Assembly: GCF_036365525.1 (NCBI RefSeq)
Contig: NC_090390.1
Location: forward strand, 86,146,252-86,210,251
Direction: 5' to 3'
Source of the DNA: Heterodontus francisci
Lineage: Eukaryota
Length of the DNA: 64,000 nt
Shown here: positions 1 through 64,000 of the stretch, in pieces
How the letters are laid out: the number at the start of each line of letters is the position of its first letter
Numbering within the stretch: the first letter of the stretch is position 1
Notes under the pieces: generated by a model
Databases searched by the model: none
Told to the model about the DNA's origin: nothing
What the model saw: the letters and a program-made list of their open reading frames with translations, nothing else
Position numbers and translations under genes: made by a program

Positions 1-2160
1 AATTGGCATCACTTCCACGTCAACCTGGGACAAAGGTATTATTTTTCAAATGGGAAAACGCAAGAGAGCCTCTACTTTTGCTTTTAATTATGTCGTCACT
101 ATGGTCTCGTAACTCAACCATGGTCATCCTTACACTTCTGGGATTCCTTTACTCTGACAGTGCCATTGGAGTTTAAATATTCTTTTTTCTGTTTACTAGA
201 GAGAGATTTCTTGAATTTTCATCTTCTGTGCTGATCCAGTCCTCTTGTCAATCCCTACTCAGCATGTGTTCCTTGGGTCATGTAACCCAATGATGGACTG
301 ATTTGTAACAGGCCACAAGAAGATGAACTGAATTTGCTTAAGAATGCCTTCCCTAAGTCCTGAATTACTTGAGGTTGCTTTTTACCTGAGGCACACTTGG
401 ACACTACGTCTATGTTTGGAGTTGCATGGATTAGCCTGTGCCTAGACCAAGGAGGTGCTGCAGGCCACTATTCCTTAAACCTGTCTCGTACCTTACTGGT
501 TCAGAGGATGTTCCAATTCTGCTGCATAGGCGTGATGTGATTTCCTTTGTCTGCAAACTGCAAATCATCTATACAATCAGTCTGTATAGTTGAAACTTTA
601 CATTGTTGGATATAGTTGCCTATTTTGTGTTAACTTAGTTTCCCATTTAAAGGGTTATTGTATTAGTCCTTTATAAATTGAGATTGGAGTAGGACCATGT
701 GTTTTTCCCTCCAACCTGTGCTGTTTTGCTCCAGTTCTTGTGGAAAGCATTGAATCTGCTAGGGTTTGAATAGGCATTGGGCGTCTTGGTACCTTGGCAA
801 ACGTCGCAAAAAAGATTTCAGGATGTTATATTGCGGTTTGTGGGATCTTCAAAAGTACATCATTGGCTGTACGGGGCACTGAGATGTCTGGTGGTTGTGA
901 AAGGTGCTATATGAATGCAAGTCTTCCTTTCCAAAGTGACCATTGTGTATGAATCTTGGATGGTGAATATTGGCACCTTACCAAAGCTTGGTCACTTTCT
1001 CATCTGATTTACATACATAGGCACAAGCACTTCTATTAGGCGTTCACTAGAATGACATTGGAAGAAAAGAAACATGGCTAATTTTTTTGGATCTCCCTCT
1101 TTCTCCCATAAACCAAAGCTGAGATGAATTGTGATGCCCTTACTACCACTCTAGCTGAGATCAAATAAGTCACCATAGACCAGGGACAGGGCCTTCCTGA
1201 TCTGTTTGGCTCTAATTCTCTGGATAAACTTAAGTCTTTGGAGGAACCCAGGCAATGCTAATGAGAGCTGTATTTCTGCTCGGCACAGGAGCTGCTACAT
1301 TTTTACTTTTTTTTGAAAGAATTGTGTGAAATAGGAGCAGAATTATCTGCACTGAAGGTTGTTCCCAGATGTTGGTGTCACTGGAACTCTGAACTTATGA
1401 CTGTAAGAGATAAATATAGCATTATTGCCTTTTGGATTCATGCACATTCTTCTCTTTACTCAACAGCTAGCTTTTCATGAGACTTTTGTTTAGGTTTTTA
1501 TTTCCTCCAGCATCATTCCATTGGAGCCATTTTAATCCCACAATCATGGGCGAAGATATCATTATGTAGGATCACTGGCTGCTCTTAAAGGCACCCTAAT
1601 GCCTCGCCTTAGTGTACCTGCAACGTCACCACGTGTTTTTGCTAAGTACCACTGTCCACCTTCCCCCACCAAGAAAGCTGTAATTTGACAAAGCAGTACT
1701 TGTACTTGTGTACGACATAGTAAATTAAGATTTAGTATATTCCTGCCCCTTAATGTATTCTTTATTTAATGTACCAGGTCTTTTTGGGTATTCTCAGGGC
1801 AGTTTACTTATGCATTTCTCAGTTTCTGGATTTTAACCTCCTTCAGTTCAAGTGCAAATAAGATTTGATTGGTCTCATCAGGAGCCCTGAAAATGAACCC
1901 TTGTTCCTCCATTTTCTGACTATAATAAACCCAATTTGGTTGTTAGGAGGTAGAATGAGTAATGATTGTGCTCTTTCCAGGACCCACCAAGGAGATGACT
2001 CTTAATATCTTTGCAATTCACTTTTCTAATATCCAAGTCAGCAGAAACCCAAAGATGAAATGTATGCTTATCGTATTTTATCAGGAGTGGTTCCATTTTA
2101 TCAATGCATTCCTGACGTGTTAAAGTACTAAGTATTAGCTAGGTTTGCTTTTATCCACAG

Positions 2161-2249
2161 GCCTCTGTATACAAGATCTGTAAGGAGATGTATGATGATG
2201 AAATGGATGGTGACTCCATGTCTTATCAGCCAGATATCATTGGTGACAG
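2161..2249 (+). CDS. OGA: O-GlcNAcase coding exon (ASVYKICKEMYDDEMDGDSMSYQPDIIGD), start of pseudo-HAT domain; upstream exons lie outside the window
   Basis: Acceptor ttatccacag|GCC and donor AG|gtgggt. Peptide matches vertebrate OGA ASVYKICREMYDD...QPDLIGD. Phase 2 joins the next exon in frame. Confidence 0.9.
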
Positions 2250-2474
2250 GTGGGTATATAGTGTGTGGTGGAGGGGCTGGGGGTACTTTGTTTTCTTGGC
2301 TCATCTCGATTGCATTATGGTTTCTGTTGGGTTCTATTTCCACATGTGCTTTGCCCCCTCTTGTAGCTCATCCTGTAGGTCGCTTTTCATCGATGCAGCG
2401 GAACATGTGTATTATTGATATTTTTGGCACAGGTGCTTTGCCAAATGCTAATTTTTCTTCTCCCTAATCCTGAG

Positions 2475-2667
2475 TAAAGGCCTGCTTGGGTCTGGAAAAA
2501 AAAACCCGACCCGAACCCAACAGAACCACATCGGGCCCGAGTCCTTCCGTTTTTTCCCGCACCCGACCTGAGCCCGAAAGCCGGACCCTGAAGAGCGACC
2601 CGACCTGACCTGACCTGAACCCAACACGTTGGGTCCCTTCGGGTTCGGGTCAGGTACTAGGCCTTTA
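2475..2667. mobile_element. hAT-type MITE
   Basis: TIR TAAAGGCCT.../...AGGCCTTTA. Degenerate 8-bp TSD atcctgag/atctagag. Internal CCCGA motifs. Same termini as 43688-43978. Confidence 0.75.
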
Positions 2668-3020
2668 ATCTAGAGTAGTTGAAGCAAACTGTAGTTTCCC
2701 TTCTCCACCTTAGTACAGAAAGCAGGACAAATCCAATCCAGCCAATTACTGCCCCATCAGTCTACTCTTAATCATCAGCAAAGTGATAGATGGCTGTTGA
2801 CAAGCGTCACTTGCTCAGCAATAACCTGCTCGCAAGTGCTCAGTTTGGATTCCCTCAGGACCATTTGGCTCCAGGCCTCATTATAGTCTTGGTTCAAACA
2901 TGGACAAAAGAGCTGAATTCCTGAGGTGAGAGTGAACTCAAGGCAGTTTGATGGAGTGGCACCAAGAGGCTCTTGTAAAATTAAAATCATAGAATGAGAG
3001 TATTGCTGAAAACAGACATT

Positions 3021-3056
3021 TTGTTGAAGCTTTTCATCTTGCACTCATCAGGACAA
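3021..3056 (-). ncRNA. Minimal hammerhead ribozyme motif in Penelope pLTR
   Basis: Minus strand reads ttgtcCTGATGAgtgcaagatGAAAagctTCaacaa, with a palindromic stem III. Confidence 0.65.
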
Positions 3057-4247
3057 TTTGCAAGAATACCAATGTAAAGGAAGCAACTAATTTATACTAT
3101 GAGAAGAGAGTGCTGATTGGTTGGCAAGTGGACTCTGGTAGAGGCATTTTCATGGAGAATGCACCAGTTTATGGTGACTGGTACTTAACTGTCAAGCTTT
3201 GTTTGAAATTTAAACCAGGCAGCTTGACTGGTCAAGGCATTGCCCTGAGGAATAAATTAACGAATGGCTGTCACTTATTTTGTTCAGCTGAAACAGGTGC
3301 AGTGTGTGTACATGATCTTTGTCTGCAAAGAACAGGGCCCTGTGTATTAATATATGTAGCTTCCAGTACGTGCAAATGTGCCACACTGCGAGCCCTACTG
3401 ACAAACTTGAATTGGTTGTCAGTGTAATTCTTGGCACACTGAGGATTTTTAGCAAATGTTGTCCAGTCACGGAATCACATCTAATGTTGGACACTGTTTT
3501 GAGTTTTCAAGCACAGGCAGGTTGGGTACGGTCTGTACCTTGCCCATCGCCAACAGCAGAAGGGACATGTTTGATATGATCTACCAGTCTTTGGGACATA
3601 CAACCTATATACCTTAGCATCTCACTGGCGTTGAAATTCATATGTATTACTCGTTTGTGTGATAGGCAGAATATCTTTTTGGGTTGCCGGCAGCATCCTG
3701 TTAGTGACAAACACCACATGTGTTGCTACTGCATAGTTGCAGCGTGAAACAGCTAGCTTCACCTGTTGCTCAAATCTTTGGTATGCATTGCCCTTTCAGG
3801 GTAATCTGAGGTAGACTGGGCACTTTTCAAGGCCGGAAATGACGGCCTTAGGCCCGTTCATAAGTTTACGCGATATACAGCGAGAAATGATCTGCTCAGG
3901 GTAGCCATTGTCACGCAGGATGCCTTTAATTTGCCCTATTTCAGCATCAAGCTTGCAAAGTGAGCAAATGACTTGGGCCCTATTTGAGGTTGCTGATAAT
4001 GCCAATCTTATGCTGGGTGGAATTATAAGAATCCCAATGCGTGTATTGACAAGTGAAGGTAGGCTTGTGATAGCAGATTTCACAACTAGTACCTCAAGGA
4101 CTTTCAAGGTGCTTGCAAAACTCAAAACGGTGCCTAACATTAGATGTGATTCCGTGATTGGACATTTGCTAAAAATCCTCAGTGTGCTAAGAATTACACT
4201 GACAACCAATTCAAGATTGTCAGTAGGGCTTGTAGTGTGGCACATTT

Positions 4248-6744
4248 CACGTCAGTTCTGTGCACCGATGGGGAAAAAGGGTTTCTCTGGAGAGTGCACT
4301 GAGAGTCATGATCGGAACATCATGGGTGACTCAGCTGTGCTGCGATGGCGTGAAAGGGACAAGAGGGCAATAGTGGTAAGGGATTCTATGGTTAGAGGAA
4401 CGGATAGGCATTTTTGTGGTCGCAGGCGTGATTCCAGGATGGTATGTTGCCTCCCTGGTGCAAGGGTCATGGATATCACCGAGCGGCTACAGAGTACTCT
4501 GGAGGGTGAGGGTGCACAGCTGGAGGTCATGGTCCACATTAGTACCAATGATATAGGTGGAAAGAGGGATGAGGTCCTGCAACAAGAATTTAGGGATCAA
4601 GGTAGCAGATTAAAAAGCAGGACCTTAAAGGTTGTAATCTCTGGGTTATTCCTGGTGCCACGTGCTAGTGAGTATAGTAATAGGAGGATAGAGCAGATGA
4701 ATGTGTGGCTGAAGAGCTGGTGCAGGAGGGAGGTCTTTAGTTTCCTGGACCACTGGGTCTGTTTCTGGCGAAGGTGGGACCTGTACAAGTTGGATGGGTT
4801 GCACCTGAACTGGAACAGGACCAACATCTTTGCTGGGAGGTTTGCTAGTGCTGTTGGGGGGCGGGGTGGTGGGGTGGTGGTTAAACTAATTTGGCAGGGG
4901 GATGGGATACAGAGTGGAGGTACAGTCGAGGGTGATGCACCGAGTCAGTGTGGAAGACAGAGCAAATATAGACCTGTTGAGGCACAAGCGAATAATGCAA
5001 GGCTGGATTGTATCCATTTTAACGCAAGGAGCCTTACTAGTAAGGCAGATTAATTGAGGGCGTTGATTAACACATGGGAATATGATATTGCTATCACAGA
5101 GACATGGTTGAGGGAAGGGCAGGACTGGCAGCTCAATATCCCAGGGTATAGAATCTTCAGACGTGATAGGGGAGAGTGTAAAAGAGGAGGTGGCATTGCA
5201 ATGTTGATCAAGTAGTCAATTACTGCAGTATGGAGCGATGATATCTTAGCAGGTTCCTCAAATGAGGCCATATGGGTAGAACTCAAAAACAAAAAGCGGG
5301 CAATCACTTGGCTGGGAGTGTACTACAGGCCTCCAAACAGTCAGGGAGAGATAGAGGAGCAGATATGTAGGAAAATCTCAGAGGTGTTAAAATAATGGGG
5401 TAATAATAGGGGATTTCAGCTTCCCCAATATTAGAGGGGATAGTATGGGTGCAAAAGGCTTAAAGGGGGCACAATTCTTAAAGTGCATTCAGGAGAGCTT
5501 TTTGAGCCAGCACATAGAAAGTCCTACAAGAGGAAGGGGCAGCACTGGATCTAATTCTAGGGAATAAAGCCGGACAAGTGGTAGAAGTGGCAGTGGGGGA
5601 GCATTTTGGGGATAGTGACCATAACTCGGTAAGATTTAAGGCAGTTATGGAAAAGGACAAAGAGGGACCGGATATAAAAGTACTGAGTTGGGGGAAGGCA
5701 TAATTCAAAACAGGATCTAGCCAAAGTGGACTGGGAGCAGCTTCTTGTAGGAAAGTCTACATCAGAGTGGGAGACATTCAGAAAGAAAATAGTGAGAGTT
5801 CAGGTCCAACATGTTCCTATAAAAGTGAAGGGTAGGACCAACAAGTCCAGGGAACCCTGGATGTCAAGGGATATAGAGGATTGGATAAGGGGAAAAAAAG
5901 GAGGCATATGGCAGATTCAGACGCTGAAAGCAGCAGAGGCACTAGAGGAGTATAGAAAGTATAGGGGGGTACTTTTAAAAAAAAAAAGTAATTAGGAGAG
6001 CGAAGAGGGGGGCATGAAAATACACTGGCAGGCAAGATAAAGGAAAATCCTAAGGCGTTTTATAAGTATATTAAGGGCAAGAGAATAGCCAGGGACAGAG
6101 TAGGGCCCATTAAGGTCCAAAGTGGCCATCTGTGTTTGCAGCTGGAGGACATAGGTGAGGCTTTAAATCATTGTTTTTCATCTGTGTTCACTATGGAGTA
6201 GAACGATGTAGGTGTAGAGATCAGGGAGGGGGATTGTAATATACTTGAACAAATTAGCATTGAAAGGGAGGAAGTATTCGCTGTTTTAGCGAGCTTAAAG
6301 GTGGATAAATCCCCAGGCCCAGATGAGATGTATCCCAGGCTGTTAGCTGAGGCAAGGGAGGAAATTGCAGGGGCTCTGACACAAATTTTCAAATCCTCTC
6401 TGGCCACAGGAGAGGTACCAGAGGACTGGAGGACAACGAATGTGGTACCATTGTTCAAGAAGGGTAGCAGGGATAAACCAGGTAATTACAAGCCAGTGAG
6501 TCCAACATCAGTGGTAGGGAAACTTTTTTTGAAAAAAAATTCTAAGGGACAGGATTAATCTCCACTTGGAAAGGCAGGGATTAATCAGTAATAAAAACAG
6601 AAAGTTCTGGAAAAACTCAGCCGGTCTGGTAGCATCTGTGGAGAGAGAAGCAGAGTTAACGTTTCAGGTCAGTGACCCTTCATCAGAACTGCAGTTCTGA
6701 AAGAGTCTGTTTCTGTGCTGTATAACTCTATGACTCTGACTCTG
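4248..6744 (+). mobile_element. CR1 LINE (ORF1 esterase, APE endonuclease, RT start; internal deletion; 3' tail at ~6706-6744), decayed
   Basis: DSMVRGTDR/CLPGARV/DGLHLN esterase motifs, KSPGPDEMYPRLL, and CR1 tail tgtataactctatgactct. Confidence 0.85.
6590..6705 (-). mobile_element. Short Penelope (Neptune-type) terminal module with hammerhead
   Basis: Homologous to 26335-26470. Minus strand reads agttCTGATGAagggtcactgacctGAAAcgTTaact. Confidence 0.75.
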
Positions 6745-7071
6745 ACATTTGCACATACTGGAAGCTACATATATTAAAAACGGGGCCCTATTCTTTGCAG
6801 ACAAAGATCATGTACACACATTGCGCCTGTTTCAGCTGAACAAAATAAGTGACAGCCATTTGCTCGTTCATTCCTCAGGGTAATGCCTTGACCAATCAAT
6901 CAAGCTGCCTGATTTAAATTTCAAACGAAGCTTGGCAGGTAGCTGTCGGTCACCATAAACTGGTGCATTCTCCATGGCAACGTCTGTACCAATCAGAGTC
7001 CACTTGCCAACTAATCACTCTCTTCTCATAGTATAAATTTGTTGCTTCCCTCACATTGGTATTCTTGCGAA

Positions 7072-7107
7072 TTGTCCTGATGAATGCAAGACGGAAAGCT
7101 TCGACAA
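7072..7107 (+). ncRNA. Minimal hammerhead ribozyme motif in the inverted pLTR copy
   Basis: ttgtcCTGATGAatgcaagacgGAAAgctTCgacaa. Stem I is ttgtc/gacaa. Confidence 0.65.
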
Positions 7108-7155
7108 AATATCTCTGTTTTCAGCAATACTCAAGTTCTGTGCTACCAACTGACT

Positions 7156-7565
7156 AATCATAGAATGTTTACAGCACAGAAAGAGGTTATTTGGGCAATC
7201 GTGTCTGTGCCAGCTCTCTAAGAGCAACTTGGTTAATCCCAGTCCCCAGTCTTTCCCTGTAGACCTGAAATTCTTTTCTGTTCAGATAATTATCCAATTC
7301 CCTTTTGAAAGCCATGATTGAATCTGCCTTCATCACACTCTCGGGCAGTGTATTCCAGATCCTAACCACTCGCCTACCTAAGTTTTCCTCATGTCACCAT
7401 TGGTTCTTTTGCGTTTTGCCTTAAATTGGTGTCCTCTGGTTCGCGACCTTTCCACAAATAGGAGCATTTTCTATCTATGCTGTTTTGACCCCTTATGAGA
7501 TTTGATAGAAGTGTTCAAAATCATGTCTACCTCCTCTAAGGAAAACAACCCCAGCTTTTCCACAT
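7156..7565 (-). mobile_element. CR1 3' fragment
   Basis: WNTLPESV..AFKRELDNYL C-terminal motif and ATTCTATG-type tail. Confidence 0.75.
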
Positions 7566-8271
7566 GTCTGCGCGTTCCACTAATGTCATTGAAAATTGTG
7601 GGGTAAAGCTCTCCATTGGTTGAAATCATACCTAGCACAAAGGAAGATGGTTGTGGTTGTTGGGAGGCCAATTCTCTCAGCCTCAGGATATTGCTGCAGG
7701 CGTTCCTGAGGGCAGTGTCTGAGGCCCAACCATCTTCAGCTGTTACACCAATGCCCTTCCGTCCATCATAAGGTGGGGATGTTTGCTGATAATTGCACAG
7801 TGTTCATTTCTATTCATAGCTCCTCAGGTACTGAAACAGTCTATGTCTGCATGCCTCAGGACCTGTGGCAAGTAACATTTATGCTACGCAAGTGCCAGGC
7901 AATGACCATCACCAACAAGAGAGAATCTAACCATCTCCCTTTGATATTCAATGGCATTATCATTGCCGAATCACCCACCATCAATATCCTTGGGGTCACT
8001 ATTGACCAGAAACTTAACTGGACCAGCCACACTCGTACTGTGGCTACAAGCACAGGTCAGAGACTGGGAATTCTGTGACTAGCTCCTCCTAACTCCCCAA
8101 ATCTTATCCACCATCTACAATCTACTCCACAATCATAAAAAGTTTAAGGCACAGAAAGAGGCCACTTGGTCCATTGTGTCTGTGCTGGCTGAAAAACGAT
8201 CCGCCTTCCAGCATTTGGTCCATAGCCCTGCAGATTACGACTCTTGAGGTGCATATCCAAAACCAGACGAC

Positions 8272-8615
8272 TTTTATTTATTTATTTAATTATTTAATTT
8301 ATTTATTTAGAGATACAGCACTGAAACAGGCCCTTCGGCCCACCGAGTCTGTGCCGACCAAGAACCACCCATTTATGCTAACCCTACAGTAATCCCATAT
8401 TCCCTACCACCTACCTACACTAAGGGCAATTTACAATGGCCAATTCACCTATCACCTGCAAGTCTTTGGCAGTGGGAGGAAACCGGAGCACCCGGCGAAA
8501 ACCCACACGGTCACAGGGAGAACTTGCAAACTCCGCACAGACAGTACCCAGAATTGAACCCGGGTCCCTGGAGCTGTTAGGCGGCTGTGCTAACCACTGC
8601 GCCACTGTGCCGCCC
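8272..8615 (-). mobile_element. HE1/V-SINE-type tRNA-derived SINE
   Basis: tRNA-like head with A/B boxes, V-domain-like gggttttcgccgggtgctccggtttcctccc, CR1-type tail and (TAAA)n. Confidence 0.85.
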
Positions 8616-9195
8616 TGCGCCATGAGTACAAGGCACAAGTCAGGAGTGAGATGGAATACTTGTCTCTAACAACATTCAAGAAGCTTGACACCATCTAGGA
8701 CAAAGCAGCCCGCTTGATTGGCATCCCATCCACCAGCTTAAACATTCATCCCCTGCACCAGTGCAAAGTGACTGCTGTGTGTACCATCCACAAGCTGCAC
8801 TGTAGCAACTCGAGGCTTTGACAGCACCTTCCAAACACCACCACCTGCAAGTTCCTCTCCAAGTTGCACGTGACTTGGAATTATATCACCGTTCCTTAAT
8901 TGTTGCTGGGTCAAAATCCTGGAGGTCCTTGCCGAACAGCGGTTCAAGAAGGTGGCTCACCAGCACCTGCTCAAGGGCACCTAGGGATGGGCATTAAATG
9001 CTGGCGTTGCCAGCGATGCCCATATCCCATGAACTAATAATTTTTTTAAAAAGCTAAGATCAACGCTGACTACAGTAGAATCTGGACTTGTCTGTTTGTG
9101 TATGGTTGTTTTCTGCTGGTTTTTCTTTTAGCTGGAGGCATCAAGTGACCCTTATCCTTTTTCTAAATCACATTTGAAAGTTTACTTCCCCTCAT

Positions 9196-9520
9196 CACAG
9201 TGGCGCAGTGGTTAGCACCGCAGCCTCACAGCTTCAGGGACCCGGGTTCAATTCTGGGTACTGCCTGTGCAGAGTTTGCAAGTTCTCCCTGTGACCACGT
9301 GGGTTTTCGCCGGGTGCTCCGGTTTCCTCCCACCGCCAAAGACTTGCAGGTGAGAGGTAAATTGGCCATTGTAAATTGCCCCTAGTGTAGGTAGATGGTA
9401 GGGAATATGGGATTACTGTCTGGTTAGTATAAATGGGTGGTTCTTGGTCGGCACAGACTCAGTGGGCTGAAGGGCCTGTTTCAGTGCTGTGTCTCTAAAT
9501 AGATAAAATAAATAAATAAA
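9196..9520 (+). mobile_element. HE1/V-SINE-type SINE
   Basis: Same sequence family as 8272-8615, 17444-17789, 33768-34110 and 41147-41420. Confidence 0.85.
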
Positions 9521-10035
9521 TCACTTCTGAGGATATTAGACTTGTTGTGTTTGATCAAGATGAACATTGTTTGACCTGGGGAATGGATTGCTTACCCAAT
9601 TTGTCACTTCCCAATCCCACGCATCTCCAGCTGCAGATTGAAGCTCATTCAACTCCAGCTCTGCTTTAGAAGAAATTCTCTTGAGTTCATGTGATATCTT
9701 CATTTCCCAACATGTCACCCACCTACAGCTACAATAGGGGGTACAGTAGCATCGTGGTTGTGACTGGACTAGTAATCCAGCAGCCTCGTCTAATGATATG
9801 GAGACATGAGTTCAAATCCCAGCATGGCATTTCGGCAATTTAAATTCCGTTAATTACATAAATCTGGAATTAAAAAGCCAGTATCAGTAAGAGTGACCAT
9901 TAAACAACCAGACTTTAAAAAAAAATATATATATATATATTTCTTTGTCAATTTCCTTTATGGAAAGAAATCTGCTGTCCTTACCTGTCTGGCCCATATG
10001 TGACTCCAGGCCCACAATGGGCTTAACTCTTACAC

Positions 10036-11232
10036 AAAAGCAAAATACTGCAGATGCTGGAAATATGAAACAAAAGCAGAAAATGCTGTAAATATTCAGG
10101 TCAGGCAGCACTTGAGAGAGAAGCAGAGTTAACATTTCAGGTCGTGACCGTTCGTGAGTTCCGATGAAAGGTCACTCGCCTGAAATGTTATTTACGTTAT
10201 AAACGCAATTTATATAAATGACTTAGATGAAGGGACGGAAGGTATGGTTGCTAAATTTGCTGATGACACAAAGATAGGTAGGAAAGTAACTTGTGCAGAG
10301 GACATAAGGGGGGGTTGCTACAAAGGGATATAGATAGGTTAAGTGAGTGGGCAAAGACCTGGCAAATGGAGTATAATGTGGCAGTGTATGAAATTGTCCA
10401 CTTTGGCAGGAAGAATAAAAAAGCATATTATCTAAATGGTGAGAGATTGCAGAGTTCTGAGATGCAGAGGGATCTGGGTGTCCTGGTGTATGAATCGCAA
10501 AAGGTTAGTATGCAGGTACAGCACGTAATTAGGAAAGCTAATAGAATGTTATTGTTTATCGCGAGGGGAATTGAATACAAAAGTAGGGAGGTTATGCTTC
10601 AGTTATACAGGGCATTGGTGAGACCACATCTGGAGTACTGTGTACAGTACTGATCTCCTTATTTAAGGAAGGATGTAACTGCGTTGGAGGCAGTACAGAG
10701 AAGGTTTACTCAACTAATACCTGGAATGGGCGGTCTGTCTTACGAGGAAAGATTGGACAGGCTAGGCTTGTATCCGCTGGAATTCATAAGAGTAAGAGGC
10801 AATTTGATTGAAACATAAGATCCTGCGTGGCTGTGGAAAGGATGCTTCCCTTTGTGGGAGAATCTAGAACTAGGGGTCACTGTTTAAAAATAAGGGGTCG
10901 CCCATTTAAGACAGAGATGAGAAATTTTTTCTCTCAGGGTCGTGAGTCTTTGGAATTGTCTTCCTCAGAAGGCGGTGGAAGTGGAGTCTTTGAACATTTT
11001 TAAGGCAGAGATAGATAGATTCTTGATAAGCAAGGGGGTGGAAGCTTATTGGGGGTAGGTGGAAATGTGAAGTAATCGGTTCAGCCATGGACTTACTGAA
11101 TGGTGGAGCAGGCTCGAAGAGCCGAGTGTCCTACTCCTTCTAATTCGTATGTTCCTATGTTATCTCTGCTTTTCTCTTCACAAGTGCTACCTGACCTGTT
11201 GAGTATTTACAGCATTTTCTATTTTTGTTGCT
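10036..11232. mobile_element. Inverted pair of Neptune-type terminal modules interrupted by a CR1 3' fragment (~10205-11160, +)
   Basis: 10036-10150 and 10155-10190 plus 11160-11232 are inverted copies. CR1 motifs KFADDTK and LVRPHLEYCVQ lie between them. Confidence 0.7.
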
Positions 11233-11289
11233 TTACTGTAAACTGTCCTCTGAAATGGCCTGCTGACTCAGTTGTATTCAAGAAGGAAT

Positions 11290-14200
11290 TGGATTTTCAA
11301 AAGGCCTTTGATAAAGTCCCCCACGGGAGGTTAATTAGCAAAATTGAAGCACATGGAATAGGAGGTGATATACTGGCATGAATTAAGGATTGGTTAACAG
11401 GTAGAAAACAGGAATAAACGGGTCATTTTCGCGTTGGCAGGCTGTGACTAGTGGGGTATTGCAGGGATCAGTGCTTGAGCCCCAGCTGTTAACAATATAT
11501 ATCAATGATTTGGATGTAAGGACCAAATCTAGTATTTCCAAGTTTGCGGATGACACAACGAGGTGTTGTGAGGAAGATGCAAAGCGGCTTCAAGGGGATT
11601 TGGAAAGACTTGGTGAGTGTGCGAGAACGTGGCAGATGGAATATAATGTGGAAAATGTGAAGTTATCCACTTTGGTAGGAGGAACAGATGTGCAGAGTAT
11701 TTCTTAAATGTTAAGTGATTAGAAAGTGTAGACGTACAAAGGGACCTGGGTGTTCTTGTCAATAAGTCACTGAAAGCTGACATGCAGGTGCAGTGAGCAG
11801 TTAAGCAGGCTAATGATATGTTAGCCTTTATCGCAAGCGGATTTGAGTACAGGAGTGGTGAAGTCTTGCTTCAATTCTATAGGGGGCGGCACAGTGGCGC
11901 ATTGGTTAGCACCGCAGCCTCACAGCTTCAGTGACCCGGGTTCAGTTCTGGGTACTGCCTGTGCGGTGCTTGCAAGTTCTCCCTGTGACCGTGGGGGTTT
12001 CCGCCGGGTGCTCCGGTTTCCTCCCACAGCCAAAGACTTGCAGGTTGATAGGTAAATTGGCCATTGTAAATTGGCCCTAGTGTAGGTAGGTGGAAGGAGA
12101 ATGGTGGGGATGTGGTAGCGAATAGAACAAAGAAAATTACAGCACAGGAACAGGCCCTTCGGCCCTCCAAGCCTGCGCCGATCCAGATCCTCTATCTAAA
12201 CATGTCGCCTATTTTCTAAGGGTCTGTATCTCTTTGCTTCCTGCCCATTCATGTATCTGTCTAGATACATCTTAAAAGACGCTATCGTGCCCGCGTCTAC
12301 CACCTCTGCTGGCAATGCGTTCCAGGCACCCACCACCCTCTGCGTAAAGAACTTTCCACGCATATCCCTCCCTAAACTTTTCCCCTCTCTCTTTGAACTC
12401 GTGACCCCTAGTAATTGAATCCCCCACTCTGGGGGAAAAAGCTTCTTGCTATCCACCCTGTCACGATTTTGTACACCTCAATCAGGTCCCCCCTCAACCT
12501 CCGTCTTTCTAATGAAAATAATCCTAATCTACTCAACCTCTCTTCATAGCTAGCGCCCTCCATACCAGGCAACATCCTGGTGAACCTCCTCTGCACCCTC
12601 TCCAAAGCATCCACATCCTTTTGGTAATGTGGCGACCAGAACTGTACGCAGTATTCCAAATGTGGCCGAACCAAAGTCCTATACAACTGTAACATGACCT
12701 GCCAACTCTTGTACTCAATACCCCGTCCGATGAAGGAAAGCATGCCGTATGCCTTCTTGACCACTCTATTTACCTGCGTTGCCACCTTCAGGGAACAGTG
12801 GACCTGAACACCCAAATCTCTCTGGACATCAATTTTCCCCAGGACTTTTCCATTTACTGTATAGTTCACTCTTGAATTGGATCTTCCAAAATGCATCACC
12901 TCGCATTTGCCCTGATTGAACTCCATCTGCCATTTCTCTGCCCCACTCTCCAATCTCTCTATATTCTGCTGTATTCTCTGACAGTCCCCTTCACTATCTG
13001 CTACTCCACCAATCTTAGTGTCGTCTGCAAACTTGCTAATCAGACCACCTATACTTTCCTCCAAATCATTTATGTATATCACAAACAACAGTGGTCCCAG
13101 CACGGATCCCTGTGGAACACCACTGGTCACACGTCTCCATTTTGAGAAACTCCCTTCTGCTGCTACTCTCTGTCTCCTGTTGCCCAGCCAGTTCTTTATC
13201 CATCTAGCTAGTACACCTTGGACCCCATGCGACTTCACTTTCTCCATCAGCCTACCATGGGGAACCTTATCAAACACCTTACTGAAGTCCATGTATATGA
13301 CATCTACAGCCCTTCCCTCATCAATCAACTTTGTCACTTCCTCAAAGAATTCTATTAAGTTGGTAAGACATGACCTTCCCTGCACAAAACCATGTTGCCT
13401 ATCACTGATGAGCCCATTTTCTTCCAAATGGGAATAGATCCTATCCCTCAGTATCTTCTCCAGCAGCTTCCCTACCACTGACGTCAGGCTCACCGGTCTA
13501 TAATTACCTGGATTTTCCCTGCTACCCTTCTTAAACAAGGGGACAACATTAGCAATTCTCCAGTCCTCCGGGACCTCACCCATGTTTAAGGATGTTGCAA
13601 AGATATCTGTTAAGGCCCCAGCTATTTCCCCTCTCGCTTCCCTCAGTAACCTGGGATAGATCCCATCCGGACCTGGGGACTTGTCCACCTTAATGCCTTT
13701 TAGAATACCCAACACTTCCTCCCTCCTTATGCCGACTTGACCTAGAGTAATCAAACATCTGTCCCTAACCTCAACATCCGTCATGTCCCTCTCCTCGGTG
13801 AATACCGATGCAAAGTACTCGTTTAGAATCTCACCCATTTTCTCTGACTCCACGCATAACTTTACTCCTTTGTCCTTGAGTGGGCCAATCCTTTCTCTAG
13901 TTACCCTCTTGCTCCTTATATATGAATAAAAGGCTTTGGGATTTTCCTTAACCCTGTTTGCTAAAGATATTTCATGACCCCTTTTAGCCCTCTTAATTCC
14001 TCGTTTCAGATTGGTCCTACATTCCCGATATTCTTTCAAAGCTTCGTCTTTCTTCAGCCTCCTAGACCTTATGTATGCTTAATTAATGTAGGATTAGTAT
14101 AAATGGGTGGTTGTTGGTTGGTACAGACTCGGTGGGCCGAAGGGCCTGTTTCAGTGCTGCATCACTGTATGACTCTATGAAGGGGGAAGCCACTTAGGAC

Positions 14201-14450
14201 AGAGATGAGGAGAAATTTCTTTACTCAGAGGGTTGTGAATCTTTGGAATTCTGTACCCCAAAGGGCGGTGGAAGCTCAGTTATTGAATATATTTAAAGCA
14301 GAGATTGACAGATTTCTAAATACAAATAACACAAGGGGATATGAGGATAGTGTAGGGGGAATAAGGCATTGAAGTGGTTGATCAGCCATGATCGTATTGA
14401 ATGGCGGAGCAGGCTTAATGGGCTGAATGGCCTACTCCTCCCATGTTCCT
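11290..14450 (+). mobile_element. CR1 RT/3' fragment interrupted by an HE1 SINE (11884-12122 plus 14079-14178)
   Basis: DFQKAFDKVPH, YINDL and KFADDT motifs. The SINE head and tail are separated by a younger CR1. Confidence 0.75.
12123..14078 (-). mobile_element. Young 5'-truncated CR1 LINE with a 543-aa RT ORF, inserted inside a SINE
   Basis: ORF 12408-14039 has KSPGPDG, QHGF, GVPQGSVLGP and KFADDTK. CR1 3' UTR and tail at ~12123-12200. Confidence 0.92.
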
Positions 14451-14859
14451 AAGGTGGCTCACCACCACCTTTCAAAGGCAGTTAGGGATGGGTAATATTT
14501 CTGGCCTGGTCAGTGACACCCACATCCTGTGAATGAGTAAAAAATAAAACTCTAGTTGTGAATTGTTACTTCAGTGCCAAATTAAAGGCAGCTTTATAGG
14601 AGCTGGGCTGAAGTGGCCAGTGAATTTGTTTCGTACAGGAATCTTAGGCAACAGACACAAGAACTTCATCTGGGCTAAATTTAGCCGCAAGGTGCAAAGA
14701 TTGCACCCTGTGCCTACTGAAAACTTGAATATAAGTCCACACAGTCCACAGTTCAAATTTAAAGCTTGCCTTCCTCATTATTGTGGGTGACGTGTGATAG
14801 ATATCCATATAGTGTGCATCCAGAGAAATAAGGCACTGCACTTGCTCATTTGATGTGTT

Positions 14860-15135
14860 TTTTTTCTGACTGGTGAGGTGGTTTTTATTGCTAGTTCCTC
14901 CTGCCCTGAGGGCATTGAGTTAGTCTTAGAGATTTGGACTGGAGTCAAGAGTAGATCAAAGCAGGTCCAGGGCAGCAGGTTCCCTTCCCTGCCGGACACT
15001 AGTGAACTAGTTAGGTCATTTTCTGATACTGGTCCACAAATTATCAGAATTTTGAATTCAGTTTCATGCTAAGACTTGAACTCGCAACTTCAGGGTGATT
15101 AGTTCAGTTATCCAACCCCTAAGCTACTGTACCGT
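14860..15135 (-). mobile_element. Decayed MER131/Meta-type SINE
   Basis: Reverse complement of the Meta-like central domain and tRNA head. Confidence 0.5.
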
Positions 15136-15606
15136 CTACCCTTAAACCAAGTGTTACCTGATATAGAGGAAGCCACTTTGTACAAAAAATTAATATGAAA
15201 AAAGCTTTTTGTTTTAATTAGTATAAGTGGCACTATGGTCGCCACAATTGGGGCGTCCATTCTCCTGGTTGTAAAGGGGGTAAATCAGCCAATGCTACTC
15301 TTTGCTATCTGGTGTGTGTGCAAGGGTGCGAAGTAAGAACTGGCTTTGTTTTGACTTACAATAAGCACCACAGTTGAATAGTCTGACATTCGCAATCTCA
15401 ACATCTGGGGCAAGCTTTCAGAAAGGGATTGCCTCTCTGAAATTGTACCTCAGGATTTGGTGTCTTAATGAGAGAGACTATTTAAAAACTATTCTGTAGC
15501 TGTATGGTGGGTTGTTCTTCTGTGGCTTATGTCTAAAGGAAAACTTCAATGTGGTTTAATGCTCTGTACTTGTACTAGTTTTAATGTGTTTTTGCTCTCT
15601 TTGCAG

Positions 15607-15799
15607 TTTGGTGGGAGGTCTTCTGACGTTGAGCCCAGATTATTGCTTCGTGTTAGAGGATGAGGGCAGTATATGTGGTTATGCACTTGGGACTGTAGAT
15701 GTGAAACCATTTTGTACAAAGTGCAAAGTCTCCTGGATACCCGCTATGCGGGAGAAGTATATTAAACCAGAGGCTAGTAAGGACCTTTCGGAAGAACAG
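15607..15799 (+). CDS. OGA: O-GlcNAcase coding exon ([32 protein letters not shown]...SEEQ)
   Basis: ttgcag|T acceptor and CAG|gtactc donor. 193 nt, phases compatible with neighbours. Peptide recognisable as OGA C-terminal domain. Confidence 0.93.
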
Positions 15800-17178
15800 G
15801 TACTCCCAAATTACCGGATTCACTTTTACTGTAAATTCAATGAGTGGTTTTAACAGAACTTAAAGTACCTTTTATCGTCTCAGTCCTAGTACAAAAAATA
15901 CACTGGCCTTCTTGAATCCAGAGAATTATAAATTGTGTCTCTTTTCTCAAGATGTGTCCTTAAACAATGTCTCTATTTGGACACGTGCAAGAAGTAACTC
16001 GCCATTTCTTTCTGATAATTGGCCACAATCTGATAGCCTCGTGGGCCAATCGGATGTCACAGTTGTGGAAGTAGGGAACTGATTTGTTTTTATAGATTTC
16101 CAGGAGGCTTGTCAAAAATAACCAAAACACACTAGCTGCTTTTCCACATCTAAACCCTTGAGGTTTATGTGTCTCATGTAAGCCTATCACAATGGCACCT
16201 AGCCTGGTGTAACAGCACTAATGTACAAACACACACTGTTAATGATCTTAGATTTTTATTTAATGGCAGTTTCTTTGAAATTCCTGACTTTTACAACACC
16301 TGTTTTTTCTTCCTTCCTTCCCATCACGTTTTTTGTGAAGCACTTTGTGGTGTTTTTTCTTAAAGTTACTTGGAATTTGGAAGCCTTATATAATCAGGCA
16401 AGCGGTTGCCAAGTAGGACTGACCGTATAATCTTAGTAAAACTATCATTAGTCCTTGAACTAACTCTGCTGGTGATGGTCAATCTGCCTTGATCATAACC
16501 TCTCTTTAAATAGTGCCTTTCTTGACCACCGGCTGCTTCAAAGTGCTTTACAAACAATGATCTTTTGAAGTGTAATCACTGTTGTAATGTAGGAAACTTA
16601 TCAGCCAAATTGCGCACAAGAATATCCCACATACGGCAATGTGGTAACCAGATAATCTGTTTTTCTGTTGATTGAGGGATAAATATTAGCCAGAAATTCA
16701 GTACGCTTTGTGTAATCCTGATGTATCATTAGCAACCCATAGAACTTCCTGTCAGAATCTTTATCAAACGTCTGTCTTTGGCTCTATTGGCTGTGGTCCA
16801 TCATTTTTATTCCCCTCTCCCCCTCCAATTTATTTTTAAAAGCAATAAACAGCTTACTCTTATTGATGGCCTGTTAAGCATTCAAGCATTCCAAGGTGCC
16901 TATGAAAGAAAAGAAAATGTAACAAAATGTGCAGTTATTGTTTAACGAGCGAACTTAACAGCCTTTTTGCACACAGCAGGGTTCCACAAACGGCACTGAG
17001 ATGGCCAGGTGTGGTGGTGGTTGTTGAGCCAAGGATATTGGCCAGGACAGTGGGAGAGTACCCATTTCCCCATTGAGTAGTGCTATGGGATTTTTAGTGT
17101 TGAACATTTAATGTTCTGTCCAAGTTAACGCTAACAGTGAATGTGCATGTAAGTGACTTGTCTTTGGTTCTCATGTAG

Positions 17179-17338
17179 AAAATGATGCTGAGCTTCCATG
17201 AAGAGCAACAAGGCCTGCCAGAAAGCTTCCTCGCCACCTTCCCCTCGCTAATTAAAGTGGATGTGCACTCGAAAGTGACGGATCCGAGTGTTGCTAAGAG
17301 TATGATGGGCTGCTTGCTTTCATCCTTAAAAGCTAACG
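17179..17338 (+). CDS. OGA: O-GlcNAcase coding exon ([10 protein letters not shown]...[21 protein letters not shown])
   Basis: tcatgtag|AAA acceptor and G|gtaagg donor. 160 nt. Highly conserved OGA motif [22 protein letters not shown]. Confidence 0.93.
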
Positions 17339-17443
17339 GTAAGGGTCTTTTTCCTCTTCGCTGTGTAAATGTTTTGCCTGTTTATCTGAAAAGAAGCCAT
17401 GGTGATTACTAATTATTTGAAGTGATACACTGATTGTATAATG

Positions 17444-17789
17444 TGCGGCACAGTGGCGCAGTGGTTAGCACCGCAGCTTCACAGCTCCAGCGACCCGGGT
17501 TCAATTCTGGGTACTGCCTGTGTGGAGTTTGCAAGTTCTCCGTGTCTGCGTGGGTTTCCTCTGGGTGCTCCGGTTTCCTCCCACAGCCAAAAGACTTGCA
17601 GGTTGATAGGTAAATTGGCCATTATAAATTGCCCCTAGTATAGGTAGGGGAGTATAGGGACAGGTGAGGATGTGGTAGGAACATGGGATTAGTGTAGGAT
17701 TAGTATAAATGGGTGGTTAATGGTCGGCACAGACTCGGTGGGCCGAAGGGCCTGTTTCAGTGCTGTATCTCTAAATCTAAAAAAAAATA
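17444..17789 (+). mobile_element. HE1/V-SINE-type SINE
   Basis: Full head-body-tail structure. Confidence 0.85.
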
Positions 17790-18645
17790 ATTGCCTGCCA
17801 AAGTATTACCCACCCGTTCCCTGAAACACACACAAATGAATTGTCTCCCATCCAAATAGTTGAAACCACTATGCAATGTCTCTTTCTAAGATGTACCCTC
17901 CTCACAGTAATGATGACTCCAGGGTGAGGGGCTACAGTCACAAAGGGAAACTTGAGAAGTTGGGAATTATTTTTTCCCTTGCTTGGGAAGATGAAAATTG
18001 TTCAGGCCTCCTTCTGCCTCATCCTCACTATCCCTTTCATCCTTCTCTGTCCCTATTACCTGACATAACTGTTGCTGCTTATCCTCCTCCCGCGATAATG
18101 TTTCAACATATTGATCTGGCACAGCCGATTCTTTTTCCGGCAATCTGGGGTGTCAATCAAATAATTTACTTTACCAAATCTCATGACCACTTCATATGGA
18201 TCACTGAATTGTACTTTAATCAGTTCCTGTAAAGGCAGTAATGCTAACACCTCATCCCCTGGTTGAAGTGTTCAGGTCTTAGCATGCTTGTCTGCCCATT
18301 TCTTCATGATTGTTTGGGAAGCTTTAAGGTGTTCCTGAGCCACTTTGCAAGCTATCGTGAGCCGTTCTCTGAACACGGATATATAATCTAGCACAGAAGA
18401 TTCATCCCTCTGTTCTAAAAACCTTTCTTTAATTAGTTTTAGAGGACCTCTTATGTCCATAAACTAATTCAGAAGGACTAAAACCGGTAGATTCATTAGA
18501 TGAATCCCTAATGGCAAACAAAAGAAAATTAGCCCTTTATCCCAATCATGGGGATATTCATGACAGTATGCCCTGATGGTACCCTTCTAAAGCTCCTGTG
18601 TCTTTGGGTGGTAAGCTAAAGACTTGAACTGTATTGTACCCAAAT

Positions 18646-20446
18646 TGGACGAACAGCCAACAAAATCGGAACTCAGTGATGCCATTGATTCTCTAGCCAG
18701 TGGAAAAGCCCCTCGGAAGGACGGCATTACCCCTGAAATAATTGAGTGCCAAGCCTGCGATACTCTCAGCACTCCATGAACTGCTTTGCCTGTGCTGGGA
18801 TGAGGGAGCAGTACCACAGGACATGCACAATGCCAATATCATCACCCTCTATAAGAACAAGGGTGACGGCGGTGACTGCAACAACTACCGTGGAATCTCC
18901 CTACTCAGCATAGTGGGGAAAGTCTTCGCTCGAGTCATTTGAAACAGACTCCAGAAGCTGGCTGAGCGTGTCTACCCTGAGGCACAGTGTGGCTTTCGAG
19001 CAGAGAGATTCACATTGACATGCTGTTCTCCCTTCGCCAGTTACAGGAGAAATGCAGCGAACAACAAATGCCCCTCTACCTTGCTTTCATAGATCTCGCC
19101 AAAGCCTTTGACCTCGTCAACAGACGTGGTCTCTTCAGACTACTAACAAAGATTGGATGTCCGCCAAAGCTACTAAGTATCATTGCCTCATTCCATGACA
19201 ATATGAAAGGCACAATTCAGCATAACGGTGCCTCATCAGACCCCTTTCCTATCCTCTGGCGTGAAACAAGGCTGTGTTCTCGCACCTACACTGTTTCGGA
19301 TCTTATTCTCCCTGCTGCTCTCACGTGTTCAAGTCTTGAGAAGAAGGAATTTTCCTCCACACAAGATCAGGTGGCAGGTTGTTCACCCTTGCCCGTCTTA
19401 GAGCGAAGACCAAAGTACGGAAGGTCCTCATCAGGGAACTCCTCTTTGCTGACTATGCTGCATTAACATACCACACAGAAGAGTGTCTGCAGAGACTCAG
19501 CGACAGGATTGCGGCTGCCTGCAACGAATTTGGCCTAACCATCAGCCTCAAGAAAGCGAACATCATGGGACAGGACGTCAGAAATGCTCCATCCGTCAAT
19601 ATCAGCGACCACGCTCTGGAAGTGGTTCAAGTGTTCACCTGCCTAGGCTCAACTATCACTAGTAACCTGTCTCTCGATGCAGAAATCAACAAGCGCATGG
19701 GAAAGGCTTCCACTGCTATGTCCAGACTGGCCAAGAGAGTGTGGGAAAATGGTGCACTGACACGGAACACAAAAGTCCGAGTGTATCAAGCCTGTGTCCT
19801 CAGTACCTTGCTCTATGGCAGCGAGGCCTGGACAATGTATGTCAGCCAAGAGCGATGTCTCAATTCATTCCATCTTTGCTGCCTCCGGTGAACCCTTGAC
19901 ATCAGGTGGCAGGACCGTATCTCCAACACAGACGTTCTCGAGGCGGCCAACATCCCCAGCATATACACCCTACTGAGCCAGCGGCGTTTGAGATGGCTTG
20001 GCCATGTGAGCCGCATGGAAGATGGCAGGATCCCCAAGGACACATTGTACAGCGAGCTCGCCACTGGTATCAGACCCACCAGCTGTCCATGTCTCCGCTT
20101 TAAAGACGTCTGCAAACGCGACATGAAGTCCGATGACATTGGTTAGAGGTCGTGGGAGTCAGTTGCCAGTGATTGCCAGAGCTGGCAGGCAGCCATAAAG
20201 GCGGGGCTAAAGCGTGGCGAGTCAAAGAGACTTAGCAGTTGGCAGGAAAAAAGACAGAAGCGCAAGGGGACAGCCAACTGTGTAACAGCCCCAGCAACCA
20301 ATTTTATCTGCAGCACCTGTGGAAGAGTCTGTCACTCTAGAATTGGCCTTTCTCGCCACTCCAGGCGCTGCTTCACAAACCACTGACCACCTCCAGGCGC
20401 TTACCCATTGTCTCGAGAGACAAGGAGGCCAAAGAAGAGAAGATGA
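18646..20446 (+). mobile_element. RTE-clade (BovB-like) LINE, 5'-truncated and frameshifted
   Basis: NYRGISLLSIVGK, AFIDLAKAFD, LLFADYAAL and LLYGSEAW motifs. Short purine-repeat tail (aagaagagaaga). Confidence 0.88.
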
Positions 20447-23400
20447 TATTGTGAATAGCTGGGGTCCTAGCACCGATCCCTGCGGTACCCCACTAGTCAC
20501 TGCCTGCCATTCAGAAAAAGACCTATTTATCCCTACTCTTTGTTTCCTGTCTGCCAACCAATTTTCTATCCATCGCAATACACTACCCCCAGTCCTGTGT
20601 GCTTTAATTTTACATGCTAATCTCTTATGTGGGACTTTGTCGAAAGCCTTCTGAAAGTCAAAATAAACCACATCCACTGGTTCCCCCTCATCGACTCTAC
20701 TAGTTACATCCTCGAAGAATTCTAGTAGATTTGTCGAGCATGATTTCCCTTTCATAAATCCATGCTGACTCTGTCCGGTTCTACCACTGTTCTCCAAGTG
20801 CTCTGCTATAAAATCTTTGATAACAGACTCTAGAATTTTCCCCACTACCGACATCAGGCTGACTGGTCTATAATTCCCTGCTTTCTCTCTACCTCCTTTT
20901 TTAAATAGTGGCTTTATGTTAGCTACCCTCCAATCTGTGGGAACTGTTCCAGAGTCTATAAAATCTTGGAAGATGACCACCAATGCATCCACTATTTCGA
21001 GGGCCACTTCCTTAAGTACTCTGGGATGCATACCATCAGGCCCTGGGGATTTATCGGCCTTCAATCCCATCAATTTCCCCAACACCATTTCTCTACTAAT
21101 ACTGATTTCTTTCAGTTCCTCTCTCTCGCTAAGCCCTGTGTTCCCCAACATTTCTGGTAGGATATTGGTGTCCTCCTTTGTGAAGACAGAACCAAAGTAT
21201 GCATTTAGTTGGTCAGCCATTTCTTTGTTCCCCATAATAAACTCCCCTGTTTCTGACTGTAAGGGACCTACATTTGTCTTCAATCTCTTTCTCCTCACAT
21301 ACCTGTAGAAACTTTTACAGTTCGTTTTTATGTTCCCCGCAAGCTTGCTCTCATACTCTATTTTCCCCTCCTTAATCAATCCTTTGCTGAATTCTAAACT
21401 GCTCCCAATCCTCAGGTCTGTTGTTTTTCCTGTCAAATTTATATGCCTCTTCCTTGGATCTAATGCTATCTCTAATTTCCCTTGTAAGCCATGGTTTGGC
21501 TACCTTTCCCATTTTATTTTTGCGCCAGATGGGATAAGCAATTGTTGCAGTTCATCCATGCGCTCTTTAAATGTTTGCCATTGCCTATCCACCGTCATCC
21601 CTTTAAGTAACGTTTCCCAATCCGTCATGGCCTTTGTAGTTTCCTTTCCAAAGATTCTGAATCAACTATGTCACTCTCCATGTTGATGAAGAATTCTATC
21701 ATATTATGGTCGCTCATCCCCAAGTGGTCTCGCACCACTAGATTGTCAATTATTCTCTCTCATTACACAATACCCAGTCTAGGATGGCCTGTTCTCTAGT
21801 TGGTTCCTCAACATATTGGTCCAGAAAACCATCCCGTATCCACTCCAAGAATTCCTCCTCTACGGTATTGTGACTAATTTGAATTGCCCAATCTATATGC
21901 AGATGAAAGTCACCCATAATTACAGATGTTCCTTTTTCGCATGCATCTCTAATTTCCTGTTTAATGCCATTCCCAACATCACTAAAGTTTGGGGGTCTAT
22001 ATATAACCCCCACTAACGTTTTTTGCCCATTAGTATTTCTCAGCTCTACCCATACAGATTCCACATCGTCAGAGCTAATATCTTTCCTCACTATTGCATT
22101 AATTTCCTCTTTAACCAGCAATGCAACTCCACCGCCTTTTGCTTTTTGTCTGTCCTTAAATACTGAATATCCCTGGATGTCCATTTCCCATCCCTGGTCA
22201 CCTTGCAGCCATGTCTCCGTAATCCCGACAATATCATACCCGTTTACTTCTAATTGCGTGATTACTTCATCCACTTTATTGCGAATGCTCCGCGCGTTAA
22301 GTCACAAAACCTTAAGGCTCGTCTTTTTAACATTACTTGTCCCCTTCCCACTATTTTTCACTGTGGCCCTGTTTTATTCTGGCCCTTGATTTCTCTGCCT
22401 ATCACTTTTCTTATTCCCCTTACTGTCTTTTGTTCTTGTCTTTGATCCCCCCTCCTCTGACTCCTTGCAAAAGTTCCCATCCCCCTGCCATTTTAGTTTA
22501 AACCCTCCCCAACCATTCTAGCAAATACTCCCCCTTGGACATCAGTCCCAGTCCTGCCCAGGTGTAACCTGTCCAGTTTGTACTGGTCCCACTTCCCCCA
22601 GAACCCAATGCCCCAGGAATCTAAAACCCTCCCCCTCACACCATCTCCAGCCACATATTCATCTGATATGTCCTGCTATTTCTACTCTGACTAGCACGTA
22701 ACACTGGTAGTAATCCTGAGATCACTACCTTTGAGCTCCTACTTTTCAACTTACTTCCTAGCTCCCTATATTCTGCTTTTCGGGCCTCATCCTTTTTTTC
22801 ACCTATATATTTTGTACCAATGTGTACCACAACCACTGGCTGTTTACCCTTCCCCTTCAGAATGTCCTTTAACCGCTCTGAGACATCCTTGACCCTAGCA
22901 CCAGGGAGGCAGCATACCATCCTGGAGTCTCTTTTGCTGCCACAGAAACGCCTATTCGCCTTGCAATTGAATCCCCTATAACTATTGCATTCCCACACTT
23001 CTAACTCCTCCCCAGTGGTGCAACAAATTAGGCTGTTGCTGCTTTCCCCTGGTCACCCATTCCCCTCCTGCCTGTGGGGTCTGAGCTTGCAGTGTGACCA
23101 CCTCTCTCTACATGCTATATCCACGATACACTCCACCTCGTGACTGCTCTACAGTGTCCCCAGCTGCCGCTCCAGCTCCGAAACCCAGGCTTCCAGGAGC
23201 TGCAGCTGGATACATTTCCTGCACACATGCTGGTCCCGGGCACTGGAAATGTTCCCAGCTTCCGACATGGAGCATAAGGAGCACACCACGGCTTTGAGCT
23301 CTCCTGCCATGACTTAACCCATTAAATTAAACCTTCTGGAAGATCTTAATGTCCAATAATATCAGTTACTCTAAGGCCCTTCGTCCCTGGTTTTCATTAC

Positions 23401-23500
23401 TTCAGAACTCCCATTTAAAAAAAAAAATACTTACTATATTTGAAATAAACTTTAAACTTTTCTTACCTGAGATACTTACTCAGCTATTTAGCACCATTCG
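20447..23500 (-). mobile_element. CR1 LINE 5' two-thirds (ORF1, EN, RT up to GVPQGSVLGP)
   Basis: ORFs 22636-22998 (esterase), 21750-22274 (APE) and 20222-21436 (RT). Confidence 0.88.
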
Positions 23501-23674
23501 CTAACAGCAGTGACTCACCACTTTATTTAACTCTGGATCGGCTTGCTGAGCTTTTATCAGAGCAGACTTATTTAACATTTCCTTTGGATTATCCAAATCC
23601 CCAAAGACAGTTTCAGATATTCGACTATCTGACTGTGGTGCCAATTTTGCCTCTGACAATGGAACTTTTTTAAC

Positions 23675-23810
23675 TAAAAGCAAAATACTGCGGATGCTGG
23701 AAATCTGAAATAAAAACAAGAAATGCTGGAATCACTCAGCAGGTCTGGCAGCATCTGTGGAAAGAGAAGCAGAGTTAACGTTTCGGGTCAGTGACCCTTC
23801 TTCGGAACTC
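23675..23810 (-). mobile_element. 136-bp Neptune-type hammerhead module with a 14-bp TSD
   Basis: TSD ggaacttttttaac at 23661-23674 and 23811-23824. Near-identical reverse complement of 26335-26469. Confidence 0.88.
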
Positions 23811-25429
23811 GGAACTTTTTTAACCATTGCTTGGGTTACTACACATGAAGGAAAAAAATCCTGGAACCTCTTCCTGCAACTGTTCTGTCTCTTTAACTTC
23901 ACTTGGTTTTTCCTTGACTATTGGAGAAGCTACTATCTTCGCTCTGGCCAAATCATTCCCCAGGAGTAGGTCAACTCCATCTACTGGCAAATTATGGACA
24001 AGTCCTACAGTTACCGTCCCAGACATTAGGTCAAGAGTTTGGGTGGTTCCTGTATCCTTAAGTATAACTGTAAAGTTTACCTGCCTCACTTGAGGGGTAA
24101 GGAGTTACTTTTCATTTTGACAAGAATTCCCTATAACTGTTATCTTATTCACAAACCCTGTACTCACAGTGGGTTTTTTTTATTTAGCCTTACAGCTGCC
24201 GTCAGAGCTACAGCCTGATCTGCTGTACTCTTGGTCAGAGCCCCTTTCTCTGCCCATTAAGTCCCATGGGTTTACCCCACAACTTACAGCATTCTGCACA
24301 AAGATGTCCCACCTTGTGACAATTGTAACACTCAGGCTTGCGACCTCACTTCTACCCTCAGTAGCTTCCTTTCTGGCCTGAAGAGATGATCTTGGGGCGT
24401 TCCCAGCTGTCCCTTGTCACCGGCTACTTGCCTTCCTTTCACCCTCCTACCTTCTATTCTTGGATTTGTGGGGGTGATGGACAAATGGTTTTGGCTTATA
24501 AAGAAGCTCGTAATCATCAGCAATTTCTGCTGCCTGTCTGGCCGTTGAAATCTTCTGGTCCTCGATATGGATTTTTACTAACAGGAGTGAGCTTTTAAAT
24601 TCTTCCAGGAGAATTAGTTCCCTAAAGTTCTCCTATGTGGCCTCTACCTTTAGTGTCAGTATCCAACGATCAAAATTGATTTGCTTTACCCTCTCAAATT
24701 CTATATAAGTCTGCCCAGACAATCTCCGGAGGTTCAGAAATTTCTGCCGGTAAGCTTCAGGGACTAACTCATAAGTAGCGAGAGTAACCTTTTTTGGCAT
24801 CTCATAATCTGCGGAAGCCTCCTGCAGAAAGCATGGCGTAAACTTCATGAGCTCTGCCCATCAACCTGCTTTGCAGAAACTGTGTCCAGCTTTCCTTTGG
24901 CCACTTCATCTCTCTGGCTATCGTTTGAAAAGAAATGAAAAATGCCTCTACAACCCTTTCCTCAAACTTAAGGAGGGCTTGCACAAATTTGAGCAACTCT
25001 CCACTGGGTCCTGGGCTGGAGTCAGATCTCCCCACCAAAACTTTCACTGGAGTCAAGATCGCCCCTTTGTCTTAGTTCCACCTTTTTAACTTCAAATTCC
25101 TTTCCTTCTCTTTGAATCTTTCTTTGAAATGCTCTTTTTCCCTTTTTTTCAAATTCAAGCTTCTTCGTTGTCAATTCTCTTTCAAGCTCACATTTTTTTC
25201 AATTCTATTGCTTTTTCCTGTTGAAGCTGAAATTTTTCCATTTCTTTTTCCTTGTCAAGTTCAAGCTGCTTCATCTGTAACTGAATTTTAGATAATTCAA
25301 CTGCGCTACCCTCTGGTTTGCTTTCTTCTACCAATTTCAAGTGGTGTGCTATTACTTCAATTATGTCTGCTTTGTTAGCTCCTGGTTTTAACTCTTAACA
25401 CCAACAGTTCTGCCAAGTCCTTTAGTCTA

Positions 25430-26470
25430 CATCTTCCAGTCGCATCTTCCCCTCCCTTCCCCTGTCAGCATTCCGAAGGGATCGTTCCCTCCGCGACACC
25501 CTGGTCCACTCCTCCATTACCCCCACCACCTCGTCCCCGTCCCAGGGCACCTTCCCCTGCAATCGCAGGAGGTGTAATACCTGCCCATTTACCTCCTCTC
25601 TCCTCACTATCCCAGGCCCCAAACACTCCTTTCAGGTGAAGCAGCGATTTACTTGTACTTCTTTCAATGTAGTTTACTGTATTCGCTGCTCACAGTGTGG
25701 TCTCCTCTACATTGGGGAGACCAAGCGCAGACTGGGTGACCGCTTTGCGGAACACCTCCGCTCAGTCCGCAAGCAGGACCCTGAGCTTCCGGTTGCTTGC
25801 CATTTCAACACTCCCCTCTGCTCTCATGCTCACATCTCTGTCCTGGGATTGCTGCAGTGTTCCAGTGAACATCAACGCAAGCTCGAGGAACAGCATCTCA
25901 TCTACCGATTAGGCACACTACAGCCTGCCGGACTGAACATTGAGTTCAATAATTTCAGAGCATGACAGCCCCCCATTTTACTTTCATTTTTAGTTATTTT
26001 TTCTTCCTTTTTTTTACATTCCTTTTTACATTTTTTACAATTTTTTTTGCATTTATTTCATTTCATCTTAGTTTGTTCAGTTTGCTTACCCACTGTTTTT
26101 TTCAGGTTGTTTTTCTTCAGGTTTGCACTTGCTGCTGTTCAATATTCAGTGTATTCACACCTAATCTGTACTAATGCTTTGTCTTTCAACACACCATCAA
26201 CATATTGTTTGCCTTTGCTCCATGACCTTTTGGTCAGCTATGTGGCCTGGTCCAATCTGCACCTTCTCCTTTGTTATCTCTTGCCCCACCCCCACCTCAC
26301 TTGTTTATAATCTGTGACTTTTCTAATATTTGTCAGTTCCGAAGAAGGGTCACTGACCCGAAACGTTAACTCTGCTTCTCTTTCCACAGATGCTGCCAGA
26401 CCTGCTGAGTGATTCCAGCATTTCTTGTTTTTGTTTCAGATTTCCAGCATCCGCAGTATTTTGCTTTTAT
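25430..26470 (+). mobile_element. 5'-truncated Penelope (Neptune-type) element with intact GIY-YIG endonuclease end and pLTR
   Basis: ORF 25636-25965 NVVYCIRCSQCGLLYIGETKRRLGDRFAEH...GLN. 12-bp TSD tcctttagtcta at 25418-25429 and 26471-26482. Confidence 0.92.
26335..26371 (+). ncRNA. Minimal hammerhead ribozyme motif (CCGAAGA core variant)
   Basis: agtt-CCGAAGA-a-gggtca.c.tgaccc-GAAA-cg-TT-aact. Palindromic AACGTT stem III. Confidence 0.7.
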
Positions 26471-28577
26471 TCCTTTAGTCTAACCTTGGTTAAGTTTCTC
26501 ATCACTCAGGGATACATCCTCTTTTCCCCAGAAAAGTCACAGCACCTGTTAAAGACATTCTGGTAAAATAAACTTTAGTCTACTACACAAGAACCTTTTT
26601 TTTTTTTCTTCCTTTTCCTCTTTTTTTTTCAATTATTATTACCCCACTTACAATTGCACGTCATCAGCAAAGAGCCCCCAGTTATATGTTACAACCGAGG
26701 CGGGAGGAGTGTACTGTTTGTTCTACTTCCACTTCTCTATAGGTCACAACATATATTCAAATTTGTTCCCACTTATCAATGCAGTTAATCAAAGACACTA
26801 TTTTTATCCCAGAATAAAACACACCAACCAGCATTCTTTAATAAACAACAAAATTATCAGTTTATTATAAAACAAGTCTTAACCCCAGTAATGAAGCAAA
26901 GCATAAACACACAGATCAAAATTTAAAAGGTCCCCTTTTACCATAGCTGCTCACTCTCACTCTCGCACACATACACATACCGAAAGAACAGAGATTTACT
27001 CTTTAGAGCTCTGGTACAAAAAAATACGTCAGCCAAAAATATTTGCTAATTCTTGAAGAAAAAAAGAGTTGTGAAAAAATGTCAGATGTCCTTGATCTTC
27101 CTAGAACAGTTCTTGTCTAGTGACGTTGAAGATCAGTTTGGGCAGACTTTCCAGGAAAAATTGCAGCAACAGGGGTTTCTTAGACTTCGTAGCTTCTCAA
27201 GAGACGGAAAACTGGCAGGCTTTTTCATAGAGCTGGAACAGACTGAGCTGGGGTTTTGCTCCCTTGATAAGTTTTCTCCAACTGTCTTTTCAAACCATTG
27301 TCCATATCCCAACTGCCTGTCCAAAACAAAACCAAAAACAATGTCACAAGAATCAAGCCTCCTGACCCCTATAAATCTTGACCTGTCACTTTTTCGTAAA
27401 CCTCTTTCCCCAAGTCACAAACAACCCCAGCTGGGTAATTATTTGAAAGCAGGTGCCTTCCAGTAACTGTTTACAATCCAGACCTCTGTGACCCTTGTTT
27501 AAAAAAAAAACATCCATGGACTCCTTTTCAGTTTTAAACCACAAATCCTCAAAATTTAACAAAAACATGGCTGTACTTGAAACAAGGATGAAGAAATTCA
27601 CTAAACTGCATAATCAGACTTTTGTTAAGTCAGCCTCCTGTATTCATGTTCACTCTGTGCTCAACAGGAATCTAAGCAGAACTTTCAGCAAAGAATAATG
27701 CACTGAGGTGCACAAATATACAGTTTGGCTTTGCTAGTTTTTGTTTAGTAACTGAGGCACTGTTGTAGTTTTGTTTCCTGCTTTTAGGCCCCATTTCTAT
27801 TTGATTTACATATTTCTAATAGAGAAGTTCTGTCGTTTTAATTGTGTAGCATTCATATAAACATTAATAAATACCAAGAATGGAAGCTGTGTATAGTGCT
27901 GGAGCATTTTTTTAACTTTAGTGTCTTCAGGTGAATTACTTTGCAGATTTAAACATCAGTGAGCCTAGCCAAGATCTTTTAAGACATTGCTTTTGATTCT
28001 ATTCTGCAACACCCCAAACTTCTTGATCTTAAGTCGCAGTCTTCATCAGTGTTTGGCTCAAGGCCCATATTTCAGGAATGCTGGAATGTGCTCCTGCAAC
28101 AAGTAATGTGCCTTGGTCTCGCAATCTCCATGATTCCATGAACAAATACTGACGTTCTGATACCTTCCCACACAAATGGACAGGGAATGGGGAAGAAGGC
28201 ACATAAATCTACTGATGGTTTCTGTTTACTGTGGAGCAATAGAAAGGGGCCATCACTGAATCCCAGCTTCAATGCAACAACAGCGTGCATTTATATAGTG
28301 CCTTTAATGCAGTAAAACATCCTAAGGAGCAACTGTCAAACAAAATTTGACACTGAGGCACATGAGATATTAGGATGGGTGACCAAAAGGTTTGTCAAAC
28401 AGGTAGGTTAGTCAGTCAAGTCACTGGAGTCTCCCAAGGACAGCACATAATGGGAGAGGTGGCCTGTAACAGATCCTGGGTATATTAAGAGTGCCCCAAT
28501 TCTCTGCAGGTTATTTGCAGTGGGTGTCCATGAGTCGAACTCATACTTATTATTATTTCTTATTTCCATCCTTTTAG

Positions 28578-28714
28578 GATCCAGAGGAGCATTTTGTGAA
28601 GTAAAACCCAGTGACCGAAGAGGTCTGGAATTCTACAGAAAGCTGGGCTTCTTGGAGTTGGCCAAAATGGAGGGATTCCCAAAAGAGATGTTGGTGCTGG
28701 GAAGGAACTTGTAA
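28578..28714 (+). CDS. OGA: O-GlcNAcase last coding exon (SRGAFCEV...[16 protein letters not shown])
   Basis: cttttag|GA acceptor completes a Gly codon. Matches the OGA C-terminus GSRGAFCEV...MEGFPKD...GRSL. Stop TAA at 28712-28714. Confidence 0.93.
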
Positions 28715-31700
28715 CGGGCGTCCTGTGCAACGTAGTGTAATTAAAGGATGTGTATAATTAAATGTATCTAAATTTAGCCTTAAGCTGAATAGCCTGTGTT
28801 TAATAATGTTTTATATTTTATCTTTTTTATTTGCAATACATAATAAGGTGAACTCGATCTAGATGGCACTTTGAGAGATGGGTGGAACTCCACTGATGCA
28901 GTAACAAAGCATTATCTTCCTCCTTTTCTGTTTTTACCCTTTTCTATCCTTCCATTCTTCCCATCTCACACAAGAAATTCTCTGCTGTTAGACTGGAAGC
29001 TGGCAAGATGGTGACTAGTTTCTCTCGCTTCTGATGCTAGTCCCTAGCTGATGGTGTGTGCTTGCTGTGCAGCCAATTAAACTACCCATTTCTCGTCATA
29101 ACATGGCTGTTTCATAACTGACCATCCATAAAGGAATAATTGGAGTCTCTGGTTTGCAGTGACAATGAGCCCAGTTCAGTTTGATTGAGTAAGGTTTTGG
29201 GACTTCAACTGGTGTCTTGGAGTAAGCATTTTGCAATTTCTGTATTTTTCTGTGAAAACTAATGGCTTTTTGGGCTTTAAATTAATACCTCTCCACTGAG
29301 TAGTTAAATAGAATTCTTCCTGGATAAAGGAAGAAACTGTAACTGTTGGAAATCTGAGATCAGAGTAGCAGTGCTGGGACTACACATCAGGTTAGTCAAC
29401 ATCTGTAAAGAGGAAAGGCAGGATAATTTGGGTGTGTGCCCTTCACTAGAACCTGATTGAGCTGTTTATCCAAACTATTTAGTGTGGTTGGAGAGCTCCT
29501 TTTTGTATGAAGGCCTCCAGATGTCTGACTTGGAAGTGGCACTGCACTGGGTTTCACCAACAAATTAGATTTATATCACGCCATTAACGTAGTAAAACGT
29601 TGCAAGATAATTGATAGCCGTCCCGCATGACTCTATCTACGTATCTCTCCCAGCCAACTGATGGGAGGAATGTAACCTCCATTTGGTCACCAAGACCTGT
29701 GTGCTAGCGAGGTCACTTAATGGTCTGCTCTTACACCTGGTCAAGCAACCTTACCTTTGCGTTAGTTAGAACCACTTCCGGAAATATATTCCTCAACAGT
29801 CTGTGACAAAACCATTATTATAGTCTGCTACACTTCCTCTTTTCAGCCATTGGCACTCTTGTTCTCTATATGCACTAAATAGTCCGTCTTAAATTGTTAC
29901 TTTTACTTATATGCTTGAGGCATTAAGTCATAGGCATCAATAATGGCATGTTTTACACATTGTCTAACGTCAGTTCATACCGCCCATCACATTGACACCA
30001 GGGGAAAACCTTGAGTACCTCCTTGAGAGAAGCTGGATAGGATAAGATCTGGAGTCTGCAGAATCCTGTTCTTTTATTCCGCAACTCAAAAGTTCTTGCA
30101 TCTGACAATTGAGGTTAGGATTTTACCCTCCCCACCTTTGGGTGAATCGGGGGCGGGGGGGGGGGGGTTGCAGGGATGGGCACAAGCATTGACAACTGAG
30201 ACAGCTACTTTATCCTTATTTATAGTTTGTAGTGTTTTCAATAGCTGGAAGTCGATGCATTTGCTTTTCTATCTGTATTATACTGATACCAGTATTCCTG
30301 CAACCAGTGTCGGTTGTAGCAATACGGTCTCTGGGGTAAGGTCAGAGATATGTGGGCTGTGCTGAGATTATCACTGCTCGCAGGGTGTCTCTGGGTCTCT
30401 ACTTACACATGACCAGTAAGAGTGCACCAAGCTGTGACTAGTCATTTGGAAACTCTAATGAGCCATTTTCGTCTGAGGGGTGGAATGAAAACATTCAATA
30501 CTGAAATTCTGAACTAGAACTAAATGTCTAGCAGATTGGATAAAGTCTGTTAGATTAATCTTTCTCTCCCAAACATCAACCTGCTGAGTATTCTAATACT
30601 GCTTTTGTTTTGCCCTATTGGCTAAAATGAGCACAGCATCTTGTTTAACATTTCCCTTACTTCAGAAGCAAAACTGAAGAATTTACTTAAGAGCCCAAAA
30701 TCTGATTAGAATGCAATCAACATTTACCACCTCGTGCCTCAACTTAATTTCAATAGGGAGGAGGGTGGAGTAAAGAAGCATGTGTGGAGGGGACTGGGTG
30801 AGGTACATAACTGGAACCTGAATTAGTGCCCTTGAGCCTTCTCAAGGGCAATTGGGGATGGGTAATAAATGCTGGCCCTAGCCAGCGACGCCCACATCCC
30901 AGGAAAGAAAAGGAACCAGTGCTAAATAATGGTTTACAGCTGCCATTTGGATTTTGAGTTCTGAAGAATCTTGCTTTTCTGTATTTGGTAGTCTAGTTTT
31001 AGTGTTGAAGTGCTTTTTTTTATTCATTCATTTGTCCATCCATAATTGCGCTTGAGAAGGTGGTGGTGAGCCGTTGCTTTGAACCACTATAGTCTGTGTG
31101 CTGTAAGTACCCCCTCAGTGCGTTTAAATTCCAGGATTTTGACCCAGTGGCAATGATAGGGATGGTGTGTGACTTGGAGGGGAACTTGTGGGTAATGGTG
31201 TTCTTCTAGGCGGTGGAGGCCACAGGTTTGGGAGGTAATGCTTGATGCAGGTTTCAAAACTCATTTGTTGTTTTGTCACCAGGTAAACTGAAATATTTTT
31301 ATACTGTGGGTACCCAGGGGTACAGTTAGATTCTACCCTCCCAAAATTGCAGTGTGACTGGTGTGAGTATTTTGAGCTGTATAATAATAGGATGGAATAC
31401 TAGTGGCTACAGTTCTACAGAGCCACATTGGGGTGCTGTGTTGCCTATCATACTATTAACTGATTATTACTGTAATATAGCAACACCAAACATGGAAGGT
31501 GACAACACTTCCTTTGTTTCTATATCTTGGCAGGAATTTAGCTGCACTTCTCCTTTTATCTTCTGCAGCCCATTTTGAACAAGCACAGACATACTGCTAA
31601 CTCTTAGCATCTGTTAACTGGTGCCCCCTCCCCAAAACTTCCGACACTCATCAGTGGAGAGAAAGCCCAGACGAGGACAGAACTGTGTACATATAAATCT

Positions 31701-33767
31701 TTTAAAAAGATCATCTTTTGTGTGTCTATTTTTTTCTTCTAAGACCTTTGAATGCAGGCTGGAAGGGCTTGTGTGCGCAAAGTTCGCTGTCCCAAAATTG
31801 GCATGCTAGTAGCTAAATATATGCTGCTGATTTTTTCTGAATCTTATCCTGATAAGTGGCTCCAACAGTTGTGCCAGTTTATTAATGTGGATAAACTAAC
31901 CCAGTCCTTTGGGGGGGGGGGTCATGTTTGAAGAGAGGGACCCTGAATGAAAATGCTCAGAGGCATAAATTAAGTGAATATGAAGACTTGTCGTATGCTG
32001 AATCTATTCTAAGTTCCTTAGCCCAAGTTCCCCTGGTTAATTGCTTCTTTTGGGATATTATGTGAGTAAAGCTCAACTCCTTCACAGTTATTTTGGTTTG
32101 GCATCATTTATGGGAGTCGGGGAGATACAGCTGCCGAAGAATCTGGTGGTTGTCTTCTGTGTGAACTGAATTTGCCGCTGCAGGTGCCATTACTACGAAT
32201 TTGGGCTGGCTTAGTTTCAATTGAGGAGCAAAGTATTTCCTCCATAATTGGATTAGTCACTGGACTGGCCATTGAAATGATTCCTGAGCATTACCTCAAA
32301 TATTACCAGAGTAGACATTACTCTTGCCCTTTTATTGTGAATATTCCTCTGGTTGAAATGGGAATAATGTGACTTATGTGAATAATAAGTTGCAGAATAG
32401 TTGACGGACTATCAGATTGGGAGGCTTTCCCTGTCTGATGGGTGCCCTTCTTAAAGTAACTTGATATTTTTGAAGCTATGATGCAATTGATGGGGAAGAG
32501 AACCATAGAAAAGTTACGTAACAGAAAGAGGCCATTCTGTCCATTGTGTCTGTGCTGGCTGAAAAATCTGGTCGCCCAATCTAATCCCACCTTCCAGCAG
32601 CTGGTTACAGCACTTCAGGTGCAGGTCCATGTACCTTTTTAAATGAGGGTTTCTGCCTCCACCACCGATCTGGGCAGTGAATTCCAGATACCCACCACCC
32701 TCTGGATTTAGAAGTTTTTCCTCATGTCTCCTCTAATTCTTCTACCAATCACCTTAATTCTGTGCCCCTGGTAATTGACCTCTCTGCTAGGGGAAGCAGG
32801 TCCTACCTGTCTACTCTATCTAGACCCCTCATAATTTTGTACATCTCAATTAAGCACCCCTCAGCCTGCTCTGTTCTAAGGAAAACAGCCCTAGCCGATC
32901 CAGTCTTTCCTCATAGCTGCAACTTTCAAGCCCAGGCAACATTCTTGTAAATCTCCTCTGTACTCTCTCTCCAGAGCAAGTATGGTGTTCCTGTAATGTG
33001 GTGACCAGAACTGTATGCAATACTCCAGCTGTGGCCTAACCAGCGTTTTATACAGTTCCAGTATTACATCCCTGCTTTTGTATTCTATACCTCGACCAAT
33101 AAAGGAAAGTGTCTTCACCACATTATCTGTCCTGCCACCTTCAGGGACTTGGTGGACATGCACTCCAAGGTCTCTCACTTCCTCTACCCCTCTCAATATC
33201 CTCCCATTTATTGTGTATTCCCTTGCTTTGTTTGCCCTTCCCAAATGCATTACCTCACACATGTCCAGATTGAATTCCATTTACCACTTTCTCCCCACTC
33301 AACCAAACCATTGATATTCTGGAGTCTACAGCTATCCTGTTCAATATCAACTACACGACCAATTTTTGTGTCATCTGCAAATTTCCCTATCATGCCACCC
33401 ACATTTAAGTCCAAATCAATATATACTACAAACCTTAAATCCATGCTGACTGTCCCTGATTAATCCATGCTTTTCTAAGTGACCGTTATCCTATCAGAAT
33501 TGATTCTAATAATCTGCCCACCACCGAGATCAGACTGACCGGCCTATAATTATTTGGCCTATACCTCGCACCCTTTTTAAACAATGGTACAATGTTTGCA
33601 GACCTCCAATCCTCTCGGACCTTGCCTGTATCTATTGAGGATTTGAAAATGATCCTCAGAGCATCTGCTATTTCCTCCCTGGCTTCCTTTAACAGCCTGG
33701 GATACAATCCAACTGCCCCTGGTGATTTATTCACTTTCAAGGATCTCAGACCCTCTAGTTCATCTTT

Positions 33768-34110
33768 TGTTTAGTTTAGAGATACAGCACTGAAACAGGC
33801 CCTTCGGCCCACCGTGTCTGTGCCGACCATCAACCAACAATTTATACTAATCCTACACGAATCCCATATTCCAATAACATCCCCACCGGTCCCTATATAT
33901 TTCCCTACCACCTACCTGTACTAGGGGCAATTTATAATGGCCAATTAACCTACCAACCTGCAAGTCTTTGGCATGTGGGAGGAAACCGGAGCACCCGGAG
34001 GAAACCCACGCAGACACAGGGAGAACTTGCAAACTCCGCACAGGCAGTACCCAGAATCGAACCCGGGTCCCAGGCGCTGTGAGGCTGCAGTGCTAACCAC
34101 TGTGCCGCCC
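33768..34110 (-). mobile_element. HE1/V-SINE-type SINE
   Basis: Head, V-domain-like body and tail as in the other copies. Confidence 0.85.
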
Positions 34111-35870
34111 ATTATGCTTATTGTATCCAATATTTCACACTCCTCTTGAGCTACAATGTCTGCATCATCCCTCTCCTTTGTGAAGACTAGGACAAAGTAT
34201 TCATTAAGAACCCTGCCCGCATCTTCTGCATCCGCGCACAAGTTACCTTGTACATCCTTGATGGGCCTAACTTTTCCTTAGTCATCCTCTTGCTCGTAAT
34301 GTACTGATAAAACATAGAACTATAGAAAAATTATGGCACAGAAGGAGGCCATTCAGCCCATCGTGTCTGTGCCGGCTGGAAAAAAACTAATCTACTCCCA
34401 CCTTTGAGCGCCTAGTCCATAGCCTTGCCGGTTACAGCACTTCAGCTGCATATCCCCAAGTACCATTCAAAGGAATTGAGGGTTTCTGCCTCCACCACTG
34501 TTCCTGGCAGTGAATTCCAGACTTTGGATTTTTCCTTGATTTTACCTGCCAATGTTTTTTCATGTCTTCTCTTTGCTTTCCTAATTTCCTTTTTTACTTC
34601 ACCCCTGCACTTTCTATACTCCTAGGCTTTCTAAAGTATTGTGTTTTTGTGACTGTCAGAAGCTTTCTTTTTCTTGCCCTGTATGCGTCTAGATAAACAC
34701 AGGGCTCTAGATTTGGCAGTGCCACCCTTTTTCTTTGTGGGGACATGTCTACACTGTACCTGTAGAATATTGATTTTGAATACCTCCCACTGGTTTGCCA
34801 CTGATCCTTCAAATAGCTTTACCCAGTCCACTATTGCTAGATCACCTCTCAGCTTTGTAAAATTTGCCTTACCCCAATTTAGAACTTTTAATCCTATTCT
34901 ATCTTTGTCCTTTTCCATAATAATGCTAAATCTAACTGTTATGGTCACTATCTCCAAAATAGCCACCCACTGCTACTTCATCCACTTGCCCAGCTTCATT
35001 TCCTAGGATGAAATCTAGAATTGTGCCCCCTCTCATTGGGCTTGTTACGTGCTGGCTAAAAAAGTTGTCTTGAATACAGTTCAAGAATTTTGTGCCCATC
35101 ACACTATCTCAGTTGATAACAGCGTAGTTGAGGAATCCCCAACTATTATTGCCCTATTGTTTTTGCACTCATAAATTTGCCTACATATTTGCTCTTCTAT
35201 CTCCCTCATTATTTGGGGGTCTATAGTACACTCCTAGTAGTATGGCTGCCCCTTTTTAAATTTCAGAGCTCAAACCATATGGCCTCATTTAATGATTAAT
35301 TTAGCATCTCATCCCTCCTCACAGCTGCAATTGATTCTTTAACCAATAATGCAACACCCATTTTTTAAAAAATTCCCCCTCCTATCCTGCCTGAAAAACA
35401 CTATACCCTGGAATGTTGAGCTGCCATTTTTGCCCCACTTTAAGCCAAGTTTCCGTTACAGCACTGATACTGTGTTGCCATGTGTCTATCTGTACCCTTA
35501 GCTCTTCGGCTTTATTTGCTATACTCTGTGCATTTAAATACCTTTTAACACTGCTAAATTCCTGTGCTGTACACCTTTTAACCTTTGCTTCTTCTGTCTT
35601 TTAGTCACTCGCTAAATTTCTGCCTCCTGTTCCCGGCTCTAAATTTGTCCTATCTGAAACTGCGTTTAGGTTCCCATTCCCTGCTAATCTAGTTAAAACT
35701 AACCCCAACTGCACTAGCAAACTTTCCTACAAGGTCCTGTTCAGGTGTAGACAGTCCAGCTTTTGCAGGTCCCACCTTTCCCAGAACTGGTGCCAATGCC
35801 CCAGAATCTGACGCCCTCCCTCCTACACCATCTCTCCAGCCATCTGGTATATTCTCCTATTTCTATACTC

Positions 35871-38800
35871 TTTTTTTTTATTCATTCATGGGATGTGGGC
35901 TTCACTGGCCAGGCCAGCATTTATTGCCCATCCCTAATTGCCCTTGAGAAGGTGGTGGTGAGCTGCCTTCTTGAACTGCTGCAATCCATGTGAGGTAGGT
36001 ACACCCACAGTGCTGTTAGGAAGGGAGTTCCAGGATTTTGACCCAGTGAAGGAACGGCAATATAGTTCCAAGTCAGATGGTGTGTGACTTGGAGGGGAAC
36101 TTGCAGGTGGTGATGTTCCCATGCATCTGCTGCTCTTGTCTTTCGAGGTGGTAGAGGTTGCGGGTGTGGAAGGTGCTGTCTAACGAGCCTTGGTGTGTTG
36201 CTGCAGTGCATCTTGGAGATGGTACACACTGCTGCTCCTGTGCAGGGAGTGAATGTTGTGGATGGTGTCGAGCCTCTTGAGTGTTGGAGCTGCACCCATC
36301 CAGGCAAGTGGAGAGTATTCCATCACACTCCTGACTTGTGCCTTGTAGCTGGTGGACAGGCTTTGGGGTGTCAGGAGGTGAGTTACTCACCGCAGGATTC
36401 CTGGCCTCTGACCTGCTCTTGTAGCCATGTTGTTTATATGGCTACTCCAGTTCAGTTTCTGGTCAATGGTAGCCCCTAGGATGTTGATAGTGGGGGATTC
36501 AGTGACGGTAATGCCGTTGAATGTCAAGAGGAGATGGTTAGATTCTCTCTTGCTGAAGATGGTATTGCCTGGCACTTGTGTGGTGCAAATGTTACTTGCC
36601 ACTTATCAGCCCAAGCCTGGATATTGTCCAGGTCTTGCTGCATTTCTACACGGACTGCTTCAGTATTTGAGGAGTCGCGAATGGTGCTGAACATTGTGCA
36701 ATCATCAGCGAACATCCCCACTTCTGACCTTATGATTGAAGGAAGGTCATCGATGAAGCAGCTGAAGATGGTTGGGCCTCGGACACTACCCTGAGGAACT
36801 CCTACAGTGATGTCCTGGAGCTCAGATGATTGACCTCCAACTAGCACAGCCATCTTCCTTTACGTTAGGTATGACTCCAACCAACAGAGTTTTCCCCTGA
36901 GTCCCATTGACCTCAGTTTTGCTCGGGCTCCTTGATGCCATACTTGGTCAATTGCTGCCGTGATGTCAAGGGCATTCACTCTCACCTCACCTCTTGAATT
37001 CAGGAGCTGAGTGGCCCTGGCGGAACCCAAACTGAGCAGGTTATTGCTAAGCAAGTGCCACTTGATGGCACTGTTGATGACACCTTCCATCGCTTTACTG
37101 ATGATTGAGAGTAGACTGATGGGGCGGTAATTGGCTGGGTTGGACTTGTCCTGCTTTTTGTGTACAGGCATACCTGGGCAATTTTCCATATTGCCGGGTA
37201 GATACCAGTGTTGTAGCTACACTGGAACAGCTTTGCTAGGGATGTTGCGAGTTCTGGAGCACAGGTCTTCAGTACTATTGCCGGAATATTGTCAGGACCC
37301 ATAGCCTTTGCAGTTTCCTGTGCCTTCAGTCGTTTCTTGATATCATGTGGAGTGGATCGAATTGGCTGAAGTCTGGCATCTGTAATGCTGGGGACTTCAG
37401 GAGGGGGCCGAGATGGATCATTAACTCAACACTTCTGGCGGAAGATTGTTGCAAATGCTTCAGTCTTATCTTTCGCACTGATGTGCTGGGCTCCCCCATC
37501 ATTGAGGATGGGGATATTTGTGGAGCCACTTCCTCCAGTTAGTTCTTTAATTATCCACCACCATTCATGGCTGGATGTGGCAGGACTGCAGGGCTTAGAT
37601 CTGATCCATTGGTTATGGGATCGCTTAGCTCTGTCTATCGTATGCTGCTTATGCAGTTTGGCATGCCCGTAGTCTTGGGTTGTCGCTTCACCAGGTTGAC
37701 ACCTCATTTTGAGGTATGCCTGGTGTTGCTCCTGGCATGCCCTCCTGCATTCTTCATTGAACCAGGGTTGGTCTCCTGGCTTGATAGTAATGGTAGAGTG
37801 TGGGATATGCCAGACCATGAGGTTACAGATTGTGGTTGAGTACAATTCTGCTGCTGCAGATGGCCCACAGCGTCTCATGGATGCCCAGTTTTGCATTGCT
37901 AGACCTGTTCGAAATCTATCCCATTTAGCACGGTGGTAGTGCCGCACAACATGATGGACAGTATCCTCAATGTGAAGGTGGGACTTGTCTCCACCAGGAC
38001 TGTGCGGTGGTCACTCCTACCAATACAATCATGGACTGAAGCATCTGCGGCAGGCAGATTGGTGAGGACGAGGTCAAGTATGTTTTTCCCTCATGTTGGT
38101 TCCCCCCACTACCTGCCACAGACCCAGTCTAGCAGCCATGTCCTTTAGTGCTTGGTCAGTAATGGTGCTACCGAGCCACTCTTGGTGATGGACATTGAAG
38201 TCCCCCACCCAGAGTACATTCTGTGCCCTTGCCACCCTCATTGCTTCCTCCAAATGGTGTTCAACATGGCGGAGTACTGACCCATCAGCTGAGGGAGGGT
38301 CGTAGGTGGTGATCAGTGGGAGGTTACCCTGCCCATGTTTGAACTGATGCCATGAGACTTCATGGGGTCCGGTGTCGATGTTGAGGACTCCCAGGGCAAC
38401 TCCCTCCCTACTGTGGGCCACTGTCCCGGCACCTCTGCTGGGTCTGTCCTGCCGGTGGGACAGGACATACCCAGGGATAGTGATTGCAGTAATAAAAACA
38501 AGAAATGCTGGAACCACTCAGCAGGTCTGGCAGCACCTGTGGAAAGAGAAGCAGAGTTAACGTTTCGGGTCAGTGACCCTTCATCGGAACACCGATTGTG
38601 ATTGCAGTGTCTGGGACATTGTCTGTAAGGTATGATTCCGTGCTCTCCCATCTTTGGCAAAAGCCCCCAGATGTTAGTAAGGACTTTGCAGGGTCGACAG
38701 GGCTGGGTTTGCCGTTGTCGTTTCCGGTGCCTAGGTCGATGCCGAGTGGTCCGTCCGGTTTCATTCCTTTTTATTGACTTCGTAGCAGTTAGATACAACT

Positions 38801-39112
38801 GAGGGGCTTGCTAGGCCATTTCAGAAGGCATGTCAGAGTCAACCACATTTCTGTGGGTCTGGAGTCAGATGTAGGCCAGACCAGGTAAGGACAGCATTAG
38901 TGCCCTAAAGGGCATTAGTGAACCAGATGGGCTTTTACAACAATCGACTGCTTTCATGGCCATCATTAGACTAGCTTTTAATTCCAGATTTATTAATTAA
39001 ATTCAAATTCCACCACCTGCTGTGATGGGATTCGAATCCATGTCTCCAGATCAACACCCTGGGTCTCTGGGTTACTAGTCCAGTGATAATACCATTCCGC
39101 CACCACTTCCCC
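35871..39112 (-). mobile_element. Near-full-length family-B (L2/CR1-group) LINE: tRNA/Meta-SINE-like 5' end, then EN-RT, 3' UTR and A tail
   Basis: VGDFNVHH (APE), NYRPISLLS, GVPQGSV, MFADDC and KAAHHHLLKGN* motifs. 38790-39112 matches the SINE at 9737-10032. Confidence 0.82.
38491..38597 (-). mobile_element. 107-bp Neptune-type hammerhead module with an 11-bp TSD
   Basis: TSD gtgattgcagt at 38480-38490 and 38598-38608. Core CCGATGA...GAAAcgTT. Confidence 0.85.
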
Positions 39113-39844
39113 TTATGTGGCCTTGGGCGTAAGCCAGAGATTACTACCATTGAGATCCTGCTTGCTATCTCTTTCCTAACTCCCTAAACCCAGCCTGCAG
39201 GACCTCATCCCTTTTTCTACCTGTCTCATTGGGACCAATGTGCACTATGATCTCTGGCTGTGCACCCTCGCCCTTCAGACTGCTCTGTAGCCACTCGGTG
39301 ATATTCATGACCCTTGCACCAGGGAGGCAACATACCATTCTGCAACCACAGAAATGTCTTGTCTGTTTCCCCTAACTGTGGAATCCCCTACCACTATTGC
39401 TCTCCTGTCTTTTCTCCTCTCTCTGCACAGCTGAGTCACCGATGGTGGTAGGGTTGTGGAATCCCCAGATGGCAAAGGATGTGCGTTCGACAGGTGTGAG
39501 CAGCCCTGCCATGCATTGAATTATTTCTTTACTGCACTACAATTGCAAACCAGCTTCTTCCACTGCACCGAACTAAGAACCAACTGCTGGAGGGCTTAAA
39601 AAAAAGTGCCTTCTCCCTGCTCACCAAACACGTATCTCCACACGCTGCGTGCAATCTGTATGTTTTTTGCAGGCTCCACCTGACCACTCTATTTATACTT
39701 TTTGAACGTAAAACTGCAGCAACTAGATTGGATGGAAGGGATTGTCGACAGTGCTATCACGTTTGGGTTCCACTAAGGCCATTCAGCTCTTATCTGCATT
39801 ACAACCTTGATCCAAACATGGACAAAAGAGCTGCTCTCAAAACG

Positions 39845-42800
39845 TCAGGAACAAAAAAAAGAGGGAATCACACTGCTGAGAGTGTACTATAGACCTTTGA
39901 ACAGTCAGAGGAAGATAGAAGAGCAGGTAGGCAGGCAAATCTCTGAGAAGTGCAAGAACAATAGGGCAGCAATAGTAGGGGATTTTAATATTAACTGGGA
40001 TAGTTTTAGTTTGAACGGAATTGAGGGAGCAGAATTCTTGCGGTGCTTTCAGGAGAACCTTTTTACCCAGTATGTAGCAAGTCCAACAAGAGTGGGCACA
40101 GTTTTAGACTTAGTTTAAGAAATGAAGATGGGCAGGTGGAAGAAGTGGCAGTGGGAGAGCATTTTGGTGGTAGTGATCATAATCAGTCAGTTTTAACATA
40201 ATTATGGAAAAGGACAGAGATAGAACAGGAGTTAGTGTTCTCAATTGGGGCAAGGGCAATTTTACTAAACTGAGGAGTGGTTTAGCGAAAGTGGACTGGA
40301 AACGGCTACTTGAAGGTAAATCAGTGTCAGAGCAGTAGGAGGCATTCAAAGGGGAGATTCAAGGGGTCCAGAGTAAACATGTTCCCATAAAGAAAAAGGG
40401 TGCGTTGGCCAAATCTAGAGCCCCATGGATGTCAAGGAACTTACAGGGTAAGATAAGGCAGAAAAGGAAAGCAGACTGGAACGACAGAGGTGGAGGGGCG
40501 ACATGATAGACATTTACAAAGTTATGAGCAGCATGGACAGAGTGGATAGTCAGAAGCTTTTTCCCAGGGTGGAAGAGTCAGTTACTAGGGGACAGAGGTT
40601 TAAGGTGAGAGGGGCAAAGTTTCAAGGGGATGTGCGAGGCAAGTTCTTTTCACAGAGGGTGGAGAGTGCCTGGAACTTGCTGCCGGGGGAGGTGGTGGAA
40701 GCAGGTACGATAGCGACGTTTAAGAGGCATCTTGACAAATACATGAATAGGATGGGAATAGAGGGATACGGTCCCCGGAAGTGCAGAAGGTTTTAGTTTA
40801 GGCAGGCATCAAGATCGGCGCAGGCTTGGAGGGCCAAATGGTCTGTTCCTGTGCTGTACTGTTCTTTGTTCTTTTTGTTCTTCGTTCTTATGTCCGACAC
40901 CGAGAACTCAATACGACAGAAAGCTGAGAGGAGTATAGAAAGTGGAGGGGTGAAATCAAAAAGGAAATTAGGAAAGCAAAGAAAGGGCACGAAAGAATAT
41001 TGGCAAGCAAAATCAAGGTGAACCCAAAGATGTTTTATCAATACATTAAGAGTAAGAGGATAACTAAGGAGATAGTAGGGCCCATAAAAGTAACCTGTGT
41101 GTAGGCATGGAAGATACTGGTATAGTTCTTAATGAATACTTTGCTTCTTTATTTATTTAGAGATACAGCACTAAAACAGGCCCTTCGAGTCTGTGCCGAC
41201 CAAAAACCACCCATTTATACTAACCCTACAGTAATCCCATATTCCCTACCACCACTAGGGCCAATGCAAGTCTTTGGCTGTGGGAGAAAACCGGAGCACC
41301 CGGCGAAAACCCACACAGTCACAGGGATAACTTGCAAACTCCGCACAGGCAGTACCCAGAATTGAACCCAGGTCCCTGGAGCTGTGAGGCTGCTGTGCTA
41401 ACCACTGCACCACTATGCCACCTGTGTTCACAAAAGATGGGAATGATGCAGATATTGTAGTTAGGGAGGAAGAGTGTGAAGTATTGGATGTGATAAACAG
41501 AGGGTGAGAGGAAGTATTAATGGGATTAGCATCCTTGAAAGTTGATAAATTACCAGGGCCAGATGAAATGTATCCTACGTTGTTAAAAGAAGCAAGAGGG
41601 GAAGTAGCAGAGGGTCTGACCATCATTTTCCAGTCCTCATTAGATACAGGTGTGGTGCCGGAGGATTGGAGAACTGCTAACATTGGACCTCTTTAAAAAG
41701 GGAGCGAAGGATAGACCGAATAATTACAGGCCAGTCAGTCTAACCTCAATAGTGGGGAAATTATTGGAATCTATTCTGAGACAGGATAAAGTGTCACTTA
41801 GAAAGACACAGGTTAAATCAAGGATAGTTAGCATGGAAAGATCTTGTTTGACCAACTTGATCAAATTTTTGGAAAAGTAACAAGGTAGATAAGGGTAGTG
41901 CAGCTGATGTGGTCTACATGGATTTTTAGCAAGGTCCCACATGGCAGACTGGTTAAAAAAATAAAATCCTATGGGATTCAGGGAAATGCAGCAAGGTGGA
42001 TTGGCTCTGTGGCAGGAAACAAAGGGTAATTGTTGATGGCTGTGTTAGCAACTGGAGGGCAGTTTCCAGTGGCGTTTCACAGGGCTCAGTACTGGGTCCC
42101 CTGCTTTTTGTGGTGTATATTAACGATTTGGACGTAAATGTAGGGGGCATCATCAAGAAGTCTGCGGACGACACAAAGATTGGCTGTAGGCTGCAGGAAG
42201 ATATTGGTCTGGTCAGATGGGCAGAAAAGTGACAAATGGAATTCAATTTGGCGAAGTGTGAGGTGATGCATTTGGGGAGGTCAAACAAGACAAAAGAATA
42301 CACAATTAATGGGAAAATACTGAGAAGTGTAGAGGAAGTGAGGGACCTTGGAGTGAATGTCCACAGATCCCTGAAGGTAGCAGGACAGATCAATAGGATG
42401 GTTAACAAGACATGTGGAATCCTTTCCTTTATTCGCTGAGGTATAGAATATAAGAGCAGGGAGGTTATGCTGGAACTGCAAACTCATTGGTTAGGCCACA
42501 ACTTGGAGTACTATGTGCCGTTCTGGTCATCTCATTACAGAAAGGATGTAATTGCACTAGAGAGGGTACAGAGGAGATTTACGAGGATGTTGCCAGAACT
42601 GGAAAAATGCAGCTATGAGGAAAGATTGGATAGGCTGGGGTTGTTCACTTGGAACAGAAAAGGCTGAGGGGAGATCTGATTGCAATGTACAAAATTTTGA
42701 GGGGCCTGGATAGAGTGCAGGTGAAGGGTCCATTCACCTTAGCAGAGAGGTTAGTGACAAGGGGGCATAGATTTAAAGTGATTGGTAGGGAGATGAGGAA

Positions 42801-43027
42801 AAGTTTTTTTACCCAGAGGGTGGTGATGGTCTGGAACTCACTGCCTGAAAGGGTAGTTGAGGCAGAGACCCTCAACTCATTCAAAAGGAGTCCAGATATG
42901 CACAAATGCTTGTAAGCTGTAGGGCTATGGAAGGTGGGATTAGAATAGATGGATCATTTTTTGGCCAGCACAGACACAATGGGCCAAGTGGCCTCTTTCT
43001 GTGCCTTAAACCTTCTATTATTCTATG
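39845..43027 (+). mobile_element. Decayed CR1 ORF2 with a nested CR1 3' end (~40478-40880) and an HE1 SINE (41147-41420, -)
   Basis: VYYRP, GDFN, NYRPVSLTS, QGSVLGP and WNSLP motifs. Tail ttctattattctatg. Confidence 0.8.
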
Positions 43028-43439
43028 AAACTGTCATGAAAGCATTCTACAAATTCATCTTTTAGACCACTGTTGCCAATTTGAGTGCCCCAGTCAATAT
43101 GCAGATTAAAGACCCCCACAATTATTTTTTTACATGCTCCGATAGCTTCCCATTTTATGTTCTGTCCAGTTAGGGGACCTGTAAATTACTCCCACCAGTG
43201 TTTTCTGACTCCTGCTATTCCTAATTTCCACCCAAACTGATTCTACTTCATGATCTTCTGAGTCCAGATCCCTTCTTATTAATGTCCTTATGTCATCCTT
43301 TACTATCTGGGCTACTCCTCCTCCTTTGCCATTCTGTCTGTCTCTCTGAAATATTGTGTACCCTGGAATATTCAGCATGTGTTGGGTTCCAGTCAGTCAG
43401 GTCGGGCTTCCGGGTCCAGCATTCGGACTTGGATCGGGT

Positions 43440-44660
43440 TTCCTTTGCACACCTCTACTTTGATGTTCTGCATTTTAGCTTGGAGCCTAACTCCTCAAAT
43501 TCTCTAAACAGAACATCATTTCTGGATCTACCAATGCTGTTGGTTACCACATGGACCACGACAACTGGATCCTCCCCCTCCCACTCCAGGTTCCTCTCCA
43601 GCTGCAAGATGTTCTTAGCCCTGGCACCGGGCAGGCAACACAGCTGTCTGAGCTCCCAGTCCCAGCTACAGAGAACAGTATCGATCCTAAAGGCCTGCTC
43701 AGGTCGGGAAAAAGAATCCAACCGATCCACAGCGGACCCGAGCCCAACCCGGCCCGAGCCCCTCCAATTTCACCCCGAGATCGACCCGACCTGAGCCCGA
43801 ACCCACTTGGCCCGACCATCCCTTGACTTACCTTCCGACTGGGAAGCTCCATGAAGTTGCAGCGCATGTGTCATGACGTCATAGTTTTTAAATTTTTAAT
43901 ACTTACCAGCAGAGCACTTACCGTGTGTGTCCGGCCCGACCCGACCCAGACTCGGCCCAACCCGACCTGAGGCCTTTAATCTATCCCCCTGACTATACTG
44001 TCTCCTATCACTACCACATTCCTCTTCACTCCCCCTACTGGAATGATGTTTTTCACCATGATGCCATGGTCAGTCTGCTCATCCATCTTGCAGTCCTTCT
44101 CTTCATCCACACAGGTAGCAAGAACCTTATACCTTTTGGACAATGTCAGGGGCTGAGGCTCCTCCATCACTACATGCTGATTCCCCCTACCTGCCTTACT
44201 CACAGTCACACCCTCCTGTCCCTGATCATTGGCCATCTCTAATGGCCTCCCTGCTCTAAGGGGTGTGACTGCCTCCTAGAACAAAGTGTAACTCTCCCCC
44301 TCCCTGATGCTCCTCAATGTCTGCAACTCAGTCTCCAGTTTAGCAATTCTGAGCTGAAGTCGTGCAAGCTGCAGACACTTACTGCAGACATAGTTGTCCG
44401 GCACTGCAGTGCATTTCACAGCTTCGCACATGCTGCAGTTGCAGCACACCACCCGCCCTGGCATCTCTGTACAACCTTATTTGTTTAATTAGTCAATTAG
44501 TTAATAATTCAAGCTGAAGTAATGGAATGTTGCACTCACCTACCTTGAAGTCAAAGAAGACTCACCAGCTGCTGGAGGCTGGAAAAGATAGGAAAATGAG
44601 CCCCTCTTTCTCCCTCTATGCCGAATTCCCATGTGCACCAAATTCACTCTGGCAAATGTC
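43440..44660 (-). mobile_element. CR1 5' region/ORF1 (zinc finger plus esterase) remnant
   Basis: CCNCSM..CSKC, VVIGDSIVRGID and CLPGA motifs. Confidence 0.75.
43688..43978. mobile_element. hAT-type MITE inserted in CR1 ORF1
   Basis: TIR TAAAGGCCT/AGGCCTTTA. 8-bp TSD atcgatcc/atctatcc. Confidence 0.8.
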
Positions 44661-45036
44661 TCACTCAGGCAACGATCTGGGACTGGGAGTTCTGTACAGA
44701 CTGGGAGTTGTGAATAGGCTCAACCCACACACTCCCACCCCCAGTAACAGCTGTTAAGTAGTAGAATGTATAAATGTTGAGATTAGGCAAGCATGCAGCA
44801 AAAGCAGAGTGGTTTTAATGGGGGATTTTAACATTCATGTAGATTGGAATAAGCATACTAATTCCTGTCAGAAAGGCAGTGAATTTCTTAAATGTGTTTA
44901 GGATATTTTTCTGAAACAATGAGAGCAGGTCATATTAGATTTAATAATGAGTAATGAACCAGATTTAGTTAACATGCTAACAGTGCATGAATATTTATCT
45001 AATAGCAATTGCAATATGATAGGGTTTAGTATAGCA

Positions 45037-45902
45037 TGTTACCAACAGGTGAGAAAGGTGCTTAGGGTTCCCTTTCAGCCTTCACCTGGTCTTACTGTAA
45101 CTGGATTTAATTTTAAACACACTGTGTTTTGAGCTCCCCCTTGGTGAATCCTTGTTCACCGCTTTCCAATTATAAGGCAAAGAAATGAGCATAAACAGGC
45201 TTTCTTGGGTATAAAGAAGAAAAATGAAATTTATTAAAACTTAAACTCTAATTCAATTAACGCCTATAGATACAAGCCCCACCCCACGCTAGCATGCACA
45301 CGTGATACACACATGCAAATAGAGACAGAAAAGAGCAGAAGAAAAATAAAGTGGAGATGGTTGAGGCAATATCAGAAGAATTTCTTGTTACTGTGCTTCG
45401 AGCTCACTGTAGTCCTTTTGTAGGTAATTCTAGCTTTTCGTTGGGGCGCAGTATTCTTCTTAAACCTTGTTCACTGCAGGAGACTTTTCTCTCTTGGGGT
45501 TCCTTTGCCTTCAATGACTTCCAAAGCTGGTGAGAAAGAGATGAGCAGACAGGAGAGGCTGCGGTGAGCCAGCCACGAGAGGTGTTTTCAGTCCAGGAGC
45601 AAATGGCTTTCTGTCTGATCAAAACTCTATGGCAAGTTCAAATTCCTGCAACAGCCAGTTAGTCATGTGACTAACCTGGTCTGACCACGTTCGTTCTGTG
45701 TATTGGGAGCGGCAGCGGTGGTGGGGGGGAAGCTCCTTTGTTCCAACACTGTCTGATAGTATGCAAAAAATGTCTTTCCAGCTAGGGGCCTAGCAATTCC
45801 TTGTGATAGGCCCTCTTTTCTTCCCAGCAACAATTTTAAGTTTAATGTCAGTTTGGCGAAATTAATGTGCCCCATTTTTGGTGGGTGGGGACCTGCATGA
45901 CA
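45037..45902. mobile_element. Probable solo LTR
   Basis: TGTTA...TGACA ends. Degenerate 4-bp TSD agca/aaca. Interrupts a CR1 fragment that resumes afterwards. Composition is similar to the LTR at 26687-27584. Confidence 0.65.
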
Positions 45903-45987
45903 AACATTTGAAAGGGGTAATGTGAAACAGCTACTAAGATTCTAGATTTAGGTAAGGCTGACCTCAATGGGATGGAGACTGACCACA

Positions 45988-46580
45988 GTTTTTTTTATTC
46001 GTTCATGGGATGTGGGCGTCACTGGTTAGGACAGCATTTATTGTCCCCCCCAATTGTCCTTGAGAAAGTGGTGGTGAGATGCCTTCTTGAACTGCTGCAG
46101 TCGATGTGGGGTAGGTGCACCCACAGTGTTAGGAAGGGAGGTCCAGGATTTTGACCGAGCCACAGTGACGGAACGGCGATATAGTTGCAAGTCAGGATGG
46201 CGCATGGCTTGGAGAGGAACTTGCAGGTGGTGGTGGACCCATGCATTTGCTGCCCTTGTCCTTCTAGATGGTAGAGGTCACGAGTTTGTAAGGTACTGTC
46301 TAAGGAGCCTTCATGCGTTGCTGCAGTGCATCTTGTAGATGGTACACACTGCTGCTGCGCGTCAGTTTGTGGATGGGGTGCCAATCAAGCGGACTGCTTT
46401 GTCCTGGATAGTGTCGAGCTTTTTGAGTTTTGTTAGAACTGCACCCATCCAAGCAATTGGAGAGTATTCCATCATACTCCTGACTTGTGCTTTGCAGATG
46501 GTGGACAGGCTTTGGGGAATCAGGAGGTGAGTTACTCGCTGCAGGATTCCTAGCCTTTGACCTGCTCTTGTAGGCATGGT
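45988..46580 (-). mobile_element. Family-B LINE 3' fragment
   Basis: Homologous to 35871-36430. Confidence 0.75.
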
Positions 46581-48789
46581 ATAAGGGCCAGCATTCCATT
46601 AGTCTCTTTATCTAAAGGACTAGAATAGAAGGGAGTAGAAGTTAGGTTACAGTTCTACAAAAGCCCTGGTTGGACCACACCTGGAGCACTGTGAACAGTT
46701 CTGGGCATCACACCTTAGGAAAGATGTATTGGCCTTGGAAAGGATGCAATGTAAATGATACCTGGACTCCAAATTAGGAATGATTACATAAAATAGTGTT
46801 GTATTCCCTGGAATTTAGAAGGTTGAGGGGTGATTTGTTGAAAGTTTAAGATACTGAGGGGAACAGATAAGGTAGAGAGAAACTATTTCTGCTGGTTAGG
46901 GAATCGAGAACTCGGGGTATTATCTAAAAGTAGGAGCCAGGCCTTTCAGCAGTGAAGTTGGGAAACACTTCCACATGCAAAGAATGGTAAACTTGCAATT
47001 CTTCCGTAACTGGCAACTGATGTGAGTCAATTGTGAATTTTTATTAACCAAAAGATCTCATAGCAGAACAGCCTCAACATGCTAAATGGCCTACTGCTTG
47101 TTCCTAGCCCTTGATATCTTTAACCTGCAGTAAACTACCGATCTCAGTCTTGAAAGCTCCAATTGTTCCACAGCTTTTTGGGAGAGAGTTCCACATTTCC
47201 TCTCACTTGAAGAAAAGGCCTAGCTCTAATTTTAAGGTTATGTCCCCTCATTTATATTACCCCACCAGAGAAAATCATTTTTCTGTATCTACTCTATCAA
47301 ATCCTTTCAACATTTTGAACACCTCAGTTAACTCGAACCTTGATCTTCTATACTCAAGGTAATACAGGGATTGAGTCTGGAATATATGGCTTGTGACCTG
47401 CTGCAGCAACTCTTCCTCTTCCCTCACACAGATTCCATGAAACCAGCTGCCGACACAATACTGTCTGACTTACCCCTCCCAACAAAAAGAGATGATGGCC
47501 GTGCAGTTTTTGATCAGAAGTCTCTCCTGCAGTCCCAGATCACCTTTCCTTAGACAGTCTCTGTCACGTCTTACATTCCAGGGTTATGTAGGCAGTCATT
47601 TGTGCTTGTGTCGCCTTCAGTTCTTGTTTGGTTTGGTTTCTGATTCTTACCTGACTGCAAATTATGTGCACAAACCCATCAGGAATGTCCCAACATCAGG
47701 CAAAAAAAAATTGGATCTTTGTGATAACTTAAGAGGCCAGTGTTGCACTTGTTCATTAACCAATGGATAATATCACCGGCCTCACAATGTTTAAGCCCAT
47801 TTCTGTCTAAGGTGGATCTGTCAATTTCAGGGTGATCACAGACTGATAGAGGGGGATTATTTATATAGCCCCTTAAACATGAGTTCAAATCCTGTCACAG
47901 AGAATTTGAATTCAGCCTAAAAAAAAAATCAAGCGAGCATGAATCAGACGGATTGTCATTATAAACCCAACTACGTCACCAAGTCCTTTAGGGCTGGAAA
48001 CCTGCCGTCCTTACCTGGTTTGCCCGATATGACATGGGAATGGAGATTCAGCCTGGCTCAGTCCAGGAGATGGTGTAGCAGAGTAAACAGAGGGAAAGCA
48101 AAGATCTGATATTATTTATTGCATTATGTGACATGTCAGTAAACCGATAACATCACACCCACGTCCAGCTATCTGGAGAACTGTACAAAACTACATCAAC
48201 ACACAGGCTTAGCTTGCAGTTACTCCGGGACTCACTCAATGTGGCCTGACTTTATTAAGCATATACAAACACACAGGTACACTGAGTCACAAATAAATGT
48301 GGGTTTAGTTATTGAATCGTGCTAAAAAAGGATTATTTTCTGTGTCCATCTACAGATCTGGAAAGAATTAAATAAAATTCTGGGGAAGTCTGCCCATTAG
48401 AGGGAAACATGATTCACTCCCTTTGACCACCCTTCTGTATTTTTGCCTTCTCCTGACGCACTGACTCCCACTGGTACAGGGTCATTCAGGTGATGGGTTA
48501 CCCCCTCACCCCATGCCTCACCAAGTCTGGATAGCAGCTGTTGGCAGGGTGTTCGATTGCGAAGCTGAGCCTGATGCTGCCTTTGATCCATGCACGCACA
48601 TTCCATTTGGTGAGGGGGGGGCGGGTTGCCTAATGATTTCTAACCTGACCGGCAGCGAACCTGGATAAAATCAGCCAACTCCAGCATAGACCCTGGGGTA
48701 GACACTTACTGGAATTGCAGTTATGCACCCACCAAAAAAAGATCTCACACACCTTCCAAATGTTTGCCTGTCAAGCGACCCACATTCGC

Positions 48790-49590
48790 TTATCCACTTT
48801 GGTAGGAAAAACAGAAATACAGTGTATTTCTTAAATGGAGAGAGGCTGGGAAGTGTTGAATTCAAAGGGACCTGGGTGTCCTGGTTCATGAGTCACAAAG
48901 CTAGCATGCAGGTACAGCAAGCAATTAGGAAGGGAAATGGTACGTTGGTCTTCATTACAAGAGGATTTGAGTTTAGGAGTAAAGATATCTTACTGCAATT
49001 ATATACAGCCTTGATTGGACTACACTTGGCGTATTGTGTGCAGTTTTGGTCTCCTTACCTAAGGAAATATAGACATGCCATAGAGAGAATGCAACGAAGG
49101 TTCAGCAAATTAATTCCTGGGGTAGAGGGATTGTCCTGTGAGGAAAGATTAAATAGACTGGACCTTTATTCTCTGGGGTTTAGAAGAATGAGATGTGATC
49201 TCATTCAAACATACACAGTTCTTACAGGGTTCGACAGGGTTGATGCAGGAAGGATGTTTCCCCTGGCTGGGGAGTCTGGAACCAGGGGACACAGTCTCAG
49301 AATAAGGAGCAGGCCATTTAGGACTGAGAAGAGGAGGAATTTCTTCATTCAGAGGGTGGTGAATCTTTGGAATTCTCTGCCCCAGAGGGCTTTGGAGGCT
49401 CAGTCGTTGAGTATGTTCAAGACTGAGATCGATAGATTTCTACATATTAAAAACATCAAGGGATACGGGGATAGTGCAGGAAAATGGTGTTGAAGTAAAA
49501 GATCGGTCATAATCTCATTGAATGGCGGAGCAGGCTCAAAGGGCTGAATGACCTACTCCTGCTCCTATTTCTTATGGTCTTATGTTCTCG
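48790..49590 (+). mobile_element. CR1 3' fragment
   Basis: HFGRKN, YCVQFWSP and WNSLPQ motifs in ORF 48723-49493, followed by the CR1 3' UTR. Confidence 0.82.
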
Positions 49591-49622
49591 TTAAATATTC
49601 AATGTGAAAGATTTATTAATAT

Positions 49623-50772
49623 AAAAGCAAAATACTGTGGATGCTGGAAATCTGAAATAAAAACAGGAACTGCTGGAAATACTCAGCAGGTTTGGCAGCA
49701 TCTATGGAGAGAGAAGCAAAGTTAACGTTTCAGGTCTGTGACCTTTTATCAGAACTGGCAAAGGTTAGTAATTTAATAGGTTTTAAGCAAGTGAAACAGG
49801 GACGGGGTGGGGTAGGGGGGTACCAGAACAAAAGGGAAGGTATGTGATAGGCAGAGGGCAGGAGAGATTAACTGATGAGGAGGTCATGGGGCAAAGGCAA
49901 GGAGAGTGTGCTAATGGTGTGGTGAAAGACAAAGTATTAGTGCAGAGAGTGTTAATGACAGAATAATGAACAGCTTTAGCCGAAAGCACAAACATGAAAA
50001 ACTAAGTTTAAGGCAGGCACATGGTAAAAAACTGATAAACCAAAATAAAATAAAATAATAATAAAAAAGGGCCCGTCATGCTCTGAAATTATTGAACTAA
50101 ATGTTCAGTCCGGCAGGAAAATGAGGTGCTGTTCCTCGAGCTTGCGTTGACGTTCACTGGAACACTGCAGCAAGCCCAGGATAGAGATGTGAGCATGAGA
50201 GCAGGGTGTTGAATCGAAATGGCAAGCGACAGGAAGCAAAGGGGTCACCCAATCTGTGTTTGGTTTCCCCAATGTAGAGGTGACCACATTGTGAGTAGAG
50301 AATACAGTATACTAAATTGAAAAATGTACTAGTAAATCGCTGCTTTACCTGGAAGGAGTGCTTGGGGCCTCGGATAGTGACGACAGAGGAGGTAAAAGGC
50401 CAGGTATTACACCTCCTGCGATTTCAGGGGAAGGTGCCGTGTGAAGGGGACGAGGTGGTGGGGGTAATGGAGGAGCGGACCAGGGTATTGCGGAGGGAAC
50501 GATCCCTTCGGAATGCTGACAGGGGAAGGGAGGATGCGTTTGGTGGTGGCATCACACTGGAGGTGGCAGAAAGTGAGGACAAGGGGAACCATGTATCGCT
50601 TCTGGGAGGGAGGGGAAAGGGTGAGGGCAGAAGTGCGGGAAATGGGTCGGACACGGTTGAGGGCCCTGTCAACCACAGTGGGGGGAATCCTCGGTTCGGG
50701 AAAAAGGAAGACATGTCAGAAGCGCTGTTGTGGAAGGTTGCATCATCAGAGCAGATGTGTCGGAGACGGAGA
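49623..50772 (-). mobile_element. Decayed Penelope (Neptune-type) element
   Basis: Homologous to 25430-26470. FLRLRHICSDD and RKLEEQHLIF motifs. Degenerate hammerhead near 49720-49757. Confidence 0.82.
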
Positions 50773-51015
50773 AAAGATTTATTTCTGTCCACAAGGTGGC
50801 AACAAATCTCTTGTTTCAGCTTCGACTGACGAGCAGCCGTTCTGGGTAAAGTTGATCTGCATTAATGCAGCTCTCCCCACTCAGCCCCATGGCGATAAGG
50901 AACACTGGGGGGGGGGGGGGGGGGTTCATTTAATACAGCTACTTCTTAAAATGAGCCTCAGTATTGATGGGGTTCATATACTTTAACAGTGTTTAAGATG
51001 ATTAAAGAAGTTTAC

Positions 51016-51060
<45 letters not shown>

Positions 51061-51083
51061 CAGAGAGAGAGAGACAGAGAGAG
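51016..51083. repeat. (AG)n microsatellite
   Basis: Seen directly. Confidence 0.95.
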
Positions 51084-51579
51084 AAACTGCATTCTCTATT
51101 GGGGAGTCCAGAGCCAGGCCGTTCAGGGGTGATGTCAGGAAGCACTTCTTCACATAAAGGGGAATGGAAATCTGGAACTCTCTCCCTAAAAAGCTGTTTG
51201 AGACTGGGGGTCATTTGGACTTTTCAAAATTGAGATTGCTAGATCTTTGTTGGGTAAGTGTTCAAGGCTATGGAACCAAGGCAGCTAAATGGAGTTAAGA
51301 TAGATTAGCCACTGTCTAATTGAATGGAGAACAAGTGTGTGTGTGCATGAGATAGTGGGTTCTGGTTGGCTCCTTGGGAGGTGGGGGTGAGCCCAATTGT
51401 TCAGTTACTACGGGCTGGAATTTGTGCTGGAGATGGGGGTCCTGGCACCGGACCGAAAAGGCTGGGGGGGGGGGGGGGGCGCCTCCGCCTTTCCCTCCCC
51501 CGCCCCCGGAGCGATCCTCTTGTTATTTTCTATCAACGTTTTAGAAGGCACGATCCCCGTCCCTTTAAATACTTTATAG

Positions 51580-51900
51580 CAGGGGTGTCCAACCTTTTCG
51601 CATGGGGGGCCATATTACAATTTTTGTCTTACATAGGGGGCTGGTGAGACAATTTCGGAAAAATAAAGGCGATAAAAATTTATCTTACTATTAATCAAAA
51701 CAACAAATGTGCATTTTTGTGAAGAAGCTTTAAATAAGATTAATGTATTGACTTACTTTCTCGTCATTATGTTGGACACTGATTTAGTGAGATACCTGGA
51801 ATTTTTTGCTTGAACAAGGAGTCAATGTTTGCCCACACACTTGTAGCAATTCCAGATAGATGTCATTCTGTCAGGAGTGATCTTGATCGCTCTCTCCCTC
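51580..51900 (-). mobile_element. hAT Charlie/Buster-type transposon end with transposase C-terminal remnant
   Basis: TIR CAGGGGTGTCCAAC at 51580. Minus strand encodes ...IATSV.ANIDSL...KKFQVSH*. Confidence 0.6.
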
Positions 51901-53679
51901 ATCTCTCTTTCTCCCTGTGTTCCCCTCTCTCTGCCCGCTCTTTCGTCCTCTGCTCTCAACAGAGAATGCAGTTTCTCTCTCTCTCTGTGACATTTGCAGG
52001 AAGCGCACAGCAGCTTTGTGGTTGGTCAGTTTTTAAAAAAACTTTAAAAAAATCTTTTAAAAAAATGTCGAAGCCTGCCGGAAAACCCTGAATCTGTCCG
52101 AAGTTCAGAAACTGCTGTTCCCGCTCAAAGTGACTGCCAGATGTGAAACTGACTGCACAATGTTTTTTAAAAACCAGCCTGAAAGAAGATGACAACAGAA
52201 AATTTCTCATCTCTGAAATACATCTGCGGGCCGGATGGAAACCTTTGGCGGGCTGGATCCTGGACAACCCTGATGTCGACGGATGGGGATCCCGCCTCCG
52301 AGCAGCCGGCCAATCAGAGGGCTGGCAGCTCAGCAGTGTCACTGGGAGCGGTGGCCACTGCTGGTTTTGCAGGCCCAGTGCTGGAACTCTGGAACAGAGG
52401 TAGTGGAGGCGGGGTTGCTGGGGCCAGTCCAGAAGGCCCTGGTGAGGCTGGCCCAGTCCAGGGGGAGGAGCAGGGAGGGGGTCTCGGGGAGTGAAGTTGT
52501 TCCTGGTGGGGGTACACCATGAGCCACAAACTGCCCATCCAGGAGGGACCACCCTCCCCACTCAGACCCGCAGGGAGGGGGCCTCGATTTACAAGGCATC
52601 CTCTCCCCCTCCCCCGCTGCTGGTAAGATCCCAGCAGCAGCAGGAAGAGGCCCTTAATTGGCCTCTTAAGGGCCTCAACTGGCCTGTGCGAGGGAAGGCT
52701 GTCGCAGTCTATCCCACCGCCGGGAAGATGGGTGGGCATCAGGGAAGTGACGGACCCTTCAGCCCGATATTCCGTGCACCCCGCCTGCAAACCCGCCTCA
52801 GGGGAGCCTGTAAAATCTCAGCCTACATGTGGCCCACTGATGGGACGCCATTGAGACTGGTGAACTGCAGGGGCAGCACGTCACCCAGGATTTGAGGAGT
52901 TCAACATGCAAAAGAGGATGTGGTGAATTAAATCAGGAAAAGCATGGAATCATACAGTGTGGAGGCCATTTGGCCCAGCGTACCTGAGATGGCCCTTTGA
53001 AACAGCTATACAATTAGATCAACTCCTCTTTCCCCATAGCACTGCAAATGTTTCCTTGGAGTATTTCTCCAATTCCCTTTTGAAAGTTATTATTGAATCT
53101 GCTTCCACTGCCCTTTCAGGCAGCGCGTTCCAGATCACAACAACTCACTACATTAAAAAAATCTCATCTTCCCTCTGCTCTTTTTCCAATTACCTTAAAT
53201 CTGTGCCCTCCTGCCAGTGGAAATACAGGTTAATGAAATCCCCTAATGAATTTGAACACCTGTAGTAAATTCCCTCAACCTTTTCGGCTATAAGGAGAAC
53301 AATCCCAACTTCGCCAGTATCACTACATAACTTAAATCCCTCATCCCTGGCACCACTTCAGTAAATAAATCTCTTCTGCACCCTCTCAAAGGCCTACCCA
53401 GTGATTTATAAAGGTTTAGCATAACTTCCCTGTGTTTGTACTCTATAGTTCTGTCTACAAAGAATCAGCCACTTGCTTTCTCAGATTGTAAAGCTCATTG
53501 AAGGTGAGCTGTTGTTTCATGTTATGGACACATAAAAACCACTCAAAGCAGGTAGCTCAGTACGGACCAGGAGTTCAACCGAGCATGTTCCTGGCCAGTG
53601 TAGCTCAGTACTACACCAAGTGATTCACTTACTCACTGGGCCACAACAGAATGAGCCTCTGCTGTCCTGCAGCAGAGCG

Positions 53680-54041
53680 TCACCAATCCCTCTCGCGCGG
53701 CTCCCTGTACGGCAGTTCCAGCTGCATGAAGATGTCTTGCTCCGTTGCCGTGGAGATGGGTACCCCGGTGCTGACCTTGGCGCTCCCCTTCCTCAGCACG
53801 TGGCAGTTCAGTGAGTGCTCCGACAGGCTCATGCCTTTTGTCTTGGCCAATGCTCGCATGGACCGGTTAAAGTGAGCCGATCCAGTGAAGTACATCAGGG
53901 CGCAGGCAAACTCACTGTATGGCACCACAATGATATCGAGTCGCCGGTGACGGTGTCCAGAACCTGGGAGCCGGCAAACACCCAGATACTTCTTCTGGCT
54001 ACCATTCTCCTCTTGACTGACCAGGTCATCGGTGAGAAATC
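53680..54041 (-). CDS. POLL: DNA polymerase lambda last coding exon ([14 protein letters not shown]...[32 protein letters not shown]...YREPRERDW*)
   Basis: X-family palm/thumb motifs RRLD and YFTGS, plus the POLL-type ERDW terminus. Acceptor tgttgaaag|GA on the minus strand. Confidence 0.95.
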
Positions 54042-54233
54042 CTTTCAACAGGAAATTCAGGAGTCAATAAACTTCATCCAAAATATATGCTGTGCTCGTG
54101 AAACTGCGAGATCTCTGTTAGAGATGTTAAAATCTACTCAGTCTCGAGTCACGTGCATCAAGGTTAGAGCAAAGCTCCCTCTACACTGTCCCATCAAACA
54201 CTCCCAGGACAGGTACAGCACAGGGTTAGATAC

Positions 54234-54432
54234 GCATGCGGTGTCCGCCGGTACGCTTGAGGCCTTCCACGACCGGTGGGCACCGCAGGGACTGGAGTGC
54301 ATCGTCGACGCAGAGAATGGCATTTTAATTTGAGTTTTTTGTTTATTTATCTGGTTTTAATAAAGTTATTTTAAAACTGTAAATATGTATATAAAGGGGG
54401 CCTGAGGAATAAAGGCCACCTTAAAAAAAAAA
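54234..54432 (+). mobile_element. 5'-truncated Tx1 LINE 3' end inside the minisatellite
   Basis: Matches 59297-59516 (HAVSAGTLEAFHD...ENGILI*). Ends in an A tail. Confidence 0.88.
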
Positions 54433-55941
54433 CGGGGGGAAAAAAAAGAAAACAAAAGGAAAAAAAAAAGAAAAAACTGGGGTTAGATACAGTAAAGCTC
54501 CCTCTACACTGTCCCATCAAACACTCCCAGGACAGGTACAGCACGGGGTTAGATACAAAGTAAAGCTCCCTCTACACTGTCCCCATCAAACACTCCCAGG
54601 ACAGGTACAGCACAGGGTTAGATACAAAGTAAAGCTCCCTCTACACTGTCCCCATCAAACACTCCCAGAACAGGTACAGCACGTGGGTTAGATACAAAGT
54701 AAAACTCCCTCTACACTGTCTCATCAAACACTCCCAGGACAGGTACAGCACAGGGTTAGATACAGAGTAAAGCTCCCTCTACACTGTCCCATCAAACACT
54801 CCCAGGACAGGTACAGCACGGGGGTTAGATACAAAGTAAAACTCCCTCTACACTGTCTCATCAAACACTCCCAGGATAGGTACAGCACAGGGTTAGATAC
54901 AAAGTAAAGCTCCCTCTACACTGTCCCATCAAACACTCCCAGAACAGGTACAGCACGGGGGTTAGATACAAAGTAAAACTCCCTCTACACTGTCTCATCA
55001 AACACTCCCAGGATAGGTACAGCACAGGGTTAGATACAAAGTAAAGCTCCCTCTACACTGTCCCATCAAACACTCCCAGGACAGGTACAGCACGGGGGTT
55101 AGATACAAAGTAAAGCTCCCTCTACACTGTCACCATCAAACACTCCCAGGACAGGTACAGCACGGGGGTTAGATACAGAGCAAAGCTCCCTCTACACTGT
55201 CCCCCATCAAACACTCCCAGGGACAGGTACAGAAAAGAAAAAAAAAAGAAAAGAAAAAAAAACAGGGATTAGATACAGAGTAAAGCTCCCAAAAAAGAAA
55301 AAAAAACTGGGGTTAGATGCAGAGTAAAGCTCCCTCTACACTGTCCCCATCAAACACTCCCAGGACAGGTACAGCACGGGGGTTAGATACAAAGTAAAGC
55401 TCCCTCTACACTGTCCCCATCAAACACTCCCAGGACAGGTACAGCACGGGGTTAGATACAGAGTAAAGCTCCCTCTACACTGTCCCCATCAAACACTCCC
55501 AGGACAGGTACAGCACGGGGGTTAGATACAAAGTAAAGCTCCCTCTACACTGTCCCATCAAACACTCCCAGGAGAGGTACAGCACGGGGTTAGATACAGA
55601 GTAAAGCTCCCTCTACACTGTCCCATCAAACACTCCCAGGAGAGGTACAGCACGGGGTTAGATACAGAGTAAAGCTCCCTCTACACTGTCCCCATCAAAC
55701 ACTCTCAGGACAGGTACAGCACGGGGGTTAGATACAAAGTAAAGCTCCCTCTACACTGTCTCATCAAACACTCTCAGGACAGGTACAACACGGGGGTTAG
55801 ATACAAAGTAAAGCTCCCTCTACACTGTCTCATCAAACACTCCCAGGACAGGTATAGCACGGGGTTTAAATACAAAGTAAAGCTCCCTCTACACTGCCCC
55901 CATCAAACACTCTCAGGACAGGTACAGCACGGGGGTTAGAT

Positions 55942-56096
55942 CAGCGCCGAGAATGGCATTTTAATTTGAGTTTTTTGTTTATTTATCTGGTTTTAATAAA
56001 GTTATTTTAAAAATATAAGTGTGTATATAAAGGGGGCCTGAGGAATAAAGGCCCCCTCGACAAAAAAAAAGAGAAAAAAAATGAAAAAAAAAAAAA
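55942..56096 (+). mobile_element. 5'-truncated Tx1 LINE 3' end with a 12-bp TSD
   Basis: TSD cgggggttagat at 55930-55941 and 56097-56108. Matches the 3' UTR of the long copy. Confidence 0.88.
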
Positions 56097-56160
56097 CGGG
56101 GGTTAGATAAAAGCTCCCTCTACACTGTCTCATCAAACACTCCCAGGACAGGTACAGCAC

Positions 56161-59100
56161 AGTATAGGATTGGCTGGAGAGTTTGGAGCACTTCCTGCGT
56201 GCAATTAGGTGAAACAGCTGCATCTAAGCAGGCTGTGGAAGCTTCAACTGGAGAGGAGAGTGGAGAGAGCAACAACTTACAACTTCAACTGTGGAACTGT
56301 TTCTATTTTGTGACAACAAAGACAGCCTACAAGTTATTTTGGAGAGGTGGGTGTTGGAGCACCAGAGCACTGTTTGGTGTTTGGACTGTTGGGGGAGGGA
56401 GGAGGCGCTTGAAGATCCAGGGGTGGGGCTGCCAAATTCTATAGGGAGCTCCTGTACTTGCTCATGTTGACCTTCCATCTTGCACAAAGGGGGCTCACTC
56501 CCCACCCCAACTGTGTGGCTTGAGACGGCTGGAGCTGCCTGGCTGAAGAAAGTCTTTATACAACAGGAAGAAAAGGGGAGAACCGGGCGGCTCCAGCCGA
56601 CCCGGACGAACCTCCCCTGACTGGAAGACTGGACTGTGGACTCGGCAGTAAGGTACTCCAACCACCGATCATACAGCAACATCCTCGCAGCCTTCCTCTC
56701 CCTTCCACCACTTGGCCACCTATCCTCTCTTCTTTTCCTTTCCAACCACATCCTCCTCTACTCCCACCCCTCCACCATCATATTGCATAATTTAAGAACA
56801 AAACTGTTTGTTTTGTTTCTGAGGGATGGGCGTGGCTCTTCGACCCCCTGGCAAGCCCCTCTTCACAGGTGGCAGGGCCTTCTTGCACGTACAGTGCGTT
56901 GTTCTCTCCGGATCCGTCCAGCGAGGACCCGCAGTGTTTTGTGGGAGGACCTGCCGTAGGTCAGCCCGGAGGGCGCCGAATGCTTGGAGGCTCTGCTCAC
57001 GTTGGCGGAGCTGACCAACACCCTCCACCAGTTCTCGAGGGGCAAATCCCCAGGGCTGGACGGGCTGACCGTGGAGTTCCTCAGGGCATTCTGGGATGTC
57101 CTGGGGGACGATTACACGCAGGTCCTGGGGGAAAGCCTGGCGACCGGGGAGATACCCATCTCGTGGCTCAGGGCAGTCATCGTCCTGCTGCCAAAGAGGG
57201 GCGATCTCCACCTGCTTAAAAACTGGCGTCCGGTCTCCCTCCTCAGCATGGGTTATAAGATCTTTGCCCGGGTTATGTCTACCCGCCTGGGCTCCGTGCT
57301 GGCCCACATGATCCACCCCGACCAGTCTTACACGGTCCCAGGCCGGTCCATCCAGGACAACAGTCACCTTGTCCGGGATCTGATCCATATTTCCCAGAGG
57401 ACTGGTCAGTCGGTTGCCTTTCTCTCCCTCTATCAGGAGAAGGCGTTCGACAGGGTGGATCACGAATACGTTTTCGGGACTCTGCGCGCTTTCGGACACG
57501 GGCTGCATTTTGTGGCCCGGGTCCGACTTTTATACGCTGCCGCAGAGTGTCTGCTCAAAGTTAACGGATCTTTGACGGCGCCCCTTCGCTTTGGGAGAGG
57601 AGTGCGTCAGGGATGCCCCATGTCCGGCCAATTGTACACCATCTGCGTGGAGCTGTTACTGTGCCTGCTTCGCAGGAGGTTGACGGGATTGACTCTGCGC
57701 GAGCCGGCCATGCGGGTCATCCTCTCGGCTTATGCCGGAGATGTGCTCCTCACGGTCACAGATCCCGTTGACTTGCGGAGGATGTGCGACTGCCAGCAGA
57801 CCTTTTCTGCCGCGTCCTTCACGAGGATCAATTGGGAGAAATGTTACGGACTCCTGGTGGGTCAGTGGCGGGTGGACTCCCTGCCGGAGGAGTTGACACC
57901 TTTTGCGTGGAGCACCACACACCTCCTCTATATGGGAGTCTACCTTAGCCCCGCTGAGGAAGCCTGGCTGGCAAACTGGCAGGAGTTGGAGGCGAAAGTC
58001 ACCACTCGGCTGGGGCGCTGGACAGGACTGCTCCGAGTGCTTTCCTACAGGGGCCGAGCCCGGGTCATAAACCAACTGGTGGCCTCGTTAGTGTGATACC
58101 GGTTGGTCACTTCGGCCCCGCCCCCTGCATTCGCTACCAAGATCCAGCAGAAACTCGTCGATTTCTTCTGGGGCAAGAGGAAACACTGGGTCTCTGCTGC
58201 GGTCCTGAGTCTCCTGATCAAGAAGGGCGGCCAGTCACTGGTGTCCGTCCGCACCCAGGCTGCGACTCTCCGCCTTCGGACCCTGCAGAGATACCTGTAC
58301 GTCGAGCGTCCTCCCAGATGGTGTGCGCAGGCGACGTATTTTTTCCATCAGTATCACTGCCTTCAAGACAACACGCAGCTCCCGGCGGAGTCCGTTAGCC
58401 ACGCCTCGCTGAGGGAGTTGCCTGTCTTTTACCGGGATCTATTCCGAGTCTGGAACATGGTCGCCTCCAGTCAGGGCGCTCCCCCGCCGGCAGAGGAGAG
58501 AGCCTCGGCTGTCCGGGCGGCCAGCTCTGCAGACAGACCGACGGGCGGAGGAGTAGCCGAAGCCCCTGGGACGCCCCTCACTGTGATTGACGAGGGGGCT
58601 TGGGAGTGCAGAGCGCTCCCAGCCGAGCTGAGCCCCGCTCAGCCGGAGTTGCTCATCGGACCCAGGCCCCGAAAACCTCCTCGGGAGCTGGTCCCGCACA
58701 ATCCGAGCCGCCTCTCGGAAATACCCTCTGTGCCATTCCAATCGGTGCGGAGGGGTTTCCTGTACGGGCTGCTCCTGCACACTCTCCATTTCCTCGCCCT
58801 CGTCAGCCGGCCGGACACGCCCTGGCGGTCCGCGTTGCCATCTGGCGGTGAGGGGAAACCCCGATGGAGGTCTCTCTACGGGGGAGTCCTCCCCCTTTAC
58901 ATTGGGGACCTGGGGTGGAGGGTGTTGCACAGGGCAGTCCCGTGCAATAGACTTTTAAGCAGGTTCACAGACTCCCACGTCGCTGTACTTTCTGTGGCCT
59001 GGACAAGTCCGTGTTCCATGTATATATGGAGTGTGCGAGGTTGCAGCCCCTATTTGAGTATCTGAAGGGGCTGCTCCTCAAGTTCTAGCTGCACTTCAGC

Positions 59101-59516
59101 TCCACGCTCCTGATCTTTGGGCACCCGGTGCGGAGGGGCGTGGGCCAGGAGGAGGATCTCCTCGTCGGTCTGCTCCTGGGCCTGGCCAAGGTGGCAATTC
59201 ACAGGTCCAGGCTGCGGGCCGTCGGGAGAGTCCGTCCTCCCCGATTGCCTGCCCCTCTTCCGCGGTTATGTTCGCGCCCGGGCATCCCTGGAGGAGCATG
59301 CGGTGTCCGCCGGTACGCTTGAGGACTTCCACGACCACAGGGACTGGAGTGCATTGTCGACGCCGAGAATGGAATTTTAATTGGAGTTTTTTGTCTTTAA
59401 TAATTTTAAAAATATAAATATGAATATAAAGGGGGTCTGAGGAATAAAGGCCCCCTCGACATAAAATATATAAAAGGGGCCTGGGGTATAAAGACCACCT
59501 TACAAATAAAAAAAAA
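56161..59516 (+). mobile_element. Tx1-clade (L1 group) non-LTR retrotransposon: putative 5' UTR, RT, CCHC finger and 3' UTR; endonuclease missing; disrupted
   Basis: KSPGLDGLTVEF, KNWRPVSLL, QEKAFDRVDH, GVRQGCPMSG, SAYAGD (normally AYADD), LSYRGR, DLGWRVLH, and CTFC-x7-H-x4-C at ~58984-59034. Confidence 0.9.
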
Positions 59517-59804
59517 CGGGGTTAGATACAGAGTAAAGCTCCCTCAACACTGTCCCATCAAACACTCCCAGGGCAGGTACAGGGTGGGTTTGTTATGGAT
59601 ACTTTGCTCAAACAATATATTTTAGTCCCAACTTCAGAAGATTTCCCGTACTGCACTAATTACAGAGGTTGCAGCAACCAACAGACGCTAACAGACCATC
59701 CAGTCAGTGTGGAGCTGTGCCCCCTCCCTCGCCTCATCACTGGCAAACCTGACATGCCTCTGATGACCTGTTCATCTTGGATACACCAGACCTGGAGCGA
59801 AAGT

Positions 59805-60255
59805 AAGACTTGCATTTTTCTGGCACCTTTCTCAGCCTCGGGATGTTTCAAAATGCTTTACAGCCAATGAAATACTTCTGAAGTGTAGTCACTGTTGTAA
59901 TGTAGGAAACACGACAACCAATTGGTGCACAGCAAGATTGAACCAACCGCAATCTGATAAATGATCAGAGAATCTGTATTAGTGATGTTAGTTGAGGGGT
60001 AAATGTTGGCCAAAACACTTGGGAGAAGTCCCCTGCTCTCCTTCCATAAAGTTGCTGCGGGATCTTTCATGTCCTGCCGAGAGGGCAGATGGGGGCTCGG
60101 ATTAACGTCTCATCCAAGGTGGAACCTCCAACCGTGCAGCACTCCCTCAGTATTGCACTGGGCGTGTCAGCTTGGATTAAGTGCACGACTCTCTGGAGTG
60201 GGATCCAAACCTTCGGCCTTATGACCCAGTGGTAGGAGTACTACCCACCAAGATC
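59805..60255 (-). mobile_element. DeuSINE-like SINE (other remnants near 16510-16695 and 28285-28410)
   Basis: gctttacagccaatgaaatacttctgaagtgtagtcactgttgtaatgtagg resembles the Deu-domain region as recalled. tRNA-like head near 60190-60255. Confidence 0.6.
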
Positions 60256-60356
60256 CTGCCTGGGAGGCTGTGAGCTTCGTCTCCATTACAGGACACCAAG
60301 GGGACCTTTGCTCCATTTGTCCTGTACTCGCTACCGCATCACTTTTTCATACTCAC

Positions 60357-60525
60357 CCGTGTCCCTCAGACCGCCAAGGATCTTACTGAAGATACCTCTG
60401 TGCGATTTCCCATCTGGATGGGTGATGAGAACGTCCACATCCCCACAGGTGGACTTACCCCGTCGATAGGAGCCACAGGCCAGTGAAATCAAGGTGGGAT
60501 TAATCGAGTGAGCCATATCCCTCAC
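60357..60525 (-). CDS. POLL: DNA polymerase lambda penultimate coding exon ([46 protein letters not shown]...)
   Basis: Catalytic GSYRRG...GDVD motif. tccag|GTG acceptor and G|gtgagt donor. 169 nt, phase 1 fits the last exon. Confidence 0.95.
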
Positions 60526-60574
60526 CTGGACAACACAGGTAAGAATGATTGATAATGACTGACACTGAATTGCT

Positions 60575-61625
60575 GCTCATCCCATTATCAGTCCTCCGAC
60601 ACCGGATTACAGCTCACCGCTCACTCCACCTCTCCGACACTGAATTGTTAATCATCCCTCGCTCCACTTCTCCGACACTGGACTATTGCTCATCCCTCGC
60701 TCCACCTCTCCGACACCGGATTATTGCTCATCCCTCGCTCCACCTCTCCGACACCGGATTATTGCTCATCCCTCGCTCCACCTCTCCGACACTGATTACT
60801 GCTCATTTCTCGCTCTACTCTGCCACTGGATTATTGCTCATCCCTCGCTCCACCTCTCCGACACTGGACTATTGCTCATCCCTCACTCCACCTCTCCGAC
60901 ACTGGACTATTGCTCATCCCTCGCTCCACCTCTCCGACACTGGATTATTGCTCATCCCTCGCTCCACCTCTCCGACACTGGACGATTGCTCATCCCTCGC
61001 TCCACCTCTCCGTCACTGGATTATTGCTCATCCCTCGCTCCACCTCTCCGACACTGGACTATTGCTCATCCCTCGCTCCACCTCTCCGACACTGGACTAT
61101 TGCTCATCCCTCGCTCCACCTCTCCGTCACTGGATTATTGCTCATCCCTCGCTCCACCTCTCCGACACTGGACTATTGCTCATCCCTCGCTCCACCTCTC
61201 CGACACTGGACGATTGCTCATCCCTCGCTCCACCTCTCCGTCACTGGATTATTGCTCATCCCTCGCTCCACCTCTCCAACACTGGACAATTGCTTATCCC
61301 TTGCTCCTCCTCTCCGTCACTGGATTACTGTTCATCCCTCACTCCAATCCGACACTGGATTATTGCTCATCTCTCGCTACACCTCTCCGACACTGGATTA
61401 TTGCTCATCCCTTGCTCCACCTCTCCGCCACTGATTACTGCTCATCCCTCGCTCCACCTCTCCGTCACTGGATTATTGCTCATCCCTCGCTCCACCTCTC
61501 CAACACTGGATTACTGTTCATCCCTCACTCCAATCCGACACTGGATTATTGCTCATCCCTTGCTCCATCTCTCCGACACTGGACTATTGCTCATCCCTTG
61601 CTCCACCTCTCCAACACTGGATTAT
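60575..61625. repeat. 38-bp minisatellite (ccgacactggattattgctcatccctcgctccacctct), about 27 units
   Basis: Direct tandem periodicity. Confidence 0.95.
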
Positions 61626-61689
61626 TTGCTTGTTTGCACTGGAGTGCTGACTTGGGTTGCATTAGAATGTTAAAGTGGAAGTTTGGTGA

Positions 61690-64000
61690 CTGAGGAAGTT
61701 CAGTGAGGAGGGAGCAAGGAGCTCCTTTCATTTCCTACCTGTCCTCAGAGTGAGGGGAGCTGAGAGTTTCCAAAGAGCACAGCTGATTGCTGAGTAAGTC
61801 CTGGTGGGTATTTTTCAAAGTGGATTGAATTGTAAGTCATTGTTTTAGCAAGACATTGTTTTTAAAAAAATTATAATCTTCTCAAGTTTTAAATTTCAAG
61901 GGTTTAATCATGGCAGGAGAGCTTGAAGCCGTGGTTTGCTCCTCTTGCTGCATGTGGGAATCCGGGAACATTTCCAGTCCCCGGGACCAGCATGTGTGCA
62001 GGAAGTGTGTCCAGCTGCAGCTCCTGGAAGCTCGGGTTTCAGAGCTGGAATGGCGGCTGGAAACACTGTGGAGCATCCACGAGTCTGAGAGCATTGTGGA
62101 TAGCACGTTTAGAGAGGTAGTCACACCGCAGCTCAAGGGACTTGAGGAAGGAAAGGAATGGGTCACCACCAGGCAGTCCAAGAGAATCAGACAGGTAGTT
62201 CAGGAGTCCCCTGGGGTCCCGCATGCAAATCGGTATTCCATTTTGGAGGCTGATGAGGCTGGTTCCTCCAGGGCGTGCGGACACAGCCAAGCTTCTGGCA
62301 CCGCAAGCAGCCTGTCTGCACAGGAAGGGGGAAGAGAGGAAGAGCAATAGTAATAGGGGATTCTATAGTCAGGGGAACAGATAGGCATTACTGTGGCCGT
62401 CAACGTGACTCCAGGATGGTGTGTTGCCTCCCTGGTGCCAGAGTCCGGGATGTCACTGAACGGCTGCAGGGCATCCTGAAGGGGGAGGGTGATAAGGCAG
62501 AGGTCATGGTACATGTTGGTACCAATGACATAGGTAGAAAGAGGGATGAGGTCTTGCATCAAGAATTCAGGGAGTTAGGCAGTAGACTAAAAAGCAGGAC
62601 CTCTTGGGTTGTAATTTCTGGATTACTCCCAGTGCCACGTTCTAGCAAGTATAGAAACAGGAGAATAGCACAGATGAATGTGTGGCTTAAGAGTTGGTGC
62701 AGGAGGGAGGGTTTTAGATTCCTGGACCATTGGGACCGTTTCAGGGGAAGGTGGGATCTGTACAAGCGGGACGGTCTACATCTGAACCAGAGGAGGACTA
62801 ACATCCTTGCTGGCGGGTTTGCTAGTGCTGTTGGGAGGAGTTTAAACTAACTTGCAGACTCCTAGCAGAATAGGGACACAGCTAAACACAGGAAAGCAAA
62901 CACGTCAGAGGGAATACAGCGGAAGTAAGTTTCAAGGGAGTAAGACCAGGATGGAAGGCCTCTACTTTAATGCCAGGAGTATTGCAGGTAAAACGGATGA
63001 GTTAAGGGTAATGATTGACACGTGGAATTGTGATATAGTAGCCATCACGGAGACATGGTTGAGGGAGGGGCAGGATTGGCAGCTCAATATCCAGGGATAT
63101 AGAATCTTCAGGCGAGACAGAGGAGGGGGTAAAAGAGGAGGGGGTAAAAGAGGAGGGGGTAAAAGAGGAGGGGGTAAAAGAGGAGGGAGCATTGCAATAT
63201 TAGTTAAGGAGTCAGTTACTGCAGTAAGGAGAGATGATATCTTGGAGGGGGCATCAAATGAAGCTATATGGGTAGAGCTTAGGAATAAAAAAGGGACAGC
63301 CACATTGCTAGGTGTTTATTATAGACCCCCAGATCGTCAGCGGGAAATTGAGGAGCAAATATGTGCGCAATTTGCAGAGGTGTGTAAAAATAATAGGGTA
63401 ATTATATTAGGTGATTTCAACTTTCCCAACATTAATTGGGATAGTCATCGTGTTAAGGGCTTAGATGGAGTGGAGTTCTTAAAATGTATACAGGAGAACT
63501 TTTTAGCACCATATGTAGAGGATCCAACAAGGGAGAGTGCAGTGCTGGACCTAATTCTGGGGAATGAAGCCAGACAGGTGGTTGATGTGTTGGTGGGAGA
63601 GTATTTTGGTGATAGCGACCACAACATGGTACAATTTAAGCTTGTTACGGAGAAAGAAATAGACAAGTTGCAAAAAAAGGTTTTGGATTGGGGGAGAGCG
63701 AATTTTAGTAAAATAAGGCAGGATCTGGCCAAGGTGGACTGGAAAGAGTTACTTGTCGGGAAATCTACAGAAGAACAGTGGGGGGCATTCAAAAAGGAAA
63801 TGGGGAGGGTACAGGGCCAACATGTTCCCTCTAGGGTAATAGTTAGGAGCAACAAGCCCAGAGAACCATGGATGACCAGAAACATTCATGGTACGATGAG
63901 AAGGAAAAGAGAGGCTTCTAGAAAATACAAGGAGAGCAAATCAATGGAAGCATTAGTGGAATACAGAAAGTGTAGGATGGAGCTTAAGAAAGCAATTAGG
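61690..64000 (+). mobile_element. CR1 LINE 5' part: 5' UTR, ORF1 (61910-62850, one frameshift), ORF2 open from 62951 to the window end
   Basis: ORF1 CSSCCMW..CRKC and GDSIVRG esterase. ORF2 YFNARS, ITETW, VYYRPP, GDFN and SDHN with no stop in 350 codons by manual translation. Confidence 0.9.

What the first reader, a model, noticed from the sequence alone, without database searches (positions are those of the whole stretch)
54161..59585. Tx1 retrotransposon that repeatedly targets one nucleotide of a 69-bp minisatellite (candidate new sequence-specific family)
Seen: six A-rich 3' junctions end at 54432, 54476, 55262, 55306, 56096 and 59516. Each is followed by the same position of the repeat unit, ...CAGCA^C(A/G/T)GGG(G)TTAGATAC (at 54433 only a cgggggg remnant follows). 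All have the same orientation. Three carry recognisable Tx1 sequence, and I saw no Tx1 elsewhere in 64 kb. Known: Tx1-clade families are often target-specific (Tx1L in Tx1D, Keno in U2 snRNA, Dewa in tRNA spacers, Mutsu in 5S, Kibi/Koshi in microsatellites). Inference: this family's APE endonuclease recognises this minisatellite. I do not recall a described Tx1 family with this target, but could not search.
Basis: partly seen in the sequence, partly recalled or inferred. Interest (0 to 1): 0.88.

Follow-up and report, generated by a model that had tools for sequence, protein, structure and literature searches.

The report
Satellite-targeting Tx1-like retrotransposon in a shark
A dead copy and several stubs of an L1/Tx1-type jumping gene all sit at one exact spot of a 69-bp tandem repeat in a shark genome, which fits the site-specific insertion already known for the Tx1 group, so this is a real but fairly ordinary new example.

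Summary
All six A-rich 3' junctions (54432, 54476, 55262, 55306, 56096, 59516) are followed by C(N)GGG(G)TTAGATAC, the same phase of a 68-70-bp repeat, all on the + strand. Three carry the same retrotransposon 3' end. Those three differ in 5' truncation point, indels and target-site duplication (13, 12 and about 3 bp), so they are separate insertions. Two bare A-tract junctions (54476, 55306) may be one event copied within the array.

The long copy (56164-59516) is dead and lacks the endonuclease. It holds only ORF2 residues about 400-1240 (RT plus CCHC knuckle) behind an unexplained 620-bp 5' segment. Reads from public runs show that the family and the satellite are both highly repeated, and that about 1,550 reads carry the empty site.

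Unchecked first-reader notes on at least ten other pieces of this genome report the same association.

Closest named relatives are turtle and teleost "Tx1" proteins. Kojima 2015 already lists satellites among known Tx1 targets and describes tandem insertions sandwiching a duplication. Verdict: a probable new member of a known kind, of moderate interest.

The parts
54161..54233 (+). Left edge of the 69-bp satellite. The last 13 nt (54221-54233, CAGGGTTAGATAC) are the upstream copy of the target-site duplication of fragment A.
54234..54432 (+). Fragment A: the last ~190 nt of the element (end of ORF2 region, 3' UTR, hairpin 54394-54422) plus an A10 tail. It is 5'-truncated at the position matching 59296 of the long copy.
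54433..54439 (+). CGGGGGG, a 7-nt remnant of the target start between two A tails.
54440..54476 (+). Bare A-rich tract (37 nt, scattered G/C) followed by CTGGGGTTAGATAC. It is either a tail-only insertion or a duplicate of the tract at 55291-55306.
54477..55234 (+). Eleven satellite units (one short, the rest 68-72 nt), in part alternating CAGGG and CGGGGG variants (137-nt dimer).
55235..55262 (+). Bare A-rich tract following GGTACAG and followed by CAGGGATTAGATAC.
55263..55290 (+). 28-nt partial unit (CAGGGATTAGATACAGAGTAAAGCTCCC) sandwiched between two A tracts. It is the upstream copy of a 28-nt target-site duplication; 3 of 28 positions differ from the downstream copy.
   Evidence: In run X1, 24 contigs turn A-rich after the same +28 position (table 7, place 59544).
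55291..55306 (+). Bare A-rich tract (16 nt) followed by CTGGGGTTAGATGC.
55307..55943 (+). Nine satellite units. The last 12-14 nt (CGGGGGTTAGAT) are the upstream duplication copy of fragment B.
55944..56096 (+). Fragment B: the last ~118 nt of the 3' UTR (hairpin 56031-56057 with AATAAA in its loop) plus a 35-nt A-rich tail. Its truncation point differs from that of fragment A.
56097..56162 (+). One satellite unit between fragment B and the long copy. It ends GCACAG, which is the upstream flank of the long copy.
56164..56790 (+). Unexplained 5' segment of the long insert. It has no ORF2 homology, no Pfam or Rfam match and no snRNA head. It is repeated in the genome at roughly 1/3 to 1/10 of the RT depth and is nearly absent from organism C.
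56786..59229 (+). Broken ORF2 remnant matching residues ~400-1240 of ~1300-aa APE-RT-CCHC proteins. The Pfam RVT_1 match lies at about 57191-57913. There are frameshifts near 56928 and 58970 and in-frame stops at 58094-58096 and 59086-59088.
58984..59037 (+). CX2CX7HX4C zinc knuckle (CTFCGLDKSVFHVYMEC) at the ORF2 C-terminus.
   Evidence: aligned to the C-terminus of P0017/P0161
59230..59516 (+). 3' UTR with hairpin 59430-59456 (9-bp stem, 9-nt loop holding AATAAA), a degenerate second copy of the hairpin module, and the tail ACAAATAAAAAAAAA.
59517..59582 (+). Last satellite unit. It starts CGGGGTTAGATAC, in phase with the unit that ends at 56162. Unique DNA follows.
   Evidence: empty-site joints 56157-56161 to 59516-59520

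Best explanation
An abundant L1/Tx1-type non-LTR retrotransposon family of this shark inserts by target-primed reverse transcription at one position of a 69-bp satellite. The bottom strand is nicked opposite GGTACAGCA^CGGGGTTAGATAC, and cDNA synthesis starts from the poly(A) tail. That tail is added about 12 nt after an AATAAA sitting in the loop of a conserved 3' hairpin. The second-strand cut varies, giving duplications of about 3, 7, 12, 13 and 28 nt, and most copies are 5'-truncated, some down to the tail alone. Each insertion leaves an intact copy of the target sequence, so the site can be hit again. This produces tails that sandwich a short piece of satellite. Shown: the anatomy, the separate origin of the three element-bearing insertions, and the abundance of element, satellite and empty sites. 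Inferred: that an APE endonuclease of the family reads the sequence (mostly the part 3' of the nick), and that most genomic copies sit in this satellite.
For: Six tails share one phase and one orientation. The three Tx1-bearing copies start at different element positions, differ by 10-nt, 17-nt and hairpin-module indels, and have different duplication lengths built of satellite sequence. The flanks of the 3.35-kb insert are contiguous in unit phase, and about 1,550 raw reads of run X21 join 56157-56161 directly to 59516-59520, the empty site. Depth in the ORF is about 600-800 in X21, against 2,000-6,000 for the satellite. The nick site is G/C-rich, not the T-rich site of unspecific L1-type nicking. 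One tail-only insertion follows an earlier tail (A10-CGGGGGG-A37-CTGGGG), so native upstream sequence seems dispensable. Relatives of ~1300 aa carry Exo_endo_phos + RVT_1 + zf-RVT. A 44%-identical teleost cluster is named 'transposon TX1 149 kDa protein' by NCBI, while human L1 ORF2p scores only 117 bits. Cartilaginous fish are reported to have Tx1 but no full L1 (PMC8455134). Tx1 families are typically target-specific, with satellites among listed targets, and tandem insertions sandwiching a duplication are described (PMC4494074). As leads only: first-reader notes on at least ten other pieces of this genome describe the same association.
Against: No census of flanks across the genome was possible. 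In one search the listed loose ends are swamped by satellite reads, so the fraction of copies outside the satellite is unknown. No endonuclease sequence of this family was seen. Two of the six junctions may be one event duplicated within the array. The primer end left by the nick (...CCCCG-3') cannot pair with poly(A), so the priming step is not explained by the simple model. Tx1 clade placement lacks a reference phylogeny.
Confidence: 0.75

Rival explanations
1. Specificity comes mainly from the RNA, not from endonuclease recognition. Copies are co-transcribed with the satellite, and read-through RNA carrying CGGGGTTAGATAC... pairs with the nicked target and fixes the junction, as proposed for R2/R1-type elements. 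The paired tails would then be single events carrying a short 3' transduction: tail, 7-28 nt of satellite, second poly(A).
For: The nicked end ...CCCCG cannot pair with poly(A) but would pair with read-through RNA. The 28-nt sandwiched piece ends 7 nt after an AGTAAA hexamer in the unit, a possible polyadenylation signal. In run X7, guessed to be RNA and from the same sample as the DNA run X1, satellite depth exceeds element depth about 150-fold, against 2-4-fold in X1. Kojima 2015 discusses transcription from the flanking target.
Against: X7 is only guessed to be RNA, and contigs give no strand. The 7-nt sandwich (CGGGGGG) holds no polyadenylation signal. Tx1L endonuclease is reported to be target-specific by itself (Christensen et al. 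2000, cited). This is a variant of the best explanation rather than a true alternative.
Confidence: 0.2
2. One or two chance insertions were multiplied by unequal crossing-over or gene conversion within the array. On this reading the recurrence reflects satellite dynamics and the family has no intrinsic target preference.
For: Junctions 54476 and 55306 share a CTGGGG variant found in no other unit, and their downstream blocks are the best-matching pair (96.0% against a median of 93.6%). Satellites do homogenise in blocks (137-nt dimer).
Against: The three element-bearing copies have different 5' ends, different duplication lengths and several indels. Block identity is barely above background. 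All Tx1 sequence in the 64 kb lies in the 3% that is satellite. The nick site is not the A/T-rich kind that an unspecific L1-type nuclease prefers.
Confidence: 0.07
3. The 69-bp repeat is part of the element itself, either 5' monomers like those of mouse L1 or a 3' terminal repeat, and not an independent target.
For: The long copy is preceded and followed by units, and element and satellite co-occur in organisms A and C.
Against: Short 5'-truncated copies are flanked on both sides by units in continuous phase with duplications. About 1,550 reads show units joined without any element, and satellite depth is several-fold that of the element. The array ends in unique DNA at both sides.
Confidence: 0.03

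Closest known systems
Tx1-clade target-specific non-LTR retrotransposons: Tx1L in the piggyBac element Tx1D (Xenopus), Tx1-Mar in Mariner-N4_AMi (crocodilians), Keno in U2, Kibi/Koshi in microsatellites, and Tx1 families marked 'Sat' in Kojima 2015 Fig. 3
   Same: Relatives have an APE-RT-CCHC ORF2. The element has an A-rich tail, inserts in one orientation at a fixed position of a multicopy repeat, and gives variable duplications. Repeated hits at the same site leave tandem inserts that sandwich a duplication (PMC4494074).
   Different: The target here is a 69-bp tandem repeat of a shark. I could not find out which satellites the published 'Sat' families use, or whether this family or its satellite is in Repbase/Dfam. 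No snRNA-derived head is present. The endonuclease of this family was not seen.
Sea-turtle and other turtle Tx1-like ORF2 fragments (Caretta, Natator, Lepidochelys, Eretmochelys, Chelydra, Terrapene)
   Same: They are the closest proteins in the databases, at 55-64% identity over the RT. Some carry Exo_endo_phos beside RVT_1.
   Different: They come from another vertebrate class, are unnamed gene models, and their insertion sites were not examined. Their dominance may only reflect unmasked turtle annotations.
Human LINE-1 ORF2p (solved structures 8C8J, 8SXT)
   Same: It is the best solved relative of the RT (E 5e-33). Both have the same CX2CX7HX4C knuckle type and poly(A)-primed TPRT.
   Different: The score is much lower than for Tx1-named proteins (117 against 332 bits). 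L1 nicks loosely at T-rich sites, whereas here the junction is fixed in a G/C-rich motif.
R1 / TRAS / SART (APE-type site-specific LINEs of insects)
   Same: An APE-type element hits one nucleotide of a tandem repeat (rDNA or telomeric repeats). The bottom-strand site is constant and the second-strand site varies.
   Different: They belong to a different clade (R1), a different host group and different targets. This is a functional analogy only.

Membership tests
Non-LTR (LINE) retrotransposon, L1/Tx1 group | Reverse transcriptase of the LINE type | tested here: met
   Pfam RVT_1 at 6e-30. There are 60,552 relatives, and the best full-length ones are ~1300 aa. PDB best hit is L1 ORF2p at 5e-33, ahead of R2 at 4e-22.
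Non-LTR (LINE) retrotransposon, L1/Tx1 group | C-terminal CCHC zinc knuckle in ORF2 | tested here: met
   CTFCGLDKSVFHVYMEC at 58984-59037, aligned to the C-terminus of P0017/P0161.
Non-LTR (LINE) retrotransposon, L1/Tx1 group | N-terminal apurinic-like endonuclease | tested here: not met
   It is absent from every copy in this window: homology starts at ORF2 residue ~400 and the 5' ORFs have no Pfam hit. It is present in relatives P0010, P0016, P0017 and P0188, so the family probably has it, but this was not shown.
Non-LTR (LINE) retrotransposon, L1/Tx1 group | A-rich tail, 5' truncation, target-site duplications (TPRT hallmarks) | tested here: met
Tx1 clade (Repbase/RTclass1 sense) | RT groups with Xenopus Tx1L and other Tx1 references rather than with L1 in a phylogeny | not testable with these tools
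   No Repbase/RTclass1 reference set was available. Indirect support: a 44%-identical cluster is named 'transposon TX1 149 kDa protein' by NCBI; the score is 332 bits against 117 bits for human L1; and sharks are reported to have Tx1 but no full L1.
Tx1 clade (Repbase/RTclass1 sense) | Target preference: one sequence type in more than 20% of flanks (criterion of Kojima 2015) | tested here: inconclusive
   In the window, 3 of 3 element ends and 3 tail-only inserts meet it. No genome-wide count could be obtained.

The most novel reading that the evidence does not exclude
The element reads almost only the sequence 3' of its nick (CGGGGTTAGATAC...). Every insertion would then regenerate a usable target and the array would fill with stacked copies and tail-only inserts. 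The satellite, which looks heavily represented in a probable RNA run, would supply the promoter and perhaps a second polyadenylation site. Element and satellite would then form a co-evolving pair conserved across shark species, a vertebrate counterpart of R2 in rDNA living in a non-genic satellite.
Probability: 0.2. Interest if true: 0.55.

Novelty: new member of a known kind. Interest (0 to 1): 0.35.

Why it matters
Site-specific LINEs show how a mobile element can multiply to thousands of copies without hitting genes, and their endonucleases are candidates for safe-harbour integration tools. A shark family aimed at one nucleotide of an abundant 69-bp satellite would add a clean, high-copy natural data set for studying how APE-type nucleases read DNA: many independent junctions, variable second-strand cuts and repeat hits. 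It would also extend known Tx1 target diversity to cartilaginous fish. It does not change the current picture of the Tx1 clade.

Tried and rejected
2. Exact-pattern scans for the 3' hairpin motif and the satellite unit in metagenome, prokaryote-genome and viral contigs: 0 hits. This was expected, as those collections hold no shark DNA.
3. A protein search with the minus-strand ORF that spans satellite, tail and 3' UTR, hoping to catch junction-spanning ORFs from other loci: no candidates.
4. Read laying gave abundance and empty sites. The listed loose ends and joints are dominated by satellite reads, so the share of element ends with other flanks could not be read off.
5. Rfam on 54100-59700: nothing, so there is no snRNA or tRNA head on this copy.
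6. Pfam on ORFs of the 5' segment 56164-56790, and a look-up of that segment in earlier findings: nothing.
7. ESM Atlas: only generic RT clusters.
8. Full-text search for the satellite sequence in papers: no hit.
9. Segmental duplication as the source of all the junctions: rejected for the three element-bearing copies, kept as possible for 54476/55306.
Full report
**What is in the sequence**

The stretch 54161-59582 is one array of a 68-72-nt tandem repeat. TRF reports a 69-nt period, 21 copies and 88% matches, and my parse gives about 25 units. The array is interrupted by inserts that are all on the + strand.

Cutting every unit after GGTACAGCA shows that each insert's A-rich 3' end abuts the first base of a unit:

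| Tail ends at | Followed by |
|---|---|
| 54432 | CGGGGGG |
| 54476 | CTGGGGTTAGATAC |
| 55262 | CAGGGATTAGATAC |
| 55306 | CTGGGGTTAGATGC |
| 56096 | CGGGGGTTAGATA |
| 59516 | CGGGGTTAGATAC |

Neither the unit nor the element occurs anywhere else in the 64 kb. The other RT-like stretches in the window are only 20-30% identical to Tx1-type queries and belong to other LINE kinds.

**The inserts**

Three inserts carry the same 3' region:
- Fragment A: 54234-54432.
- Fragment B: 55944-56096.
- The 3.35-kb long copy: 56164-59516.

They are not copies of one event, for three reasons.
- They start at different element positions. A starts at the equivalent of 59296 and B at about 59360, while the long copy runs far upstream.
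- They differ by a 10-nt indel, a 17-nt indel and a duplicated hairpin module.
- Their target-site duplications differ: CAGGGTTAGATAC (13 nt) for A, CGGGGGTTAGAT (12 nt) for B, and about 3 nt (CAG/CGG) for the long copy.

The three remaining junctions belong to bare A-rich tracts: 54440-54476, 55235-55262 and 55291-55306. The tract at 55291 has a 28-nt duplication, with 55263-55290 as the upstream copy.

Junctions 54476 and 55306 share a CTGGGG start that no other unit has. Their downstream five-unit blocks are the best-matching pair in the array, at 96.0% against a median of 93.6%. They may therefore be one event copied by array dynamics, which makes five rather than six independent events a fair count.

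**What the long copy is**

Only part of it is retrotransposon coding sequence. tblastn with ~1300-aa relatives aligns ORF2 residues ~400-1240 to 56786/56927-59229. Within that:
- A Pfam RVT_1 domain (E 6e-30).
- A CX2CX7HX4C knuckle at 58984-59037.
- Frameshifts near 56928 and 58970, and stops at 58094 and 59086.

The endonuclease and the first ~400 residues are missing.

The first 620 nt (56164-56790) match nothing in Pfam, Rfam or the earlier findings. Because the flanks of the whole 3.35-kb insert are contiguous in unit phase, this segment came in with the element. It could be the 5' UTR of an internally deleted variant, or a 5' chimera made by template switching. I could not decide between these.

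In raw reads this segment has 1/3 to 1/10 of the RT depth, and it is almost absent from organism C.

**3' end**

A 9-bp stem with a 9-nt loop lies just before the tail in all three copies. Its folding energy is -19.4 and -16.7 kcal/mol in the two intact versions, with z-scores of -3.6 and -3.2.

The loop holds AATAAA, and the tail starts about 12 nt after it. This fits ordinary polyadenylation of a Pol II transcript. The hairpin is a candidate recognition site for the element's own protein; this is inference.

**Evidence beyond the window**

Read laying on 56100-59640 shows the following.
- Raw reads of a DNA run of the same species (X21) cover the ORF at about 600-800x and the satellite flanks at 2,000-6,000x. 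Both are therefore highly repeated.
- About 1,550 X21 reads join 56157-56161 directly to 59516-59520. This is the empty site, and it proves that the two flanks are one continuous unit boundary elsewhere in the genome.
- Most reads are 90-99% like this copy, and many of this copy's differences are private to it, so it is an ordinary decayed member of the family.
- Element and satellite are also present in another species (X14, organism C).
- In 24 contigs of X1 the unit turns A-rich right after its position +28. That is the same second-strand position as the 28-nt duplication in the window.
- In X7, a run guessed to be RNA from the same sample as X1, the satellite exceeds the element about 150-fold, against 2-4-fold in DNA. 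This hints that the satellite is transcribed, but it is unproven.

The output could not give the share of element 3' ends that have other flanks, because the listed loose ends are all satellite reads.

Five collection scans found nothing. A junction-spanning ORF query found no candidates.

First-reader notes on at least ten other pieces of this genome describe Tx1 copies at one nucleotide of a 67-72-bp repeat. They are unchecked and I count them only as leads. The scan has thus flagged this same system repeatedly on other DNA of this genome.

**Kinship**

- The best full-length relatives are ~1300 aa and carry Exo_endo_phos + RVT_1 + zf-RVT.
- The closest named proteins are unnamed gene models of sea turtles and other turtles, at 55-64% identity.
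- A teleost cluster at 44% identity is named 'transposon TX1 uncharacterized 149 kDa protein' by NCBI.
- Human L1 ORF2p is the best solved structure but scores far lower.

Follow-up notes of this scan call the genome a horn shark. The whale-shark genome paper states that cartilaginous fish have Tx1 L1-like repeats but no full L1 (PMC8455134).

Tx1 membership is therefore likely, at about 0.85. I had no reference set to test it with a phylogeny.

**Mechanism**

The pattern is the classic signature of an APE-type site-specific LINE:
- The tail-flank junction is constant.
- The 5' junction varies.
- Duplications range from 3 to 28 nt.
- Truncation goes down to the bare tail.

In other words, the bottom-strand nick is fixed and the second-strand cut is loose. 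The site (GCA^CGGGG) is G/C-rich, unlike the T-rich sites of unspecific L1 nicking.

One tail-only insert sits directly behind an earlier tail (A10-CGGGGGG-A37-CTGGGG...). This suggests that the sequence 3' of the nick carries most of the recognition.

The primer end (...CCCCG-3') cannot pair with poly(A). Either priming needs no pairing, or read-through RNA carrying satellite sequence helps. I keep the second possibility as a rival or variant, at 0.2.

**Comparison with what is known**

Kojima 2015 (PMC4494074) summarises Tx1 targets: Tx1D, Mariner-N4_AMi, Harbinger, LTR elements, U2, U5, 5S and microsatellites. The Fig. 3 legend also lists 'Sat, satellites'. The paper describes tandem insertions sandwiching a duplication, and it sets more than 20% of flanks as the criterion for specificity.

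The kind is therefore known. What may be new is this family and its 69-bp target in a shark. I found no paper containing the satellite sequence and could not query Repbase or Dfam.

**Verdict**

The novelty is modest: a probable new member of a known kind.

**Limits on what I did**

The only human item used is the name and score of a PDB protein hit.

Noticed in passing
window 56164-56790: A 620-nt segment at the 5' end of the long insert has no ORF2 homology, no Pfam or Rfam match and no other copy in the window. It is nevertheless repeated in the genome, at X21 depth 50-250 against 600-800 for the RT, and is nearly absent from organism C. It could be the 5' UTR of an internally deleted, endonuclease-less variant or a template-switch chimera.
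   Followed up: partly
window 56031-56057, 59430-59456, 54394-54422: A conserved 9-bp stem / 9-nt loop hairpin with AATAAA in the loop lies about 5 nt before the A tail. The long copy has a second, degenerate copy of the module at 59462-59502.
   Followed up: partly
window 56100-56163 and 59517-59582 (run X7): In a run guessed to be RNA from the same sample as the DNA run, the 69-bp satellite is about 150 times deeper than the element, against 2-4 times in DNA. The satellite may be strongly transcribed.
   Followed up: no
proteins P0001 and P0002 (Lepidochelys olivacea gene models): These turtle gene models contain up to 18 tandem repeats of a 57-aa piece of the RT (matching window 57701-57871). 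A fragment of a related element seems to have become a tandem repeat in sea turtles.
   Followed up: no
window 12650-14075 (-), 20408-21379 (-), 18636-19247 (+), 33495-33863 (-), 6043-6543 (+): Other LINE reverse-transcriptase remnants lie here, 20-43% identical to Tx1-type queries in short stretches. They are from different clades and are not associated with the satellite.
   Followed up: no
window 60594-61626: A separate 38-nt tandem repeat (27.5 copies) lies 1 kb downstream of the array.
   Followed up: no
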